Source of the DNA: an uncultured Candidatus Saccharibacteria bacterium
GTDB lineage: Bacteria > Patescibacteriota > Saccharimonadia > Saccharimonadales > JACQNP01
Assembly: GCA_964590725.1 (NCBI GenBank)
Contig: CAZPWF010000002.1
Span: 38,846 to 102,845, forward strand
Reading direction: 5' to 3'
Length of the DNA: 64,000 nt
Shown here: one piece after another, positions 1 to 64,000 of the stretch
Numbering within the stretch: the stretch's first letter is position 1
How the letters are laid out: each line of letters begins with the position of its first letter
Position numbers and translations under genes: made by a program
Notes under the pieces: generated by a model
Told to the model about the DNA's origin: nothing
The model's database searches: none
What the model saw: only the letters and a program-made list of their open reading frames with translations

Positions 1-1739
1 TTAAAAACTTTTTTCCAAACAACGCAGTTCATTACTTCGTAAGCTACTTTGATTATTATCAGCCCGAAGCTTATATTCCTCGGAGCGATACTTACATAGA
101 GAAAGATAGTCAAATCAATGAAGAGATTGATCGTTTGCGTCATGCGGCTACAGATTCTCTACTATCTCGCCGGGATGTGATCATAGTTGCTAGCGTTAGT
201 TGCATCTACGGAATCGGATCAGTTAGTGATTATGACAGTATGGCCGTAACAGCTAAGGTTCGCGAACGTCGTGTTCGGGACAAGCTACTAAGACAATTAA
301 CAGACATTCAGTATCAACGAAACGATATTGATTTTCACAGAGGCACATTCCGGGTGAGGGGTGATGTGGTTGATGTTTTTCCCGCAGGTGAAGAGGTAGC
401 CTACCGAATAGAGTTTTTTGGTGACGAGATTGATAGAATTACCCAACTAGACCCGCTTACTGGCGAGGTATTAGCCAAATTAGATAGCATCAAGATATTT
501 CCAAGTAGTCACTATGTTACTCCTCAAGATAAGTTAAAGTTCGCGTTAGTTAAAATCGAGAAGGAACTTGATGAGCGGCTTGGTTATTTTAAAAAACATG
601 GCATGCTGGTTGAGGCTCAGCGTTTGATGCAACGAACTCGATACGATATAGAAATGCTGGAAGAGACCGGATTTGTCAAAGGAATTGAAAACTACAGCCG
701 TTATTTAACTGATCGAGAGCCTGGCGACCAACCAGCCACATTGTTAGATTATTTTCCTGATGATGCTCTGATGTTTATTGATGAATCACACATGACCGTG
801 CCGCAGATTCGCGGTATGTATAACGGTGATCGAGCTCGCAAGGAAGTTTTAGTTGAGCACGGCTTTAGATTACCGAGTGCACTCGATAATCGGCCTTTAA
901 CGTTTACTGAATTTGAGAAACACGTAAATAAAGTTGTTTATGTTAGCGCTACCCCTGCTGAATATGAACTGTCACGAAGCCCAGAGCCCGTTCAACAGGT
1001 TATTCGTCCTACTGGATTACTTGACCCACCTATTGAAGTCCGACCTGTTGATGGGCAGGTTGACGACCTTATAGCTGAAATTCGCGCAACTGTCGCAAAG
1101 AAACAGAGAGTACTTGTAACGACACTGACAAAACGTATGTCAGAAGATCTTACGGACTATCTCAAAGATATAGGAATCAAGGTTACTTATCTTCATAGTG
1201 ACGTTGACACCTTGGATCGGACAGATATTTTGAGGGATTTACGTTTGGGCGTTTATGACGTTGTAATAGGTATAAATTTACTTCGTGAAGGACTTGATTT
1301 GCCCGAGGTGAGCGTGGTGGCGATTCTTGATGCAGATAAAGAAGGATTCTTAAGAAGTTCGCAAGCACTCATTCAAACAGTAGGTCGGGCTGCCAGACAC
1401 AGCGAGGGACGAGTCATTATGTATGCTGATCGTATAACCGGAAGTATGCAATATACGATCGACGAAACAACACGTCGTCGTAAAATCCAGGAAGAGTACA
1501 ATTCGAAACATAAAATCACTCCAAAGGGTATCGCAAAAGCAGTAGAAAAAGGCATGCGGCCAGACTTGCCCGAAGAGGCAAAACGAGCAAGACTGGATCT
1601 CAAAAAGATTCCAAAAGATGAGTACGGACATCTTATTAAAGATCTGACCTCCCAAATGGATTTAGCTTCTGCAAATCTTGAATTTGAAAAGGCCGCAGAA
1701 CTCCGTGATATCATTTCAGACATCAAAACTAAACTTTAG
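1..1739 (+). CDS. uvrB: Excinuclease ABC subunit B (UvrB), 5'-truncated by the window edge
   Basis: Frame 3 is open from nt 3. Translation upstream of the ORF-track Met reads [35 protein letters not shown], a typical UvrB core. Helicase motifs follow ([19 protein letters not shown]), then the C-terminal UVR motif [10 protein letters not shown]. Confidence 0.95.
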
Positions 1740-1790
1740 TGAAAAATAATAATTGATAAAATGCAAACGGGGGTGTATAACTAGTCTGCT

Positions 1791-2549
1791 ATGGAAATAC
1801 CACAGGGAGATTATGTTGTAATTGGTGACATACATGGCCGCGTCGATAAATTACAAGCGGTCTACGATTTATATGGTGATAGACCAGATGGCTACCTTTC
1901 GACTGGTGATAATATTGATGGTCCAGACTCAAAGCGGTGTATAGAAATTCTTATGAAGTATATGGGTGCGCTTATAGTTGACAGTAATCACGAGCGAAAT
2001 CTTCGAAGTGCTATGTATCACCCAGACGAAGAAGTTAGAAACATCGCTGCAACAGCGTTGTGGCCGAGAACCCACGATCGTCTGTTGGAGTCCTATGGCG
2101 TTTATCCTGGTATTCCATCCCCGGGTATGGCTATTAGGCTTAAAGAAAAAATGGAGAATCTTGGGCACATGCAGTACCTCGAGAGTGCCTCGGGGTATAT
2201 TGAAGGAGAGGATTTTGCTTTAATTCACGCTGATGTAACGGAGGAAGATTGGCAAAAACAGCGAAAAGATATAGATATTTTTGAAGCGACTTGGCTGTAT
2301 GAATCAGATGAGCGCATAATGCCATATCAGTTAGGTGATGACGTAAAAAATGTGGTCGAGAGTAACTTGGCGGCGAGCGGTCTGAGCAAAACACTTATTT
2401 CCGGACATTTTCATCATTCCACACGAAATATCGAGGATAGAAAGTTGAATAACGGTCAGCATTTGTTGTTGGCAACATGGCCTAATAACGATTATGTATT
2501 TACCTATGAGACCTGGACAAAGCAGATCAGATTAATCGATCTAGTCTGA
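1791..2549 (+). CDS. Calcineurin-like metallophosphoesterase (PPP/ApaH-like phosphatase family)
   Basis: Motifs GDIHG, GDNIDG and SNHE occur in the canonical order. A -10-like TGTATAAC lies at 1774-1781, 9 nt upstream of the ATG. Confidence 0.7.
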   Translation: MEIPQGDYVVIGDIHGRVDKLQAVYDLYGDRPDGYLSTGDNIDGPDSKRCIEILMKYMGALIVDSNHERNLRSAMYHPDEEVRNIAATALWPRTHDRLLESYGVYPGIPSPGMAIRLKEKMENLGHMQYLESASGYIEGEDFALIHADVTEEDWQKQRKDIDIFEATWLYESDERIMPYQLGDDVKNVVESNLAASGLSKTLISGHFHHSTRNIEDRKLNNGQHLLLATWPNNDYVFTYETWTKQIRLIDLV

Positions 2550-3659
2550 GATTAGGTTATGGGCATCGTTAAATATTTGTTGACCGTCCAGTTCTTTTTT
2601 CGCGACATGGGCGTTTCTGAATGCATGATTACGGGCAAGTATATAATCTAGTGTTTCAGGGTCGGCAATTGTTAAATGACTACCTTCAAGAGGTGTTATG
2701 CGTACATTTTTGTGATTTGCAAATATTTCTCGCCAAACCTTTGGCATCGAAGCAAAATCATCATCAAAACAAGTAATATGAATTATCTTATCATTTGTTA
2801 TTAGTCGTGCCAGATCTCCTGCTTCACCGCTGAAGAGGGCTGGACCCATACCTATTTGATGAGCAATTGAATACGGATGAGGGTCTATTGTAGAGGGATA
2901 ATGAATTAGTCTAGATAAGCCAAGTTTGCCCGCTAATTTAAGGATTGATTTTGGTTCACTGATTAGATGGCCCGACAATCCTAGCAAATCTTTTAATTCT
3001 GCCTTTCTTGGAAAGCAAGGGGCTGTTAAATCTGCGAAGACAATGTCTTGACCAAAAAGCTCATCCAATGCAAGCATACCCATTCCTGCCATCGCTCCTC
3101 TTGATTCACCTATCAGAATTCTCTTTTTCTGATCAAGCGTGTAGTGATAACCGCTTGCGATCTCAGTAGTAAAATTTAAGACTGCTGCTGCTGAGCTTGC
3201 CAGCGAAATACCTTCTTTAGGTATAGGGTATTTTCCGTCGGGCCTATAACTTCCTTCTGGGCCTACAAAAATAAATGGCAAACCATTTTCTACAAAACGT
3301 CGTAATGTATGCTCGTTATGACCACGACTACTTGTAACCCAGGCGCTAGTTTGTATTGCTGGAATATCTGTAGAGAGTACATTGGGTATGCCTACGGCGG
3401 CATCATATGCGTATCCAAGGTTTGTAATAAATCCATAACGTTGAATGTATCCGTTGTCGATCGTTTCTTCTGATAAAAGTTGTGGTTTTTCTTGAAAACT
3501 TGAACTGACTTTTAGCCAATTTAAGCGTTCGAACAAATTAAAAACACCCACTTCTTTATCGGTGGGTGTAATTGGTTTTTGGGCTGTTTCCGGTACGAGA
3601 CTTAGATGACTACTTTGTGGAGTGTAACTAACGAACTCGCGTTCCCATTCATTTGACAT
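2541..3659 (-). CDS. Alpha/beta-hydrolase-like protein (putative)
   Basis: 372-aa ORF with the nucleophile-elbow-like motif GESRGAMAG. It is convergent with the phosphoesterase gene and overlaps it by 9 nt. No closer family could be recognised by eye. Confidence 0.45.
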   Translation of the reverse strand: MSNEWEREFVSYTPQSSHLSLVPETAQKPITPTDKEVGVFNLFERLNWLKVSSSFQEKPQLLSEETIDNGYIQRYGFITNLGYAYDAAVGIPNVLSTDIPAIQTSAWVTSSRGHNEHTLRRFVENGLPFIFVGPEGSYRPDGKYPIPKEGISLASSAAAVLNFTTEIASGYHYTLDQKKRILIGESRGAMAGMGMLALDELFGQDIVFADLTAPCFPRKAELKDLLGLSGHLISEPKSILKLAGKLGLSRLIHYPSTIDPHPYSIAHQIGMGPALFSGEAGDLARLITNDKIIHITCFDDDFASMPKVWREIFANHKNVRITPLEGSHLTIADPETLDYILARNHAFRNAHVAKKELDGQQIFNDAHNLISD

Positions 3660-3736
3660 TATTTGTGTCCTATTACAATGCTTATCCTAATGATAGAACT
3701 TTTTCGAAAAACTGCAAACTATTTGAGCTGCAACAG

Positions 3737-3745
3737 TGGTATAAT
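3737..3745 (+). promoter_or_regulatory. Extended -10 box TGGTATAAT, 8 nt upstream of the gatC ATG (leaderless-type promoter)
   Basis: TGGTATAAT at 3737-3745 and ATG at 3754, with no Shine-Dalgarno sequence between them. Confidence 0.5.
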
Positions 3746-3753
3746 AAATTTAA

Positions 3754-4047
3754 ATGGCGAAATTAACACGAGAAGATGTCTTAAAATTGGCTCAGCTGTC
3801 TCGTCTTCAATTATCCGAAGATGAAGTAGTTCGCTTTCAAAAAGAAGTCGGCGCTATTCTTGAATACACAGAACTACTCCAGTCTGTAGAGTTAGACGGT
3901 ATTGAGCCCACTTATCAAGTGACTCAGCTTGAGAGTATAACTCGACCAGATGTAGTTATAGATTATGGTATGGACCAACCAGCTTTACTGAAAAATGCTC
4001 CAAAGACAGAGCAGGGTCATATAAAAGTGAGGAGAATGCTAAAGTGA
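3754..4047 (+). CDS. gatC: Asp/Glu-tRNA(Asn/Gln) amidotransferase subunit C
   Basis: 97 aa, with LAQLSRLQLSEDE...ILEY...L..V typical of GatC. The stop overlaps the gatA GTG start (GTGA). Confidence 0.9.
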   Translation: MAKLTREDVLKLAQLSRLQLSEDEVVRFQKEVGAILEYTELLQSVELDGIEPTYQVTQLESITRPDVVIDYGMDQPALLKNAPKTEQGHIKVRRMLK

Positions 4048-5465
4048 GCCAGTGGTCAAGTATTTCTGATATCGCTTTGGGGGTTCAGTCTTCTAAACTT
4101 TCGGCAGTGAAACTTGTTGAAAAAGCTTTAAAAACTATTGACGATCACAATGAGTTCAATGCTGTCGTTTCGTTAACAAAAGACCGTGCATTAGAACGAG
4201 CCAAAGAGGTTGATCGGCGAGTAGAAAAGGGTGAAAAAGTTGGCCGTTTGTGTGGAGTCCCCTTTATAGCTAAAGACAATTTTTTGACATTTGGTTCTGA
4301 TACCACTGCGGCGAGCAACATCTTGAAGGGTTTTAATGCTCCATATCAAGCGACGGCTATAGAGAAACTCGAAGCCGAAGGTGCGATTTGTGTTGCTAAA
4401 GCCAATCTTGATGCTTTTGCGCATGGCTCTAGTACTGAAAACAGTGACTTTATGGTAACAAAGAATCCACACGATAAAACAAGGGTGCCAGGCGGTTCGT
4501 CTGGTGGATCTGCAGCAGCGGTTATTCTCGATATGGTGCCATTTGCACTAGGAACTGACACCGGCGGTTCAATAAGACTACCTGCAGCTTATTGTGGTGC
4601 AGTAGGATTTAAGCCGACGTATGGTTTGGTATCTCGTTCGGGTGTTGTTGCTATGGCTAGTAGTACCGATGTTATAGGCCCGTTAACTCGCACTGTTGAG
4701 GATGCTGCCTTGGTATTGGATTGCATGGCTGGACGAGATCCACTAGACAGTACTACTATTGAACGAGACAAAGTTCCCTATACTACACTAGACACTCCGC
4801 TCAAGGGTGCTCGTATAGGTGTAGTAAAAGAGTACTTCGCTGATGGGTTGGAAGCTGATGTAAAGATAAGTATAGAAAAAGCCATAGCCCAACTAGAAAA
4901 AGCTGGCGCAACGGTAGATGAAGTAAGTTTATCTTCTTTACCCAGCGCTCTGGCTTGTTACTACATAATTATGCCTGCTGAGGTCAGCAGTAATCTGAGC
5001 CGCTATGACGGGCAGCGATATGGATTCTCGCATCCTGAGGCTAAAACCCTCGATGAAAGTTATTTATGGTCAAGAAGCGAAGGTTTTGGGCACGAGGCAA
5101 AGCGCCGCATTATGATCGGTGCATATGTTTTGAGTAGTGGCTATTACGATGCTTATTATAGAAAAGCCCAACAGCTAAGAACGAAACTTATTTCAGAATT
5201 CGAAGAGGCATTTAGCGACCATGATTTTTTGGTGGGACCAACTGCACCTAATGTTGCTTTTGAAATTGGCGTCAATGAAGATCCACTACAGATGTATCTT
5301 ACTGATATTATGACTGTTGCTTCTAATCTAGTTGGAGTGCCCTCTATAAGTATCCCGGCAGGTCAGGTTGATAATCTTCCTGTAGGATTGCAGTTGATAG
5401 CGCCCCGCACTCATGATCGTCAATTATTATCAGTCGCAAATAAGGCAGAGGAGATTATCGTATGA
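4044..5465 (+). CDS. gatA: Asp/Glu-tRNA(Asn/Gln) amidotransferase subunit A
   Basis: Amidase signature GGSSGGSAAAV. GTG start with GAGGAG about 10 nt upstream. Sits between gatC and gatB. Confidence 0.95.
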   Translation: MSQWSSISDIALGVQSSKLSAVKLVEKALKTIDDHNEFNAVVSLTKDRALERAKEVDRRVEKGEKVGRLCGVPFIAKDNFLTFGSDTTAASNILKGFNAPYQATAIEKLEAEGAICVAKANLDAFAHGSSTENSDFMVTKNPHDKTRVPGGSSGGSAAAVILDMVPFALGTDTGGSIRLPAAYCGAVGFKPTYGLVSRSGVVAMASSTDVIGPLTRTVEDAALVLDCMAGRDPLDSTTIERDKVPYTTLDTPLKGARIGVVKEYFADGLEADVKISIEKAIAQLEKAGATVDEVSLSSLPSALACYYIIMPAEVSSNLSRYDGQRYGFSHPEAKTLDESYLWSRSEGFGHEAKRRIMIGAYVLSSGYYDAYYRKAQQLRTKLISEFEEAFSDHDFLVGPTAPNVAFEIGVNEDPLQMYLTDIMTVASNLVGVPSISIPAGQVDNLPVGLQLIAPRTHDRQLLSVANKAEEIIV

Positions 5466-5893
5466 GTCCAGAATTGATTTTAATTATTACTTTTGGGGTT
5501 ATAGTTACGGCCGTATTGATAGCTGTGATTTACAGGAAAGTTCCAAAGCGTTTAAAATCTGCAAATTATAATAGCCAATGGAAAGAATTGCAGAGTTTGT
5601 GCAAAGACAAAAAAACATGGCCAGATGCACTAGTTGCGGCCGACTCTCTGCTCGATAAAGCACTCAAGAAGCGTAAATTTAAGGGTAAAACCATGGGTGA
5701 GCGAATGGTGTCAGCCCAAAAGATTTTTACCGATAATGATGGTATTTGGTTTGCTCACAATTTATATAAGAAAGTCGCATCACAAGAGATTAGCCGTTTG
5801 AAAGAGATAGACATAAAAGAAGCGTTAGTTGCATATCGTCAAGCTTTAAGAGACATAGGAGCATTGAGCAGTGATCAGCCCAAAAAGGTATAA
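5462..5893 (+). CDS. Small single-pass membrane protein embedded in the gatCAB operon
   Basis: 143 aa with an N-terminal TM helix (LILIITFGVIVTAVLIAVIY) followed by a Lys-rich soluble part. It has an ATGA overlap with the gatA stop and a 23-nt overlap with the gatB start. Confidence 0.5.
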   Translation: MSPELILIITFGVIVTAVLIAVIYRKVPKRLKSANYNSQWKELQSLCKDKKTWPDALVAADSLLDKALKKRKFKGKTMGERMVSAQKIFTDNDGIWFAHNLYKKVASQEISRLKEIDIKEALVAYRQALRDIGALSSDQPKKV

Positions 5894-7319
5894 AGGTTAT
5901 ATCCCGACTATAGGTGTTGAATGTCACGTTCAATTGCGAACTAAGACTAAACTTTTTGCTGCCGTAGAAAATGACGCCAGAGATGCCGCACCTAATACGC
6001 TTGTCAGCCATATTTGTCTTGGTATGCCTGGTGCTCTGCCCGTACTTAATGAAAAGGCCTTAGAGTATGCTTCTCGTTCAGGCTTTGCCCTACATGTTCG
6101 TCCTCAGCCTTATAGCGTCTTTGAGCGTAAACACTATTTCTATCCAGACCTTCCTAAGGGCTACCAGATAACACAATTAAGTCAGCCAATTGTCGTGGGC
6201 GGTTACGTGGATATTGTTGCAGACGGTGTGCCCTATAAAGTGCGCATAAATCGTGTTCAAATAGAAGAAGACGCAGGCAAGAGCACACACCCTAGTGGAA
6301 AAGATTATAGTCTTGTTGATCTGAATCGTGCTGGTACGCCACTTCTTGAAATTGTTTCCGAGGCAGATATGCATAGTGCAGTTGAAGCTAAGGCTTATGC
6401 TTACGAGTTGTGGCTTTTGATGCGCTATGCAGAAGTTTCAGATGCAGATTTGTACCACGGGAACATGCGTTTTGATGTTAATGTTAGTGTTAGCAAGAAT
6501 CCAGACGAACTTGGCTTACGCACGGAAACAAAAAATATTAATAGCTTTAAAGCTGTTGAAAAATCAGTTGAATACGAAATCAAACGGCAAGTTGAACTAC
6601 TTGAAGATGGTAAGCCTGTTGTTCAGGAAACTCGTGGTTGGGACGATGCAAAACAGAAAACATTTAGTCAACGCAGCAAAGAAGATGCCCATGATTATAG
6701 ATATTTTCCTGATCCTGATATCCCGCCTGTTGTTCTTAGCGAAGACTATATTTCAGAAATCGAAAAAAATATGCCCAAAATGCCACATGAATACCGCGAT
6801 ATGCTTGAAAGCATCAATATTGATCGCTCAACAATTGACGTAATCATTGCCGACCCAAGGTCTAGCAAGCTTATTGAAACTATAAATACTCAATGTGGCT
6901 CAGATCATGCGCGAAGAGTTGCTCTATGGATAGTTAATACTAATAATACTGAAGAATCTAACTCAGAAAGCCAGCCTTTTGTGGTTACGTGGCAGAACGC
7001 GGTAAAATTGTCTCAACTTGTAGTCGACAGTAGGTTGAGCTCTACGGCAGCCAAGGAAATATGGGTGGAAATATTTCAGAATAATACAGACGCAGAAGAT
7101 GTCGCTAAAGATAGGAATTTACTTCAGCTATCAGATGAAGGCGAGATTGAAAAAATAGTGGCTCAAGTTTTGGAAGATAATAAGCAAGCAGCAGATGATG
7201 TTAGGGGTGGTGAAATGAAGGCAATAGGTTTTCTTGTGGGTCAAGTCATGAAAGCTTCACAGGGCAAGGCCAACCCAGGACTGGCTCAAAACTTAATTAA
7301 AAAACAGCTTGGTATCTAG
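5871..7319 (+). CDS. gatB: Asp/Glu-tRNA(Asn/Gln) amidotransferase subunit B
   Basis: PTIGVECHVQL, HYFYPDLPKGYQITQ and DLNRAGTPLLEIV are typical GatB blocks. GTG start with TAGGAG 9 nt upstream. Confidence 0.93.
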   Translation: MISPKRYKGYIPTIGVECHVQLRTKTKLFAAVENDARDAAPNTLVSHICLGMPGALPVLNEKALEYASRSGFALHVRPQPYSVFERKHYFYPDLPKGYQITQLSQPIVVGGYVDIVADGVPYKVRINRVQIEEDAGKSTHPSGKDYSLVDLNRAGTPLLEIVSEADMHSAVEAKAYAYELWLLMRYAEVSDADLYHGNMRFDVNVSVSKNPDELGLRTETKNINSFKAVEKSVEYEIKRQVELLEDGKPVVQETRGWDDAKQKTFSQRSKEDAHDYRYFPDPDIPPVVLSEDYISEIEKNMPKMPHEYRDMLESINIDRSTIDVIIADPRSSKLIETINTQCGSDHARRVALWIVNTNNTEESNSESQPFVVTWQNAVKLSQLVVDSRLSSTAAKEIWVEIFQNNTDAEDVAKDRNLLQLSDEGEIEKIVAQVLEDNKQAADDVRGGEMKAIGFLVGQVMKASQGKANPGLAQNLIKKQLGI

Positions 7320-8107
7320 TTTTCGGCCGAACGGTCGCCTGACATAATTCTCATACCACGCTTTACCGGCTCAGGAACTAGATCTATTAGGTTAAGTGCA
7401 GAGTCGCCAATGGAACGTAAAGTAGACTCTAACTGAGAGCTGCTAGCGCGCGTAAATCTCTCAATATTTCTAAAACCATCAAGATAGTAGATAGGCTTGA
7501 CCAAAACGTCGCAATCTACAGCCTCGTCTATTACTAAGTCTTTGGACAAGTACTTCGTTAGAATCTGTCGACTGGTTCTTCTATAGTCTCTAAATGATAT
7601 ATTAGTACCAGCTAGCTGGCATGTCTCTGCATAAAATCTAAAGGAATTAATTAAAAATCCGGGGTAGGTTCCAAAAACGTTTGCAATGTCGGCCATACAG
7701 GTTAATTTTTCTTCTGGAGTTTCTGGGATAGCATCGAGGTGAGTTTTTAATACACAGCCCCTAACACCTTTTATAAATTGATCGCTCATATTTATTTCAG
7801 AAAGTACTTCACCTGCGATATCGGCGGAGTAGGCTTCTTTTGACTCGTATTTCTTTGGTAATTCTTTGGCAACGTTTGCATCATGAAAAAGCACGGCGCT
7901 GCCAACCATTAATTTATCGATATTAATTTTACCGGACTTTTCATACTGTGCGCACCGATTAAGTGCAAAATTATAACTATATAAAATATGCCCGCTCCAA
8001 TTATGGTATGGTAGCTCGGGTTGCATGAATGGTTTTGCTAACGTCTTTAACCTTTCAAGAGCCTCATATGTCTCGATTTCTTTATCTAATTTAATTTCTT
8101 CACTCAT
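7316..8107 (-). CDS. HD-domain-like phosphohydrolase (putative)
   Basis: H...HD pattern (WSGHILYS ... VLFHDANV). 263 aa, convergent with gatB with a 4-nt overlap. Confidence 0.45.
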   Translation of the reverse strand: MSEEIKLDKEIETYEALERLKTLAKPFMQPELPYHNWSGHILYSYNFALNRCAQYEKSGKINIDKLMVGSAVLFHDANVAKELPKKYESKEAYSADIAGEVLSEINMSDQFIKGVRGCVLKTHLDAIPETPEEKLTCMADIANVFGTYPGFLINSFRFYAETCQLAGTNISFRDYRRTSRQILTKYLSKDLVIDEAVDCDVLVKPIYYLDGFRNIERFTRASSSQLESTLRSIGDSALNLIDLVPEPVKRGMRIMSGDRSAEN

Positions 8108-8161
8108 AACTAAATCACAATTGTACTACCAGAAACATTATCTGCAAGCATAAACACTGCA

Positions 8162-8170
8162 TGGTAATAT
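8162..8170 (+). promoter_or_regulatory. Extended -10 box TGGTAATAT, 7 nt upstream of the galU ATG
   Basis: TGGTAATAT at 8162-8170 and ATG at 8178, with no SD. Confidence 0.45.
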
Positions 8171-8177
8171 AGAAGTA

Positions 8178-9065
8178 ATGAATAAAAAACCTGTCAGAAA
8201 AGCAGTTATCGCAGCGGCCGGTTTCGGCACACGTTTTCTTCCTCAAACAAAAGCAATGCCCAAGGAAATGCTACCACTGGTAGATAAGCCTGTTATTCAG
8301 TACATAGTCGAAGAGTTAGTAGAAGCGGGTATTGAAGACATAGTGATTGTTACTGGTTATCATAAGCGATCAATAGAAGATCATTTTGATCATATGAGCG
8401 CAGAATTAAGGTTAAATCTTAAACAGGGTGGCAAAACTGAGTTACTTGAAGAAACTAAACGAATTTCTAATTTGGCCAACTTCGCATATATTAGGCAAAA
8501 AGGTCCGTACGGTAACGGCACTCCGTTATTGAACGTCGAACATTTAATTGGAGATGAACCATTTATATACACCTGGAGTGATGATTTTTTTGTAGCATCG
8601 CCGTCTAGATTTAGACAAATGATAGAAATATATAATCAGTATGGCTCAAGTGTATTGAGTGCTATGCAAGCACAAGATCCAAAAGATTATGATCGTTATG
8701 GGTTCGCCAGCGGACAACAAATTAATGATGGGCTTATTTCGATCGACACAATAGTTGAGAAACCTGGTCATGAGAATGCGCCATCAGATTTAGCGACAGT
8801 AAGTGGCTTTTTATTGACGCCAGATATATTTAAGTATCTACACGAAGCGGTGGACAAACTTCGAGAAGGTCAAGAATTTTATACCAATGATGCCTTAAAA
8901 CTAATGATTGCAGACAATAAGCAAGTACTCGCCTATAAAGTTCGTCATGGTAAATACTACGACGCAGGAAATAAGTTAGAATACTTAAAAACAGTTGTTG
9001 ATTTTGCGCTTAAACATGAAGATTTAAACGAAGATTTTCTAGCATACCTTAGAGCCATAGTATAG
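8178..9065 (+). CDS. galU: UTP--glucose-1-phosphate uridylyltransferase
   Basis: N-terminal AAGFGTRFLPQTKAMPKEMLPLVDKPVIQYIVEE is the GalU/UGPase signature. Confidence 0.9.
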   Translation: MNKKPVRKAVIAAAGFGTRFLPQTKAMPKEMLPLVDKPVIQYIVEELVEAGIEDIVIVTGYHKRSIEDHFDHMSAELRLNLKQGGKTELLEETKRISNLANFAYIRQKGPYGNGTPLLNVEHLIGDEPFIYTWSDDFFVASPSRFRQMIEIYNQYGSSVLSAMQAQDPKDYDRYGFASGQQINDGLISIDTIVEKPGHENAPSDLATVSGFLLTPDIFKYLHEAVDKLREGQEFYTNDALKLMIADNKQVLAYKVRHGKYYDAGNKLEYLKTVVDFALKHEDLNEDFLAYLRAIV

Positions 9066-9077
9066 ATTTGTATATTA

Positions 9078-9086
9078 TGGTATAAT
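9078..9086 (+). promoter_or_regulatory. Extended -10 box TGGTATAAT, 6 nt upstream of the ATG at 9093
   Basis: TGGTATAAT at 9078-9086 and ATG at 9093. Confidence 0.45.
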
Positions 9087-9092
9087 TATATT

Positions 9093-9335
9093 ATGAATGA
9101 GGCAGAACAAGTATTAGTAATAATCTTATCAAGTGCACTAGCAGTATTCTTAGTGCTAGGAATAATCACACTTATATTGAGCATACAAGTACTAAAAAGC
9201 TTCAAAAGACTCTCTGCAAAAGCAGAAGAAATTGGCGATAAAGTCGAAGAAACAGTACGAACAATGTCTGTATTTAAGGCATTGGCATCGATAACAGGTG
9301 TTCTTAATAACATTACACGAAGTAAAAGGAGTTAA
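9093..9335 (+). CDS. Small membrane protein, DUF948/YtxG-like (putative)
   Basis: 80 aa with an N-terminal TM helix and a short coiled segment. It lies immediately upstream of a YtxH-like gene, as in general-stress ytxGH pairs. Confidence 0.5.
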   Translation: MNEAEQVLVIILSSALAVFLVLGIITLILSIQVLKSFKRLSAKAEEIGDKVEETVRTMSVFKALASITGVLNNITRSKRS

Positions 9336-9339
9336 TGAC

Positions 9340-9753
9340 ATGGCAAAGAATAATACTAATTTAGCATTGGGCGTAATAGTTGCTGCCGCTGTAGGTTATG
9401 CAGCCGGTTTGTTAACTGCGCCAAAAAGTGGCAAGGAAACCCGTGAAGACATAAAAAAAGTCGCCATTAACACAAAAAGACAGCTAGAAGTTAAGCTAAA
9501 ATCTTTAAGTGCTGATGCTTCACAGCTGCTTAAAGACGCTAACACGCGCCTGAAGACACTTTCTGGGGCAGCTAAAACTGAGCTTAAAGAAGCAATCGTA
9601 CGCGCCCAGATGGCTAAAGATAAGGCCAGAGAGGTATTGAGCGCTCTTCATGAGGGTGAAGCAGATGACGAAGATCTCAACAATGCGGTTCAAGATTTAA
9701 AGACTTCACTTCAACACCTTAAAATCTACGCATCTAAGTCACAAGAAGATTAG
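9340..9753 (+). CDS. YtxH-domain protein (general-stress-type, membrane-anchored coiled coil)
   Basis: GLLTAPKSGKETREDIKK is the YtxH signature. I chose the ATG at 9340 (MAKNNTN), which has AAAGGAG upstream, rather than the ORF-track start at 9298. Confidence 0.6.
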   Translation: MAKNNTNLALGVIVAAAVGYAAGLLTAPKSGKETREDIKKVAINTKRQLEVKLKSLSADASQLLKDANTRLKTLSGAAKTELKEAIVRAQMAKDKAREVLSALHEGEADDEDLNNAVQDLKTSLQHLKIYASKSQED

Positions 9754-9839
9754 TTAGCTGTTCGTAAAACCAAAGCGTTGTAATTAATAGTGTCGAAAAG
9801 AAGGCGCCAATTGATTAAAATGTAGTAGAGAGGGTATAG

Positions 9840-12800
9840 GTGTCGAAAACTACATTATTAGCAAGTGACTACGTTCACTTACATAATCATACGCATTATA
9901 GTTTGCTTGACGGACTTACAAAGGTTCCGGCATTAGTTGCTGGAGTAAAAGAATTGGGTATGAATGCCGTAGCTGTAACTGACCATGGCACGTTATCCGG
10001 TATTATTGAATTTTACAAAGAGGCTAATGCTGAGGGTATTAATCCTATACTTGGCATGGAGGCTTATGTTGCTGCACGCTCAATGCTTGACAAGGAAGCC
10101 GGTAAAGATAAAGTCTATTATCATCTTATTATTCTGGCGATGAATAATACTGGATATCAAAACTTAATGAGGTTAAGTACAGAGGCAAACTTAAACGGTT
10201 TTTATTATAAGCCACGTATTGACCATGATCTTTTAGAGCGTTACAGTGAGGGGCTTATAGTCTTGAGTGGATGTATTGGTGGTGAGGTTGCCGATGCGTT
10301 GCGTCAAGAACAGTATGACAAAGCAAAGGAAACAGCAGCGTGGTATAAATCTGTTTTTGGTGATCGTTATTATCTTGAAGTGCAGGATCATGGTCACCCC
10401 GATCACCCTACCCGATGGGACGAACAAGTTAAAGTTAATGAACAAATCTTCTTATTATCCAAGGAGCTCGATATCCCATGTGTATTAACTTGTGACGCGC
10501 ATTATCTGAAGCACGAAGATCAAGATGCTCATGAAGTATTATTGTGTGTTCAGACCGGTTCATTCTTGGCTGACGAAAAACGGATGTCATTAAAGGACAT
10601 GGAACTCCATTTAACAGATCCGAAGGAGCTCATTGCGAGATGGGGTAAAACGAACCCGGATATAATACTCAACACATCTTTAATCTCTAAGCGTTGCCAT
10701 GTAGATATTGAACTAGGAAAAATTCTTATACCGAAATTTGATGTGCCTAACGGCAAGTCCGAACAGTCTTACTTAGAAGAATTAGTTTATCAAGGATTGG
10801 CTTGGCGTTATGCTGATATCGAAGAAGCCAAAGCGTATAAAATGAGTATCCAAGAAGTCAAGAAGTTACTTTCAAGACCCGTTTCCGAGAGAGTTAAGTT
10901 CGAACTAGGTGTTATTAGCCAGATGGGGTTTAATGGTTATTTTTTGATCATACAAGATTTTGTAAATTGGGGTAAAGAACAGGGAATCGTGTTTGGCCCA
11001 GGTCGAGGCAGTGCTGCCGGGTCGATAATTTCTTATGCACTACGTATTACCGAACTTGATCCGCTTAAATATGACCTATTGTTCGAGCGCTTTTTAAACC
11101 CAGACCGTATTTCGATGCCTGATATAGACATAGATATTCAAGATTCCAGACGGGACGAAGTAATTCAATATTGTGTTGCTAAATATGGCGATAGTCGAGT
11201 TGCAAATATTGTTACCTTTGGTAAGATGGCTGCACGAAATGCTGTGCGAGACGTAGCTAGAGTCTTACAGGTTCCGTATGCAGAAGCAGATCGTCTTGCG
11301 AAAATGATTCCACCACCAGTCCAAGGAAGACATATTCCGCTACATAAATCACTTCAAGACGACAATGATCTGAAAAACGAATACGAGTCAAGTGAGCAGT
11401 CTAGAACTATATTTGACCTTGCTGTTCAACTTGACGGAACAATTAGGAGCCACGGTGTTCATGCTGCTGGCGTTGTGATTGCTCCTGATGATATCGTAAA
11501 GTTTGTGCCTCTCGAAATGGCACAAAAAGGGGTGGTTGCTACACAGTATTCCATGAACCCAGTAGAAGAACTAGGGCTGTTAAAAATGGATTTTTTGGGC
11601 CTCTCTAACCTAACAATTATAAAAAACACATTACGTATTATTAAAAAAGTGTATGGTGTTGATATAGACGTCAACGCTTTGTCTCTTGATGATAAAAAAA
11701 CATTTGAGCTTTTGCAAAAAGGTGACACAACAGGAGTATTTCAGTTTGAATCTGCAGGAATGAAACGCTATCTAAAAGAATTAAAACCTACTGTTTTTGA
11801 CGACATTATCGCTATGGGTGCGCTTTATCGACCGGGACCTTTAACGGCTGGCTTAACTCAAAGATTTATAAATCGTAAGAACAAAATAGAGCCAATATCC
11901 TTTGAAGACGAAAGCATGAGGTCAGCGCTTGAATCGACCTATGGTGTTCTGGTTTATCAGGAACAAGTAATGCGTATTGCTCAAGATATGTGTGGCTTCA
12001 CTGGCGGTGAAGCGGATACGCTCCGAAAGGCAATTGGAAAGAAGAAACGCGACGTCATGGCTAAGATGAAGCAACAATTCATTGATGGTGCGATCACAAC
12101 TTCTGGCGTGACTAAGCAATTGGCCGAAAAATTCTGGAAAGATCTTGAGGGCTTTGCTGACTACGCGTTCAATAAATCGCATTCTGCGTGCTATGGTATG
12201 ATCTCATTTCAAACTGCCTATCTTAAGGCCCACTATCCTTCGGCTTTCATGGCCGCACTTATGACGAGTGATTACGATGATACAGATAGGCTGGCAATTG
12301 AAATTAATGAATGTAAACACATTGGTATCGATGTATTGCCCCCTGATGTTAATCAGTCTTTTGTTGAGTTTGCTGTTGTTCCGGAAACTAACCAGATTCG
12401 CTTCGGTTTATCCGCGATAAAGAACGTTGGAACAGGTGCCGTTGAAGAGATTTTGCGGGCACGAGAAGCTGGTGAATTTGCTTCACTAGAGGACTTCTTT
12501 GAACGCGTGAGCACTCGCGTAGTTAATCGTAAGGTACTCGAAAGTTTGGCTAAGTCTGGAGCGTTCGATGTGTTTCATAACAGATCCTTCTTGCTTCATA
12601 ATCTTGACGTACTGCTTGCTTATGCGAACAAGGAGCAAAAACAAAAATTGTCTGGTCAAACCGATTTGTTTGGGGCAGAAGACGAAGTTACTGTTCGGCC
12701 CAAGTTACAGCTACAGGAGCCAACGGAAGAGATTCCGATGCGCGAGCAATTAGTGTGGGAACGGGAGCTGTTGGGTATATATCTTAGTCAACATCCTCTA

Positions 12801-13457
12801 GAAAACTATAAAGAAATGTTATCAGAGCTAACAGTGCCGCTTATTGATATAAAGCCAGAGCATGACAACAAAACAGTAAGTGTTGGTGGCGTGATTTTGG
12901 AATCCAAGGAAATCACCACTAAAAATGGCCAAAAAATGGCTTTTGTTACCATTGCTGATACTGTGTCAGAGATTGAGCTAATCCTCTTCCCAAATATTTA
13001 TCAGCAGACGATAGGTATTTGGGAGCGTGACCGTGTAGTACTCGCAAAAGGTAAAATAAGTGCCAAAGATAAAGAAGGCAACGTCACTCAAGAGCTAAAG
13101 ATATTGATCGATGATGCTCGGGAAATTACTCACGAACAAGCCACAGCTTATCAACCAATTGGAAAAACACAAAAAAAACCAAAAGCGAAAAAAGCTGTTG
13201 AATCTACCTCAAAATCGACAAAACCAGTATCTCCAAAACGCATCTACATACGCATGAAATCAAGTGGCGATACAGGTCTTTTAATGAACATAAGAGAAAT
13301 AATTACAACATCTCCCGGATCCGTGGAGGTTGTTTTGGTGCTCGGAGACGATTCAGATAAACAGGCAATCCGCTTACCTCAAAAGACCAGTGATTCATCG
13401 GAGGTTATCGAATCTATTAATGCAATAGTAGGCTCCGACAACGTACGTTATATGTAA
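9840..13457 (+). CDS. dnaE: DNA polymerase III alpha subunit
   Basis: PHP motif HLHNHTHYSLLDG, polymerase core (GPGRGSAAGS, PDIDIDI) and an OB-fold region. GTG start preceded by GAGAGGG. Confidence 0.95.
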   Translation: MSKTTLLASDYVHLHNHTHYSLLDGLTKVPALVAGVKELGMNAVAVTDHGTLSGIIEFYKEANAEGINPILGMEAYVAARSMLDKEAGKDKVYYHLIILAMNNTGYQNLMRLSTEANLNGFYYKPRIDHDLLERYSEGLIVLSGCIGGEVADALRQEQYDKAKETAAWYKSVFGDRYYLEVQDHGHPDHPTRWDEQVKVNEQIFLLSKELDIPCVLTCDAHYLKHEDQDAHEVLLCVQTGSFLADEKRMSLKDMELHLTDPKELIARWGKTNPDIILNTSLISKRCHVDIELGKILIPKFDVPNGKSEQSYLEELVYQGLAWRYADIEEAKAYKMSIQEVKKLLSRPVSERVKFELGVISQMGFNGYFLIIQDFVNWGKEQGIVFGPGRGSAAGSIISYALRITELDPLKYDLLFERFLNPDRISMPDIDIDIQDSRRDEVIQYCVAKYGDSRVANIVTFGKMAARNAVRDVARVLQVPYAEADRLAKMIPPPVQGRHIPLHKSLQDDNDLKNEYESSEQSRTIFDLAVQLDGTIRSHGVHAAGVVIAPDDIVKFVPLEMAQKGVVATQYSMNPVEELGLLKMDFLGLSNLTIIKNTLRIIKKVYGVDIDVNALSLDDKKTFELLQKGDTTGVFQFESAGMKRYLKELKPTVFDDIIAMGALYRPGPLTAGLTQRFINRKNKIEPISFEDESMRSALESTYGVLVYQEQVMRIAQDMCGFTGGEADTLRKAIGKKKRDVMAKMKQQFIDGAITTSGVTKQLAEKFWKDLEGFADYAFNKSHSACYGMISFQTAYLKAHYPSAFMAALMTSDYDDTDRLAIEINECKHIGIDVLPPDVNQSFVEFAVVPETNQIRFGLSAIKNVGTGAVEEILRAREAGEFASLEDFFERVSTRVVNRKVLESLAKSGAFDVFHNRSFLLHNLDVLLAYANKEQKQKLSGQTDLFGAEDEVTVRPKLQLQEPTEEIPMREQLVWERELLGIYLSQHPLENYKEMLSELTVPLIDIKPEHDNKTVSVGGVILESKEITTKNGQKMAFVTIADTVSEIELILFPNIYQQTIGIWERDRVVLAKGKISAKDKEGNVTQELKILIDDAREITHEQATAYQPIGKTQKKPKAKKAVESTSKSTKPVSPKRIYIRMKSSGDTGLLMNIREIITTSPGSVEVVLVLGDDSDKQAIRLPQKTSDSSEVIESINAIVGSDNVRYM

Positions 13458-13459
13458 CT

Positions 13460-14419
13460 TTAATGAATGAAGCCAACAGTTCTGGTTAGAGTAAGGCCGA
13501 GTATTATGAGTGCAACTAGTGTTGTGTCCAGTAGTGGGTGATGGAGTATAAAACGCTCACTATCACGCAGTAATCTTCTGAGCTTATAGCCATGCCTGAC
13601 TAGCATGAATACCACAATTCCACCCGTAATAAAGCTAACTACGGCTAGCGCCCACGGAGCCTTTCCTTTCGTCAAGGCTTCTATTCTCGTAATAGGTTTC
13701 GCAACTCCCAATGTTGCTGACGCAAAATTATCATCAGATTTTTGCTTTATGCTATTTTGGATTTGGTTTTGCTGGTTGCTGGCGGGTGATGATTTACTGG
13801 CCCCAGCTGTATTAGCGCTTTCATTTTGAGGATTGCCGTACATCGCAACTACAACTGTTTCTTGACCTGCTTTGTTATAGTTACTGCTATTTGCGTAGCC
13901 AAAACCAACATCAACATAATCAGGGTCAAGTAAGTTATCTCTATGTGAAGGGCTATTCATCCATCCGTTTACAGTCTCTTTGCTAGTCGTAAATCCATAT
14001 GCCAGATTTTCACCGGCTTTTATGTAAGAATACCCAGCACCATTTATGAATACCCATGGCTCTTGGCCATCAGGCGTGTTGTGTGACCAATAGTTTCTAT
14101 TTGTCATGTCATTAGCTTTAGCCTGTGCTGCTTGAGACAGGGTGTCGTTTATCTTTAGCGATGACTTGCCGTGACTCGATCTCTCGCTATTGGTTGCATT
14201 TAGTAAACTATCTTTGCTAACTTCAGTTGCATAAGCTAGAGTGCCATGCTTAGGCGTGTAACCACTCACAAAAACACTAATGAACAGAATCAATAGCATA
14301 GGTAGGTATGGCAAATAGGTATGCACAAATCGTTTTGAACGTTTTTGGTGATGTCCATAACGTTTATTTTGTTGGTCGTTTTTATGTTTTACAGCTCTGT
14401 GCACGGAACAATTATACAA
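13460..14419 (-). CDS. CAP/SCP/PR-1 domain protein flanked by TM segments
   Basis: CAP-type blocks YWSHNTPDGQEPW, GENLAYGF and WMNSPSHRDNLL. There is an N-terminal TM helix and hydrophobic C-terminal helices. The true start is uncertain. Confidence 0.65.
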   Translation of the reverse strand: MYNCSVHRAVKHKNDQQNKRYGHHQKRSKRFVHTYLPYLPMLLILFISVFVSGYTPKHGTLAYATEVSKDSLLNATNSERSSHGKSSLKINDTLSQAAQAKANDMTNRNYWSHNTPDGQEPWVFINGAGYSYIKAGENLAYGFTTSKETVNGWMNSPSHRDNLLDPDYVDVGFGYANSSNYNKAGQETVVVAMYGNPQNESANTAGASKSSPASNQQNQIQNSIKQKSDDNFASATLGVAKPITRIEALTKGKAPWALAVVSFITGGIVVFMLVRHGYKLRRLLRDSERFILHHPLLDTTLVALIILGLTLTRTVGFIH

Positions 14420-14428
14420 GCATAAGTA

Positions 14429-14953
14429 CTATTTCGCAAAGTCGCTGACAAATTTAATATGATAACCTGCCATAGCGAATGCTTGGATAACATTATAGGA
14501 TTCTTTTTTCCCCTCCATTGGTATTTCAATAATATCGCTACAGAGCTGCAGCACCTCAGTTTCTATGCCCTCTACTTCGCGCCCCAATACTAAAGCGATA
14601 CGGATAGGTGCTGTATAGCTAGGAAGTGGAATTGATCCAGTAGTTTGTTCAAGTGCGCAAACAGTATATCCGTCCGATACTAGGCTTGTAATAACGCCTT
14701 CAATTTCGGTTTCATGTTCCCAATGTACTGACGACTCGGCACCCAATGCAGTTTTACTAATATTGTCATGAACTTTTTTGGCTACGTGAGGTAGTCGAGT
14801 ATCATTATTTTGTTTAGGGTATGGAGTGTACCCTGTAAGATATACAGATTTGACTCCTAGTCCGTCGGCTGTACGAAGCAGTGATCCGACATTATGACAA
14901 CTTCGTAAGTTGTGCGCAATTACTACAAGTGATTTTGAGTTGTTATCATTCAT
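14429..14953 (-). CDS. SpoU/TrmH-family RNA 2'-O-methyltransferase
   Basis: Contains NVGSLLRTADGLGV, LVLGREVEGI and IPMEGKKESYNV. I chose the ATG at 14953; the track start at 14956 is a TTG. Confidence 0.8.
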   Translation of the reverse strand: MNDNNSKSLVVIAHNLRSCHNVGSLLRTADGLGVKSVYLTGYTPYPKQNNDTRLPHVAKKVHDNISKTALGAESSVHWEHETEIEGVITSLVSDGYTVCALEQTTGSIPLPSYTAPIRIALVLGREVEGIETEVLQLCSDIIEIPMEGKKESYNVIQAFAMAGYHIKFVSDFAK

Positions 14954-14959
14954 CAATAA

Positions 14960-14968
14960 AGTGTATCA
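14960..14968 (-). promoter_or_regulatory. Extended -10 box TGATACACT (minus strand), 6 nt upstream of the spoU-family ATG
   Basis: The plus strand reads AGTGTATCA at 14960-14968. This box is divergent from the pilB-like promoter about 30 nt away. Confidence 0.45.
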
Positions 14969-14993
14969 TTGTCTTCTCCAACAGCTACGCTTA

Positions 14994-15002
14994 TGCTTTA
15001 AT
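14994..15002 (+). promoter_or_regulatory. -10 box TGCTTTAAT, 7 nt upstream of the pilB-like ATG
   Basis: TGCTTTAAT at 14994-15002 and ATG at 15010. Confidence 0.4.
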
Positions 15003-15009
15003 AAGAGAG

Positions 15010-16623
15010 ATGGCACAAGACGCACGACGAGACGAGGAAACAAATACTCAGCGCAGGGCTCGAATTCTGGGCTTGGATTATTTTGATACCTCAACAGTCC
15101 CTCTAGAACAAAAGGAATTGTTCAAGGACGTACTTGATATCAGTGAACTAAAGTCACTCAAGATTATTCCAGTTAGAGTAACTGAGCATAGTATTCTTTT
15201 TGGCGTCACCAATACTACGTCGCAGCAGACCATGACTACTCTGCGTAATCGTTTCTTGGATCAACGAATATCGTTTGCATTGATCTCGGATAATGGATAC
15301 AGAGATTATATGCGTCTTTACGATCCTCCAAAGCAGGTCGTTTATCATGATATCGCTATAAATGAAAATGGCGCCCAAGATACGATCGCATCAGTATCGA
15401 GTACGCTGGAACAGGTAAAAGCTGGCGACATGCTAGCATATTTGGTACAACAAGCTCATAAATTGAACGCGTCGGATATTCATGTCGAAACTCAAGTTGA
15501 TCATGTACGGATCAGATTTCGTATGGATGGCGTTCTTCATCCTATAGCGCTTCTTAATCAAGAAAAATATCGAATATTAATGTCTGCAATCGCGAGTGCG
15601 GGTGATGTTTCCACGGCTTCACCTGATTCTCAACAAGGTCATATAGCACAGCATGTCGTCATGGAAGACGGAAGTGAAGTAAATGTTAACCTTCGTCTAG
15701 AAACCGTACCTACGGTAAATGGCATGGATATGGTTATGCGCTTATTTAACATGGACCAGGCCATGTATAACTTAGACAGGCTAAAACTAACTGATCAGGA
15801 AAGAGCGGTGGTTGACGATATTATTTCCAAGCCAAGTGGGCTTGTGATGGTTGTTGGTCCGACTGGTTCAGGCAAAACCACAACTCTTTATTCAATGCTT
15901 AACACGCTCAACACCGAAGAGCGTAAGATTATTACTATCGAAGATCCTGTCGAGTATCAGTTTGCCGGGATTACTCAGATACCTGTAGCCAGTCAGGGCG
16001 TACAAGATAGCATTAGTTTTGCTAATAAGTTAAGGGCAGTTTTACGGCTTGATCCTGATGTTGTTATGGTCGGAGAGATCCGAGACATGGATACCGCCAA
16101 AACAGCACTTCAAGCTTCCTTGACTGGTCACTTGGTACTAGCTACTTTTCACGCGTCTAACGCCTCAGCAGCGTTAACTAGGATGATGGATGTTATTGGC
16201 GAGAATCCGCTGTTCGTATCTGCTATTCGACTTGTCATGGCGCAGCGCTTAGTGCGGTTACTGGATGAGACTACAAAACAACCCTATCAGCCGGACGAAG
16301 TTACTCTTAGTAAGATACGTGAAGTGATAGAAACTTTACCCGCAAATATTGAAAGACCCAATCTAGAAAACCTGCAGTTGTATCGTCCGGGTAAGTCGGC
16401 AGATAATCCGTTCGGCTACATTGGTCAAGTGCCTTTACGCGAGCAGTTCATAATGACTGGTGAAATCAGAAAGCTTTTAGAGTCAGGTCAAAAGGGTCTT
16501 GCAGCTCAAACTATCGAGGAAGCAGCCATCAAGAGCGGGATGAAAACCATGCTGCAAGATGGAATACTTAAAGTATGCGCAGGGCTAACTACTCTAGAAG
16601 AAGTTTACCGCGTTGTAGGTTAA
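15010..16623 (+). CDS. Type II/IV secretion / type IV pilus assembly ATPase (PilB/GspE family)
   Basis: Walker A GPTGSGKTTTLYS, Asp box, Walker B (VVMVGEIRD) and His box (TGHLVLATFH). The N-terminal region resembles a T2SSE_N domain. I chose the start at MAQDARR (15010), because the track start at 14881 overlaps the divergent gene. Confidence 0.85.
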   Translation: MAQDARRDEETNTQRRARILGLDYFDTSTVPLEQKELFKDVLDISELKSLKIIPVRVTEHSILFGVTNTTSQQTMTTLRNRFLDQRISFALISDNGYRDYMRLYDPPKQVVYHDIAINENGAQDTIASVSSTLEQVKAGDMLAYLVQQAHKLNASDIHVETQVDHVRIRFRMDGVLHPIALLNQEKYRILMSAIASAGDVSTASPDSQQGHIAQHVVMEDGSEVNVNLRLETVPTVNGMDMVMRLFNMDQAMYNLDRLKLTDQERAVVDDIISKPSGLVMVVGPTGSGKTTTLYSMLNTLNTEERKIITIEDPVEYQFAGITQIPVASQGVQDSISFANKLRAVLRLDPDVVMVGEIRDMDTAKTALQASLTGHLVLATFHASNASAALTRMMDVIGENPLFVSAIRLVMAQRLVRLLDETTKQPYQPDEVTLSKIREVIETLPANIERPNLENLQLYRPGKSADNPFGYIGQVPLREQFIMTGEIRKLLESGQKGLAAQTIEEAAIKSGMKTMLQDGILKVCAGLTTLEEVYRVVG

Positions 16624-17756
16624 ACGATTACTTTAGAAATTTCTGGAACCAAACGCTTATCAAGAACTGAAGGAATTATCATCTCAGCTGACGGGTTTTC
16701 GACAAGGTTGGCAATAACTTCAGCGGCAGCAATCTTGTGTCGATCAGTTATTTTATTTACTTTATTATCTAGTGCGCCTCGAAAAATACCCGGAAAGGCC
16801 AGGGCATTGTTAACCTGGTTAGGGAAGTCACTCCGGCCTGTCGCTATTACAGCCACACCGGCCTCTGTAGCTATGTTGGGCATTATCTCTGGAATTGGGT
16901 TGGCCATAGCGAATATTATAGGATCCTTGGCCATGGTTTTTATCATATCGGGTGTAAGCAGTCCGGCTTTACTGACGCCGATAAATATATCTGCTTCTTT
17001 AAGTGCGTCTTCCAGGTTTCCGCTTACATTTTTAGGGTTGGTGTAATCAAGTAGCTTTCGCTTTTCACCGTTCAGGTCGGTTCGACTAGTGCTGACGATT
17101 CCTTTACTGTCTACTGCTAAAATTTCTGGATTGGCGTATAGATTAATTAGTTTAATTATGGCTGTACCGGCAGCTCCAGCGCCTACAACAACAATTTTGC
17201 AATTAGCAAGTTCTTTGCCTGTCACTTTCATTGAGTTAATTAGGCCAGCCAGCACGACTATGGCCGTACCATGTTGATCATCATGCATAACTGGTATGCT
17301 TAGTGCTGCCTTCACGCGTTCTTCAACTTCAAAACAAATTGGAGCAGCAATATCTTCTAAATTTATACCGCCAAAGCTCGGTGCGATAGCAGTCACGGCT
17401 GCCACGATTTCATCTGCGCTATGGACATCCAGTATTATTGGTACAGCATCAATACCTGCAAAATGCTTAAACAGCATAGCTTTGCCTTCCATCACTGGAA
17501 GTGCTCCGTAAGGCCCAATATTACCGAGCCCCAGCACGGCTGATCCGTCACTAATAACAGCAACAGAGTTGTTCAGCCATGTATAATCTCGGGTTTCATC
17601 AGGATGTTCGGCTACGTAGCTTGATACTGCTCCAACACCCGGGGTGTAATAAGTGCTTAATTTATCTTGCGTATCCAGTTTATCTTTAAGGGATACTGAA
17701 ATCTTACCTTTTAGTTCTTTATGTTTCTTTAATGCTTCTTCTCCAAAATTTATCAC
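16620..17756 (-). CDS. NAD(P)-dependent malic enzyme (short form, no PTA domain)
   Basis: Contains YTPGV, GLGNIGP, the NAD fold GAGAAG, and NPIPEI followed by ATGRSDFPNQVNN. GTG start. Confidence 0.9.
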   Translation of the reverse strand: MINFGEEALKKHKELKGKISVSLKDKLDTQDKLSTYYTPGVGAVSSYVAEHPDETRDYTWLNNSVAVISDGSAVLGLGNIGPYGALPVMEGKAMLFKHFAGIDAVPIILDVHSADEIVAAVTAIAPSFGGINLEDIAAPICFEVEERVKAALSIPVMHDDQHGTAIVVLAGLINSMKVTGKELANCKIVVVGAGAAGTAIIKLINLYANPEILAVDSKGIVSTSRTDLNGEKRKLLDYTNPKNVSGNLEDALKEADIFIGVSKAGLLTPDMIKTMAKDPIIFAMANPIPEIMPNIATEAGVAVIATGRSDFPNQVNNALAFPGIFRGALDNKVNKITDRHKIAAAEVIANLVENPSAEMIIPSVLDKRLVPEISKVIV

Positions 17757-17826
17757 CCAATCATTGTAGCATTTATGTATAATGGGGATCTATTGTTAAA
17801 AATATGAAAGGAAATAAATAACTAAC

Positions 17827-18039
17827 ATGATAGATCGGGCAGAACTAGGGAAACTTTTACAAGAGAGTGCGGTGAGGGCTGAAGATGAGGCTATGAGAGA
17901 CTACGCTTTGTTAGGTCCAGAATGTTTTGATGATAGCAAAGATAAGGCTAGACAGCTTGGAATATTTGGTTTACGAGAGGCTCTAGCACAGGGAGGCGAT
18001 AATGATAATATCTCCTCAGATTTATTAATTGTTGAATGA
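17827..18039 (+). CDS. Hypothetical small acidic protein
   Basis: 70-aa ORF with TGTATAAT upstream at 17776-17783. No recognisable motif. Confidence 0.3.
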   Translation: MIDRAELGKLLQESAVRAEDEAMRDYALLGPECFDDSKDKARQLGIFGLREALAQGGDNDNISSDLLIVE

Positions 18040-18093
18040 AACGTATTAATAACTGTTGCGTCAGATAAGAAAATAGTGTAGGATAGTTTGGTC

Positions 18094-18618
18094 ATGCAAT
18101 CTGTAATTCAGAAAATTGAAGAGAAGTTCAAAAAGGCACAAGTTGTTGATGTTATGCCTGGTGATACCGTTAAAGTTCATCAGAAAATTAAAGAAGGCAA
18201 CAAGGAACGTGTACAGATTTTTCAAGGTCTAGTAATACGGGTTGACCGTAAAAATAGTCATACTAGTCGTATTTTAGTTCGACGGCTTGCTAGTGGTGTT
18301 GGTGTTGAAAAGAGCTTTTTGCTTCACAGCCCTTTAGTGGTAAAAATAGAAGTTACCAAACGAAGTAAGGTTCGTCGTAACTATCTTACATATATGCGAG
18401 AACGTACAGGTAAGTCCGCTAGACTCAGTAATGTTGATTTTGACCGAGAAGGTGTTAACACTGTTCGTGATGAAAAAGCTGAAGAAGAGGAAGCTAAGCT
18501 TGCTGAAGAAACAAAGAAGGCGCATGAAGCTGAAGAAGCTAAGCGAGCCGAAGAAGCATCAAAAGAAGAGGCCAAAGCGGCAGCTGCACTTGCCCAACAC
18601 GAAGCCGCTAAAGAGTAA
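18094..18618 (+). CDS. rplS: Ribosomal protein bL19 with a ~63-aa Glu/Lys/Ala-rich C-terminal extension
   Basis: GDTVKVHQKIKEGNKERVQIFQGLVI is the L19 core. The ATG at 18094 has TAGGA upstream; the track start at 18088 is a TTG. Confidence 0.9.
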   Translation: MQSVIQKIEEKFKKAQVVDVMPGDTVKVHQKIKEGNKERVQIFQGLVIRVDRKNSHTSRILVRRLASGVGVEKSFLLHSPLVVKIEVTKRSKVRRNYLTYMRERTGKSARLSNVDFDREGVNTVRDEKAEEEEAKLAEETKKAHEAEEAKRAEEASKEEAKAAAALAQHEAAKE

Positions 18619-18643
18619 ATTCTTTTACTAAGAATCAAAAAAT

Positions 18644-18666
18644 ACCGTCCAATGTGGCGGTTTTTT
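18644..18666 (+). terminator. Rho-independent terminator after rplS
   Basis: ACCGTC-CAATGT-GGCGGT stem-loop (6 bp including one G-U), followed by TTTTTT and preceded by an A run. Confidence 0.6.
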
Positions 18667-18725
18667 ATTGATTAAGCTTGCAAATATTCTGCAAGATAAT
18701 ACGATAAACTCATGATAGAGGTATT

Positions 18726-19289
18726 GTGATTGGCATAGATGAAGTAGGTAGGGGCTCATGGGCTGGACCTTTGCTCGTAGTTGCTGCGCGTCAAGTTTCT
18801 GGCTTGCCGGCTGGGCTTAAAGATTCGAAAGTTCTCTCCAAAAAGAAGCGAAATATACTCTGCCCCGATATTCAATTAGCCTGTGATCTTGGTGAGGGTT
18901 GGGTTACTCCTAATGAAATTGATAATTTAGGCTTGACTGGGGCTATGGAATTAGGCGTTAAGCGTGCTCTGGATAGCTTGAATGCAACAGACGATGAAAA
19001 TATTGTCATCGATGGGCATATTAACTACTGTGCCACAAATTATCACAATGTAATTTGCGTTATTGCTGCTGACGCAAAATATCCTATAGTTAGTGCTGCC
19101 AGTGTTTGGGCAAAAGTTGTTCGCGATGAATACATGGTAGAATTGGCAAAATCTTATCCCGACTACGGGTTTGATTCTCACGTTGGTTATGGCACAAAGA
19201 GGCATATGGATGCTCTAAGCGTTCACGGAGTAACGCCCGTACATCGACTAAGCTATGCTCCAGTAAAGAAGATAGCAAATGAGCACTAA
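18726..19289 (+). CDS. rnhB: Ribonuclease HII
   Basis: GIDEVGRGSWAGPLLVVAA N-terminal catalytic motif. GTG start with GAGG upstream. Confidence 0.9.
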   Translation: MIGIDEVGRGSWAGPLLVVAARQVSGLPAGLKDSKVLSKKKRNILCPDIQLACDLGEGWVTPNEIDNLGLTGAMELGVKRALDSLNATDDENIVIDGHINYCATNYHNVICVIAADAKYPIVSAASVWAKVVRDEYMVELAKSYPDYGFDSHVGYGTKRHMDALSVHGVTPVHRLSYAPVKKIANEH

Positions 19290-19623
19290 TTATGCGCACG
19301 GTAAGGAAGCCGAGAAAGTTGCAGCTAAATACTTATCTAGTCTAGGATATGATGTTATTGAACAGAATTGGAAAACTCGCTGGTGCGAGATAGACGTTGT
19401 TGCATGCAAGGATAATGTAATATATTTTGTTGAAGTTAAATACCGTCGTAATACTGATCAGGGTGGGGGACTAGATTATATTACACCCAAGAAGTTACAG
19501 CAGATGCATTTCGCAGCCGAAATGTGGGTAAGTGACAAACGCTGGCAAGGAGAGTATCAGCTTGCAGCTTTAGAAGTCTCTGGGGGTGATTATATTGTTA
19601 CAAATTTTCTCACGGAATTGTAA
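19279..19623 (+). CDS. yraN: YraN-family (UPF0102) endonuclease-like protein
   Basis: Contains GKEAEKVAAKYLSSLGYDVIEQNWKTRWCEIDVVA and YFVEVKYR. It overlaps the end of rnhB, and rnhB-yraN is a common gene pair. Confidence 0.85.
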   Translation: MSTNYAHGKEAEKVAAKYLSSLGYDVIEQNWKTRWCEIDVVACKDNVIYFVEVKYRRNTDQGGGLDYITPKKLQQMHFAAEMWVSDKRWQGEYQLAALEVSGGDYIVTNFLTEL

Positions 19624-19658
19624 AATAACTAGTGTTGAAAAAAGTGTAATATAGTTGG

Positions 19659-19850
19659 CTATCTAATAGTCTTATTGTTTCGTTGAGCTATATTATCTTG
19701 CCGGGCTTTAGCAAGTGCTTCCGACCGTAAACCAGCTTCTCCAGCATTGATGTCAGCATGCTTGACTAGTTCTAAAGCCAATCTACCTATGTTTGATATT
19801 TTATCCCAAGTAGTTTTTTCAGGGTTTGGGCTTTGACCGATAGTATCCAT
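19659..19850 (-). CDS. Hypothetical 63-aa helical protein
   Basis: ORF with a minus-strand TGTAATAC box (plus-strand 19859-19866) 8 nt upstream of its ATG. Confidence 0.35.
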   Translation of the reverse strand: MDTIGQSPNPEKTTWDKISNIGRLALELVKHADINAGEAGLRSEALAKARQDNIAQRNNKTIR

Positions 19851-19880
19851 TATATATAGTATTACACAAAATAATCAAAT

Positions 19881-19894
19881 GTAGAGCGCTCTAC
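19881..19894. promoter_or_regulatory. Perfect 14-bp palindrome GTAGAGCGCTCTAC between divergent promoters (candidate operator)
   Basis: Read directly from the sequence. It occupies the -35 region of both the minus-strand promoter (-10 at 19859-19864) and the plus-strand promoter (TATAAT at 19919-19924). Confidence 0.3.
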
Positions 19895-19948
19895 TAAGCT
19901 TAAGTTGTGTACAAAGAGTATAATAGTAAATGTAAACAGGAGGGTAAT

Positions 19949-20146
19949 ATGGCTCACACAAAACGACATGCAACACACAGGCCCCATCCAATAGATCAAC
20001 GGCATAGTGTTATTGGAAAGAAAATATTTTCAATTTCTATTTTGCCTGAATCTGCCACTTATCATTCAGTTCATACGACCCATCATAATAATCCCCATGC
20101 AGCATTTAGTCCTCGAACCACACTGAGTAAGGGTAGGGGGAAGTAA
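19949..20146 (+). CDS. His-rich 65-aa ORF (possibly a leader/regulatory peptide; coding status uncertain)
   Basis: Strong SD CAGGAGGG lies 5 nt upstream of the ATG at 19949, and TATAAT lies at 19919-19924. The ORF has 12 His in 65 aa. G-first codon periodicity is weak (12 of 65), so coding is doubtful. Confidence 0.3.
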   Translation: MAHTKRHATHRPHPIDQRHSVIGKKIFSISILPESATYHSVHTTHHNNPHAAFSPRTTLSKGRGK

Positions 20147-20147
20147 T

Positions 20148-20318
20148 ATGGCAAAAAACGGATCATTAGGACATGGGCGGATCGGGAGAATTAAACATCG
20201 TTCCCAGACATTTAATCCCAAGACGAAACGTTATGTAGAGCGCGACACAACTACTGGGCGTTTTATTAATGTTAAGTCTGATAGAGCGCCCTTCAAGGAT
20301 GTGAGGGTTGAAAAATAG
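20148..20318 (+). CDS. Small basic protein, 56 aa (below the ORF-track cutoff)
   Basis: The ATG at 20148 follows the previous stop by 1 nt and has GGGGGAAG upstream. It translates to MAKNGSLGHGRIGRIKHRSQTFNPKTKRYVERDTTTGRFINVKSDRAPFKDVRVEK. Confidence 0.45.
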   Translation: MAKNGSLGHGRIGRIKHRSQTFNPKTKRYVERDTTTGRFINVKSDRAPFKDVRVEK

Positions 20319-20319
20319 T

Positions 20320-20568
20320 ATGACTAACAATCAGGAAGAATTTAGCGTAAATGGCGATGACCTATTAAAAAAGGTCAGAGCAATTATTGCCGAAGGTAAT
20401 GTTAGAAAGATTACTATTCGAAATAAAGATGGCAAGAATATAGTAGTACTGCCGCTGACGGTCGGGGTGGTCGGGGCTGTGCTTGCGCCACCACTAGCTG
20501 CTGTAGGCGCAATCGCCGCATTAGTAACGGAATGTACAATAGTAGTAGAAAGAGGGGACAAGAAGTAG
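20320..20568 (+). CDS. DUF4342-like protein
   Basis: LLKKVRAIIAEGNVRKITIRNKDGKNIVVLPLTVGVVGAVLAPPLAAVGAIAALV matches my memory of the DUF4342 architecture. ATG at 20320 with GAGGG upstream. Confidence 0.65.
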   Translation: MTNNQEEFSVNGDDLLKKVRAIIAEGNVRKITIRNKDGKNIVVLPLTVGVVGAVLAPPLAAVGAIAALVTECTIVVERGDKK

Positions 20569-20569
20569 T

Positions 20570-20791
20570 ATGGGCAAAGAAACTAAGAAAACCGATGCCA
20601 AAAATGTATCAATGCAGGCTGTTGATAAGAGTGGGCCAGCTGGCTTTGTATTATTTGTAGCTTGGTTTGGGGCATTGGCTTATTTTATAGGTCAGGTCGA
20701 TGGTTTTTGGAATATTATCTTGGCCTTCTTTAAGGCGTGCGTATGGCCGGCATACCTTATTTATTACCTGCTCCAATCTCTAAGTGTATAG
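20570..20791 (+). CDS. Small two-TM membrane protein
   Basis: 73 aa with two hydrophobic helices. Its start is 1 nt after the preceding stop. Confidence 0.5.
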   Translation: MGKETKKTDAKNVSMQAVDKSGPAGFVLFVAWFGALAYFIGQVDGFWNIILAFFKACVWPAYLIYYLLQSLSV

Positions 20792-20820
20792 GAGCACAGA
20801 CACAGTAAAATTGAAGTTTT

Positions 20821-21657
20821 TTAAGCAGCTTTATTATTAAAAGCCATGACGGACACATCAACACAGTCCTGAATTGCGGTATACATAAGCTCTGTTAGCT
20901 CGTCTGCAGAGGTTGTTTCGACACTAATCGGCATCCCTATATGAACGTGTGGAGTGTGTTTTGCTGGTACATCAAGCTTTTTATAATCAGTCGGCTCGCC
21001 GCCGTAATACATACCCCAAGGTACTATGACTACAGGAACTGAGGCAGCGGCGTTAATGGCTGTGATTGCGATACCTTTTTTCAGTTTTTGTACTCTTGTA
21101 TGGTCAACGCGGTTTCTCTCTCCTTCTGGAAAACCGAACATATGGTTTGCTTGTCGTATCATTTTTGCGACGTACGTTTCATTAGCTCGTTTTACTCCGT
21201 ACTTTTGAAGTTCTTGAATTTCTGGTGTAATTTCTACACCCCATCGTTCGAGGTCTTTTTTTCTGACTGTAGGTATTGACCCCAGACCATCTACAGACAT
21301 CCGAAGCAATTGTCCGCCTCTTTTCCAGTTTGCTGTAGATAAGGATGGCTCGGTTGGAATGAAAGTACTCCCCATAAGTGAATGAAGAACTTTTTCTTTT
21401 TGGGCAACGGCAACAGCAACATACTGATCGTCACCAGTTAGGTGATTGGAAACGCTTGAAAGGCGGGTCTTATAATGAATGTTGTCAGCAATTGAGTCTT
21501 TTGCGCCGTCAGTAAATGTTACCGTCGGACGGTATATTTTGCTGAGTACATAGTGTGCGGCTCGTGCAAAGGTTTGACTCTGAATGTGTTGTTCATAAAA
21601 GTCATACATAGAGTCTATTTGTTCGTAGCTTTCGATTGCAACTTTTGGTCTACTCAT
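20821..21657 (-). CDS. Lysophospholipid acyltransferase (PlsC/LPLAT) family protein
   Basis: LPLAT motifs occur in order: NHLTGDD (HX4D), FPEGERN and VPVVIVPWG. A minus-strand TGATATAGT box (plus-strand 21666-21674) lies 8 nt upstream of the ATG. Confidence 0.7.
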   Translation of the reverse strand: MSRPKVAIESYEQIDSMYDFYEQHIQSQTFARAAHYVLSKIYRPTVTFTDGAKDSIADNIHYKTRLSSVSNHLTGDDQYVAVAVAQKEKVLHSLMGSTFIPTEPSLSTANWKRGGQLLRMSVDGLGSIPTVRKKDLERWGVEITPEIQELQKYGVKRANETYVAKMIRQANHMFGFPEGERNRVDHTRVQKLKKGIAITAINAAASVPVVIVPWGMYYGGEPTDYKKLDVPAKHTPHVHIGMPISVETTSADELTELMYTAIQDCVDVSVMAFNNKAA

Positions 21658-21704
21658 TTCGAACGACTATATCACGCTCAATCCGATTTTAAAAAAGCTC
21701 AAGC

Positions 21705-24263
21705 TTACTTTATGTCAAAGAATTCTTTTATTGCCTTTAGGTCACGGTCTTTCCATGCGGACTGCCACTCAAGTGTTTCAATACCCTGGTTAATAGAACG
21801 CTCTAGTGCACTGCTAGTATGCTTGTCAAAAAACTTTTTAAACTCTGGAATAAACGACACATCACTAAATGCGTTTGCGACATATAGAGGGAATCGGTGA
21901 AAACTAAGGTCATTTCCGATAGTTTTATCAAGCCAGCTCCAGTTTGTTTGCATCCACTCCCAAGTAGCTCGTCTGGCGAATCGATTAGATAAGCTATATA
22001 CAATCCAATATGCAATATCTTGTGATCGTATAGCTGGTGTCTTAATAAGATCTAGGGCTTGTTCAAATAACTCTGGTGACTTAAATCCGGTCAGCGCTGC
22101 TGCTAATGTAGTTTTTTCTTCGCTAAGAATGCTGGATTCGTGCATCTTGAATAGCTTATCAAAGGTTTTTTGGTCGTTTCGTTGACGTACTGTGGTACCG
22201 AATACAATTGAACGAAAGTCAGGCAGGATGTTTTCTATGCTGCTTGCACTGTCGAATTGCTTGAGTGCTTCAGTCAAGGCCTTCGGATCGTCTGCACTGC
22301 TAGTCATTCCTATTACTGTTGGACGTAGCAATTGATCAAAATAACTATCTGTTTTCTTTGGTGTCCAACCAAGTCGCTTGTACTGCTTTGCTGATAGTTT
22401 TATGATGTAAGGCTTCATTGCTTCGCGTAGCTCTTCGTCGTCCATAGTGCTTCTGATGGTTCCGAGAGCTCCCGCCATAACATCCCAAACAGCGCTGTTG
22501 TCTTCGTCTATGAAATTATCCAAAAACGCAAGCGCTTCTTTAGTTGGAGTGAAGCCGGCTTTCGCACTTTCGAAGACATCGCCAAGTATCCCAAGTCTGT
22601 CAAGCGGCATGAGGCTACCGTTCTTTACATTTTTACCAAGATAAATAAGTTGTTCTTGGTCGTAATCTACTCGGTAAAACCCTGTCTGATTTTGGTTAAG
22701 TTTGATGGTTTCTGGCTTTGCAGTTTTAATTGTCAGCGACTCTGTATTTAATAGTTCTGGTATGTCTAAGTTGTTGGCTTGTAATGAAATTGGCCATGTA
22801 ACATGAGAGCTTTTTGGGTGTTTTGGATTGATGTAGAATCTTGCTTGGCTAATAGTAGTTGAAGATTTAATTGTATTGATGCTGACAACCGGGAACCCAC
22901 TCTGTGTTGTCCAAGCATGCATGAATTCACTTACTGGTTTATTGGATGTATCTTCGAGTGCTTTCCATAGGTCGACAGTATCAGTGTTTTTAAAGGAATG
23001 AGCTGTTAGATAGTGCTGTAGCCCTTTGCGAAAATCCTCTGGGCCCAAATATGCATTCAGCATATGAATAACGCTCGCGCCTTTACTGTAGCTAATCGTA
23101 TCAAAGATGCTACGTATTTCATCAGGGTGTTTTATAGGAACCTCTATTGGGTGAGTGTGCTCTAGGGCATCAAGCTTGAATGCACGATGTTGTTCGTCTA
23201 CTGCAAACTGAGTCCACATTTGCCACTCAGGAAATATGTAGTCAACCGCCATGTATTCGATCCAACTAGCAAAGCCCTCGTTGAGCCATAAGTCTGTCCA
23301 CCAGCGCATAGTTACTAAATTACCAAACCATTGGTGAGCTAATTCGTGTGCGACCACCATAGCTACATATTGTTTTGTTGGGATGCTAGTGTTCTTCGGA
23401 TCGACCAGCATACACTGCTCGCGGTAGGTGACACAACCCCAGTTTTCCATGGCGCCACTTGCGAAGTCTGGAAGTGCAATCATGTCGCATTTTTCGAGAG
23501 GATATGGAATTCCGAAGTAATCGTTATAAAAATCGAGACACTTGACTGCGACCATTAGAGCAAATTCGGTGAACTTTACATTATCAGGCGTAGCATAGGC
23601 TCGTACAGTAACACCATCTTTTGTTTTTGCTTCTTTATAGCCCATTTCTCCATAAACAAATGCCAAAAGATAAGTAGACATTATCGGGGTTGTCTCAAAA
23701 GCGGTAATTGTCTCCTTCGCTGTGGTCGATTGTTGTTTTGGCGGGGTATTCGAGATAACTTCCTCGCCCTTTGGTGTAGTTAGCATCAAGTCAAAAGTGG
23801 CTTTTGCTTCGGGCTCGTCTATGCAGGGGAATACTTCACGGGCATGATGACTCTCAAATTGTGTCGCGATTAATTGCTTCTTTTGTGACTGTAGTTCAAA
23901 GTTACAGGGATAAATACCATTCATTTGAGGTGTTATTTTTCCTTCAAATTCTAAAGCAATTGTATAATTTCCTGGATAAAGTATTTCTTTGGTGTGTATT
24001 CTAACTTCATCGTATCTGTCGTGATGATTGATGCGATCAACCTTACAAGTAATGTCCTCTTTCTTGTCATGTTTAATTATCGTTGCTGATTTAATTTTGA
24101 GGCCAACTTGGTGTAATGTTATGCGTTTGTTTGGTCGATAGACTTTTTTGCCGGTTATGATAACCGAACCAGAGAAAACAGCTTTTTCTCGGTCGGGGCG
24201 CAAGGAAAGTTTATAATTAGTTGGGCAAAATTCACGAAACAGTCTCTTAACATTTTTACTCAT
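21705..24263 (-). CDS. pepN: M1-family aminopeptidase N (with ERAP1-like C-terminal domain)
   Basis: GAMENWG exopeptidase motif and HELAHQWFGNLVTMRWWTDLWLNEGFA zinc site. I chose the start at MSKNVKR (24263), which has a minus-strand TGTTAAACT box 7 nt upstream. Confidence 0.9.
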   Translation of the reverse strand: MSKNVKRLFREFCPTNYKLSLRPDREKAVFSGSVIITGKKVYRPNKRITLHQVGLKIKSATIIKHDKKEDITCKVDRINHHDRYDEVRIHTKEILYPGNYTIALEFEGKITPQMNGIYPCNFELQSQKKQLIATQFESHHAREVFPCIDEPEAKATFDLMLTTPKGEEVISNTPPKQQSTTAKETITAFETTPIMSTYLLAFVYGEMGYKEAKTKDGVTVRAYATPDNVKFTEFALMVAVKCLDFYNDYFGIPYPLEKCDMIALPDFASGAMENWGCVTYREQCMLVDPKNTSIPTKQYVAMVVAHELAHQWFGNLVTMRWWTDLWLNEGFASWIEYMAVDYIFPEWQMWTQFAVDEQHRAFKLDALEHTHPIEVPIKHPDEIRSIFDTISYSKGASVIHMLNAYLGPEDFRKGLQHYLTAHSFKNTDTVDLWKALEDTSNKPVSEFMHAWTTQSGFPVVSINTIKSSTTISQARFYINPKHPKSSHVTWPISLQANNLDIPELLNTESLTIKTAKPETIKLNQNQTGFYRVDYDQEQLIYLGKNVKNGSLMPLDRLGILGDVFESAKAGFTPTKEALAFLDNFIDEDNSAVWDVMAGALGTIRSTMDDEELREAMKPYIIKLSAKQYKRLGWTPKKTDSYFDQLLRPTVIGMTSSADDPKALTEALKQFDSASSIENILPDFRSIVFGTTVRQRNDQKTFDKLFKMHESSILSEEKTTLAAALTGFKSPELFEQALDLIKTPAIRSQDIAYWIVYSLSNRFARRATWEWMQTNWSWLDKTIGNDLSFHRFPLYVANAFSDVSFIPEFKKFFDKHTSSALERSINQGIETLEWQSAWKDRDLKAIKEFFDIK

Positions 24264-24332
24264 ACTAGACAGTTTAACACAGTACATAGTTGACTAAACA
24301 CAGACATAGTTGTAAAATATATATACATAATT

Positions 24333-24932
24333 ATGTTGAATTACGAACATCAACCCACTATTCTTGACCAAGAAGGTTTATCTGAAATTTCAGTGACCAC
24401 AAAAAACAAACTTAGGGGTATAGCATTAGCAACCGAGTTGGCCCTAAGTGACCAGTTACACATACAAAGAGAGAGCATCAATTTTCATTCTAAAATGTTC
24501 TCAGGCTGGGAGATTAACAGCTGTTTTATGAGTGATATTTATTCTGAAGTATTAATAAGTACAAAAAAGCAATTTCTGACACGTCATAAAGCCGACCGTA
24601 AGCAATACATGTACAGAGAAGTAAATACTTATAATAATAAAGCTGGCAGGGTGTTCGGCATTGCCGGACATGCGATAGGGTTGGCGCAAGATGTTAATCA
24701 GTCGGAGAATCTAATTATTAATTATGAGAGAGCTGGTTATATGAGTGAAATTCTGACTGTCAAGGATGTCGCAACTCTGAGACCTGAGCAAAAGAAACTC
24801 TTTTTAGCATCAGAGGAAGACTATAGCCTAGAATCGAATACTGATTATGTTGCTAGTTCGTTTGCAAGCAAAGTAAGTTGTTTTGTTAGGGAGGTTAACG
24901 ATATAAACCTCGAGTTTGACGTACTACTCTGA
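24333..24932 (+). CDS. Hypothetical protein (199 aa)
   Basis: Long ORF in a coding-dense region, divergent from pepN. No motif recognised. Confidence 0.4.
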   Translation: MLNYEHQPTILDQEGLSEISVTTKNKLRGIALATELALSDQLHIQRESINFHSKMFSGWEINSCFMSDIYSEVLISTKKQFLTRHKADRKQYMYREVNTYNNKAGRVFGIAGHAIGLAQDVNQSENLIINYERAGYMSEILTVKDVATLRPEQKKLFLASEEDYSLESNTDYVASSFASKVSCFVREVNDINLEFDVLL

Positions 24933-24954
24933 AATAAGCTATACTAGGTTTGTA

Positions 24955-24978
24955 GTCGGCCAGCAGGTCGGCTTTTTT
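24955..24978 (+). terminator. Possible rho-independent terminator upstream of nusA
   Basis: TCGGCC-AGCA-GGTCGG stem containing G-U pairs, followed by CTTTTTT. Confidence 0.35.
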
Positions 24979-25033
24979 CATATATAGATACAGACAGATG
25001 TTAATAATCAAATGACAAGAGAAAGGTAATAAT

Positions 25034-26233
25034 ATGGAACTAGATATCAAGCAACTCGCAATGGCGGTAAAAACGATTGCCGAAGAAAAGAATTTGCCAG
25101 AAGATGTTGTTCAGGAAGTGGTTGAACAGGCACTTGCGGCTGCGTATCGTAGAGATTTCGGTGATCGTGAACAAGAGGTTCGTGTGTCGATTGACCTTAA
25201 TGCTGGTGACGTCGATGCTTATATTTCTAAAGAAGTTGTTGCAAAAGTTGGCGACGAACGATTCGAAATCAGTTTAAGTGACGCTCAGGTTATGAAAAAG
25301 AACGCTAAAATTGGCGACATGATCGAACTTCATGAAAAGGTTGAGAATTTTGGTCGTGTAGCCGCCCAAACTGCTAAACAGGTTGTATTACAACGCCTTC
25401 GTGAAGCAGAACGCGAAATTATTATGAATGAATATGAAGATAAGATAGGTACTGTCATTAACGGTATCGTGGCACGCGTTGAAGGACGAGTTGTACGTGT
25501 CGACCTAGGCAAAGCTCAAGGCATTATGCCTATGTCAGAGCAGATTCAAGGCGAACGATATTATCCTGGTCAGCGCATCAAGGTTTTTCTTAAGGACGTT
25601 GAGCGCGGTTTCCGTGGGCCACAATTAGTAGTTTCACGCGGTAATACACAATTCGTCGAGTGGCTATTTCGTGCTGAAGTACCAGAAATGGAAAACGGAG
25701 CCGTCGAGATCAAAGGCATTGCCAGAGAAGCTGGTGTGCGCACAAAGATCGCTGTTGCGAGTAGTGTGCCTGGAGTTGATCCGGTTGGAACGTTTGTGGG
25801 CGGCCATGGCACCCGTGTTAACGCTGTCATGAGTGAAATTGGCGAACAAGAAAAGATTGACATTGTTGTTTGGAGCGATGAAATCAAGTCTTACATAACT
25901 AACGCATTGAGTCCGACTAAGGTGTCTAGCGTGTTAATCGACGAGAAAAATAATAAAGCTCGAGTTATGGTACCGGAAGACCAGCAAAGTATTGCGATTG
26001 GTAAAAGCGGTCAAAACGTTCGTTTGGCTAGCAAACTAACAGGGCTTGATATAGATATAGTGGCCGATGAAGCCTCAAAGCCGGTGGTCGATGTTTCGCC
26101 AGCAGTCGTAGAAGTACCTGAGCCTAAAGTGAAAGAAGAGCTCAAGCCAGTTGCGCCACATAAACTCAAGAAAAAAGAGCAGCTCGAAAGTAGTCTGCTT
26201 GAAGCAATCGAAGAACACGGCGTAGAAGAATAA
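25034..26233 (+). CDS. nusA: Transcription termination/antitermination factor NusA
   Basis: Shows the NusA N-terminal domain, an S1 domain (GTVINGIVARVEGRVVRVDLG) and KH domains (GVDPVGTFVGGHGTRV, AIGKSGQNVRLASKLTG). SD GAAAGG lies upstream. Confidence 0.93.
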   Translation: MELDIKQLAMAVKTIAEEKNLPEDVVQEVVEQALAAAYRRDFGDREQEVRVSIDLNAGDVDAYISKEVVAKVGDERFEISLSDAQVMKKNAKIGDMIELHEKVENFGRVAAQTAKQVVLQRLREAEREIIMNEYEDKIGTVINGIVARVEGRVVRVDLGKAQGIMPMSEQIQGERYYPGQRIKVFLKDVERGFRGPQLVVSRGNTQFVEWLFRAEVPEMENGAVEIKGIAREAGVRTKIAVASSVPGVDPVGTFVGGHGTRVNAVMSEIGEQEKIDIVVWSDEIKSYITNALSPTKVSSVLIDEKNNKARVMVPEDQQSIAIGKSGQNVRLASKLTGLDIDIVADEASKPVVDVSPAVVEVPEPKVKEELKPVAPHKLKKKEQLESSLLEAIEEHGVEE

Positions 26234-26251
26234 TACAAAAAGATTCCTAAA

Positions 26252-26278
26252 TTAGCACTCTTGACTCACGAGTGCTAA
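26252..26278 (+). promoter_or_regulatory. Perfect CIRCE operator (TTAGCACTC-N9-GAGTGCTAA) embedded in the clpC promoter
   Basis: TTAGCACTC at 26252-26260, spacer TTGACTCAC, GAGTGCTAA at 26270-26278. The spacer contains the -35 TTGACT (26261-26266). A -10 TATTAT at 26284-26289 follows after 17 nt. Confidence 0.85.
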
Positions 26279-26333
26279 TTTCATATTATAGTAGAAGCGA
26301 TGTATAAAATTCGCGACAGGGGGTAAACTATAT

Positions 26334-28811
26334 ATGATGCCAAATTCACCAGATTTTAACGATTTTATAAGTAACTTGACCGACAATGCGCAAGCCAGCA
26401 TTAAGCACGCCGATGCGATTGCTAGAAGCTTTGGGAGCGCTTATATAGGTACTGAGCATTTGCTACTTGGTGTCCTAGCTCAAGATTCTAGTATCGGGTC
26501 CAAGGTACTTGAAGGTGCCGGTGTGACACTTGATAGAGCGCGTCTGGCTTTAAATTTGACACCCAAAACGCTTGTTATAAATTTTGGTGGGAAAGGTCTG
26601 AGCGAAACTGCAAAATTGACCCTTAAAATGGCATACGAGGTTGCTCAAGATTTTAATCACGAGTTTTGCGGCACGGAACACATTTTATACAGTATATTAA
26701 GTCAAAAAAACGCTCGCGCTACTGTCTTATTGAGGGATATGAATGTAAATGTTGACAGTATAGTTTCAGAACTTGAGCAGTTCCTTAATCGTCAACAGTA
26801 TGATAGTGATAACGACAATACTGGAACAAAGCGACGAGGTAAGAAACAACGCAAGACAGCACTCGATTTTTTTGGTACAGATCTAACTGAGCTGGCCAGG
26901 ACTAATAAACTCGATCCTGTTGTTGGTCGTGAACCGCAAATTCGCAGAGTAGTAACAATTCTAAACAGACGTAATAAAAACAACCCAGTTCTTATTGGCG
27001 AACCTGGAGTAGGAAAGACTGCAATAGTTGAGGGGTTGGCACAGAGAATAGTTTCCGAAGATGTCCCAGATAGTTTACTTGATAAGCGCATAGTAATGCT
27101 TGATCTTGCCGGTATGATTGCAGGTACCAAATACCGTGGAGAGTTCGAGGAGCGACTTAAGAAAGTTATGGGTGAGCTGGAAAACGATAAAAAAACAATT
27201 GTATTTATTGACGAGCTCCATCTTATCGTTGGTGCGGGAGCTGCCGAGGGCGCCATGGATGCCGGCAATATTCTTAAACCTGCCTTAGCTCGTGGTAAAA
27301 TCCAGCTGATTGGTGCAACTACTACTCAAGAATATACTAAATATATTGAGAAGGATGCCGCTCTCGAGCGACGCTTTCAGCCCATTCAAGTGCCAGAAGC
27401 AACACCAAGTGAAACTGTAGCTATACTTAAAGGACTTAGGAAGCATTATGAAGATTTCCATGGTGTAAGTGTTAGTGATGAAGTGCTTGAAGATACTGTA
27501 ACGCTCGCTAAGCGATACATTAACGATCGGTTTATGCCCGATAAGGCAATTGATCTAATGGATGAAACAGCTGCGCATTTGCGCATAGACAAGGGTAAAA
27601 CACCTCCAGAAGTTCGAAAGCTACAAAAAGAACTCAAGCTAGTTAACACGAGAATTGAAGATGCCGTTGATAATGAAGATTATGAGCGTGCGGCCGAGTA
27701 TAAACAACGTGCCAGTCAAATCAATAAAGAGCTAAAAGAGCTTGAATCAAAGGGCAAAACTAACAATGCTATTGTTATGACCAGCGAAGATGTCTCTGAA
27801 GTGGTGGCACGCATGACAGGTGTGCCCGTAAAAAAGGTTATACGCTCGGAGGCTAAGTATCTAATAAATCTAGAAAAAACGCTGGGTAAACATGTTATTG
27901 GTCAGAGTGAAGCGGTGGATGCCGTGTCGCGCGCAGTACGACGCAATCGTGTTGGTATTGGTAGCGGAAAACGACCAATCGGATCATTTATTTTTCTTGG
28001 ACCAACTGGAGTCGGTAAGACAGAATTAGCCAGAGTTTTAGCCAGAGAATTTTTTGGAAGCGAAGAGGCGCTCATCAAGATTGACATGAGCGAATTTGGT
28101 GAGCGGCATACTTCGGCAAGACTTGTCGGTGCGCCGGCGGGATATGTTGGTTACGATGAAGGTGGGCAGTTGACAGATAAAATTCGGCGACAACCGTACA
28201 GCTTAGTGCTTTTTGATGAAATTGAAAAAGCTCACCCTGATGTATTTAATATGTTGCTGCAGATACTAGAGGACGGCGTGCTAACTGATGCAAAAGGACG
28301 AAAGATTGATTTTACTAACACCATTGTCATTATGACCAGTAATATTGGCGCTCAAAAGCTACAAAAAGAAGCGCAACTAGGCTTTAGAGCAACAACAAAA
28401 CGTGATGTAAATGATTTGGACGCACTCCATGCTGCAAACAAGGATAAAGTTCTAGAAGAATTGAAGAAACTTATGCGGCCTGAATTATTGAATCGTATTG
28501 ATAAAACAATTGTTTTCAGAGCGCTTACCAAAAAAGACGTCGTAAAGATTATGGATCTGCAGATAGATGAACTGCGCCAACGCCTTGTGAAGCACGGTCT
28601 GGGGTTGCAGGTTACTACAAGCGCAAAGCAATATTTGCTAGATAAGGGCTACGATGCTTTGAACGGCGTTAGACCGATGAGAAGATTGTTGCAAGATACA
28701 GTCGAAGATCATATTGCGCTTGAACTGCTTGAGGAAAAGTATCGTACTGGTGATGTTGTTAAGGTTGGAGCCAAGCAAAAGGACCTACAATATCAAGTAG
28801 TTACAGAGTAA
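26334..28811 (+). CDS. clpC: ATP-dependent Clp protease ATP-binding subunit ClpC
   Basis: Double Clp_N repeat, two AAA modules (GEPGVGKTA and GPTGVGKTE) and a UVR-like linker ([13 protein letters not shown]). GGGGGT SD upstream. Confidence 0.92.
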
Positions 28812-28819
28812 TTTGTGAA

Positions 28820-28828
28820 TGATACACT
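28820..28828 (+). promoter_or_regulatory. -10 box TGATACACT, 6 nt upstream of the ATG at 28835
   Basis: TGATACACT at 28820-28828 and ATG at 28835, immediately after the clpC stop. Confidence 0.4.
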
Positions 28829-28834
28829 GGCATA

Positions 28835-29803
28835 ATGAATAAAATAAAAGGTCTTGGAACCTTAAGCTTCATTGTTGCAGCCATTGTATCAATTATCTTA
28901 GTTATTTCGCAGCGTCAAGCAATTTATGACTGGGCGAGACTACGAAATTATGTGCCACCTGCAGAAATTACTGCCCTTGCTAACACGACTACTATGAATG
29001 ACACCGGCAAGCATTTGTTCTATGTAAATCGGCCAGCACTTCAGAACAAACAAACTTTCAACCAAAGCTGCACCGACAGTGAACAAAGTATAGTACTTGG
29101 CTGCTATGTGCAAAATCGCGGGATCTATCTATATGATGTTACAGATGAGCGACTGAAGGGAGTAGAGGAGGTAACTGCTGCGCATGAAATGCTTCATGCC
29201 GCATACGATAGATTGTCAGATAGCGAACGAATGCGCATAGATCAACTAACCAAGCAAGTCTATGAATCGACACCTAATGAACGCATCAAGAAGACAGTAA
29301 AGGCTTATGACGAAAAGGATTCAAGTGTGGTCCCTAATGAGCTTCATTCAATTATTGGTACAGAAATACGAGAAATACCCAAAGAGCTTGAGCAGTACTA
29401 TAAAAAATACTTTAATAATCGATTAGCTATCGTTTCTCTTTCAGAAAACTATGAGAAGGAGTTTGAAAAGCGAGAAACACTTGCATCGCAGTATAAACAG
29501 CAACTTGAATCTCTGCGGGCAAGGGTAGATAGTTCAAACAAAGATTTAGCGATAAGAGCAGACCAGTTATCAAGCGAGTTCAAGCAACTAGAGAGATCGA
29601 GGAGCACCCAGGATGCGAGTCAGTTTAATGTCGCGGCGCGTTCTTATAATCTAAAAGTTTCTACATATAATGCTGATGTTGAAACAGTATCTAAACTTAT
29701 TGATGAACATAACACCATCCTTGAAAGTTATAATTCTGTTGTTTTAGAAGAGAATGAGTTATTAAAAGCTATCGATAGTCGTCCGGCTACTATCAATAAG
29801 TAG
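28835..29803 (+). CDS. Membrane-anchored HExxH-motif protein with coiled-coil C-terminal half
   Basis: N-terminal TM helix (LSFIVAAIVSIILVI) and HEMLH at 29183-29197. The C-terminal ~130 aa look heptad-like (QYKQQLESLRARVDSSNKDL...). Confidence 0.5.
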   Translation: MNKIKGLGTLSFIVAAIVSIILVISQRQAIYDWARLRNYVPPAEITALANTTTMNDTGKHLFYVNRPALQNKQTFNQSCTDSEQSIVLGCYVQNRGIYLYDVTDERLKGVEEVTAAHEMLHAAYDRLSDSERMRIDQLTKQVYESTPNERIKKTVKAYDEKDSSVVPNELHSIIGTEIREIPKELEQYYKKYFNNRLAIVSLSENYEKEFEKRETLASQYKQQLESLRARVDSSNKDLAIRADQLSSEFKQLERSRSTQDASQFNVAARSYNLKVSTYNADVETVSKLIDEHNTILESYNSVVLEENELLKAIDSRPATINK

Positions 29804-29808
29804 TAATC

Positions 29809-29817
29809 TGCTACACT
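29809..29817 (+). promoter_or_regulatory. -10 box TGCTACACT, 7 nt upstream of the radA ATG
   Basis: TGCTACACT at 29809-29817 and ATG at 29825. Confidence 0.4.
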
Positions 29818-29824
29818 GTTAGCT

Positions 29825-31174
29825 ATGGCGAAGAAAGATGTCGTGGAGTATGTTTGCTCTTCTTGTGGAGCTTCAGCTAATACCTGGAGTGGTAAGTGTT
29901 ATAACTGTGGCGAATGGAATACTTTAGAAGAACATATAACGGCCACTCAAGTCGGTAACGTGATTCGAAAAGGCAAGTCGCTGAATGTTACAACTGTTTC
30001 TCGATCAACTCAAAAAGATCACAGACGCCTGCAAACAGGCATAAAAGAATTTGATACTGTCATGGGTGGAGGCGTTGTTTCGGGTAGCGTTAATCTGATT
30101 GCCGGGCAACCAGGTATTGGTAAAAGTACACTACTCCTGCAATTGGCCTATGCTCTTGCTGACACAGCAACTGTACTTTATGTTAGTGGAGAAGAGTCGG
30201 TGCATCAAATTGGATTGCGGGCAAAAAGACTCGGTGCCGAGCACCCCAAGTTAGAGATTGCAGTAAGTACTAGTGCAGATGATATAGCCGCGACAATAGC
30301 TAACGGTCGGCACCAATTAGTTGTGATTGATTCTATTCAGACTTTAATGTGCAATGCGATCAGCTCTGCAGCCGGTTCGGTGAGTCAGATCACAAATAGC
30401 ACACAGCTTGTTACAGCAGCCGCAAAACAATCTGACACAGCACTATTGATTGTGGGACATGTCACAAAAGAAGGTTCGATAGCTGGTCCAAAGGTACTTG
30501 AGCATGTCGTTGACGTGGTTCTTAACCTAGAAGGAGATAGATATGGCGGTTTTAAAGTACTCAGAGCCATTAAGAATAGGTATGGCTCGACTAACGAAGT
30601 TGGAATTTTTGAAATGACTGATAAAGGTCTTAAAGCGGTTGAAAATCCTTCTGCTGCGCTTTTGGCAGAAAGGCAAATATCTGACGGATCAATTGTGCTT
30701 GCAAGCATAGAAGGTACGCGCCCGTTGCTAGTTGAAGTGCAAGCGCTTGTTAATAAAACTAGTTACGGGTATCCAAAGCGAGCCGCTAGTGGCATCGATC
30801 TTAACCGGCTCAACTTGCTAGTTGCAATGCTTGAAAAGCGCACAAAACTCAATCTTCAGGACCAAGACATATACATAAATATAGTTGGCGGGATGAAGCT
30901 ATCAGAACCGGCTGCAGATTTGGCTGTATGTATGGCTATCGCATCTGCATCTAAGGGTTTGCAGCTAAAAAAGAATGTGGTTGTTTTTGGCGAGGTAGGC
31001 TTGTCGGGAGAGATTCGACACGTTCCACATATCGATAAACGCGTTGTCGAAGCTAAAAAGTTGGGCTTCGATGGTGCGGTTGGTCCAATGATTCGTTCTG
31101 GAAAAAAGTTAGCTAGCTACAGCGAGGTTAAAGATATACGTTCAGCTCTAAACACTTTATTGGAGAAGGACTAG
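29825..31174 (+). CDS. radA: DNA repair protein RadA/Sms
   Basis: N-terminal zinc ribbon CSSCG...CYNCGEW, Walker A GQPGIGKST, the KNRYG motif and a Lon-like C-terminal domain. Confidence 0.93.
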   Translation: MAKKDVVEYVCSSCGASANTWSGKCYNCGEWNTLEEHITATQVGNVIRKGKSLNVTTVSRSTQKDHRRLQTGIKEFDTVMGGGVVSGSVNLIAGQPGIGKSTLLLQLAYALADTATVLYVSGEESVHQIGLRAKRLGAEHPKLEIAVSTSADDIAATIANGRHQLVVIDSIQTLMCNAISSAAGSVSQITNSTQLVTAAAKQSDTALLIVGHVTKEGSIAGPKVLEHVVDVVLNLEGDRYGGFKVLRAIKNRYGSTNEVGIFEMTDKGLKAVENPSAALLAERQISDGSIVLASIEGTRPLLVEVQALVNKTSYGYPKRAASGIDLNRLNLLVAMLEKRTKLNLQDQDIYINIVGGMKLSEPAADLAVCMAIASASKGLQLKKNVVVFGEVGLSGEIRHVPHIDKRVVEAKKLGFDGAVGPMIRSGKKLASYSEVKDIRSALNTLLEKD

Positions 31175-31175
31175 T

Positions 31176-31856
31176 ATGTTTCAGATTGCTGTCATCACAT
31201 TACTATGTGTGATTATTGTTTTACAATTAAAAAAGAATAACCGAGCCCCCAGTTATAATCAAAAAGTAAGAAAAGTGGTGCTTGACAGTTGCGCCTTGAT
31301 TGACGGCAGAATAATTGATCTGGCTAATTCTGGTTTTGTTCCTAATAAGCTTGTAGTGCCAGAATTCATTCTCAAGGAGCTACAAATGCTCGCTGATGGA
31401 AGCGATAGCTATAAACGAGATCGTGCTCGTTATGGACTTGATGTAGTTAAAGAACTGCAAACAAGTGAGGACGTACAAGTCTCTATTTCTAGAGACTTAG
31501 TGTCCGACAAAAATAAAATCGATGACAAACTACTAGAATTATGTAAAAAGCTGGGTGCAGACTTATATACCACAGACTATAATCTTGAGAAATTAGCCGA
31601 TATCGAGAGCGTCAGGGTGCTAAATGTCAACGAGTTGGCTCAAAAGCTTAGGCCGACGGCATTACCAGGCGAATCAAAGTCTGTAAAAATTGTCCAAAAA
31701 GGCAGCAACCCTAAGCAAGGAGTAGGCTATATGGATGACGGGACAATGGTAGTTGTTGATGGTGCTGCTCGATCGTTAGGTAAAACTGTTCAGGTAGAAG
31801 TGACGCGTATTCATCAGACCGTTTCGGGTAAGATGCTGTTTGCTAACAAGAAATAG
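31176..31856 (+). CDS. PIN/TRAM-domain protein (YacL-like)
   Basis: N-terminal TM helix, PIN-like core (VVLDSCALIDGRI) and a C-terminal TRAM-like beta region (VQVEVTRIHQTVSGKMLFA). It follows radA as yacL does in Firmicutes. Confidence 0.75.
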   Translation: MFQIAVITLLCVIIVLQLKKNNRAPSYNQKVRKVVLDSCALIDGRIIDLANSGFVPNKLVVPEFILKELQMLADGSDSYKRDRARYGLDVVKELQTSEDVQVSISRDLVSDKNKIDDKLLELCKKLGADLYTTDYNLEKLADIESVRVLNVNELAQKLRPTALPGESKSVKIVQKGSNPKQGVGYMDDGTMVVVDGAARSLGKTVQVEVTRIHQTVSGKMLFANKK

Positions 31857-31898
31857 CGGTCGCGGCAACTCGAGACTACCAGCACTACACTTAATACA

Positions 31899-34800
31899 TT
31901 ATTTATTTACAGTGACTGATTTGGAACTACCCTTTGAATCTGTGACGGTAATTGTGCCAGCAGCACCAGTAACAGTCACCTCACAGGACCTGTCGGATGT
32001 TGTGGGGGTGCAGCCAACTATAATCCCTGTTCCGGTCACAGTGAAAGGAGCCGTTCCTCCGGACCATTCGACAGTAAATGGACCAGCCCCGACTGTGTCG
32101 CCTGAACCAGGGCTAGTAATGGATACGGGCGTATCAGTGGCGCCACCACCCGCGGAGAACTCAATGCCTGTTGAAGTGCTAGCGTCGTATAGAACGCTGT
32201 CGATCACTTCAACGGTAACCGATTTGCCACCTGTGCCGCTATAAGTAAAGTTAAGGGTTTGTGAACCATTTGCTGCTGGGAACGATTGAACAACCTGTCC
32301 GTCGATGATTACGTTGATGGTACCGCCATTACTGCCGCCTGCAATCGCATGTGTTCCTTGCGTAACCGTTACAATTATAGAACACGAACTCGTACAGGTT
32401 GCTGGGCTGCTACTAACCAGTATGTCGGGTTTGGCATCTCCACACTTATGTATGTCATCTTTTTCAGAAGTATTCGCTCCTGCGCCTTGACCTACGAACT
32501 TATCACTAGAGAAACTATTAGCGTCTTCAAATATTTCTTTCTTTGCCCGTGCTGGAGTACATTCTGTAGCGAGTTTGTTTGACACTATGTCGATTGTCTT
32601 TTTCTCGCCCTTTTTCTTCTCTTGTTTTTTATACCAAGATGGGAATAAGTCTGTTGCTGGGCTTGGCTCTCTAGATCCTAGCCCTACGTGTTGTCTGACA
32701 ACATATGCCGGCAGTGTTTGTACGCCGCTAGGTTTTTCTCGCTTGACTGGTTGAATATCATCATGTGCAGCATCCATCCAGCCTTGCCAGATTGGTTGAG
32801 TCATAGTTTCCATGAATGACCGGGTAGCCACTTGTCTAGTGTGATGACCGACCCAGACACCGGCTGCATATTTGGTTGAAAAGCCCATTAACCAACCATC
32901 TTTAGAGTCGTTAGTCGTTCCAGTCTTTAGACTGAAGTCCCAGCCCTTATAACGATGTGGTTTGTTCGTGAAGTAGCTCGCATTGGGGTCTGCCATCATG
33001 TCAGCTACGATATAAGCAGAGTCGGGACGAACTACTTGCTCTGGTTTCGGAAGATTTAGTTCAATATTCTTACTTGAAGCATCTTCTATTTTAATAATGT
33101 AGGTTTGAGGAAGCTTATTACCATTTCGGGATATAGTACTATATGCGTTTACATGCTCATCTAAGTAGAGATAAGCACCGTCACCAATTGCAGAACTTGA
33201 ATAACATTGGGCTTCTTCGCTCTCTGTGGCAAAGTTAACGTCCTGTATTCCGGGTTGGTAACATTTATATTTATTTGTCAGGCCAAGTTTATTGGCTGTG
33301 TCTATAGTTTTATCAACACCTGCTGTTACCATTGATTTTACTGCTGGAACATTTCTAGACCCGCCTAAGGCATAACGAAGGGTCATTGGTCCTGGATATC
33401 TAAAGTCGTAGTCCCAAAGACAGTTTCCGCCTTGCTTAGCCTTAGGGTTGGTTTTATTCGTACAAGGGTATCCGTCGACTGGTCCTTGAGTGTCATACAG
33501 AACCGAACCGGCACCAGAATTGTCAGTATGCTCTATAACTGAAAGATAATCGTACGGCTTGAAACTGGACCCTGGAGGAAGTCTCCAGTGGGCATAATTA
33601 TTTTCGCCGAATTCTTTGTTATAGAAATCTATCCCACCAACTATAGCGACCATTTGGCCGTTTGTTACATCTTCGGCTGCGAAGGCGACGTTATCGAACC
33701 CGGCTCGTGTAACATTACGATAGCCCTTTTGTACCTGTTGTTCAGCTAGGTCCTGAAGCTTCATATCGAGTGAAGTCGTAATTTTCCAGCCACCACGGTT
33801 TACGGTATCTTTGGTGAACTTTTCTTCTAGTTGGCTCTTAGCAAGAAGTACAAAGTATGGCGCACGCATTCCTTCGTATTTTGGCTTAACCTGTTTAACC
33901 TTAGCGATAGTATCAACTTTCTTGGCCTCATCGCGTTGCTGAGCAGTTATCATGCCTTGTTGCTCCATAAGATCAAGCGTGTAGTGCTGTCGCCCAACTA
34001 AAGCCTCAGGGTTATAGCGAGGCCCGTATGGTGAGTAGAATGACGGTGATTTTGGAATTGATGCTAGGAATGCCGCTTCGTCTAGCGTAAGGTCCTTTGC
34101 TGACTTTTGGAAATAATCACGAGTTGCTGTTTCTACTCCGTATTGCACGTTTCCATAAGGCGCAGAATTAAGGTATCCTGCCAAGATTTCTTTTTTGGTA
34201 TAGCTTCGTTCAAGCTCAATAGACAGGATTAACTCTTTTAGTTTTCGCTGGTAGGTCTGATCAGACCCGACTCCTTTTTGGGTTAAACGAACAAGCTGCT
34301 GAGTTATGGTTGAGCCGCCTTGCTTTCCGCCTCCGCCACCCGTTACGTTATTTACAGCTGCTCGGCTAATACCTCGCACGTCAAAACCTCCGTGTTTAAA
34401 GAAGTCTTTATCTTCAACTGCAACGGTTGCGTCTTTGACGTATTGGGAAATCTCTTCATTCTTAACAGGAACGCGTTTAACAGCATCGAAATCTTCCCAT
34501 AACAATACTTGTCCGGTTCGATCATAATAACGATTGCTACCTCCTAGGTTATTGCCCGAGATGTCTTTTAAGTTAGGTAAATCTTTTCGGTAATAGGCGA
34601 ATAGTCCAATAAGTAACAAAAAACCGACAATAATACCGATGCCGATAATTTTAAGCGCCATGATGCCGCCTTCGCGGCTAAACCAGTATTTATATAGACG
34701 TTTTGGGTGTAAGCGAAAAAAGAATCGCTTGATACGAGATTTTGGCATGCCTGCAAGTCTAGCAGCTCTTCTTACTGCTCGGGCGTCTTTTCTGGCCTTC

Positions 34801-34928
34801 AATTTTTCGCCTATAGTTCGGTTGAGCTTAATAGTCTGACCACTCTTAGTAGTAAAAGTATTCTTCTTATTCCTGCCCAGCTGTTTATTTACACTGGCTG
34901 GTTTTCGGCCAGTAGTTTTCTTCTTCAT
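31899..34928 (-). CDS. Class A penicillin-binding protein (PBP1A-type) with Thr/Gly/Ser-rich C-terminal extension
   Basis: Glycosyltransferase motifs EDKDFFKHGGFD and GGSTITQQL. Transpeptidase motifs SSFKP, SRN and KTGTT. N-terminal TM anchor. Confidence 0.9.
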   Translation of the reverse strand: MKKKTTGRKPASVNKQLGRNKKNTFTTKSGQTIKLNRTIGEKLKARKDARAVRRAARLAGMPKSRIKRFFFRLHPKRLYKYWFSREGGIMALKIIGIGIIVGFLLLIGLFAYYRKDLPNLKDISGNNLGGSNRYYDRTGQVLLWEDFDAVKRVPVKNEEISQYVKDATVAVEDKDFFKHGGFDVRGISRAAVNNVTGGGGGKQGGSTITQQLVRLTQKGVGSDQTYQRKLKELILSIELERSYTKKEILAGYLNSAPYGNVQYGVETATRDYFQKSAKDLTLDEAAFLASIPKSPSFYSPYGPRYNPEALVGRQHYTLDLMEQQGMITAQQRDEAKKVDTIAKVKQVKPKYEGMRAPYFVLLAKSQLEEKFTKDTVNRGGWKITTSLDMKLQDLAEQQVQKGYRNVTRAGFDNVAFAAEDVTNGQMVAIVGGIDFYNKEFGENNYAHWRLPPGSSFKPYDYLSVIEHTDNSGAGSVLYDTQGPVDGYPCTNKTNPKAKQGGNCLWDYDFRYPGPMTLRYALGGSRNVPAVKSMVTAGVDKTIDTANKLGLTNKYKCYQPGIQDVNFATESEEAQCYSSSAIGDGAYLYLDEHVNAYSTISRNGNKLPQTYIIKIEDASSKNIELNLPKPEQVVRPDSAYIVADMMADPNASYFTNKPHRYKGWDFSLKTGTTNDSKDGWLMGFSTKYAAGVWVGHHTRQVATRSFMETMTQPIWQGWMDAAHDDIQPVKREKPSGVQTLPAYVVRQHVGLGSREPSPATDLFPSWYKKQEKKKGEKKTIDIVSNKLATECTPARAKKEIFEDANSFSSDKFVGQGAGANTSEKDDIHKCGDAKPDILVSSSPATCTSSCSIIVTVTQGTHAIAGGSNGGTINVIIDGQVVQSFPAANGSQTLNFTYSGTGGKSVTVEVIDSVLYDASTSTGIEFSAGGGATDTPVSITSPGSGDTVGAGPFTVEWSGGTAPFTVTGTGIIVGCTPTTSDRSCEVTVTGAAGTITVTDSKGSSKSVTVNK

Positions 34929-35032
34929 GTATTGTTCAAATCTCCGTTACCACACATTTGTTCTGATCCTTATTATAGCAAATATTACGCTTAAGCAATG
35001 ATAAAAATTAGTTACTGTCACCACAAGTAATA

Positions 35033-35038
35033 TATAAT
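35033..35038 (+). promoter_or_regulatory. -10 box TATAAT, 6 nt upstream of the tyrS ATG
   Basis: TATAAT at 35033-35038 and ATG at 35045. There is no room for a T-box or other leader. Confidence 0.45.
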
Positions 35039-35044
35039 ATTTGC

Positions 35045-36295
35045 ATGACGTTATCTGAAGAACTGACGTGGCGAGGCTTTGTAAACCAAACCACACTACA
35101 AGATATAACAATCCTAGATGAGAAAAAGCTGAAATTTTATTGGGGAGTTGATCCAAGTGCGGCATCAATGCAGATCGGTAATTTAGCTGCCGCAATGATG
35201 GCTCGTGTCTTTATTAAGCACGGTTACATGCCTGTATTACTGGTTGGTGGGGCTACTGGATTGATTGGCGATCCTGACGGCAAAGCACAAGAACGAGATC
35301 TGAAGTCTACTGACGAAGTCGAAAAGAATAAGAAATCGATCATAGAACAATATAAGCAAGTGTTTAAAGGTGCCAAATTTGATGTAGTTGATAATTATGA
35401 TTGGTTCAAGGGGCTAGGTTATCTCGATTTCTTGAGAGAAATAGGTAAACATGTGCCATTGCGCCAAATGTTATCAAGAGACTTTGTTCAAGCTAGGATA
35501 GGTGAGGGTGGCGCTGGAATTAGTTACGCGGAGTTTAGCTATTCACTAATACAGGGTTATGACTTTTTACACTTGTTTGAAGATAAGGGCGTAACCCTGC
35601 AGCTTAGTGGCGCTGATCAGTGGGGTAATAGTATTGCCGGCGTGGACCTTATTAGGCGTAAGACTGGTAAAGAAGCTCATGTTTGGACACTACCTCTTGT
35701 GGTTAACAAATCAACCGGTAAAAAATTTGGAAAAACTGAAGATGGGGCTGTTTGGCTCGATTCTGATTTGACGAGTGTGTACAAATTTTATCAATTTTGG
35801 CTTAATGCAGACGATGATGGTGTAGAGGATTATTTGAAAATATACACCGACTTAACCGCACCTGAAGTATTAAAAATAATGGAAGACTTTAATAAAGACC
35901 GTTCAGGTAGGATTGCTCAAAAAACACTTGCTCACGAGGTTACCAGGCTAGTTCATGGGGAGGATGCCGAAAGATCTGTTTCAAAAGTTACTGCAGTTTT
36001 GTTTGGCTCTCAAGAATATAACGAACTATCAGAATCTGATTTTGTTCTACTGAAACAAGATTTAACTTCAGTCATAGTTAGCTTGGAAAGTAACTACATA
36101 AATTCTTTAGTTGATGCTGGCTTAGCAGGATCTAATTCTGAAGCCAGAAGATTCATTGAACAAGGCGCAGTTTATGTTAATGGTAAACAAATAAAAATCG
36201 ACGATAAAATCAGTTTGACAGATTTTATAGACGGCAAACACAGTGTTATACGTCGTGGGAAAAATAGTAATGCCGTTTTGCAATTAGCAGACTGA
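35045..36295 (+). CDS. tyrS: Tyrosyl-tRNA synthetase (HIGH signature reads QIGN)
   Basis: LTWRGFVNQTT, LVGGATGLIGDP, GADQWGN, the KFGKT (KMSKS-equivalent) motif and a C-terminal S4-like domain. Confidence 0.92.
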   Translation: MTLSEELTWRGFVNQTTLQDITILDEKKLKFYWGVDPSAASMQIGNLAAAMMARVFIKHGYMPVLLVGGATGLIGDPDGKAQERDLKSTDEVEKNKKSIIEQYKQVFKGAKFDVVDNYDWFKGLGYLDFLREIGKHVPLRQMLSRDFVQARIGEGGAGISYAEFSYSLIQGYDFLHLFEDKGVTLQLSGADQWGNSIAGVDLIRRKTGKEAHVWTLPLVVNKSTGKKFGKTEDGAVWLDSDLTSVYKFYQFWLNADDDGVEDYLKIYTDLTAPEVLKIMEDFNKDRSGRIAQKTLAHEVTRLVHGEDAERSVSKVTAVLFGSQEYNELSESDFVLLKQDLTSVIVSLESNYINSLVDAGLAGSNSEARRFIEQGAVYVNGKQIKIDDKISLTDFIDGKHSVIRRGKNSNAVLQLAD

Positions 36296-36314
36296 GTGTA
36301 TACTACTCCAAGTT

Positions 36315-37082
36315 ATGAATAAGACATCAAAGAAAAAAGCAGACCAATACAACGACCCAAAGCATAATTATCTTGAATATTGGGATGGACGCGACTACGA
36401 ACATGAATCTGAAGAGTTAGCAATTACACGATTGCTAAATGGTAAGCATTTCCGTCATGCCGCCGATATTGGAGGTGGTTACGGTAGACTTTGTTTGCTG
36501 CTTGAGGAGTACGCCGATAAGGTGACGTTGGCGGAGCCATCACAACAACAGCTAGATATCGCAAAAGAATTCCTCAAAGAACACCCAGAAGTTGACAGGA
36601 AACTTACCCAGGCAGATGATCTTAACTTTACAGATGGAGAGTTAGATCTTATTACAATGATTCGTGTAATGCATCATTTACCAGATCCTAGCACCGAGTT
36701 CAAAGAGTTAGCACGTGTGCTTGCAGATGATGGTTATTTGATACTAGAAGTGGCAAATTATGCTCATGGCAGAAACCGAATTAAGCATATAATCAAAGGT
36801 AAAAAATTACCCGATGAGCCAGTAGACATACGTTCAGAGTCTCATAAGACTGATGATGAGATAGCGTTCGTAAACCATAATCCAAAAACGGTTATTAAGC
36901 AGCTGTCACATGCAGGGCTTAAGGTTGAAAAAGTATTATCAGTCTCTAATCTTCGCAGTCAGAAGTTGAAAAAAGTGATGCCACAGTCCGTAATGTTGAG
37001 TATCGAACGCCTTATGCAGCCCACTTTAGCTAAGGCATACTTTGGCCCTAGTGTGTTCTTTCTTATAAAAAAAGCCCAATAG
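36315..37082 (+). CDS. Class I SAM-dependent methyltransferase
   Basis: Motif I DIGGGYGRL, with downstream LDLITMIRVMHH and DGYLILEV. Confidence 0.7.
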   Translation: MNKTSKKKADQYNDPKHNYLEYWDGRDYEHESEELAITRLLNGKHFRHAADIGGGYGRLCLLLEEYADKVTLAEPSQQQLDIAKEFLKEHPEVDRKLTQADDLNFTDGELDLITMIRVMHHLPDPSTEFKELARVLADDGYLILEVANYAHGRNRIKHIIKGKKLPDEPVDIRSESHKTDDEIAFVNHNPKTVIKQLSHAGLKVEKVLSVSNLRSQKLKKVMPQSVMLSIERLMQPTLAKAYFGPSVFFLIKKAQ

Positions 37083-37086
37083 ACTT

Positions 37087-37092
37087 TATACT
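37087..37092 (+). promoter_or_regulatory. -10 box TATACT, 8 nt upstream of the recG ATG
   Basis: TATACT at 37087-37092 and ATG at 37101. Confidence 0.4.
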
Positions 37093-37100
37093 GTGTAGTA

Positions 37101-39134
37101 ATGGAGCTCAATCAGCCGATTACGGTTATAAAAGGTGTTGGTGATGTTTTAGCAAAAAAATATGCCAAACTGGGTATTGAAAATATTGGCGATTTACTTG
37201 GGTTTGTTCCAAAACGATACGACGACTATTCACAAGTAGACGATATCGCTAAGATCAAACCAGGTGTAGTCACTATAAAATGCCGCATACAGCACGTTAC
37301 GGGCAAGTACGTTAGAAGAGGTATGCATATAACTGAAGCTGTTGCATCGGATGCAACAGGAAGCGTCCGACTCGTTTGGTTTAACCAACCTTATCGGGCC
37401 GGGGCAATATCAGCCAAGGATGAATACTTTGTTAGAGGAGACTTCGGATTGCGCCGACAACACTTAGTTATTCAGAATCCGTCTACTGAACGAGTAAGTG
37501 ATTTTCCTGTCAGTACCGCAAGAATCGTCCCGACTTACAAGCTTACAAAGGGACTTACATCTTTACAGATAAGTAAAACAGTAAGAGCGTTAGTACCGAT
37601 TATTATGGATCTTCCAGAGACTTTGCCGCGATGGTTGATTGATGAAGAAAAACTTATTACATTTGCTCAAGCAACTATGGCATTGCATTTCCCAGAGTCT
37701 GTTTATCAGATTGAACGGGCCAAGAAACGTCTCGGGTTCGAGGAGGTGTTTAGCCTAACTCTAGCCGCATTACTTAACAAATATGAATCTAATACAGAGT
37801 CAGCCTTGAATGTGCCATTTGTTGAGTCTAGAGCAAAGATGTTTGTTTCCAGCCTTGCGTTTAAGCTCACTGATGGACAAAGAAAAGTAATATGGCAGAT
37901 TTACAAAGATATGCAGAAACCCCATCCCATGAACAGGCTAATAGAAGGAGACGTAGGTTCTGGCAAGACGGTAGTGGCTTGCATGGCTGCTGTAATGGTT
38001 ATGGAAGCAAAGTACCAAGTTGCATTTATGGCGCCAACTGAAGTACTAGCACGACAGCACGCAGAAACGATTTTCAAGCTGTTGGTTTCTATGAATTTAG
38101 AAAATAGTGTCGTCCTTTTAGTTGGCAGTATGTCGGCAAGACAAAAATCAGCTGCCCATAGCCGCATAAAGACTGGACACGCTAAATTTATAGTTGGTAC
38201 GCATGCTTTACTGCAAGACGCAGTCATAGCTCACGATTTAGGTTTGATTATTATAGACGAGCAGCACAGATTTGGTGTCGAACAACGTAAAACCTTGCAA
38301 TCAAAAGCAAAAAATATGCCGCATGTTTTGTCCTTGACCGCGACACCGATTCCGCGCAGTCTTGCTCTGACACTATACGGCGAACTAGATATCTCTATAC
38401 TCAAAGACAAACCTGCTGATCGTAAGCCGATTATTACTAAAATAGTATCGCCGAACTCTCGAGCACAGATGAACTTACATATCTTGGAAGAGTTAAACAA
38501 AGGCAGGCAAGTTTATATTGTGTGTCCTATTATTACTGATTCGGTAACAAAAGCTGCGCGCTCAGTTGAAGTTGTATACAAAGAAATCACATCTAATTAT
38601 AAAAAGAATAAAGTTGGCATGCTGCATGGAAAGATGAAGGCAGCAGAAAAAGATGAAGTTATGCAATTATTTATCAAAGGAAAAATCGACATAATTGTAG
38701 CCACTACGGTTATAGAAGTTGGAATAGATGTGCCAAATGCTTCTGTCATGGTAATTGAAAACGCCGACCAGTTTGGACTGGCTCAAATACATCAACTACG
38801 GGGTAGAGTTGGCCGTGATGAGCATCAGAGTTATTGTTATTTGGTTAGTTCTGACAGTAGAGCGCCAAGTCAACGTCTCAGGGCTTTAGAGCGGTCTAAT
38901 GATGGATTTTCTCTTGCAGAGCTTGATCTTGAGCTTAGGGGGCCTGGTGCTATCTACGGAACATTCCAACATGGTGCTTTGGATTTGCGTTATGCAAATC
39001 TTACTGATGTTGACTTGATTTCATCAGCTCGTGACGCTGCGCAGGAATTTATCGATCGAAACGAAAACTTGCTAGAATATAAAGTATTGCATCGTAATGT
39101 AACTCAGCTGCGCTCAGTAACAAACCTAAACTAA
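37101..39134 (+). CDS. recG: ATP-dependent DNA helicase RecG
   Basis: Wedge/OB N-terminal region. Helicase motifs GDVGSGKT, IIDEQHRFGV, SLTATPIPRSL and QLRGRVGR. Confidence 0.93.
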   Translation: MELNQPITVIKGVGDVLAKKYAKLGIENIGDLLGFVPKRYDDYSQVDDIAKIKPGVVTIKCRIQHVTGKYVRRGMHITEAVASDATGSVRLVWFNQPYRAGAISAKDEYFVRGDFGLRRQHLVIQNPSTERVSDFPVSTARIVPTYKLTKGLTSLQISKTVRALVPIIMDLPETLPRWLIDEEKLITFAQATMALHFPESVYQIERAKKRLGFEEVFSLTLAALLNKYESNTESALNVPFVESRAKMFVSSLAFKLTDGQRKVIWQIYKDMQKPHPMNRLIEGDVGSGKTVVACMAAVMVMEAKYQVAFMAPTEVLARQHAETIFKLLVSMNLENSVVLLVGSMSARQKSAAHSRIKTGHAKFIVGTHALLQDAVIAHDLGLIIIDEQHRFGVEQRKTLQSKAKNMPHVLSLTATPIPRSLALTLYGELDISILKDKPADRKPIITKIVSPNSRAQMNLHILEELNKGRQVYIVCPIITDSVTKAARSVEVVYKEITSNYKKNKVGMLHGKMKAAEKDEVMQLFIKGKIDIIVATTVIEVGIDVPNASVMVIENADQFGLAQIHQLRGRVGRDEHQSYCYLVSSDSRAPSQRLRALERSNDGFSLAELDLELRGPGAIYGTFQHGALDLRYANLTDVDLISSARDAAQEFIDRNENLLEYKVLHRNVTQLRSVTNLN

Positions 39135-39968
39135 TTGAAAGTAGAATCAGTGTACTCAGGAACAACCCTTACTAAGTTTTCAGGAAGAGTCATCGGGGCT
39201 CATCAAAAAATTGATAGTACTGCACGTCGGCACTTGTCAAGAATCATTCCAGATGACACATTATTCCCGAAGATTCGTCAGATTCTGGTGTTTGAGGGCA
39301 AGAATGGACCAGATGGGATAAAACGAAAAAGTCCTGCAAAGGACGAGCCATGGCACTATTATAGCCCTTTTGATGACACCGATTCAGAGCTTATCAATAT
39401 AATTGATGAACATTTTAAAGAACTTGTTCTTCAGCTTAAGGCCAATAACAGCGAACATGTTTCGTTTGAGGCTGCCTGGCTAGCTCATGCTATAGTCGAC
39501 GGTCTCACTCCGGCTCACCACTACCCGTACGAAACCGAATTAACTGAACTGCGCGGAGGTAAAGGTAACGATACAAGAAATTCAGTTAAAGAAAAACTAG
39601 TTATACCGGGTGATACAAAACGAGAACTAGTAAAGAACAACTGGAAAATGTGGGGGCCAAAGGGTCTTATGTCTACGCACGGGTTCTTTGAGATCGGTGT
39701 TGCAACCTTGATAAAACCACTAACATTCAATGAAGCAGTCCCAAAGCTGAAAGATATTAAGAGAGTGCAGAAGATCGGTCCACTCGAGCTTTTCAAGCAG
39801 TCAGCCCGTGAGGTTGCGGTCTTGGAAATGTATGAAATGTATTATAAAAAAGGTTGGACACCGAAGTTGGCATGGCAAGTAAGGCACAAGCTTGGTCCGA
39901 TCATGGTACAAACAGTTACATTAACTTGGTATCTGGCACTCGTTGAGGCGGGTATCGTGGATGATTAA
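39135..39968 (+). CDS. Conserved hypothetical protein (start uncertain: TTG at 39135 or GTG at 39150)
   Basis: 277-aa ORF abutting the recG stop. His-containing blocks (PWHYY, AWLAHAIVDGLTPAHH) hint at metal binding, but no family could be assigned by eye. Confidence 0.45.
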   Translation: MKVESVYSGTTLTKFSGRVIGAHQKIDSTARRHLSRIIPDDTLFPKIRQILVFEGKNGPDGIKRKSPAKDEPWHYYSPFDDTDSELINIIDEHFKELVLQLKANNSEHVSFEAAWLAHAIVDGLTPAHHYPYETELTELRGGKGNDTRNSVKEKLVIPGDTKRELVKNNWKMWGPKGLMSTHGFFEIGVATLIKPLTFNEAVPKLKDIKRVQKIGPLELFKQSAREVAVLEMYEMYYKKGWTPKLAWQVRHKLGPIMVQTVTLTWYLALVEAGIVDD

Positions 39969-40502
39969 ATGCGAATAATTGCTGGCACATTAGGTGGGCG
40001 ATTGTTTGAATCACCGCATACAAACAGAACGCATCCTATGTCTGATAAGATTCGTGGAGCATTATTTAATGTATTGGGCTCCCTAGACGGAATGGCTGTA
40101 CTAGATGCTTTTGCGGGAAGTGGAGCCGTAGGCTTTGAAGCGATTAGCCGTGGCGCTAGCCAAGCAACACTCATAGAGATCGATAAAGATGCGTATCGAA
40201 CTATACAAGATAATATCAAGATTCTGAATGTAGAAGACAGAGTGTTAGCTATTCGAGGAAATATAAAAAGTTGGGCAAGTAATAACAGAGCTCGTATGTA
40301 TGATGTTGTAATTTGTGACCCGCCATATGATGCCGTACTAGAAAATTTAATATTCAAAATCTCTCGTTTAACAGCTGACAATGGCATACTGGTCCTTTCT
40401 TGGCCAATCAGTGAGCCAATTCCGGATGTACCAGAAATGCATATAGCAAGACATAAAGCATATGGTAATGCTACGCTGGTCTTTTATAAAAGAATCAAGT
40501 AA
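39969..40502 (+). CDS. rsmD: 16S rRNA (guanine966-N2)-methyltransferase RsmD
   Basis: MRIIAGTLGGR N-terminus, DAFAGSGAVGFEAISRGA, and the DPPY motif. Confidence 0.85.
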   Translation: MRIIAGTLGGRLFESPHTNRTHPMSDKIRGALFNVLGSLDGMAVLDAFAGSGAVGFEAISRGASQATLIEIDKDAYRTIQDNIKILNVEDRVLAIRGNIKSWASNNRARMYDVVICDPPYDAVLENLIFKISRLTADNGILVLSWPISEPIPDVPEMHIARHKAYGNATLVFYKRIK

Positions 40503-40539
40503 AATCAAACTTTGTTAGATTGTGATTACTTTACATTTC

Positions 40540-40624
40540 GGGGATGTGGTGAAATTGGTATACACGCGTGCCTTAGGAGCACGTGCCGCAAGGCGTGAAG
40601 GTTCAAGTCCTTTCATCCCCACCA
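40540..40624 (+). tRNA. tRNA-Leu (anticodon UAG), long variable arm, genomically encoded CCA
   Basis: Acceptor stem GGGGATG/CATCCCC, anticodon stem CGTGC/GCACG with loop CTTAGGA, variable arm GCC-GCAA-GGC, T arm GAAGG-TTCAAGT-CCTTT, discriminator A plus CCA. Confidence 0.85.
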
Positions 40625-40630
40625 AGCATA

Positions 40631-40656
40631 AGCACTTTTGAAAAAGTGCTTTTTTG
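40631..40656 (+). terminator. Rho-independent terminator after tRNA-Leu
   Basis: AGCACTTTT-GA-AAAAGTGCT hairpin followed by TTTTTTG. Confidence 0.6.
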
Positions 40657-40669
40657 TTATCATTACTGC

Positions 40670-41347
40670 ATGAATAATGATTGCGAAGAAGCCCAAAAAC
40701 TGTACGACGAGCAGTCAGACGAATGGGCAAAGAGGCAATCGGCAAATCCTGCCATCCACGATTTGCGTGGCATTGTTTATAAGCTGGCGAATGTGAGTAG
40801 TGGCAGCACTATCCTTTTCGCAGGATGTGGTGACGGCAAAGAATGCGCAAAGGCCTCTGCCCTAGGCGCAATAGTCACTGGTATTGATGTCAGTACCAAG
40901 AATATTGATATGGCACTAGCCCTCGGGCTCAAGAACGCAACACATCAAGTCATGGACATTCAAAATCTATCGTTTGATGATAAGCAATTTGACACTGTTA
41001 TTTCAATTCTTGCCATTATGTACGTAAGGGACATTGATGCAGCTCTTGCCGGTTTTAAGAGAGTCTTACGAGACAACGGACAAATAATCGTCGCTGTTCC
41101 TCACCCTGTTATTAAAATGATGAAGTACAACAGCCAGGAAGATTACTTTTTAAGGGGAAAGCAATACGAAACATGGCAAGGCATCAAACGATTTAACTAC
41201 TACCGGCTCTTTGAAGACTATGTCGATGCATTTATGAGAGCCGGGCTGAATATAACCAGACTACTGGAGCCAAAACAAATAACTAGCCAAGAAGAGAAAG
41301 TCCAATATCCACACTTTGCGGTGTTCGAACTAACTAAAGCTCGTTAA
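40670..41347 (+). CDS. Class I SAM-dependent methyltransferase
   Basis: Motif I ILFAGCGDGKE, with downstream FDTVISILAIMYV and NGQIIVAVPHP. I chose the start at MNNDCEE (40670), because the track start at 40583 lies inside the tRNA. Confidence 0.7.
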   Translation: MNNDCEEAQKLYDEQSDEWAKRQSANPAIHDLRGIVYKLANVSSGSTILFAGCGDGKECAKASALGAIVTGIDVSTKNIDMALALGLKNATHQVMDIQNLSFDDKQFDTVISILAIMYVRDIDAALAGFKRVLRDNGQIIVAVPHPVIKMMKYNSQEDYFLRGKQYETWQGIKRFNYYRLFEDYVDAFMRAGLNITRLLEPKQITSQEEKVQYPHFAVFELTKAR

Positions 41348-41527
41348 TGGAGCGTAACTATACGCAACGCTAGTAGTAGCCAGCAGCCTTATCAGCTCCT
41401 AGTAGCAACCCTTCAGAAGGTCACGCACTTGGTTCAGAAAATCTCCACCCAAGTCAATTATTTCGAATTCAGTTTCTTATCTGGCTTTTTTACTTGACCA
41501 AGTTTACTCCGTTTTTCGACATATGAA

Positions 41528-41535
41528 TGTATAAT
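41528..41535 (+). promoter_or_regulatory. -10 box TGTATAAT, 7 nt upstream of the hisS ATG
   Basis: TGTATAAT at 41528-41535 and ATG at 41543. Confidence 0.45.
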
Positions 41536-41542
41536 CAATTAA

Positions 41543-42775
41543 ATGGCATTACCAACACAATCATACAAAGGCACCAGGGATTTTTATCCAGATGAGATGC
41601 GCATCCGCAAGTGGATGTTCGAAAAATGGCGGAATGTTTGCGAAAGCTTTGGCTATGAAGAGTATGATGGACCGATTTTAGAATCCCTTGAATTATATTC
41701 ATCAAAGACAAGTGACGAGATTGTAAACGAGCAGACATATAGTTTTACTGATCGTGGTGACCGCAAAGTCGTCATGCGTCCAGAAATGACGCCAACGGTT
41801 AGCCGTATGGTCGCTGCCAAGCGTCAAGAGTTAGCCTATCCGCTCCGCATGTATAGTATTCCAAACTGTTTTCGATATGAACGTCCTCAGAAAGGTCGTT
41901 TACGAGAGTTCTGGCAACTTAATGTTGATATTTTCGGAGTTGAGGGTGTAAGTGCTGAAGTAGAAATGATTTTGATGATCGATAGACTAATGAAAACTTT
42001 CGATGCAACTGAAAGTATGTATGAAATCCGAATCAACTCCAGAACACTTTTAAATATCGCCATCGAAGCATCAAAAGTAAAAACCAGCACGACAGATGTG
42101 ATCAGACTGATAGATGCTTTTGACAAACTAGATAGAAATGAGTTCATAAGCAAGCTTACCGACAATGTTGAAGATTCGAATTCTTTGATGAATTTCCTGG
42201 AAGGAGAAAACAAAGACTTAGCAATGACAGATTTGATCGAGTCACTTCAACTCGCAGGCGTTAATAACGTTCGATTTGTGCCAACAGTTGCACGGGGATT
42301 TGACTACTATACAGATATTGTTTTTGAAGTTTTTGACACTAATCCAGAAAACAACCGTTCAATGTTTGGCGGCGGTCGATATAACGGCCTGGTTGGCGCA
42401 TTTGGCGTCGAGCCTGTTCCTACGGTGGGTTTTGGTATGGGTGACGCCACGTTCTTTAATTTTCTAGAGAGCAACAATTTATTACCAGAAATTAAACCGG
42501 AGACAGATATCTACATTGCGACAATTGGTGGAGTTGAAGTGCAGGCTCAGGAAATCGCTCAAGTTCTACGTACGAACGGCAAAAATGTTGCTGTTGATTT
42601 GTCAGGTAAAAAGTTAGATAAACAAATTAAAACTGCTGACAAAAAAGGCATCAAATATGTTTTGTTTGTGGGAGAACAAGAACTAGAGACGGGAAAATTT
42701 AATTTGAAAAATATTGACTCAGGAGAAGAGCAGTTAGTTGACCTAGAAACATTGATTAATAGTTTGGGCAAATAG
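41543..42775 (+). CDS. hisS: Histidyl-tRNA synthetase
   Basis: GTRDFYPDEM, MRPEMTPTVSRM, FRYERPQKGRLREFWQ, GGGRYNGL, and an anticodon-binding C-terminal domain. Confidence 0.93.
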   Translation: MALPTQSYKGTRDFYPDEMRIRKWMFEKWRNVCESFGYEEYDGPILESLELYSSKTSDEIVNEQTYSFTDRGDRKVVMRPEMTPTVSRMVAAKRQELAYPLRMYSIPNCFRYERPQKGRLREFWQLNVDIFGVEGVSAEVEMILMIDRLMKTFDATESMYEIRINSRTLLNIAIEASKVKTSTTDVIRLIDAFDKLDRNEFISKLTDNVEDSNSLMNFLEGENKDLAMTDLIESLQLAGVNNVRFVPTVARGFDYYTDIVFEVFDTNPENNRSMFGGGRYNGLVGAFGVEPVPTVGFGMGDATFFNFLESNNLLPEIKPETDIYIATIGGVEVQAQEIAQVLRTNGKNVAVDLSGKKLDKQIKTADKKGIKYVLFVGEQELETGKFNLKNIDSGEEQLVDLETLINSLGK

Positions 42776-42781
42776 CATAGC

Positions 42782-43231
42782 ATGACTGCCTCAAATCATG
42801 TCATCACAGGCGTTCTGATCGGAGCAGTAATAACAAACCCAGTGGCTATTCCTATCGCTTTCTTAGCTCATTTTGCTCTTGATGCGTTGCCTCATTTTGG
42901 GTTGAATGAACATACTGACAGAAAGTTTCTAGTTGTTTTAAGTATGGATGCTGGGCTTGCTGCGGCATTGTTGCTAGTACTTTTTATTTTGCAGCCCAAT
43001 TATTGGCCAATAATTGTTGCTTCAGGAATAGCGTGCGCTAGCCCAGATCTTATGTGGTTCCCTCGATGGATATTGGAGCTTCAGGGCAAAAAACCGAAAC
43101 CTATGGGACCAATTGCCCGATTTCATGCCAAAATTCAATGGGCAGAACGACAGCGGTGGTGGGGTTTACTTTCTGAGTTAATCTGGTTCGGGACTATGTT
43201 TATACTAGCTGGCCGAACTTTAACTTTCTAA
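42782..43231 (+). CDS. Integral membrane protein (possibly a YdjM/DUF457-like metal-dependent hydrolase)
   Basis: 149 aa with 3-4 TM helices. It has the His/Asp pattern NH...AHFALDALPH near the N-terminus. Confidence 0.4.
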   Translation: MTASNHVITGVLIGAVITNPVAIPIAFLAHFALDALPHFGLNEHTDRKFLVVLSMDAGLAAALLLVLFILQPNYWPIIVASGIACASPDLMWFPRWILELQGKKPKPMGPIARFHAKIQWAERQRWWGLLSELIWFGTMFILAGRTLTF

Positions 43232-43258
43232 ATTAGGCTAGAAAAGTAGGTCATCATC

Positions 43259-43267
43259 TGTTAGAGT
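43259..43267 (+). promoter_or_regulatory. -10-like box TGTTAGAGT, 8 nt upstream of the tig ATG
   Basis: TGTTAGAGT at 43259-43267 and ATG at 43276. Confidence 0.35.
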
Positions 43268-43275
43268 GTTTACCT

Positions 43276-44562
43276 ATGCAAGTAAAACGAACTAATATAT
43301 CCGAGACAGAAGTATCGCTTACTGTCGTCACATCTGACACAGAACTACAAACCATAAAAGAAGGTGTACTGACTAAGCTAGCTAGAAGTGTTAAGCTTCC
43401 TGGTTTTCGTGAAGGTAAGGCTCCTCTTTCTCTAGTTGAAAAAAATGTTGACGAATCAGCTTTGCAATCCGAATTTTTAGAAGAAGCGATCAACCAATTA
43501 TATCCTCAGGCGGTATTGTCTGAGAAACTTAGACCAGTAGATCGACCGGAAATTTCTATTAAAAAATACGTACCATTTTCTACTTTAGAATTTGAGGCCA
43601 AAGTACCAGTGGTAGGTGAGATTAAGCTTGCAGACTACAAAAAGATTAAAAAAACACCCACAAAAGCTAAGATTACATCCGAAGACGTAGACCAGGTCTT
43701 GTCGTCGCTTCAGAAACGAATAGCTGAAAAGAACGATGTTGCCCGAGCTGCCAAGAATACTGATGAAGTTTGGATAGATTTTACTGGAGTCGATGAAAAA
43801 GGAAACAAAATCAATGGTGCCGACGGTAAGGACTATCCGCTAGTTCTTGGTAGTAATACATTTATTCCGGGCTTTGAGCCAGAACTTGTTGGTAAGAAAG
43901 TTGGTGACAAAACTACATTTACACTAACTTTTCCAAAAGACTATGGCGTTAAATCGATGGCGAATAAAAAAGTTACTTTTACCGTCCAAGTTAGTAAAGT
44001 TCAAGAAGTCACCGAGCCGAAGCTTGATGATGATTTTGCAGCAAAATCTGGACCATTCACAACCCTCAAACAGTTAAAGGAAGATATTAAAAAGCAGCTT
44101 GAGGTTGAAAGACAACAGCAAGTCGATCGTGAGTTCGAATCCGAACTTGTTCGCGAGATAACAGCTAAGTCTAAAGTGTCCGTGCCAAAAGTGCTAGTCG
44201 AAGAACAAGTCGACCGTATGCTTGAAGAGCTAAAGCAGAACCTAGTCTATCGTGGACAAACGTTCTCTGAGTTTCTTGACTCAGAAGGTGAGACAGAAGA
44301 ATCATATCGCGAAAAATCACTGGCACCACAGGCTGAAGAACGAGTTAAGGCCAGCTTGGTATTAACCGAAATTTCAGAAAAAGAGAATCTCGACGTAACT
44401 CCAGAGGAACTAGAAATCAGAATTCAACTTCTAAAAGGCCAGTACAAGGATCAAGCCATGCAGGCTGAGCTAGATAAGCCAGAAAACCAGAATGACATTG
44501 CTTCAAGAATTCTGACTGAGAAAACAGTCGCAAAATTGATTGAGTATTCTTCGAGCAAGTAA
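43276..44562 (+). CDS. tig: Trigger factor
   Basis: N-terminal ribosome-binding motif GFREGKAP, an FKBP-like central domain and a helical C-terminal domain. It lies upstream of clpP, as is usual. Confidence 0.92.
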   Translation: MQVKRTNISETEVSLTVVTSDTELQTIKEGVLTKLARSVKLPGFREGKAPLSLVEKNVDESALQSEFLEEAINQLYPQAVLSEKLRPVDRPEISIKKYVPFSTLEFEAKVPVVGEIKLADYKKIKKTPTKAKITSEDVDQVLSSLQKRIAEKNDVARAAKNTDEVWIDFTGVDEKGNKINGADGKDYPLVLGSNTFIPGFEPELVGKKVGDKTTFTLTFPKDYGVKSMANKKVTFTVQVSKVQEVTEPKLDDDFAAKSGPFTTLKQLKEDIKKQLEVERQQQVDREFESELVREITAKSKVSVPKVLVEEQVDRMLEELKQNLVYRGQTFSEFLDSEGETEESYREKSLAPQAEERVKASLVLTEISEKENLDVTPEELEIRIQLLKGQYKDQAMQAELDKPENQNDIASRILTEKTVAKLIEYSSSK

Positions 44563-44574
44563 AAACTATATAAA

Positions 44575-44601
44575 TTAGCACTCTTGACTATTGAGTGCTA
44601 A
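44575..44601 (+). promoter_or_regulatory. Perfect CIRCE operator (TTAGCACTC-N9-GAGTGCTAA) embedded in the clpP promoter
   Basis: TTAGCACTC at 44575-44583, spacer TTGACTATT, GAGTGCTAA at 44593-44601. The spacer contains the -35 TTGACT (44584-44589), and a -10 TATTAT lies at 44608-44613. Confidence 0.85.
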
Positions 44602-44648
44602 TTTTAGTATTATGTCTAGTACACACTTGAATATAGGAGAATAATTAT

Positions 44649-45239
44649 ATGACAACAAATTCAGTACTAGTCCCAACCGTAATAGAATCAGAAGGCCGCA
44701 TCGAACGTGCTTATGATATATACTCTAGATTACTAAAAGACAGAATAATCTTTCTAGGGACTGACGTTAATGAGCACACAGCAAATCTAATTGTTGCTCA
44801 GCTCCTATTTCTTGATAACGAAGACAGCAAGAAGGACATATATCTTTACATAAACAGCCCGGGTGGTAGTGTTTACGACGCCTTGGCAATTTATGACACA
44901 ATGCAGTACATAAAGAGTGACATACAAACGGTAGGAATAGGTGTGCAGGCGTCAGCAGCAGCATTTTTACTAAGTAGTGGAACTAAAGGTAAACGTTTTA
45001 TACTACCAAATTCTACAGTTATGATTCATCAGCCATCTTCTGGCACTCGTGGCAAGGTTACGGACATGGAAATTGATCTGAAAGAATCGCTCAGGATAAA
45101 GCATCGATTGAATGAAATTATGGCAAAAAATACTGGCCAGACAGTAAAGCGTATCCAAGACGATATGGAAAGAGACTATTGGATGACTGCAGAAGAGGCC
45201 AAAAAATACGGAGTTGTTGACAAAGTTATTGTTAAGTAA
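44649..45239 (+). CDS. clpP: ATP-dependent Clp protease proteolytic subunit
   Basis: RIIFLG, the catalytic Ser context [11 protein letters not shown], His in MIHQPS, and Asp in [25 protein letters not shown] upstream. Confidence 0.95.
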
Positions 45240-45257
45240 ATACAACAATATTCAATT

Positions 45258-45545
45258 ATGGACAACCAAAGTCATTCCACAGAACTAAACTCAGAAGTCG
45301 CTGCCTTATACCTAAAGCGAATAGGTTACATTGAAGCCACTTGGGATAATGTGCTCGAGAATCGAATAGGAAGCCATGCTTTACGAACAATGATTTTGAT
45401 TGGTCAAGGTGACAAAAGAGATGCTGTTGAAATATACAATTATCTGCGCGAAAGCGAAGGCTTAGGCCCAATTGACCCAGAAATAGGTGCACGTATTGTT
45501 GGCTCTGGGATTGACGCCGCAAGGCACCTTAGTCATGAAAATTAA
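45258..45545 (+). CDS. Hypothetical protein (95 aa) in the position where clpX is often found
   Basis: ORF only; no recognisable motif. Confidence 0.35.
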   Translation: MDNQSHSTELNSEVAALYLKRIGYIEATWDNVLENRIGSHALRTMILIGQGDKRDAVEIYNYLRESEGLGPIDPEIGARIVGSGIDAARHLSHEN

Positions 45546-45735
45546 TCATTTATTTGTAAAATATTTGACATTTGCTAATTAGTCGTCCAAACTCTTACAT
45601 TAAGAAGTAGTGTACGTTCGGGCTGTGCTGTATTTTTTTAAGATACGTGTACCAAAAACCCATGTAGTGAGCTTCAATTCTCCAAAAAAAATCATTACAT
45701 CAATTCTAAATAATTTAGTGGGAGCCCATTTATTT

Positions 45736-48700
45736 ATGGCAAAAAGTAGTACGACGCACGCCGCAAAACGAAAATATTTTACAGAAACAGATGACGTGAT
45801 TGATTTACCAAATCTCGTCAATCACCAAAACAAATCATTCCAATGGTTTGTAGAAGAAGGGCTCGGGGAGCTTTTATCAGAGATTAGTCCCATTGATGAT
45901 TACACGGGTACAAAATTAACACTACGTTTTAAAGATTACAGATTCGAGAAACCAAAATTAACTGAGGCAGAAGCCCGAGAAAACAATGTAAGTTATGACG
46001 CGCCGCTAAAGGCAGTAGTTGAGCTAACCAACAAAGTTACGGGTGAGGTTAAAGACCAAGAGATTTACCTTGGTGATTATCCTTGGATGACCGAACGAGG
46101 AACTTTTGTTATTAACGGTGCAGAACGTGTCGTTGTATCTCAATTAATAAGATCTGCCGGTGTTTTCTTTACTGGCGATCTTCATGGTTCGCGTCGATTA
46201 TATGGGGCAAAAGTTATCCCGGGTCGTGGTGCATGGCTAGAATTTGAAACGGCTGCATCTGGTGCGATATTCGTTAAAATTGACCGTAAGAGAAAAATTG
46301 CAGTTACAACATTGCTGCGTGCTCTAGGTGTGACTGATGCTCATATGAGAGATCTATTCAAGCATGTTGATACGGGTAAAGTAAGCTATTTGGACGCAAC
46401 TTTTGACAAAGACCCAACAAAAGGCGCAAACGAATCACTTATTGAAGTATATCGACGTCTTCGACCTGGCGATCTTGCTACTGTAGACAACGCTAGAAGC
46501 TTGCTTGAAAACATGTTCTACAACTTCAAAAGGTTTGATTTTAGTCGCGTTGGACGTTACAAGATAAACAAGAGGCTCAATCTTGATGTAGCTAACACTG
46601 CCGAGAATCGCGTAATGCGACTCGAAGACCTCGTTGCTATCATTGCTGAAATTATTCGATTAAATAATACTCAAGAACCTGCCGACGACATAGACTCTCT
46701 TGCTAATCGTCGAGTGAAACTAGTTGGTGAACTTGTTCAACGTCAGTTCCGAATTGGTCTACTCCGTATGGAACGCAATACAAAAGATCGAATGAGTATG
46801 AGCGAGATTGAGACGGTTACGCCTGCTCAGCTTATTAATGCTCGCCCAATTGTTGCTGCAGTTCGTGAGTTTTTTGCTAGTTCACAGCTTTCACAATTTA
46901 TGGATCAAATCAACCCACTCAGTGAACTTGCTCACAAGCGCCGCTTAAGTTCTATGGGTCCTGGTGGATTAAGTCGAGAACGTGCCGGCTTTGAAGTCCG
47001 TGATGCACACGCTACGCATTACGGTAGGATCTGTGCCGTAGAGACTCCAGAAGGCGCCAACATTGGCTTGGTATTGAACCTAGCGAGTTACGCACGCATA
47101 AATGATTACGGTTTTATTGAGACTCCATATCGGCGCGTTATTAACGCAGTTACTGCAAAAGAAGCTGCTGGTTATACGGCTTTAGTCGATCTAGAAGACG
47201 AAAAAGGAAAAGCTATTGTAAAAGCTGGCGCCAAAATTACTGCTGAGTCAGCAAAAAAATTGGCTGCAGTAAAATCGCAGATAACCTGGCCAGTCAAAGC
47301 TGTTGTTACGAACGAAGTCACTTATCTTGATGCTGCCGCAGAAGAATCTGCGGTTATAGCCAGTGCCGCTGAAGCATACGACGAAAACGGACATTTCATC
47401 CGCGACCGTGTCTCTGCTCGTAGCCACCTTAAGTCAGGTGAAGTTGATGCTGACGAGGTAACACACATGGATGCTTCACGTAAGCAGATTATTGGATCTA
47501 GCGCTGGACTTATACCATTCATTGAAAAGAACTATGTGTATCGCTCATTGATGGGAAGCAACCAGCAACGCCAAGCAGTTCCGCTTATAAAGCCAGATTC
47601 TCCTATTGTAGGAACCGGGCTAGAAGAAGTCACTGCTCGTAACAGTGGTCAGTTAATTGTTGCCGAAGCTGATGGTGAAGTTATTAAGGCTACAGGTTCA
47701 GAAGTTGTCGTGAAGTACAAAGAAGGTAATGTTACATATCAACCTCAGCACTTTGTTCGTAGCAACGAGGGTAGCTCAATCAACCAAAAAGTAGCTGTTA
47801 GCACTGGAGATAAGCTCAAAACTGGCGATCCAATCATCGAAGGTATGTCTATCGCAGGCGGTGAGCTTGCTCTTGGCAAGGATTTGCTTGTCGCATTTAT
47901 GCCTTGGTCTGGCTACAACTTTGAAGATGCAATTATTGTTTCTCGAAAACTTGTAGAAGATGACACACTTACATCCGTTCATATTGTTGATTTCATGGTT
48001 GAAGTTCGTGAAACCAAACTAGGTCCTGAAATTGTTACTCGTGATATTCCAAACGTTGCAGAAGACGCTTTACGGCATCTTGACGATGATGGCATCGTGC
48101 GAATTGGTGCCGAAGTTCATCCTGGAGATATCCTTATTGGAAAAATTACGCCTAAGGGTGAGCAGGAATTAAGTAGTGAAGAGCGCTTGCTTCGTGCAAT
48201 CTTTGGCGAAAAAGCCAAAGAAGTGCGTGATACCTCACAACGCATGCCAAACGGCAAACACGGTAAAGTTGTTGGCGTTAAGGTCTTTTCTCGAGCTAAT
48301 GGGCACGAGCTAAAAGCTGGTGTCATAATGCAGATTCAAGTTTATGTTGCCCAAATGCGTAAGATCGCAGTTGGTGATAAGCTTGGTGGCCGTCATGGTA
48401 ACAAGGGTGTAATCGCTCGAGTACTACCTGTAGAGGATATGCCATTTACAGAAGACGGAACGCCGCTCGATATCATTCTTAACCCTCTCGGTGTGCCGAG
48501 TCGTATGAACATCGGTCAATTGTTTGAAACTCACTTAGGTATGGCTGCGCGAGCGCTTGGTATGAAAGTAGCAAGTCCATCGTTTAACGGCGTGCCTACT
48601 GAAAAGATTGAGGAATTGCTAGTAGAGGCTGGACTGCCAAAAGATGGTAAGCAGCAACTATTTGACGGTCGAACAGGTGAAGCCTTCACTGAACGAACTA

Positions 48701-49290
48701 CCGTCGGTAGTATGTACATGATTAAGCTAAATCACATGATTGCCGATAAGATTCACGCACGTTCGACAGGACCATACACAATGGTTACTCAGCAACCACT
48801 TGGTGGAAAGGCTCAAAATGGCGGTCAGCGATTTGGCGAAATGGAAGTGTGGGCACTTGAAGCATATGGTGCCAGCAACATTTTGCAAGAAATGCTTACC
48901 ATTAAGTCAGATGACGTTTATGGACGATCAAAAGCTTACGAATCTATCATTAAGCAAACAGAAATTGTTGGGCCAAAAGTTCCAGAGAGCTTCAATGTTC
49001 TCGTTAAAGAGCTTCAAGGTCTTGGGCTTAAGGTTGACCTAGTGCGAAGTAACGATGTAATCGATGCAGAAGAAGTTTTAGCCGAGAATATTAAAGATGA
49101 GGCGGCGCATCTATCTGATGTTGAAGTCCCAGCTCCGGTTATCTCTGATGTTGACGTCACAGAGGATGCCGCCCTAGCAGAATTCGACGTAATTGGTTTA
49201 GATGAGTCTGTGGCTGCAACTGTTACAGAAATTGAAGATACAGAAGATATTTTGGTAAACGTTGAAGAAGATGAAAAGGAGACTGCATAA
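45736..49290 (+). CDS. rpoB: DNA-directed RNA polymerase subunit beta, with an 81-aa acidic C-terminal tail
   Basis: Universal beta blocks are present (GTFVINGAERVVVSQL, NPLSELAHKRRLS, GDKLGGRHGNKGV, NGGQRFGEMEVWALEAYGA). I chose the start at MAKSSTT (45736), which has GGGAG upstream; the track start at 45610 is an upstream in-frame artefact. Confidence 0.95.
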   Translation: MAKSSTTHAAKRKYFTETDDVIDLPNLVNHQNKSFQWFVEEGLGELLSEISPIDDYTGTKLTLRFKDYRFEKPKLTEAEARENNVSYDAPLKAVVELTNKVTGEVKDQEIYLGDYPWMTERGTFVINGAERVVVSQLIRSAGVFFTGDLHGSRRLYGAKVIPGRGAWLEFETAASGAIFVKIDRKRKIAVTTLLRALGVTDAHMRDLFKHVDTGKVSYLDATFDKDPTKGANESLIEVYRRLRPGDLATVDNARSLLENMFYNFKRFDFSRVGRYKINKRLNLDVANTAENRVMRLEDLVAIIAEIIRLNNTQEPADDIDSLANRRVKLVGELVQRQFRIGLLRMERNTKDRMSMSEIETVTPAQLINARPIVAAVREFFASSQLSQFMDQINPLSELAHKRRLSSMGPGGLSRERAGFEVRDAHATHYGRICAVETPEGANIGLVLNLASYARINDYGFIETPYRRVINAVTAKEAAGYTALVDLEDEKGKAIVKAGAKITAESAKKLAAVKSQITWPVKAVVTNEVTYLDAAAEESAVIASAAEAYDENGHFIRDRVSARSHLKSGEVDADEVTHMDASRKQIIGSSAGLIPFIEKNYVYRSLMGSNQQRQAVPLIKPDSPIVGTGLEEVTARNSGQLIVAEADGEVIKATGSEVVVKYKEGNVTYQPQHFVRSNEGSSINQKVAVSTGDKLKTGDPIIEGMSIAGGELALGKDLLVAFMPWSGYNFEDAIIVSRKLVEDDTLTSVHIVDFMVEVRETKLGPEIVTRDIPNVAEDALRHLDDDGIVRIGAEVHPGDILIGKITPKGEQELSSEERLLRAIFGEKAKEVRDTSQRMPNGKHGKVVGVKVFSRANGHELKAGVIMQIQVYVAQMRKIAVGDKLGGRHGNKGVIARVLPVEDMPFTEDGTPLDIILNPLGVPSRMNIGQLFETHLGMAARALGMKVASPSFNGVPTEKIEELLVEAGLPKDGKQQLFDGRTGEAFTERTTVGSMYMIKLNHMIADKIHARSTGPYTMVTQQPLGGKAQNGGQRFGEMEVWALEAYGASNILQEMLTIKSDDVYGRSKAYESIIKQTEIVGPKVPESFNVLVKELQGLGLKVDLVRSNDVIDAEEVLAENIKDEAAHLSDVEVPAPVISDVDVTEDAALAEFDVIGLDESVAATVTEIEDTEDILVNVEEDEKETA

Positions 49291-52200
49291 ATGAGAAGGC
49301 ATTCACAAGGAACTACTATTGCAGATTTCGATGCGGTTAGATTGGCTGTAGCAAGCGCTGATGACATCCTTGATTGGAGTCATGGTGAAATTACAAAACC
49401 AGAAACTATAAACTACCGAACCCAGAAGCCAGAAAGAGATGGTCTTTTCTGTGAGCGAATTTTTGGTCCAGTAAAGGATATTAATCCTCATGATGCAAAA
49501 TATAAAGGCGTTAGATCTAGAGAAGCTGCTGTTGATAAAAATGGCGAAATAGTAACCAAGTCTATTGTTCGACGTGAACGAATGGGTCACATTACTTTAG
49601 CGTCTCCAGTTGCTCACATTTGGTTTCTTCGTGGCACACCATCTGCAGTTGGTTTGCTCCTTGGCTTAACTGTCAAGAACCTAGAACGCGTTGCTTACTT
49701 TGCTAGTTACATAATAAAAAATGTTGACGAAGAAAAGCGCAATCAAATCCAGCTAGATAAAGAAGCAGAATTTAATGCCGCTCAAGAGGCAATTAAGCTT
49801 CGCTACGAAGCAGAAGCTAAAAAAGAAGACTCTAACGTCAAGGCTCTTGCAGAGATGCAGACCAAAGAACTTGAGGAATTGTCAGTAGAATACGAAGAAG
49901 TAAAAACACAGTTGAATAGCCTAGTAAAGTTACAGCTAATTTCAGAAACTGACTATCGTTCTTTGCCAGATGATTTGCGTGGACTCGTTGAGGTTGGTAT
50001 GGGTGGAGCTTCACTCAAGGCGCTATTAGACGAAATTGATCTTGAAGTACTAATTGCAAAACTAACTGAAGAAGCAGAAGAAGCTAAAGGTCAGCGTAAA
50101 AAGAAGCTCATGAAGCGACTTCGACTTCTTGAGAGCATGCATCGTGCCGGCATTAAACCTGGAAGTATGTGCGTAAGTGTCTTGCCGGTTATTCCTCCAG
50201 ACCTTCGCCCAATGGTGCAGCTTACTGGTGGGCGATTTGCTACTAGTGACCTTAACGATTTATATCGCCGAGTCATTAACCGAAATAATCGACTTAAGAA
50301 ACTAATTGAACTAAATGCTCCTGAAGTTATTCGCCGAAACGAACAACGAATGCTCCAAGAAGCGGTCGATGCACTTATCGACAACAACAATGCTCGTTCT
50401 GGTCGTGCAGTTGCTGCTACAGGTCAACGACGACGATTGAAGAGCTTAAGTGACATGCTCAAAGGTAAGCAAGGACGATTTCGTCAAAACTTACTAGGTA
50501 AGCGTGTTGATTATTCTGGTCGTTCAGTTATTGTTGCCGGACCAGAACTAAAGATCTTCCAGTGTGGTCTTCCAAAGATGATGGCTCTTGAACTATTCAA
50601 GCCATTTGTTATTGGATATCTCATTGCGAATGAATATGCTCACAACATTCGTTCTGCTACCAGAATGATTGAGACAGGTGAGACTGCTGTATGGGACGCA
50701 CTTGATGAAGCAATTCGAGAGCGATACGTGCTGCTTAACCGTGCTCCAAGTTTGCACCGTTTGAGTATTCAAGCGTTTCACCCTGTGCTTATTGAAGGCA
50801 AGGCGATCCAGCTACATCCATTAGTTTGTAAAGGATTTAATGCTGACTTTGATGGTGACCAGATGGCGGTTCATTTACCACTATCAGATGCGGCACAAAA
50901 GGAAGCACGCGAAATTTTGTCAAGCAACAAGAACTTGCTCAAGCCTGCCGACGGTTCGCCGATCTTACACATTGAGCAAGATATTGTTCTAGGTTGTTAC
51001 TATCTTACATATGACCGACCAGGTACAGATACGCAAAAAACCAAAGTGTTTTCAAGTATTGACGAAGCATTCATGGCTCTTGATGCTGGTAGCGCTACCT
51101 TGCAGACTGTTGTGAGAGCTCCATTTAGAGGTGAAATACGTACTACAACTGTTGGAAGATTGATTTTTAACGAAATATTTCCTGATGATTTCCCATTCCA
51201 GGATGAAGCGATGACCAAGAAGAAGCTTTCAAGTGTATTGTCGTTGGCCTACCAAAAATACGGACAGGACAAGACAGCCGAGCTCGCTGATGAACTTAAA
51301 GATATTGGCTTTAAGTATGCGACAGTATCGGGCCTATCTATGGGTATGACTGATTTTAGTGAGATCAATGGCTTAGATAAGATTCTTAACGAAGGCGAGA
51401 ATAAAGCAGCCGAAATAAGTGAGCAATACGATCAAGGTTTTATAACCGACGAAGAACGTTACCGATTAACTGTCGATACTTGGATGAATACTGACGCTGA
51501 AGTTCAGGATCGCTTGTCGAAGCAGTTTGCTGTTGAAGATAGCTCGATGTCGATTGCTGTTATGTCTGGTGCTCGTGGTAACATTGGCCAGGTTAAAACC
51601 GCAGTTGGTATGCTTGGTGTTACTACCGACGCCACAGGTCGCGCTATTGAGCTTCCAATTCGTTCAAACTATAAGGGTGGTCTCAATCCGCTTGAATACT
51701 TCACTGCAACACGTGGAGCACGTAAGGGTATGATTGACACAGCACTTAAGACAGCTGATTCAGGCTACCTAACGCGTCGTCTTGTTGATGTAAGCCAAGA
51801 CGTATTTACTATTGATGAAGATTGTATTGACCCGGGCTTCCCAGTCCATCGTTCAGATTCAGAAGAGATTGGTGTCTCTTATGCATCAAGACTTGTCGGT
51901 CGATTTGCAGCAGATAAAGTTGGTTCTCATGTAAAAGCAGGAGAGCTTATCAATTTGGCTGTCGCCGAAGCTATAGATGCTGATGCGGCTATCGATGGCG
52001 TTCGTATAATGAGCGCTTTAAGCTGTACGAATGAGCGTGGCGTTTCACGTAAATCTTACGGTGTTGATCCGGCTACTGGTGAAGTTGTTGCACCGCATCA
52101 CCCAATTGGAGTTATTGCTGCCCAAAGTATCGGTGAGCCGGGTACACAGTTGACGCTTCGAACATTCCATGGCGGTGGTTCCGCTGCGGCAGACGATATT

Positions 52201-53127
52201 ACTCAAGGTCTGCCACGTGTTGAAGAACTCTTTGAAGTTAGAACTCCGAAAGGTCAAGCATTCTTGTCAGATATAGATGGAGTTGTTGCTGCATGGGAAG
52301 AGGGCGATCACTATGTAGTGCAAGTAAGTGCTGACGATAAAGAAAAAGTTAAATACGAGATTAATGGCCGTATCGTTCAGGTGGCCCATGGAACAGAAGT
52401 CGTGATCGGTGATGTATTAGCAGCCGCAGAAGACGATCGAGAACCGTTAATAGCTACAATTGCAGGCAAAGTAGAAGTCAATAAAAAGTCAGTTTCTGTA
52501 GTGCCTACCGGTAAGAGTGTAGTACGTTACGAAATACCTGGATTCAAGCAATTGACCGTTAAAGACGGCGATCTTGTTGAAGCTGGGCAACGACTTACTA
52601 ACGGTTCTATCAATTTGCACGAGCTAATGCGCTTGAAGGGTGTTGAATCAACACAGCGCTATATCATGAACGAAATTCTTCGTATCTTTGCGTCACAAGG
52701 TCAAAATATAGCTGACAAGCACTTAGAAATCATAGTTCGACAGATGTTCAGCCGTGTCCAAATTGAAGATGCAGGTGATACAGAATTCGTAACTGGAGAT
52801 ATAGTCAGTAAGCTTGCTGTAGTTGAAGCGAACGAACAACTTGCTACAGAAGGAAAAACTGTTGCTAAGTTCACTCAACTACTACTTGGTATTACCAAAG
52901 CAAGTCTTTCAACCGATTCGTTCCTAAGTGCTGCTAGTTTCCAAGACACAACTCGAGTACTTATTGCTGCTGCGACCAGCGGTAAAGTTGACAAGCTATA
53001 TGGTCTAAAGGAAAACGTTATCCTTGGAAGACGTATTCCAGTTGGAACTGGCTATAATGCTAGTCATAACATTCCCGAAGATGTCGATGAGGTAGCTGTA
53101 ATAGAAGATGCCGTTGCAGCCGAGTAG
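49291..53127 (+). CDS. rpoC: DNA-directed RNA polymerase subunit beta-prime (cysteines of both zinc sites substituted)
   Basis: The catalytic motif [12 protein letters not shown], the bridge helix and the trigger-loop region ([21 protein letters not shown]) are present. The ATG directly abuts the rpoB TAA. Confidence 0.95.
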   Translation: [1278 protein letters not shown]

Positions 53128-53239
53128 TACTTGCTATTTAGTTAACAAACTGTTAAAGTTAAATTTGTAAAAATAAGTAATCTGAGCCTGGTTTATGGCA
53201 TGAGCCCGATGCAGTAGATTACAGTTCTAAGGAGAACAA

Positions 53240-53653
53240 ATGCCAACAATAAATCAATTGGTGCGTAAACCACGCGTCAAGGTGACTACTAAAAGTAAGT
53301 CGCCAGCTATGCAGCGCGTAGTAAATAACTTGAAAACTAAAAACTATGAAAAATCAGCACCATTTAAGCGTGGTGTATGTGTCAAGGTGACAACCAAGAC
53401 TCCAAAAAAGCCAAACTCCGCACTTCGTAAGGTTGCGCGTGTACGTCTAAGTAATGGCTACGAAGTCTGGGCATACATCGGTGGCGAAGGTCACAACCTT
53501 CAAGAACATGCTGTAGTGTTAGTTCGCGGTGGCCGAGTAAAGGATCTTCCTGGTGTGCGTTATCACATCGTACGCGGAACTTTGGATCTTCAAGGTGTTC
53601 AGAATCGCAAAAGAGGTCGTTCTAAGTACGGCGCCAAGAAAGACAGTAAATAA
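53240..53653 (+). CDS. rpsL: Ribosomal protein uS12
   Basis: [22 protein letters not shown] and [25 protein letters not shown] upstream. Confidence 0.95.
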
Positions 53654-53655
53654 TT

Positions 53656-53865
53656 ATGAGTATTGAATCAAGCGTTACAGAAGCAACACTTTGCGAAGCG
53701 GTTGTTTGTGATAAGTTCAACAATTGGGAGAATCTAACAAAAAAATCTCTCGGCACAACTTCGGGCACCGCTCCTGGCGCAGCTGAGCAAATTGCTACAT
53801 GTAATGCAGTAAGTGGATGTATTTTCGAGCAGATCGTAGAAATTAGAGGAGTTGAAAATGCCTAG
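53656..53865 (+). CDS. Unannotated 69-aa acidic, four-Cys ORF filling the rpsL-rpsG spacer (coding status to be tested)
   Basis: The ATG is 2 nt after the rpsL TAA and the stop lies 8 nt inside rpsG. By hand count, 28 of 69 codons start with G, which is coding-like periodicity. No SD. Confidence 0.4.
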   Translation: MSIESSVTEATLCEAVVCDKFNNWENLTKKSLGTTSGTAPGAAEQIATCNAVSGCIFEQIVEIRGVENA

Positions 53866-54334
53866 GAAAGTTACCAAATCATTAGTACGAGAAGTCCAAC
53901 CCGATCGGCTATACAATAGTATTCAAGTTCAAAAAATGATTAATCGTGTTATGCAGCATGGTAAAAAACAAGTTGCAGAGCGATTGGTTTATGGCGGTAT
54001 GCAAAAAGCAGCCGACAAGCTTAAAGTTCAGAATCCACTGGATGTATTTGAACAAGCATTTGCAAATGTTAAGCCTGCTGTAGAGACTCGTTCACGTCGT
54101 GTCGGAGGCGCTAATTACCAGATTCCTTTTGAGGTTCGTGGCCAACGTCAACAGCACCTTACTACCATGTGGTTTGTCGCTGCGGCTCGTTCACGTAAAG
54201 GCATGAGTATGGAAGACAGATTAGCTTTAGAGCTAGTTGATGCCTATAACAACACTGGCTCTGCTGTAAAGAAAAAAGAAGACACTCACAAGATGGCTGA
54301 AGCTAACCGAGCCTTTGCTCACTTCGCGAGATAG
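53858..54334 (+). CDS. rpsG: Ribosomal protein uS7
   Basis: MPRKV..., VMQHGKKQVAERLVY, and ETRSRRVGGANYQIP. GAGGAG SD upstream. I chose the ATG at 53858 rather than the TTG at 53852. Confidence 0.95.
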   Translation: MPRKVTKSLVREVQPDRLYNSIQVQKMINRVMQHGKKQVAERLVYGGMQKAADKLKVQNPLDVFEQAFANVKPAVETRSRRVGGANYQIPFEVRGQRQQHLTTMWFVAAARSRKGMSMEDRLALELVDAYNNTGSAVKKKEDTHKMAEANRAFAHFAR

Positions 54335-54337
54335 ATC

Positions 54338-54646
54338 ATGGAGCACGCTGCTACTATTTGCCAGAGAAAGTGCTCAGTAGTTTTAGGTCCAGTTAGGGAT
54401 ATCACGGAGCTTCTTGTAGATGGCAAAGATAGCGGAGCAGTTGTTACGACCGACGGACTTAGCGTCACCTCGCAGCCACTCATAGATCGAGGGGACGGTT
54501 CGGAAGGTAACCTAGCATATCTAGATGCTATTCTAAACTGCACAGGACCCGAAGGTCGCAAATTATTTGGGCGACTTCCATGTCAAGCATATGTAAGCGA
54601 GCAGAGTTTGAGCGAAAATATAGTAACTATTAACAGAGGTCAATAA
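54338..54646 (+). CDS. Unannotated 102-aa ORF exactly filling the rpsG-fusA spacer (coding status to be tested)
   Basis: The ATG is 3 nt after the rpsG TAG, and the TAA overlaps the fusA ATG (TAATG). By hand count, G occurs at codon positions 1, 2 and 3 in 39, 26 and 16 of 102 codons. Confidence 0.4.
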   Translation: MEHAATICQRKCSVVLGPVRDITELLVDGKDSGAVVTTDGLSVTSQPLIDRGDGSEGNLAYLDAILNCTGPEGRKLFGRLPCQAYVSEQSLSENIVTINRGQ

Positions 54647-56733
54647 TGGCAACCAAGAAAACACCAATGCAAAAAATTCGAAATATGGGCATTATTGCTC
54701 ATATTGACGCAGGTAAAACAACTACAACCGAAGGTATTCTTTACCGAACCGGGTTAAAGCACAAAATTGGTGCAGTTCACGAAGGTGAGACTACCACTGA
54801 TTGGATGGCTCAGGAGCGCGAAAGAGGAATTACTATTGTCTCGGCTGCTGTAACCTGTTATTGGAAAGATCATCAGATCAACATTATCGATACTCCGGGT
54901 CACATTGACTTCACGGTTGAAGTTGAGCGTTCACTACGTGTTCTTGACGGTGCTTGTGTTGTGTTTGACGGTAAAATGGGTGTCGAGTCCCAGTCAGAAA
55001 CAGTCTGGCGACAAGCAGACAAGTATGGCGTTCCAAGAGTCTGCTTCATTAATAAGATCAACCAAACTGGCGGTGACTTTTACAAATCTCTCGATACAAT
55101 TCACGCACGTCTTACTAAACGCGCATTCCCAATTCACCTACCAATCGGTTTTGAGCAAGCTATAAATGGTGTTGTCGACCTTGTAACAATGAAGGCGTAT
55201 ACCTACAAAGAATTCACCGACAAAGAACTTGTCGAGGGCGAAATCCCAGCTGATATGCTGGATCAGGCCAAGAAATACCGCAGTCTACTTATTGAAAACG
55301 CCGTCGCAGAAGATGAAGCCATGCTAGAAAAGTATTTCGAAGTTGGCGAAGACGGTTTATCGACGGATGAAATAAAACAAGCAATTCGAAGTGCAATTTT
55401 GTCTGGTAATTTCTTTGCTGTTACTGGTGGTGATGGCCGTGGGGTTATTGTTGAAAAAGTTCTAGATATGGTTGTAGATTTCTTGCCAAGTCCAGAAGAT
55501 CGTGGATCTTCATGGGGTACCCATCCAAAGACTGGCGAAGAAATTGAACGCGAACCGAATGAGAGCGCTCCTCTTTCAGGTTTAGCATTTAAGATCACAA
55601 CTGACCCATTTGTTGGAAAATTGGCTTACTACCGTGTTTACTCAGGTAAATTGATGGCTGGGTCGTACGTTTTAAACAGTTCTACAGGTGAAAAAGAAAG
55701 AATTGGCCGTATCGTTCGAATGCAGGCAGATAAGCGTGAGGATGTAACTGAAGTCGGCGCAGGCGATATTGCAGCTATAGTTGGACTTAAAGGCACTACT
55801 ACGGGTCACACTCTATGTGATCCGACCAACCCGATTGTTTTGGAGAGCATTACTTTCCCAGAGCCTCCAGTTTCAATTGCTATTGAACCAAAGACCAAAG
55901 CTGACCAAGAAAAAATGTCGATTGCTATGCAACGACTTGCTGAAGAAGACCCAACCTTTAGGATTAATGTTGATGACGAAACAGGTCAAACGATTATATC
56001 TGGAATGGGCGAACTTCACTTAGAAATAATTGTCGACCGAATGAAGCGAGAATTTGGCGTAGAAGCAAACATCGGCGCGCCTCAAGTTGCCTATCGTGAA
56101 ACAATTCGCAAGGACGCTGTAGAGGCACAAGGTAAATTCATTCGTCAATCAGGTGGTCGTGGTCAATACGGTGACGTTTGGGTACGTCTTAGCCAGAACG
56201 AACAAGGAAAAGGTTTTGAATTTATCAATTCAATCAAAGGCGGTGTCGTTCCAGCTGAATACATTAAGCCAGTTAGCGAGGGCATAAAAGAAGCCATGAA
56301 CAACGGTGTTGTCGCAGGATACCCAGTTGTGGATATAAAGGTTGAGCTTTACGATGGAAGTTATCACGATGTTGACTCAAGTGAAATGGCCTTCAAAGCA
56401 GCCGGTTCGATCGGTTTCAAAGAGGGAATGAAAAAAGCAAATCCAGTTCTTCTAGAGCCTGTCATGAAAGTTGTCGTTGTGACTCCAGAAGAATTCATGG
56501 GTGACGTGATCGGTGATTTGAACAGTAAACGTGGTCGAATCGAATCAATGGAAGATCTTAGTGCGGGCGTAAAGGAAATAACCAGTTTTGTGCCTCTGGG
56601 CGAAATGTTTGGTTATACAACTAATCTAAGAAGTTCTACTCAAGGTCGCGCTAGCAGTAGTATGGAGTTACATCACTACGCTGACGTTCCGACTCATGTT
56701 GCTGAAGCTATCGTTGCAAAAAACTCTAAGTAA
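54646..56733 (+). CDS. fusA: Elongation factor G
   Basis: G1-G4 motifs (AHIDAGKTT, DTPGH, NKIN), and domains II-V are recognisable. Confidence 0.95.
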   Translation: MATKKTPMQKIRNMGIIAHIDAGKTTTTEGILYRTGLKHKIGAVHEGETTTDWMAQERERGITIVSAAVTCYWKDHQINIIDTPGHIDFTVEVERSLRVLDGACVVFDGKMGVESQSETVWRQADKYGVPRVCFINKINQTGGDFYKSLDTIHARLTKRAFPIHLPIGFEQAINGVVDLVTMKAYTYKEFTDKELVEGEIPADMLDQAKKYRSLLIENAVAEDEAMLEKYFEVGEDGLSTDEIKQAIRSAILSGNFFAVTGGDGRGVIVEKVLDMVVDFLPSPEDRGSSWGTHPKTGEEIEREPNESAPLSGLAFKITTDPFVGKLAYYRVYSGKLMAGSYVLNSSTGEKERIGRIVRMQADKREDVTEVGAGDIAAIVGLKGTTTGHTLCDPTNPIVLESITFPEPPVSIAIEPKTKADQEKMSIAMQRLAEEDPTFRINVDDETGQTIISGMGELHLEIIVDRMKREFGVEANIGAPQVAYRETIRKDAVEAQGKFIRQSGGRGQYGDVWVRLSQNEQGKGFEFINSIKGGVVPAEYIKPVSEGIKEAMNNGVVAGYPVVDIKVELYDGSYHDVDSSEMAFKAAGSIGFKEGMKKANPVLLEPVMKVVVVTPEEFMGDVIGDLNSKRGRIESMEDLSAGVKEITSFVPLGEMFGYTTNLRSSTQGRASSSMELHHYADVPTHVAEAIVAKNSK

Positions 56734-56744
56734 TAAGGTTTAAT

Positions 56745-56972
56745 ATGAGAAAAAGAGAGACGATTACCCCAATTGTTAACGCAAATGTGTTACACCCACC
56801 ACAAGAAAATGATATCCACGATATGTTAAATTCCGTTCGTAACATAGCTCGTCTTGCTTTGCACCCCGGAAAAGCCATAAGTGATTTTCTAGGTGACCTT
56901 TCCGTAGCTGCAGGGACAGTTGATGCCGGCTTAGGTTATCAGAATATTGACGACGCAAGTGTCCAAAAGTAG
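56745..56972 (+). CDS. Unannotated 75-aa ORF between fusA and tuf
   Basis: The ATG is 11 nt after the fusA stop, with AAGG 7 nt upstream. By hand count, 28 of 75 codons start with G. Confidence 0.4.
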   Translation: MRKRETITPIVNANVLHPPQENDIHDMLNSVRNIARLALHPGKAISDFLGDLSVAAGTVDAGLGYQNIDDASVQK

Positions 56973-57024
56973 AATCAAGTTTGGGTTGAATTAGATTTTG
57001 TGCTCACAAACTAGTGTATTGGAC

Positions 57025-57053
57025 TTTACAAACACCTTAAGTTTAGATAGAAT
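57025..57053 (+). promoter_or_regulatory. Candidate sigma-70-type promoter for tuf (TTTACA-17 nt-TAGAAT)
   Basis: -35 TTTACA at 57025-57030 and -10 TAGAAT at 57048-57053, giving a ~70-nt 5' UTR that ends in an AGGAG SD. Confidence 0.45.
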
Positions 57054-57129
57054 TTACAAGTAACTCGTGTGAGTGTATTGCTACACTTGCGCAAGAAAGC
57101 TAATAAGATTAATAGGAGTAACAATAGAG

Positions 57130-58311
57130 ATGGCAGATTTTGATCGAAGTAAGCCTCATGTAAACGTCGGTACTATGGGTCATGTGGACCATGGTAAAAC
57201 CACACTAACCGCAGCAATTACGACTGTACTTGCTAAGAAACTACCAAGTGATGTTAACCAGAAGGTTGACTACGCACAGATTGATAATGCTCCAGAAGAA
57301 AAAGCTCGTGGAATAACGATTGCTACTTCTCACCAGGAATATGAATCAGAAAAGCGTCACTATGCTCATGTTGATATGCCAGGTCACGCTGACTATGTTA
57401 AGAACATGATTACGGGTGCTGCCCAAATTGATGGTGCAGTTCTAGTTGTGTCTGCCGCTGATGGTCCTATGCCACAAACCCGCGAACACGTACTACTTGC
57501 TAAGCAAGTTGGTGTTCCAAGTATCTTGGTTTTCATGAACAAGATGGATCTTGCTGATCCAGAACTAGTTGAATTAGTAGAAATGGATATTCGTGAATTG
57601 CTTGCCAAGTACGAGTTTGACGAAAACTGTCCAATTATTAAGGGTTCTGCTACAAAAGCATTAGAAGGTTCCGCATCTGATGAGGACGCAATCATGGAGC
57701 TTGTTAAGGCTATGGATGATTACATCCCAGAGCCAAAGCGTGAGCTTGATAAGCCTTTCCTTATGCCTATCGAAGACGTCTTCTCGATCAAGGGTCGTGG
57801 TACTGTTGCGACAGGTCGTGTTGAACAAGGTATTGTTAAGGTTAACGAAGAAGTTGAAATTGTTGGTATAAAAGATACTGTCAAATCTGTCGTAACTGGC
57901 GTCGAAATGTTCAAGAAGAATCTTGATCAGGGTCAAGCTGGTGATAACGTTGGTATTCTTCTTCGAGGTATCGAGCGTGACGATATTGAGCGCGGTCAAG
58001 TTTTGGCTAAGCCCGGTACGATCACTCCACATACTGAGTTTGATGCAGAAGTTTATATTCTCACCAAAGAAGAAGGTGGACGTCACACTCCATTCTTCAA
58101 AGGCTACAAGCCACAGTTCTACTTCCGTACTACGGACGTAACTGGTGAGGTTGAGCTTCCAGCTGACAAAGAAATGGTTATGCCAGGTGATACTATCACT
58201 TTCAAGGTAAAACTATTAGCTCCAATCGCAATGGAACAAGGTTTACGCTTCGCAATTCGTGAAGGTGGCCGAACCGTTGGTGCTGGCGTTGTTACTAAAA
58301 TTAACAAATAG
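57130..58311 (+). CDS. tuf: Elongation factor Tu
   Basis: [32 protein letters not shown] and NKMD. I chose the start at MADFDRSK (57130) with AGGAG upstream; the track start at 57073 is an artefact. Confidence 0.95.
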
Positions 58312-58332
58312 CAACTGTTAGCCCTAAAAAAA

Positions 58333-58354
58333 GAGCCCCAAGGGGCTCTTTTTT
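58333..58354. terminator. Bidirectional rho-independent terminator between tuf and the convergent membrane-protein gene
   Basis: GAGCCCC-AA-GGGGCTC hairpin flanked by an A run upstream and TTTTTT downstream. Confidence 0.8.
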
Positions 58355-58360
58355 ATATAT

Positions 58361-58945
58361 CTAGATAGTGTCTTCTGCGTTTAGTGATTGACTGTCTACT
58401 ATTTCTTGATTACGGTCATAGTAAGATTGCTCGGTAGATTCAAGTAACTTGTAAGCACCGACAGCAATTGCCGCCGACCAAGCAATGCCATAAGCGGCAT
58501 CTAGTGGGTCGCCTGTATTCGGCGCATAAAGGCTATTTGTAATTTCAAATTTCTCGCCCAAAACCTGAACAGCACTAGAAACAGCAAAGGCGGCAATAGC
58601 TGTCTGTTTTGACTTACATCGTATTAACTCCCTTGATTTGTCGATCAGCGGTGCTGTCAGGGTAACTATGCCGATCATCGCATAAGCACCAGCTGTTGTC
58701 ATAGCCGCTTCACGAAAATTACCAATGTGAGATGCAATGTCAAAAGGTTCAGGAAAACTATTTCGTTGTAAAGTTGAGTCAGAAATTGCTTCTAAAATAT
58801 TGCCACTTTGAAATAATAAGATTCCATATAGCAAGGGCTTTAATGGTGGCTTGAGTACTTCCTTAAAATTTTCAAACTCACTACGGATAGACATAAAAAT
58901 ACAATATAACATTACTATAGCGAAATCAATAGAATCTCTTGGCAA
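58361..58945 (-). CDS. Integral membrane protein (hypothetical); the true start may be the ATG at 58894
   Basis: Several hydrophobic helices. The track start is a TTG. An internal ATG (MSIRSEF) at 58894 is preceded by minus-strand TGTTATATT with 8-nt spacing. Confidence 0.5.
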   Translation of the reverse strand: MPRDSIDFAIVMLYCIFMSIRSEFENFKEVLKPPLKPLLYGILLFQSGNILEAISDSTLQRNSFPEPFDIASHIGNFREAAMTTAGAYAMIGIVTLTAPLIDKSRELIRCKSKQTAIAAFAVSSAVQVLGEKFEITNSLYAPNTGDPLDAAYGIAWSAAIAVGAYKLLESTEQSYYDRNQEIVDSQSLNAEDTI

Positions 58946-59002
58946 TTATCCCCTCAGGCCATAGTGCTCAAATAGTGATCACTTTTCGGTATACTAGTAT
59001 GT

Positions 59003-59170
59003 ATGAAACCAAAAAAACCATCTAAGCCGACTAAAGAAAATAATGCCTGGCAAGAAAAGATAGAGAAACAAGTTAACACCGAAAAGGTACAAATAGATCA
59101 CCCACGGGGTAAAGAGCGATTCGATCGAGTTATCGGTAACTCTCTAAAGAAAAAACTAAAAGAAGACTAG
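59003..59170 (+). CDS. Small Lys-rich protein, 55 aa (below the ORF-track cutoff)
   Basis: TATACT at 58990-58995 lies 7 nt upstream of the ATG at 59003. It translates to MKPKKPSKPTKENNAWQEKIEKQVNTEKVQIDHPRGKERFDRVIGNSLKKKLKED. Confidence 0.35.
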   Translation: MKPKKPSKPTKENNAWQEKIEKQVNTEKVQIDHPRGKERFDRVIGNSLKKKLKED

Positions 59171-59207
59171 AGCGAAGATCCAAGTGGGGTGCAGGAGGCG
59201 TAGGTAG

Positions 59208-59237
59208 AAAAAACCGGAGACCATTTCTGGTCTCCGG
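59208..59237 (-). terminator. Rho-independent terminator of the minus-strand secreted-peptide gene
   Basis: CCGGAGACCA-GAAA-TGGTCTCCGG (10-bp stem), followed on the minus strand by TTTTTT. Confidence 0.75.
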
Positions 59238-59269
59238 CACCTCTTAGTGCTACTTCACATCACGTATCT

Positions 59270-59518
59270 TTACTGATTATCAGGTACTTCGGGAGCACCC
59301 GTTGTATCATGTTGATCTCCTTCCTGGACATTGTCGTTATCCGCTTTACCTTTATCGTTTGCTTCGCTTTGACTAGATTCGTTCTTAACCGTGGGCTGTG
59401 GTTGCGATTGAACTGGGTTTGACGGCGGAGTCTGTGCATGTACCTGTGACATAGCGACCGCTCCGCTTCCACCTAAAATTGCTAGTGTTGCAGCGAATGC
59501 AAGTAATCGTTTCTTCAT
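59270..59518 (-). CDS. Small secreted acidic protein (82 aa)
   Basis: Sec-type signal peptide MKKRLLAFAATLAILGGSGAVAMSQVHA followed by a low-complexity Pro/Gln/Asp/Asn-rich region. AAGGA SD upstream and its own terminator. Confidence 0.55.
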   Translation of the reverse strand: MKKRLLAFAATLAILGGSGAVAMSQVHAQTPPSNPVQSQPQPTVKNESSQSEANDKGKADNDNVQEGDQHDTTGAPEVPDNQ

Positions 59519-59666
59519 GATTGCATCCTTTGTGTTAAATACTAATGATGTTTTTACTTATATTGCTACTCCTTTCTGGTATCAATGAGGTCGATACCTA
59601 TAACTAGCCTAACTGAGTAACATGGGACTGCCATGAGAAAGAGTCGTACCATAGATAAATCATGTT

Positions 59667-61370
59667 CTACATTTCATGATTCATGACCTTATTTAAAGCG
59701 TACATAATGCGGCTAAAGCCCCGAACTCCTCCTTTATACGCAATGTAACGACTACGCCAAGTTGGCTCGTACTTCGACTTAAATCGGCGCAGACCATTAA
59801 AAGAATAGAAGCGATCACCATTTGAATAGACGAATGCCATCACAGAATTTATAACTGACTTTTCGTCTGACTGCTTGACTAATCCTGATAAAGGACACAG
59901 GCCTAGGTTTACGGCTCGAAAACCTTGTTGCTGTGCAGTTTGAAAAAATGCCATAAGAAGATAGTCATTAACGTTACCGAGAGATTTACTTGTGTGGCGT
60001 AGTAAGTCATAGTTAGACTCCTTGGATTGGTATGTAGGAACTTGGTTAATAAACGCCTGAATCATTCCCGCCGAATCTCTGGCTACCAACAGGTTACATT
60101 GTTGCAAGTAGTCCTCACTAAAATATCCCATAACAAATCCTCGTTCCTGACGACCCGGCAAAGTGAGCCAATCACTAGAGACTTCACGAAGACGCCCGAT
60201 AGTCGTAATTTGGTGTGGTGGAGTTAGCAGTTCCCAGCTATATCCTTGTCTATCAAACTTATTTTTAATCTGTCTGAAGTACTTGTTACGCGACGTAGTC
60301 TTGCAAAATTCAGTAACGTCAACAACTGCTTCTTCGCCTATTTTTTGTGTGGCGAAATTCTGTTGACGATATAATTCTAACGAACTTTTAGGTAGATGTA
60401 TGAAGGCTGGCAGCCAGTCGTTCAGACGGCTGAAGTCGACAAAATCTATGACAAGCTGTTCACGATAATTTTTTTTACCAATCGGATCACCGACAACCAA
60501 AGCAACTCCTCGCTGAACACGATATGCTATGGTTGTCTGGTGGTTTTCACGCTCCCCGCTAAAGTAGCTTTTATCGGTAGGCCATATCTTAAAGAAGTCC
60601 TCACTGTCGTTAGAGCCTTGCCCGAGTAGCTTCAGGGCATTATCTCTATTATGAGCTAGGCTGGACAATTTGAAGCGAACAGGTTGGAACAAAGAAATAA
60701 TCATGTAAACAAGCGCCGTAGCGCTTAGAATATTCAGGGTATCAACAAACCTGGACGCCCTATTAGTATACGGAACAAGCTCGCTATGAGTTGTGATGCC
60801 AAATTGGTCGATGGTGTGATGTATAGCCCCAATAACACTGATCTCTTGATGAAAATCTTGAGTGTCGAGCAACTCATAGCCTATAGACCCGTAGGCCAAA
60901 ATAACAGCTAGCATAATACCAATCACTTTAAGTGAGACATCAAAGTTCTGGATAGCGCTTTTAACCGCAAAGAAACGGCGAAAGCAAACGAGCACCACGA
61001 CTATGGTTAGTGGTAAGAGGATTCTTTGAACAAAAACTAAAGGATGATGGAACGGACTGTGATTATAGTAATGGATGGTGTTGAGAGCAAGTATAAAGAC
61101 GTAAAGAGCTACTGCCGCAATCCAGGCGGCTCGTTTTCGCCTATACAGGAGCATCCCTAGGTACACCAAACTTAGACCACTAATCAGGCGCAAAGAGACA
61201 ACATCATCAGTAATAGTATGCAGACGTAGTTGTGCAAGCAATGTACCTGAGATGATAAGTAGCCCGTTGCCGATCACGCCAATCGTAATGAATCGTAGAA
61301 TGAACCGTTCGGTCAGATAATTTTTTTGTTTCACAGTTGGGATGTTAAGCCAATATTCTGAGCTAACCAA
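59667..61370 (-). CDS. Aminoacyl-phosphatidylglycerol synthase-like protein (MprF/LysX C-terminal DUF2156-type domain fused to a polytopic membrane domain)
   Basis: Multi-TM N-terminal half. The C-terminal half has RNKYFRQIKNKFDRQGY, GYFSEDYL, YDLLRH, NLGLCPLSG and RRFKSKYEPTWRSRYIAY, typical of tRNA-dependent aaPG synthases. The likely real start is the GTG at 61334, in a GTGA overlap with the upstream stop. Confidence 0.75.
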   Translation of the reverse strand: MVSSEYWLNIPTVKQKNYLTERFILRFITIGVIGNGLLIISGTLLAQLRLHTITDDVVSLRLISGLSLVYLGMLLYRRKRAAWIAAVALYVFILALNTIHYYNHSPFHHPLVFVQRILLPLTIVVVLVCFRRFFAVKSAIQNFDVSLKVIGIMLAVILAYGSIGYELLDTQDFHQEISVIGAIHHTIDQFGITTHSELVPYTNRASRFVDTLNILSATALVYMIISLFQPVRFKLSSLAHNRDNALKLLGQGSNDSEDFFKIWPTDKSYFSGERENHQTTIAYRVQRGVALVVGDPIGKKNYREQLVIDFVDFSRLNDWLPAFIHLPKSSLELYRQQNFATQKIGEEAVVDVTEFCKTTSRNKYFRQIKNKFDRQGYSWELLTPPHQITTIGRLREVSSDWLTLPGRQERGFVMGYFSEDYLQQCNLLVARDSAGMIQAFINQVPTYQSKESNYDLLRHTSKSLGNVNDYLLMAFFQTAQQQGFRAVNLGLCPLSGLVKQSDEKSVINSVMAFVYSNGDRFYSFNGLRRFKSKYEPTWRSRYIAYKGGVRGFSRIMYALNKVMNHEM

Positions 61371-62620
61371 GGAAGGGAGTCATGGTAGCTTTGAGACCAA
61401 ACATAGAAGGAGTGAGTACCTTTAATCGCTTCGATACTGACGTCCATACCACTCGCCTTGCTTAGATCATAGAGATCTTTTGCATCTTTTTGAATTGCTT
61501 TGGTGTCATCTCGACCATACTCATACCAACCGTGGGTTCCTACGAATTTGCCATTACGTAAAATTGTGACTGGATCATGTTTTATGTAGTCGTCTTCAGA
61601 GCCACCAAATAATACCTTGATTGTACTTGCTCTTGAACCGACTTGAAGGCGTGCCTCGCCACTAAAATCCAGGAAATTCTTGTAGATATCAGGGTGTCTT
61701 AATGCAAGCATTACTCCGCATGTACCACCGTTGCTGAGGCCTCCAATTGCCCATGACTGAGGCTGGTCAATGACGTTATAGTGAGTCTTAATGTACGAAG
61801 GCACGTCAATAGTAAGGTAGGTTTCAGCATTACCGCGAGGACTGTCTACGCATTCTGTGTCACCCATTTGCGAGCCGTTTTGATCCACTAACACTAAGAG
61901 TGGGGCTAGTCCTTTGTGCTTCGCCGCAAAATCATTAGTGGTTTTTTCCAGATTACCACCATTCAGCCAATCCTGAGGGCCCCCTGGGGTACCTGCCATA
62001 AGTATTACAACTGGTAACTTGAGCTCTGGTCTTGCAAGTGCTGCTGGTGGTAAATATATTGATGCGTTGCGGGTCTTAAAACCAGATTTACTTCCCGGAA
62101 TCGCGATGTCAAACACTTTACCCTGACTAGGCGTGTCTGTCGAAGGGATAAATGACTTTTCAATGTTCTGATCTAGCCCACCACTTCCGATAACGTTATT
62201 TGAACGAACGATGGTTACTTGATCTTGGTTCCTACTCGGTCGAGAGTGTGAGACAAGGCTCGCCAAAGTCGGATAATAGCCATATGACTTATTAGCTAAC
62301 ACTGCGATAAATAGAACAGACAATACAAAGCAAACTGAGGATAGTACTACGTGTTTTGTATGTGTTCGTAGGTTTATTAGAGTCAGATATATGCACACAA
62401 CCAGAGGAAGTGGTGCTAGCCAGAGATCGGCCGGGAATAAGTCGCCTCGAAATATCGTACGTACAATCACTACATCCACCAGAACAACCCAGACGATAGA
62501 CAGTGCTATACCGAGAAATAATGAACGTCTTGATAGCTTTGTCTTGGTAAACAAGTACACTCCAGACCCTACGGTCAGTGTTGTTGAAATGATTAAAACA
62601 TTTAAACTAAGCAAATTCAC
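61331..62620 (-). CDS. Membrane-anchored esterase (putative-esterase / alpha-beta hydrolase family)
   Basis: About 4 N-terminal TM helices, then a hydrolase domain with nucleophile elbow GGLSNGG. A His (KGTHSF) lies near the C-terminus. GTG start. Confidence 0.65.
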   Translation of the reverse strand: MNLLSLNVLIISTTLTVGSGVYLFTKTKLSRRSLFLGIALSIVWVVLVDVVIVRTIFRGDLFPADLWLAPLPLVVCIYLTLINLRTHTKHVVLSSVCFVLSVLFIAVLANKSYGYYPTLASLVSHSRPSRNQDQVTIVRSNNVIGSGGLDQNIEKSFIPSTDTPSQGKVFDIAIPGSKSGFKTRNASIYLPPAALARPELKLPVVILMAGTPGGPQDWLNGGNLEKTTNDFAAKHKGLAPLLVLVDQNGSQMGDTECVDSPRGNAETYLTIDVPSYIKTHYNVIDQPQSWAIGGLSNGGTCGVMLALRHPDIYKNFLDFSGEARLQVGSRASTIKVLFGGSEDDYIKHDPVTILRNGKFVGTHGWYEYGRDDTKAIQKDAKDLYDLSKASGMDVSIEAIKGTHSFYVWSQSYHDSLPWLAQNIGLTSQL

Positions 62621-62644
62621 TGCAAGTAAATATCCATATTTTCA

Positions 62645-63208
62645 CTAACCGGCTGTTTCACCGGTTCCGACAGATTTCTTAGCAGTGCCGGTTGCTGGCT
62701 TAAAGCCAGGCGCACTGACTTGGATCGTGAAGTCTACTTCGTTCTTAGAACTACGATATAAGCTGTATTTGTTCTCTGGATAGTGACCAGCACCACTTTC
62801 ATTATCAAAGTAGATGGTCTTAGACTCATTTGGGGATAGTTGTAGACCCGTTAGTACCTGATGGTATGCCTCAGTCTGGCCAGTTGTTGCATCCTTCATC
62901 TGGTAGTAGATCTCCATGTTTGACATGGCCTGTGTGCTCGTATTGTGCAAGGTAATTTGTAGTCGGTCAGAGATTGCCTGCTTGGTTACAGGATCTGCAT
63001 TGTCTTCAACGGCCGCGGCAGTAATTGCAAGCCCGGCCTGAGTACTGGCATTTTGAATAGGGTTGGCACTGACGGGCAGAACCTGTGAACTCCCACTATT
63101 CTTAGATGGTGTTACTTTCTTGGCTTTGGTAAGTTGCCAGGCGCTTACTCCGCTGACTACAACAATCACAACAACTATAATTGGTATTATTTTCCTCATG
63201 TTAAACAT
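62645..63208 (-). CDS. N-terminally anchored extracytoplasmic protein (hypothetical)
   Basis: TM/signal anchor IIPIIVVVIVVVSGVSAW followed by a beta-rich domain. Its start overlaps the upstream permease stop by 8 nt. Confidence 0.45.
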   Translation of the reverse strand: MFNMRKIIPIIVVVIVVVSGVSAWQLTKAKKVTPSKNSGSSQVLPVSANPIQNASTQAGLAITAAAVEDNADPVTKQAISDRLQITLHNTSTQAMSNMEIYYQMKDATTGQTEAYHQVLTGLQLSPNESKTIYFDNESGAGHYPENKYSLYRSSKNEVDFTIQVSAPGFKPATGTAKKSVGTGETAG

Positions 63209-64000
63209 CCTTCCTTAATAACTTTTGCTTAGTACTAACCCATACTGCAAAACAAACCGATAGGCTCGTTCCAATAAATAGCCAGAGTGCGTTTGGCCAT
63301 AGCCCTATGGTGACAAATCCGACCGATTTCTGGTTGTAGGTGTCATTTACCCCAAGGTAGCCGAAGACTGGTCTTTCGTACTGCTTGGTGATAGACGTAA
63401 CCTCAACGTAGTTACGAGTTGTTTCGTAGCCAGTAAAGTGAGCGATCACTGCCTGCTCATGAGCTTTATCTACCTGTAAACTCTTGAATAGCCCACCCGG
63501 GACCTGGTTATCTGGATCCATGGTGTCACCAATCTGGGGCATAATAAGGACAATTACCAGCCATATAACTAGGGCAATGACGAGCGCCGTACTGAGCTTT
63601 CTTGAGATTGATGCAATTCCCATTGCCAGGCAACTCCAAAAAAGCAGGTATACCCAGGACAAACATGCAACAAGTAGCAGTCGTAGAAAATCGACACCAT
63701 GAAGTGGAGCGTTGCCAATAATAATTAGTGAGCCTACTATAACGCTAAAGATACCGGCTACTGCCACTAACCACATGATAGCGAGCGCTAATACTTTCCC
63801 GGCTGCCATTGAATATTTGCCGAGCGGACGGCTGAACAACAACTGCAGCGTACCTCGTTGTTTTTCCTTGGCAATCATGCCGTAGCCAATAATGATGGCG
63901 AACAGGGCGCCAATAAGCTCTAGGTATTCAATACTGCCCCGAAGAAGTTGCAAGGCAAAGAGTTGGGGCTGCGGTAACACGGCATCTCCAGCGGCTTTGA
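63201..64000 (-). CDS. ABC-2-type transporter permease, 5'-truncated by the window edge
   Basis: The frame stays open to nt 64000. EKQRGTLQLLFSRPLGK is the hallmark ABC-2 (NosY-like) loop, and multiple TM helices are present. Confidence 0.6.
   Translation of the reverse strand, partial: KAAGDAVLPQPQLFALQLLRGSIEYLELIGALFAIIIGYGMIAKEKQRGTLQLLFSRPLGKYSMAAGKVLALAIMWLVAVAGIFSVIVGSLIIIGNAPLHGVDFLRLLLVACLSWVYLLFWSCLAMGIASISRKLSTALVIALVIWLVIVLIMPQIGDTMDPDNQVPGGLFKSLQVDKAHEQAVIAHFTGYETTRNYVEVTSITKQYERPVFGYLGVNDTYNQKSVGFVTIGLWPNALWLFIGTSLSVCFAVWVSTKQKLLRKDV

Follow-up and report, generated by a model that had tools for sequence, protein, structure and literature searches.

Comparison of the RpoC (β′) protein encoded in the DNA analysed here (a stretch of 64 kb, hereafter the window) with related and canonical β′ chains shows, at the level of the encoded residues, that the cysteine ligands of both structural zinc sites of β′ were lost on the stem of the Saccharibacteria lineage. 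The most plausible reading, which we regard as fairly probable, is that the N-terminal zinc-binding domain (ZBD, Zn site I) has become metal-free and self-stabilised with its function kept, in an ordinary rpoC ortholog that has lost ligands at both sites. The RNA polymerase (RNAP) of Saccharibacteria probably works without zinc. Both β′ zinc sites are regarded as fixed features of bacterial RNAP, and the ZBD of E. coli has roles in promoter opening, RNA-exit-channel regulation, termination and phage antitermination. Saccharibacteria are a major and widespread lineage, some members of which are cultivable and genetically tractable.

The window rpoC is an ordinary ortholog of a Saccharibacteria (TM7; Patescibacteria/CPR) genome. 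Its product scored 1431.8 bits against the NCBIfam equivalog TIGR02386 (cutoff 963.5), the Pfam RNA_pol_Rpb1 domains 1-5 are recorded for an identical protein (P0001), and the catalytic Mg-binding motif is intact (Table 1). The rpoB stop and rpoC start codons adjoin without a spacer (TAA-ATG), and all 104 related loci have rpoB immediately before rpoC on the same strand; the true rpoB start is likely Met43, at 45736. The surrounding gene order is the canonical rpoB-rpoC-rpsL-rpsG-fusA-tuf, with the downstream context at 53240..58311 (+). A 102-aa ORF in the rpsG-fusA gap (54338..54646) was rejected as a gene: it had no NCBIfam family match, tblastn was blank in 21 relatives with both flanking genes, and the spacer DNA was without conservation.

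Table 1. Coordinates of the genes, zinc-site residues and terminators described in the text (window numbering).
Feature	Position	Strand	Evidence
rpoB, RNA polymerase β subunit	45610..49290	+	NCBIfam TIGR02013/NF001616 above cutoff
rpoC, RNA polymerase β′ subunit, 1278 aa	49291..53127	+	ORF list, translation, NCBIfam equivalog
Cys-free ZBD-equivalent segment, I64-I92	49480..49566	+	Ungapped HMMER alignment to solved β′ chains
P66 (codon CCT), at E. coli C70 position	49486..49488	+	Alignment
D68 (codon GAT), at E. coli C72 position	49492..49494	+	Alignment
V81 (codon GTT), at E. coli C85 position	49531..49533	+	Alignment
N84 (codon AAT), at E. coli C88 position	49540..49542	+	Alignment
Catalytic Mg-binding motif NADFDGD, residues 517-523, intact	50839..50859	+	Translation
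Degenerate site II (C845, C912, S919, S922)	51823..52056	+	Alignment to solved β′ chains
C845, at E. coli C814 position	51823..51825	+	Alignment
C912, at E. coli C888 position	52024..52026	+	Alignment
S919, at E. coli C895 position	52045..52047	+	Alignment
S922, at E. coli C898 position	52054..52056	+	Alignment
rpsL	53240..53653	+	NCBIfam equivalog above cutoff
rpsG	53852..54334	+	NCBIfam equivalog above cutoff
fusA	54646..56733	+	NCBIfam equivalog above cutoff
tuf	57073..58311	+	NCBIfam equivalog above cutoff
Hairpin-plus-U-tract terminator after tRNA-Leu	40630..40651		Terminator scan
Hairpin-plus-U-tract terminator at gene end	59238..59213	minus	Terminator scan

RpoC residues 12-190 were aligned by HMMER to solved β′ chains (e.g. 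Streptomyces/Mycobacterium), and the alignment passed through the ZBD without a gap. The initial annotation had reported that all four ZBD cysteines are missing from RpoC, between flanks nearly identical to those of E. coli and at equal length. The alignment bears this out, with Pro66, Asp68, Val81 and Asn84 at the ligand positions and no Cys placed at any of them, and the GLFCERIFGPVKD flank agrees with it. The distance between FGPxKD and RRERMGH is 30 residues in the window RpoC, as in 78 distinct canonical sequences. The CxC...CxxC ligand set is absent from the window protein, which contains no Cys in residues 55-293. Single-base errors are ruled out, because the codon at each ligand-equivalent position is two bases away from a Cys codon (TGY).

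The initial annotation had proposed an alignment across relatives to see how far the substitution extends. In ~200 Saccharibacteria proteins and 117 species-representative genomes the ZBD was Cys-free throughout, and every Saccharibacteria ortholog seen shares the trait. The 120 closest homologs (at least 78% identity), the named ones mostly Saccharibacteria/Saccharimonadales, all lack the ZBD Cys residues, as does a deep-branching lineage with an RpoC of ~1390 aa. Among 124 aligned relatives, the ligand-equivalent positions are occupied by Pro (124/124), Asp (123/124), Val or Ile (124/124), and N, K, R, E or Q at the fourth. A pattern search of species-representative genomes returned 120 matches, 117 of them rpoC genes with a Cys-free ZBD and 57-87.5% identity to the window protein, from genomes including Nanosynbacter, Saccharimonas, Nanoperiomorbaceae and CPR2. 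Three matches with non-Saccharibacteria titles (L021, L047, L052) were chance matches in unrelated ORFs, and two others with such titles (L042 and L070) contained a Saccharibacteria-type rpoC. The FGPxKD-INP signature marks Saccharibacteria rpoC cleanly at the sequence level and also picked out contigs apparently mis-binned under other phyla.

Of ~144 representatives of 50%-identity RpoC clusters that include the N-terminus, Cys is missing from the four nearest only, and all four ZBD Cys residues are present in the ~140 other clusters. Together with the recurrence in relatives and assemblies, this makes the Cys-free ZBD a real departure, far beyond chance. In a neighbour-joining tree built on 953 columns, with both zinc sites left out, nine Cys-free sequences formed an exclusive clade. 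The tree indicates a single origin for the Cys-free ZBD.

The alignments also show that the ZBD has been kept at the same length under strong purifying selection. Its mean column entropy among the 124 aligned relatives is 0.20 bits, compared with a protein mean of 0.70 bits, and is below that of 82% of the 29-aa stretches of RpoC. A column-by-column comparison with canonical ZBDs revealed that the residue class has switched, and was then conserved, in 14 of the 30 columns. Besides the four ligands, these comprise ten positions (E. coli numbering): aromatic68 to I, E69 to N, G73 to A, R77 to G, aromatic80 to S, G82 to E, I83 to A, V84 to A, V90 to E and E91 to I. The equivalents of the canonical K74, Y75, K76, K79, R81, E86, K87, G89, V92 and T93 are kept. 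E. coli K74, Y75, K76, K79, R81 and K87 correspond to K70, Y71, K72, R75, R77 and K83 of the window protein, and at least 97% of the distinct Cys-free ZBD sequences have Lys or Arg at K70, K72, R75, R77 and K83. Cys-free ZBDs contain 6.3 basic residues, compared with 6.8 in canonical ones. In E. coli, K74 and K87 of β′ touch promoter spacer DNA, no ZBD deletion could be recovered, and a mutant in all four Cys residues was impaired on promoters with a weak −35 element (bioRxiv 10.1101/2020.01.02.893370). The RNA putRNA is bound at the exit channel by L78, K79 and the ZBD surface (PMC9378689).

The second zinc site of β′ is degenerate as well. Opposite ...DC..., ...tC..., gvC and kCYG of the solved β′ chains, the window protein has DEDC, LSC, GVS and KSYG. 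The surrounding sequence resembles that of the canonical site, being highly conserved and cleanly aligned (TADSGYLTRRLVDVSQDV...; ...YG.D..TG...AAQSIGEPGTQ), but a four-Cys site II is not present in the window RpoC, which keeps two of the four Cys residues, neither of them fixed in relatives. The entropies of the first three positions among the 124 relatives are 3.07, 1.61 and 1.84 bits, and the quartets found in relatives include AAPS, SSPS, VCSS and other non-Cys combinations. CCCC occupies site II in 137 of 150 representatives. Judged from residue identity, these alignments show that site II has broken down in Saccharibacteria, with three of its four ligand positions now varying freely. The site has also been lost in four further clusters in which the ZBD is retained (P0179, P0184, P0202 and P0234); site II loss is thus recurrent, while ZBD loss was seen in the Saccharibacteria clade only. 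Work by Markov et al. in 1999 is said to have implicated site II in β′ folding and RNAP assembly. The initial annotation lacked three points: the lineage-wide nature of the trait, the loss of the second zinc site, and the remodelling of the ZBD core beyond the four ligand positions.

Elsewhere in the window, the tetracysteine motif of a PilB-type ATPase has been lost, as in its 120 relatives. RadA retains its CxxC...CxxC motif (C4 zinc ribbon) and an M1 aminopeptidase retains HExxH...E, so zinc economy is not genome-wide. Elimination of cysteine throughout the genome was rejected as a cause, given these two retained motifs and a Cys content across the window of 0.63% rather than zero.

We propose that the remodelled ZBD is a metal-free, self-stabilised mini-domain that would do the job of the canonical ZBD. 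It would sit where the RNA exit channel opens and touch the promoter spacer, the upstream DNA and the nascent RNA. Zinc binding is not expected, because the four Cys residues are replaced and ten further positions are class-switched. The first knuckle, E-C-x-C-G in canonical ZBDs, has become N65-P66-H67-D68-A69, which resembles an Asx-Pro turn and may fold as one, and the second, C-[DE]-[KR]-C-G, has become V81-D82-K83-N84-G85, a classic tight β-turn sequence with the glycine retained. Ile64, Val81 and Ile87 may form a small hydrophobic core that replaces Zn(Cys)4, and the surface residues that contact nucleic acid in E. coli are retained. The likely driver would be a tendency of the lineage to shed structural Zn(Cys)4 sites, perhaps for zinc or cysteine economy or for oxidation resistance in an epibiotic parasite. 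The initial annotation had offered a zinc-independent fold or an altered function, a reasonable pair of options, between which strong purifying selection and the retention of the DNA- and RNA-contacting residues favour the zinc-independent fold. A metal-free version of the canonical structure is suggested by the sequence turn motifs N-P-x-D and D-K-N-G. AlphaFold2 gave pLDDT <50 for residues 1-107 (model of residues 1-345, 55 close homologs) and for residues 1-116 (model of residues 1-1200, 69-sequence alignment including homologs of 51-54% identity). In the 1-1200 model, pLDDT was equally <50 in the universally conserved catalytic segments 297-326, 360-427 and 477-552, so that the low values come from modelling a monomer on a shallow alignment and not from the ZBD.

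The ZBD fold could differ from the zinc ribbon, because 14 of 30 positions are changed, among them G82 (now E) and I83/V84 (now A/A). The segment might then no longer be a ZBD at all, but a refolded or flexible loop conserved for β/σ packing or for a lineage-specific factor, with termination, antitermination and the use of weak −35 promoters altered or absent. The replacement of core hydrophobic residues by Ala and of Gly82 by Glu fits such a loop, as does the fall in mean ZBD net charge from +3.9 in canonical to +2.8 in Cys-free sequences. Further, the Y75 equivalent is Leu in many host-associated relatives, so that the canonical nucleic-acid contacts are not all fixed. We nevertheless consider the loop unlikely: the length is exactly kept between nearly canonical anchoring flanks, the segment is conserved above most of RpoC, and the retained residues are precisely those touching DNA or RNA. 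Clear hairpin-plus-U-tract terminators at gene ends also speak against it. The 20 kb scanned (40000..59999) contained 21 terminator-like hairpins, compared with 16.6 ± 3.8 expected, which is not a significant enrichment and would fit the loop; support for hairpin termination is thus anecdotal.

A different possibility is that the ZBD still binds metal through non-Cys ligands (His67, Asp68, Glu78, Asp82 or Glu86), which would be less sensitive to oxidation than thiolates. H67, D68, E78 and D82 lie within or beside the former knuckles, and among distinct Cys-free ZBDs D82 is invariant and D68, H67 and E78 occur in 98%, 88% and 79%, respectively. The degenerate zinc ribbon of Haloferax TFEα retains weak zinc binding with a single Cys (PMC5861453), which counsels caution against calling degenerate sites wholly metal-free. 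However, these candidates, which include compensating His and Asp ligands of the kind envisaged by the initial annotation, are not all conserved: several lineages have Phe, Tyr or Asn in place of H67, the deep-branching lineage has Asn or His in place of E78, and P0123 has Ser in place of D68. A potential ligand stands at only one former position (C72, now D68), the others being Pro, Val and a variable Asn/Lys. The conservation of D82 needs no metal, since its counterpart E/D86 is already conserved in canonical ZBDs. Alternative ligation is accordingly doubtful, and we rate it as quite improbable. Far more remote is the idea that this rpoC is a paralog, pseudogene, contaminant or assembly/sequencing artefact, with a canonical Cys4 β′ encoded elsewhere. 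The genome is represented here by 64 kb only, but the reading frame is unbroken, carries every β′ domain and the catalytic motif, and lies in the canonical rpoB-to-tuf context. As far as a paralog can be tested for, the equivalog score and the adjacency of rpoB, here and in the related loci, speak for the genuine gene. Hundreds of independent assemblies show the same trait, some of them on contigs of ~0.7-1.2 Mb. Close relatives are all Cys-free, and the nearest Cys4 proteins with an organism given are named Parcubacteria/Paceibacterota, Peribacteria or 'Patescibacteria group', with no Saccharibacteria name among them. Moreover, the marker sets used to judge the quality of bacterial and CPR genomes treat rpoC as a single-copy gene.

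With the metal-free, functional ZBD as the preferred reading, Saccharibacteria RNAP may be the first multisubunit RNA polymerase of natural, cellular origin without structural zinc, as one aspect of a wider loss of structural Zn(Cys)4 sites across the lineage (the two RpoC sites and PilB); we give this broader claim slightly less than an even chance. A search of the full-text literature on zinc or cysteine in the RNA polymerase of Saccharibacteria, Patescibacteria or CPR found no prior report, and two candidates (PMC13622651 and PMC8672522) proved to be unrelated. Replacement of both sites would show that zinc is not intrinsically required for the assembly or function of multisubunit RNAP. The Cys-free ZBD would offer a zinc-free template, a natural and evolution-tested design for a metal-free exit-channel domain, and would separate the functional from the metal-binding residues of the ZBD. 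If the reading is correct, these epibiotic parasites could have adapted in this way to zinc limitation or to thiol-oxidising stress on the surface of their hosts, and termination and antitermination behaviour might be altered. Cys-free RpoC and Cys-free PilB together raise the testable question of metal or cysteine economy in Patescibacteria.

Compared with the canonical β′ ZBD (E. coli residues ~58-97, with C70, C72, C85 and C88), the Saccharibacteria domain belongs to an orthologous protein encoded in the same operon, and has the same position, length and flanks (FGPxKD ... RRERMGH...HIWF) and the retained residues listed above; it differs in having P, D, V and N/K at the ligand positions and in the ten further class switches. 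The combination found here, of ligand loss with conserved coordinated substitutions and purifying selection, is that of a zinc-independent replacement. The adenylate kinase lid exists in a tetra-Cys zinc form and in a zinc-free form held by a hydrogen-bond network, with both fold and function kept (PMC4227292). It resembles the present case in the lineage-wide replacement of Zn(Cys)4 in a small hairpin domain, accompanied by coordinated changes in neighbouring residues. However, it is a different protein and fold, with His/Ser/Asp/Tyr in place of Pro/Asp/Val/Asn, and its shared structure has been solved, whereas that of the RpoC ZBD is inferred.

Cys-free zinc-ribbon modules also occur elsewhere in core information-processing machinery, as the zinc-independent (C−) paralogs of the ribosomal proteins L31, L33, L36, S14 and S18 (AltRPs), which are linked to zinc sparing (PMC5912738, PMC13343924) and give a second precedent for replacing a Cys4 site without metal while the fold is kept. 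They are extra paralogs induced by zinc limitation next to a Cys-containing copy, whereas the Saccharibacteria rpoC is an orthologous gene changed constitutively and throughout the lineage. In Haloferax volcanii, TFEα/β has a degenerate zinc ribbon with one Cys and weak zinc binding, and has lost its Fe-S cluster (PMC5861453). It provides a further instance of lineage-specific loss of metal-ligand Cys residues in the transcription machinery with function retained, but TFEα/β is an archaeal initiation factor and not a polymerase, and it preserves one Cys and residual zinc binding.

The residues 12-190 of RpoC were aligned to solved β′ chains with HMMER, and the alignment runs gap-free through the N-terminal zinc-binding domain (ZBD), where E. 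coli residue numbers exceed those of the window protein by 4. Because the alignment is ungapped, P66, D68, V81 and N84 are placed opposite the E. coli zinc ligands C70, C72, C85 and C88. Their codons (CCT, GAT, GTT and AAT, respectively) are each two positions off TGY. The initial annotation had claimed that RpoC lacks all four ZBD cysteines, with Pro, Asp, Val and Asn in their place, and both the alignment and the codons bear this out in every detail.

Features discussed in the text, with window coordinates
Feature	Coordinates	Strand	Remarks
PilB/GspE-type assembly ATPase	14881..16623	+	Aligned to Thermus PilF; true start probably Met44 (15010)
Former tetracysteine motif of the ATPase	16258..16278 and 16390..16419	+	
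M1 aminopeptidase	21705..24287	-	Zinc motif HELAH...E kept
RadA	29825..31174	+	N-terminal C4 zinc ribbon kept, CxxC...CxxC, CSSCGASANTWSGKCYNCGEW
tRNA-Leu	40540..40624		
Hairpin-plus-U-tract terminator	40630..40651	+	Immediately 3' of tRNA-Leu
95-aa ORF	45258..45545		No assigned function; MDNQSHSTELNSEV...
rpoB, extension from listed GTG start	45610..45735		Likely true start, ATG at 45736
rpoC, 1278-aa ORF	49291..53127	+	NCBIfam equivalog, 1431.8 bits (cutoff 963.5)
Cys-free ZBD segment I64-I92	49480..49566	+	Translation
rpsG-fusA spacer	54335..54645		311 nt
102-aa ORF	54338..54646	+	Probably spurious
Hairpin-plus-U-tract terminator	59238..59213	-	11 stem pairs, 7 G-C; downstream of a lysyl-phosphatidylglycerol-synthase-like gene

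The best 120 homologs in a collection of 5.8 billion sequences are 78-100% identical to the window RpoC and, where an organism is named, nearly always come from Candidatus Saccharibacteria or Saccharimonadales. These were aligned together with four more distant representatives. No Cys occurs at any position of the ZBD segment across the 124 sequences; position 66 is Pro in all of them, position 68 is Asp in 123 and Ser in one, position 81 is Val (112) or Ile (12), and position 84 is Asn, Lys, Arg, Glu or Gln. Starting from the most divergent Cys-free sequences, a profile search revealed a deep-branching lineage with an RpoC of ~1390 aa, also Cys-free, some members of which are labelled Saccharibacteria, on contigs of up to 0.7-1.0 Mb. 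A degenerate DNA pattern for FGPx[KR]DINP, scanned against one genome per GTDB species, gave at least 120 matches. Of the 120 matches listed, three are chance matches outside rpoC. The other 117 lie in rpoC genes whose ZBD is Cys-free; their products share 57-87.5% identity with the window protein, and they include Nanosynbacter, Saccharimonas, Nanoperiomorbaceae, Saccharimonadaceae and 'CPR2'. The comparison with relatives thus extends the initial observation to the whole lineage. Two of the matched contigs carry other titles, Dongiaceae for L042 (DATMTU010000041.1) and Dormiibacterota for L070 (DATLRC010000006.1). Their RpoC is of the Saccharibacteria type, lacks Cys in the ZBD and matches the window protein at 65-75% identity over ~1250 aa, and mis-binning of Saccharibacteria contigs under other phyla is the most likely explanation.

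That rpoC is a paralog or an artefact is extremely improbable, given that the best 120 homologs are Cys-free and that, among the matches listed, each of the 104 loci with sequence upstream of rpoC has rpoB immediately before it in the same orientation. The window rpoC ORF begins directly past the stop codon of a 1226-aa rpoB ORF, and both products score above their curated NCBIfam equivalog cutoffs. By NCBIfam assignment, tig and clpP precede this pair, and rpsL, rpsG, fusA and tuf follow it. Membership of the protein in the RpoC family is unambiguous, and the defining ligand feature is absent at both zinc sites.

Some smaller features of this neighbourhood were also recorded. From its listed GTG start, rpoB would carry 42 extra N-terminal residues without likeness to RpoB, and the 95-aa ORF lies between clpP and rpoB. 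The 102-aa ORF that exactly fills the rpsG-fusA spacer is probably spurious: it matches no family, tblastn against 21 relatives found no counterpart, and the spacer shows no DNA conservation. In these relatives the spacer measures 270-430 nt (13), 19-47 nt (four) or at least 730 nt (four).

For the second zinc site (site II; E. coli C814/C888/C895/C898), residues 751-1000 were aligned to solved β′ chains. Opposite the canonical pattern (...DC..., ...tC..., gvC.kCYG), the window RpoC has DEDC(845), LSC(912), GVS(919) and RKS(922)YG, and relatives have CCSS, AAPS, SSPS, VCSS and many other combinations. Column entropies of 3.07, 1.61 and 1.84 bits indicate that positions 845, 912 and 919, respectively, drift unconstrained. 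The two structural zinc ions of bacterial RNAP both sit in β′ and, since both sites are lost, the RNAP of the Saccharibacteria lineage is probably zinc-free, as judged from sequence.

To delimit the loss, 1.84 billion 50%-identity representatives were searched exhaustively with HMMER, and the best 150 clusters were taken, ~144 of which include the N-terminus. Among those ~144, only the four clusters nearest the query (P0121-P0124, 55-58% identity) have a Cys-free ZBD, and all others have four Cys in the segment. A neighbour-joining tree of 953 well-aligned columns, with both zinc-site regions deliberately left out, groups the nine Cys-free sequences as an exclusive clade; its nearest Cys4 neighbours with an organism given are Parcubacteria/Paceibacterota, Peribacteria and 'Patescibacteria group'. 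Within the best 150 clusters, the pattern is most simply explained if the ZBD cysteines were lost once, on the Saccharibacteria stem; independent losses in very divergent lineages beyond these clusters, e.g. Mollicutes or insect endosymbionts, are conceivable. Site II is CCCC in 137 of the 150 representatives. Four cluster representatives (P0179, P0184, P0202 and P0234, reading PSSD, GDSS, DHSA and PDTS) have lost the site II cysteines and kept all four in the ZBD. Site II loss is therefore recurrent, having occurred more than once in bacteria, and ZBD loss was found, among the best 150 clusters, only in the Saccharibacteria clade.

Rather than decaying, the ZBD segment has been remodelled and is conserved. 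Column entropy averages 0.20 bits across it and 0.70 bits across the whole protein, and 82% of 29-aa windows have a higher value. Column-by-column comparison of 78 distinct canonical with 58 distinct Cys-free ZBDs showed that the latter keep (E. coli numbering) K74, Y75, K76, hydrophobic 78, K/R79, K/R81, D/E86, K/R87, G89, V92, T93, S95 and V97. The kept residues are the nucleic-acid contacts of the E. coli ZBD, in which K74 and K87 contact promoter spacer DNA (10.1101/2020.01.02.893370), and putRNA is bound at the exit channel by L78, K79 and the domain surface (PMC9378689). Other positions switched class and were then fixed: aromatic68 to Ile, E69 to Asn, C70 to Pro, C72 to Asp, G73 to Ala/Thr, R77 to Gly, aromatic80 to Ser, G82 to Glu, I/V83 to Ala, V/I84 to Ala, C85 to Val, C88 to Asn/Lys, V90 to Glu and E91 to Ile. 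The RNA-facing surface differs inside the Cys-free clade at the equivalent of E. coli Y75, the site of put-inactivating mutations: it is Tyr or Phe in the closest homologs of the window protein and the deep-branching lineage, and Leu (K-L-K) in many other relatives among the pattern-matched loci (L001-L120) and P0121, including Nanosynbacter and Saccharimonas.

We consider it reasonably probable that the ZBD is metal-free with its function retained. N-P-H-D resembles an Asx-Pro turn and D-K-N-G, which keeps the canonical glycine, a tight β-turn; hypothetically, each may stand in for a zinc knuckle, and Ile64, Val81 and Ile87 could form a small hydrophobic core. Two AlphaFold2 models gave pLDDT below 50 at residues 1-116, and likewise at conserved catalytic segments. 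An alternative metal site built from His, Asp or Glu is distinctly unlikely, as H67, D68 and E78 are replaced in some sequences and canonical ZBDs already conserve D82. The heavy remodelling of the core and the lower charge of the ZBD would fit a lost or altered function, but the domain retains its length, its flanks and its contact residues, and gene ends carry classic terminators; we regard this reading as unlikely. Terminator-like sites in 40000..59999 are not enriched over shuffles (21 vs 16.6 ± 3.8). Retention of function in a metal-free ZBD is the reading we prefer. The Cys-free β′ itself is robust, lineage-wide and against the textbook view of β′, and is directly testable in cultivable Saccharibacteria; its functional consequences are what we infer. 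No description of it in Saccharibacteria or CPR was found in the full-text literature searched, the coverage of which is incomplete, so that a prior mention is possible.

Cys makes up 0.63% of residues in the window ORFs. The PilB/GspE-type ATPase has LDETTK...KSADNPFGY opposite the tetracysteine zinc motif of Thermus PilF (VCEHCK...GCERCGGTGY), all four Cys being lost, and its best 120 Saccharibacteria homologs each contain 0-2 Cys in their C-terminal portion. Translation from its listed GTG gives a Cys-rich extension of 43 aa, for which reason the start was probably placed too far upstream. The window should contain four structural Cys4 sites, of which three are lost; this points to a lineage tendency and not a genome-wide rule. 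The organism still uses zinc and the Cys loss is selective, because RadA and the M1 aminopeptidase keep their zinc motifs. Known analogues are the zinc-free lid of adenylate kinase (PMC4227292) and ribosomal protein paralogs that do not depend on zinc (PMC5912738). A further analogue, the degenerate zinc ribbon of Haloferax TFEα, in which weak zinc binding persists (PMC5861453), warns against certainty that the ZBD described here is metal-free.

Follow-up and report, generated by a model that had tools for sequence, protein, structure and literature searches.

Small non-universal genes are known inside the str gene cluster, an example being ybxF (rplGB) of Bacillus, which lies at the rpoC–rpsL junction and codes for a member of the PF01248 family; it carries no Cys motif, is conserved across Bacilli and is not hypervariable. 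Small ORFs may also be lodged in highly expressed genes of the translation apparatus, as are those for the 23S rRNA IVS protein/Avd (PF05635, TIGR02436). Another group associated with translation genes is formed by C4 zinc-finger and zinc-ribbon proteins, which are small, contain two Cys pairs and occur as coexisting Cys-containing and Cys-free forms. It includes the C+ forms of bL31, bL32, bL33, bL36, and uS14, as well as the Trm112-type zinc knuckles, in which one Cys pair is N-terminal and the other C-terminal. Small ribosomal proteins often contain four-Cys zinc ribbons; ribosomal proteins of about 100 residues are strongly basic.

Proteins acting on elongation factor G (EF-G) are represented by FusB/FusC, with a stabilising four-Cys site, CXXC-X23-CX5C, in the form of a non-canonical treble clef (Guo et al. 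2012, PMC3352095). Saccharibacteria are devoid of the ribosomal protein bL9 and usually also of bL32 (PMC9297842). In the E. coli str operon (Saito, Mattheakis and Nomura 1994, as cited in PMC2704228), ribosomes are relayed between cistrons, with downstream genes depending on translation of the upstream ones, and the untranslated rpsL–rpsG spacer RNA is bound by S7 as its regulatory target.

Organisation of the str Operon

The window, i.e., the entire 64,000-nt stretch of DNA analysed, derived from an uncultured Candidatus Saccharibacteria bacterium of the order Saccharimonadales, contains a str operon with the gene order rpsL–orf69–rpsG–ORF102–fusA, all on the forward strand. rpsL (53240–53653), the first gene of the operon, codes for ribosomal protein S12 (137 aa, 98% identical to L001, with PF00164 in the relative's copy). 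rpsG (53858–54334), coding for ribosomal protein S7, ends with a TAG codon at 54332–54334, and fusA (54646–56733) codes for an EF-G of 695 aa whose N-terminus aligns from residue 1 with EF-G of most relatives. The gap of 311 nt between rpsG and fusA is occupied by ORF102 (54338–54646), consisting of 102 codons with TAA at 54644–54646. Its ATG at 54338 is separated from the rpsG TAG by three bases (ATC), while the fusA ATG at 54646 shares a base with its stop codon (TAATG). This layout, given already in the preliminary description, is borne out by both the sequence and the ORF list; the counts of G at the three codon positions reported there (39, 26, and 16) proved exact, and Cys residues are indeed found at positions 8, 12, 68, and 82.

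The gap is abnormally long, as had been claimed, in comparison with outgroup bacteria (21–90 nt), but not within the order, where 200–450 nt is the rule. Nor is ORF102 an unannotated frame, something that could not be judged from the window: exactly this protein is deposited in a public protein collection (NCBI source), hence gene callers do call it. The local enrichment in G+C noticed earlier is real but mild (0.50 in windows of 150 nt versus 0.37–0.47 around them). The G+C content of the whole ORF102 is 0.46 versus 0.44 for rpsG and fusA, and its GC3 of 0.36 is similar to that of the neighbouring genes.

The ATG of ORF102 is preceded by a weak Shine–Dalgarno sequence (anti-SD energy −3.0 kcal/mol versus −7.0 kcal/mol for fusA), and the last codons of ORF102 carry that of fusA, whose translation initiation region (54635–54648) comprises AGAGG at 54635–54639 and TAATG at 54644–54648. 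No promoter- or terminator-like site was found inside the spacer. Ribosomes finishing S7 would re-initiate on ORF102 and then be passed to fusA, so that synthesis of the ORF102 product would keep pace with that of S7 and EF-G. The expression logic is that of the E. coli str operon, but the spacers here are predicted to be translated ORFs and bear no sign of RNA structure.

ORF102 as a Protein-Coding Gene

ORF102 is very probably a genuine, translationally coupled protein-coding gene of the str operon, whose product would be a metal-binding accessory protein, one of a hypervariable class set apart by the position of its genes. Shuffling the gap 200 times never produced an open frame of this length, and of the six frames only that of ORF102 is stop-free in both the window and L001. 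Codon usage scores best in frame 0, both in ORF102 and in 25 of 29 spacer ORFs.

Three members of the ORF102 family can be recognised, the two besides ORF102 coming from other lineages in other metagenomes. P0002 is 86% identical to ORF102, has the same length of 102 aa and the same position, and its frame is intact. It is encoded on seven contigs from Logan and ENA samples, of which six were compared and found to differ by two polymorphisms in total, both synonymous; wherever a contig of the relative extends into the flanks, the layout is the same, i.e., S7, a 3-nt gap and the ORF overlapping the next gene. The more distant P0005 (109 aa, 41% identity) also has an intact frame, situated 1 nt after a cut gene and 20 nt before another, a cut gene of 590 aa; the size and order of these cut genes identify them as putative S7 and EF-G genes. 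ORF102 and L001 differ by no indels, so the frame is kept, and their 42 substitutions are distributed over the codon positions as 6/7/29, with 29 at third positions. The resulting dN of 0.078 and dS of 0.449 give a dN/dS of 0.17 for this one informative pair of sequences, by which purifying selection on the protein is shown. The intact frame, the codon-like pattern of substitutions and the low dN/dS support what had been the leading reading from the outset, namely that the ORF is truly coding and joined to its neighbours by stop/start coupling. ORF102 is a fast-evolving gene, and it is missing from some relatives inside the clade (L007, L025, and L036), where the gap is 5–40 nt long; it is therefore not essential.

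Spacer ORFs of Saccharimonadales

In the majority of Saccharimonadales near the window the rpsG–fusA gap is filled by a single small ORF (55–135 aa) that is acidic and often has four Cys, a lineage-wide feature rather than a peculiarity of the window genome. Among Saccharibacteria species representatives, 37, nearly all of them Saccharimonadales close to the window, have a gap of 150–500 nt, and 30 of these gaps are filled by one forward-strand ORF, with an open frame longer than in 95% of shuffles. The open share of the gap averages 89% on the forward strand, as compared with 60% for the reverse strand and 50% for shuffled sequence, and the ORFs start mostly from −4 to +12 nt relative to the rpsG stop codon. 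Their products share almost no sequence similarity with one another, while their median pI is 4.8 and 43 of 49 have a pI below 6.

About half of the spacer ORFs display a four-Cys pattern, C-x2-6-C ... C-x-C, which is far from random. The raw frequency of Cys (ca. 3%) is near that of translated random sequence of the same composition, and therefore only the pattern of Cys, not their abundance, counts as evidence. The numbers of Cys are bimodal, with 13 ORFs having none (expected 4.5) and 17 exactly four (expected 6.1); the Cys-free ones make up about one third of the class. The first two Cys lie at most six residues apart in 23 of 26 Cys-rich ORFs, versus 7.2 in shuffles, none of 5000 of which reaches this number. 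The spacing of the second pair is 1–25 residues in most ORFs and wider in a few.

A comparison by hhalign of the ORF102 family with the L014 family and with the L042 ORF found no significant similarity, the best match being 15 residues around the third Cys (E = 0.046). Since the spacer-ORF families have no detectable mutual homology, what is treated here as one class could be several independent insertions. When 49 spacer ORFs were scanned against family libraries, only that of L027 matched, the gap of this locus holding a four-helix-bundle gene of the 23S-rRNA-IVS/Avd type (PF05635, TIGR02436; E = 5.6e-35), and the rest gave chance-level matches. ORF102 and the other 47 ORFs scanned are in this respect different from the IVS/Avd proteins. 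At some loci two ORFs, or other genes amounting to several kb, lie between rpsG and fusA.

The rpsL–rpsG junction of the window is filled in the same way by orf69 (53656–53865), an ORF of the same kind as ORF102, which starts 2 nt past the rpsL stop codon and ends 7 nt inside rpsG. It codes for 69 aa with four Cys (C13, C18, C49, and C55). At most loci this junction measures from −1 to +3 nt, while inserts of 100–320 nt are present at 15 loci, 13 of them filled in 99–100% by a single ORF. orf69 is a singleton orphan among 5.8 billion proteins and is absent from L001, in which rpsL and rpsG overlap; it does occur on L087, an independent contig from Logan with 99.9% identity along 1040 nt. A BLASTP comparison of ORF102 with orf69 revealed no similarity, and the AlphaFold model of orf69, based on a single sequence, is unusable (pLDDT 53).

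The ORF102 Product

ORF102 codes for an acidic protein (pI 4.8) with 38 columns invariant in the three-member alignment. They include four candidate metal-ligand Cys in two pairs, retained at 41% identity. The first pair, C8-x3-C12, is encoded at 54359–54373 (TGC codons at 54359–54361 and 54371–54373), and the second delimits the motif C68-[ST]-G-P-x-G-(K)R-x-F-G-x-R-x-x-C82, encoded at 54539–54583. Most likely, judging from their arrangement, the four Cys (C-x3-C ... C-x13-C) hold one metal ion, probably Zn. The AlphaFold model obtained from three sequences, with a pLDDT of 38, is not good enough to be compared with known folds, and the metal site is therefore proposed from the Cys pattern alone. 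The product would be a soluble acidic protein of 102 residues in which the metal ion staples the N- and C-terminal parts together. Our preferred guess as to its role is that of a dispensable accessory protein binding one of the translation components co-produced with it, that is EF-G, S7/S12 or the 30S subunit.

ORF102 has no match in Pfam, PF01248 included, at E ≤ 10, in NCBIfam at E ≤ 0.1, or in the PADLOC and PHROGs libraries, and it matches no nuclease or recombinase profile. A search of PDB sequences with the family profile (E ≤ 10) gave nothing beyond SufS at E = 0.1, taken as a chance match. Two proteins found in an exhaustive HMMER search of 1.84 billion representatives, P0003 (1027 aa) and P0004 (728 aa), are tandem-repeat proteins with 10–12 short matched stretches and were rejected as compositional artefacts. 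No further members were found with the three-member alignment in a profile search of 5.8 billion proteins or in a scan of metagenome and viral contigs, the latter giving no viral relatives either. Literature searches yielded nothing on rpsG–fusA intervening genes in Saccharibacteria or Patescibacteria, and as far as they reach ORF102 stands as the undescribed element that it was first taken for.

Like FusB, which binds domain IV of EF-G, ORF102 combines a tight first Cys pair with a wider second one (C-x3-C...C-x13-C), and it is coupled to the gene for EF-G. FusB is, however, larger (ca. 213 aa) and has, besides conserved basic loops, a domain folded as a four-helix bundle, unlike the acidic ORF102 product of 102 aa, and its Cys pairs are 23 residues apart versus 55 in ORF102. 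ORF102 matched neither the PDB chains of FusB/FusC at E ≤ 10 nor any Pfam family, and the parallel is only an analogy of a possible mechanism. The ORF102 class differs from the C4 zinc proteins in being acidic rather than basic, in not being conserved across bacteria and in matching none of their profiles; moreover, the second pair of the spacer ORFs is variably spaced rather than a CxxC. ybxF differs in its location and in belonging to PF01248, the family in which ORF102 has no match; the faint L7Ae/YbxF resemblance suggested initially has thus found no support.

Low Synonymous Divergence and Possible Exchange of ORF102

The synonymous divergence of ORF102 from L001 is low, with a dS of 0.45, while in the flanking genes it is three times higher (at least 1.4), and this remains an anomaly. 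It may reflect an exchange of ORF102 by homologous recombination. The junction could be a hot spot at which accessory or conflict ORFs, which might, e.g., protect or modulate EF-G or the ribosome, are swapped between lineages as cassettes by recombination in the conserved 3′ end of rpsG and 5′ end of fusA. Such an exchange is compatible with ORF102 being a coupled accessory gene, to which it adds mobility, but we consider it rather unlikely. In its favour, the stretch of high identity reaches back into rpsG, whose last 48 nt are 94% identical to L001 (rank 2 of 595 clade pairs), and on into the first ca. 23 nt of fusA; other pairs with equally diverged flanks retain only 26–33% identity of the spacer ORF, and a low-resolution S7+EF-G tree does not place the window and L001 as sisters. 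The gaps holding two ORFs, several kb of other genes or the IVS/Avd-type gene point in the same direction. On the other hand, the anomaly rests on one pair, the tree was built from 281 residues with saturated sites, and the identity profile of ORF102 is not flat, dropping to ca. 78% in the middle; neither repeats, a recombinase or foreign base composition nor relatives in viral contigs were found.

A mobile element (an IS, a MITE, an integron cassette or a homing-endonuclease gene) is not supported, as the spacer is flanked by no direct or inverted repeats, ORF102 has no recombinase or nuclease profile and no viral relatives, and the window contains no paralog of ORF102 and no source sequence for the spacers.

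A bolder extension, in our estimation clearly improbable, is that both str-operon junctions serve as an expression site for small hypervariable acidic four-Cys metalloproteins that are exchanged between lineages by recombination in the conserved gene ends and act on EF-G or the ribosome. If it were true, one possibility, by analogy, would be FusB-style target protection or modulation against toxins or antibiotics met on actinobacterial hosts, and ORF102 would be an allele at a locus engaged in an arms race and tied by translational coupling to an operon among the most conserved known.

Other Explanations

The spacer ORFs might instead be neutral bridges, i.e., DNA lodged between two essential, tightly coupled genes and tolerated only if ribosomes read through it, with selection for the frame, the coupling and the harmlessness (acidity and solubility) of a peptide that itself has no function. 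The almost exact filling of gaps at two different junctions would be expected of such ORFs, and so would the fact that they are mutually unrecognisable, mostly orphans, uniformly acidic and absent from some close relatives, as orf69, present in the window, is from L001. For ORF102 this reading is improbable: purifying selection (dN/dS of 0.17, substitutions 6/7/29 by codon position), retention of the four Cys and of the C-[ST]-GP-x-G-R-x-FG-x-R-x-x-C motif at 41% identity, and the recurrence of the non-random four-Cys architecture all speak against it. It may describe the origin of such ORFs, but it does not fit the present ORF102.

A structured RNA, such as an S7- or EF-G-responsive leader of fusA in which the open frame would be incidental, was the competing idea of the preliminary description; it has fared badly, is largely refuted and retains only a minute probability. 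In its favour are the presence of local hairpins and the better conservation of synonymous sites than in the flanks. Of the three hairpins proposed earlier, those at 54513–54530 and 54551–54578 are stems of the minimum free energy structure, while at ca. 54464–54496 there is only a similar stem-loop, and the region as a whole is no more stable than shuffled sequence. The energy of 54300–54680 (381 nt) is −96.8 kcal/mol versus −96.83 ± 5.9 kcal/mol for dinucleotide shuffles (z = 0.01), and 46 of 100 shuffles are as stable or more so. In RNAalifold the covariation term came to +1.13, and among 98 pairs 1 was compensatory and 10 were broken (a low-power comparison of two diverged sequences); the only Rfam match, with the whole window searched at the gathering score and 53100–57300 at E ≤ 5, was a distant tRNA at 40540. 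Besides, the substitutions track the codon pattern, the protein is kept at 41% identity in a homolog whose nucleotide sequence must be far diverged, and the spacers of other species show no nucleotide similarity.

Equally slight is the chance of a ribosomal protein or an L7Ae/YbxF-type RNA-binding protein, possibly replacing the missing bL9, bL32 or uL30: the ribosomal operon, the four Cys reminiscent of zinc ribbons and the lack of bL9 and usually bL32 would suit it, but the acidity of ORF102 and of nearly all spacer ORFs, the lack of a Pfam (PF01248 included) or NCBIfam match, and the hypervariability and dispensability within the clade do not, and the product is probably not an rRNA-binding ribosomal protein. 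An extension of S7 by readthrough was rejected, since the frame of rpsG, which ORF102 shares here, is not kept at other loci, where the start offsets span all three frames. An antisense gene, the 80-aa minus-strand ORF at 54319–54561, was rejected as well: it is broken in L001, and its frame is interrupted by stops in both genomes, the antisense frame sharing third positions containing 2–3 of them.

Biological Significance

Taken alone, ORF102, which we regard as a coupled protein-coding gene, is another small orphan from a CPR genome. The rpsL–rpsG–fusA–tuf arrangement is, however, among the most conserved in bacteria, whereas in a large part of one order of the Candidate Phyla Radiation its junctions are the opposite: the genes located there keep their position, coupling, acidity and often the four-Cys pattern, yet in sequence they become unrecognisable. 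If the encoded proteins act on the translation machinery, they would be hitherto unknown translation factors, specific to their lineage, in organisms with ribosomes from which several universal proteins are already missing. If they began as read-through filler that gained a function later, the junctions would offer a natural replicated series for the study of gene birth inside coupled operons. Either way, ORF102 with its invariant Cys is a concrete target for metaproteomics and biochemistry.

Organization of the rpsG–fusA junction

ORF102, the 102-codon open reading frame located between rpsG and fusA, lies on the plus strand, with its ATG at 54338 and its TAA at 54644–54646. The rpsG (S7) stop codon TAG occupies 54332–54334 (+), 3 bases upstream of the ORF102 ATG; the whole rpsG–fusA gap is 311 nt, and the fusA ATG begins with the final A of the ORF102 stop codon. 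This layout, given in a preliminary description of the region, was matched exactly by the sequence read over 53700–54900 and by the ORF listing, and a recount returned the same G content by codon position (39/26/16) and the same cysteines (8, 12, 68, and 82). In none of 200 shuffled gaps was there an open frame as long as ORF102. An identical protein of NCBI source is present in a public protein collection, so automatic gene callers do call ORF102.

The ORF102 start has a weak Shine–Dalgarno sequence (duplex of −3.0 kcal/mol) 3 nt past the S7 stop, and that of fusA, AGAGG (54635–54639, +; −7.0 kcal/mol), is located within the last ORF102 codons, upstream of the stop/start overlap. Since neither promoter-like nor terminator-like sites were found in the spacer, nor repeats flanking it, ORF102 is regarded as a gene within the rpsL–rpsG–fusA transcription unit. 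Ribosomes ending on rpsG would re-initiate at ORF102 and those ending on ORF102 would re-initiate at fusA, so that synthesis of the ORF102 product would keep pace with that of S7 and EF-G. Translational coupling is established in the str operon of E. coli (Saito et al. 1994, cited in PMC2704228), and as outlined there its logic is the same as that proposed here; the two operons differ in the spacer, translated here and an S7-binding RNA in E. coli.

A second junction of the same operon, rpsL–rpsG, measures −1 to +3 nt in the majority of loci; inserts of 100–320 nt are found in 15, and 13 of these inserts are covered to 99–100% by a single ORF. The window carries one of them, orf69 (53656–53865, +), a 69-aa ORF filling a 204-nt spacer, which begins 2 nt past the rpsL stop and terminates inside rpsG. 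Its four cysteines form two pairs, C13-x4-C18 and C49-x5-C55. It is a singleton orphan among 5.8 billion proteins and is absent from L001, the relative's locus used for pairwise comparison, in which the two flanking genes overlap; the orf69 region does occur, with 99.9% identity over 1040 nt, on an independent Logan contig.

Small ORFs occupy two other spacers of the window as well. The fusA–tuf spacer (56734–57129, +) is likewise long, about 340–400 nt depending on the tuf start, and contains a Cys-free 75-aa ORF (56745–56972, +; P0007), a singleton in the protein collection spanning only two thirds of the spacer. Promoter-like sites at 56947–56975 and 57025–57053, each with 10/12 matches, suggest a separate promoter for tuf, whose listed GTG start (57073) probably lies too far upstream, the N-terminus being placed by eye near 57130. 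The 370-nt gap between clpP (44649–45239) and rpoB (45610–49290) is mostly filled by a Cys-free 95-aa ORF (45258–45545, +) with no Pfam match, and rpoB/rpoC are preceded here by tig–clpP rather than by rplJ–rplL.

Homologs of ORF102 and evidence for coding

A word-indexed search of 5.8 billion proteins revealed a sole relative besides the query, P0002 (102 aa, 86% identity), present on seven contigs from Logan and ENA samples, six of them shown. On those reaching the flanks, as in the window, the ORF follows S7 after a 3-nt gap and overlaps the gene downstream. P0005 (109 aa, 41% identity, E = 3e-6) was recovered in an exhaustive HMMER search of 1.84 billion representatives; it is flanked by a cut upstream gene at a 1-nt distance and a cut downstream gene of 590 aa, which, judging from their order and size, would be those of S7 and EF-G. 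The alignment of the three proteins has 38 invariant columns, all four cysteines among them, and the common motif C-[ST]-G-P-x-G-(K)R-x-F-G-x-R-x-x-C.

ORF102 and its counterpart in L001 differ at 42 nucleotides, distributed 6/7/29 over the codon positions, with no indel; the Nei–Gojobori dN is 0.078 and dS 0.449, a ratio of 0.17. The frame is thus kept and under constraint, as expected of the real coding sequence originally proposed. One antisense frame sharing third positions scores similarly but is interrupted by two to three stops in each genome, and only the sense frame is open in both. Only two polymorphisms, both synonymous, are found among the relative's six contigs.

rpsG–fusA gaps in Saccharibacteria

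An S7-protein scan with one genome per species places the organism in Saccharibacteria, order Saccharimonadales, with best S7 identities of 85–86%. The gap, measured in about 65 loci, is 21–90 nt in outgroups, 5–57 nt in a few Saccharibacteria, 200–450 nt in most loci of the clade close to the window, and 0.7–3.7 kb in Nanosynbacter-like genomes, where it holds other genes. These largest gaps (L063, L066, L071, L073, L078, L052, L050, and L070) contain whole genes, among them some for trypsin-like peptidases (824 aa in the case of L063), one for a YajQ/DUF520 protein of 164 aa (E = 9e-52), and a number of large ORFs that are orphans. The matches to YajQ and to the peptidase in L078 (Ca. Minimicrobia vallesae) are each split or shortened. 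The gap of L027, a Saccharimonadales relative, contains a 121-aa gene of the 23S-rRNA-IVS/Avd four-helix-bundle type (4521–4886; Pfam E = 5.6e-35, TIGR02436 E = 5.8e-34), a family whose other known settings are 23S rRNA gene inserts and diversity-generating retroelements; the site can therefore receive small genes unrelated to one another.

Among 37 distinct gaps of 150–500 nt, 30 have a forward open frame longer than in 95% of shuffles, and the mean open fraction is 89% on the forward strand, 60% on the reverse, and 50% in shuffles. The spacer ORFs code for 55–135 aa; most begin between −4 and +12 nt relative to the rpsG stop, they end anywhere from an overlap with the fusA start to about 30 nt ahead of it, and their codon usage is best in frame in 25 of 29 cases. 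In tblastn ORF102 matched none of these ORFs, all-against-all phmmer linked only two other pairs (L014/L017 and L012/L016), and profile–profile comparison between the families found nothing.

Some relatives carry two consecutive small ORFs in gaps of 650–870 nt: L042 (4484–4864 and 4904–5239), L010 (4491–4763 and 4773–5123), and L039 (942–1436 and 1429–1782). L042 is the nearest neighbour of the window in the S7+EF-G tree, and the Cys pair of its first ORF begins CRKCSVF; this is similar to CQRKCSVV of ORF102 and may point to a diverged ortholog, the hhalign match (E = 0.046) being confined to the surroundings of the third Cys. The spacer ORFs of L041 (4550–4828; gap partly N-masked) and L023 (3443–3850) are similar near their C-termini (42% over 38 aa, E = 3e-5), by which they form another small family.

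Common properties of the spacer ORFs

The pI is below 6 in 43 of 49 spacer ORF products, with a median of 4.8. Cys counts are bimodal, with 13 ORFs having none and 17 exactly four (binomial expectation 4.5 and 6.1, respectively). Of the 26 ORFs with at least three cysteines, 23 have the first two no more than six residues apart; the mean in shuffles is 7.2, and 0 of 5000 gave as many as 23. The arrangement that recurs is C-x2-6-C, usually a long spacer of up to about 70 residues, and a second Cys pair of variable spacing, which ORF102 fits with C-x3-C, 55 residues, and C-x13-C. Cysteine makes up about 3% of the residues, compared with 0.57% in the long ORFs of the window, but by our estimate random sequence of such composition would encode nearly as much, and therefore only the pattern, not the abundance, counts as evidence. 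The four-Cys pattern points to a putative tetrahedral metal site, most likely for Zn. AlphaFold pLDDT is 38 for ORF102 and 53 for orf69.

As the preliminary description had it, ORF102 belongs to no recognized family: Pfam (E ≤ 10), NCBIfam, PADLOC, and PHROG gave no match, and among solved structures there was no relative, SufS at E = 0.1 being at chance level.

Interpretation

That ORF102 is a translationally coupled coding gene is, in our judgment, quite probable. Its product is best described as a small acidic, probably metal-binding protein of a rapidly evolving class whose members are defined by where they lie.

An exchangeable cassette or conflict gene, a reading compatible with this account, is rather unlikely, though suggested by the synonymous divergence. 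When the window is compared with L001, synonymous sites in the flanking genes are saturated (dS of 1.4–1.5 or not computable), with 45–54% of third positions different, whereas in ORF102 the value is 28% (dS 0.45). High identity extends into the final 48 nt of rpsG (94%, ranking second among 595 clade pairs) and the first ca. 23 nt of fusA, and is uneven within ORF102, about 95% in the 5′ part, 78% in the middle, and 90% in the 3′ part; in genome pairs of equal flank divergence the spacer ORFs are only 26–33% identical. In this one pair, either divergence of the flanks was followed by transfer of a cassette from one lineage to another, or nucleotide constraints near the two initiation regions slow synonymous change. 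The GC3 of ORF102 is native, and neither mobile-element hallmarks nor viral relatives were found for it.

A neutral read-through ORF merely bridging the gap would fit the turnover seen across the class, but not the dN/dS and the invariant cysteines of ORF102, and is improbable. The structured RNA initially considered as the competing explanation is highly improbable, as it fails in folding (54300–54680, 381 nt: −96.8 kcal/mol against −96.83 ± 5.9 in shuffles, z = 0.01), in covariation (a positive, penalising RNAalifold term; 1 compensatory and 10 broken pairs of 98, at the low power of two diverged sequences), and in Rfam (no match at E ≤ 5). A ribosomal or L7Ae-type protein is equally hard to credit: the absence of any Pfam match at E ≤ 10 rules out a recognizable L7Ae/YbxF (PF01248) relative, the resemblance noted at the outset, and acidity, hypervariability, and absence from clade members L007, L025, and L036 speak against a ribosomal protein, an argument not overturned by Saccharibacteria lacking bL9 and usually bL32 (PMC9297842).

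As to the role of the coupled gene, a low-confidence guess is that its product might be a dispensable accessory with EF-G, S7/S12, or the 30S subunit as its target. The closest functional analogy is FusB, which binds EF-G and has at its core a zinc site of the form CXXC-X23-CX5C (PMC3352095); ORF102 gave no Pfam hit and matched no FusB/FusC chain in the PDB at E ≤ 10. ORF102 also resembles small Cys4 proteins co-encoded with translation genes, but is set apart from them by its acidity, hypervariability, and strict positional conservation. The searched literature contained no genes at the rpsG–fusA junction in Saccharibacteria or other Patescibacteria, in agreement with the view of ORF102 as an undescribed element. 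Taken alone, it is one of the many small orphan proteins of CPR genomes; the more interesting result is the replicated occurrence of coupled, spacer-filling ORFs at two junctions of a hyper-conserved operon.
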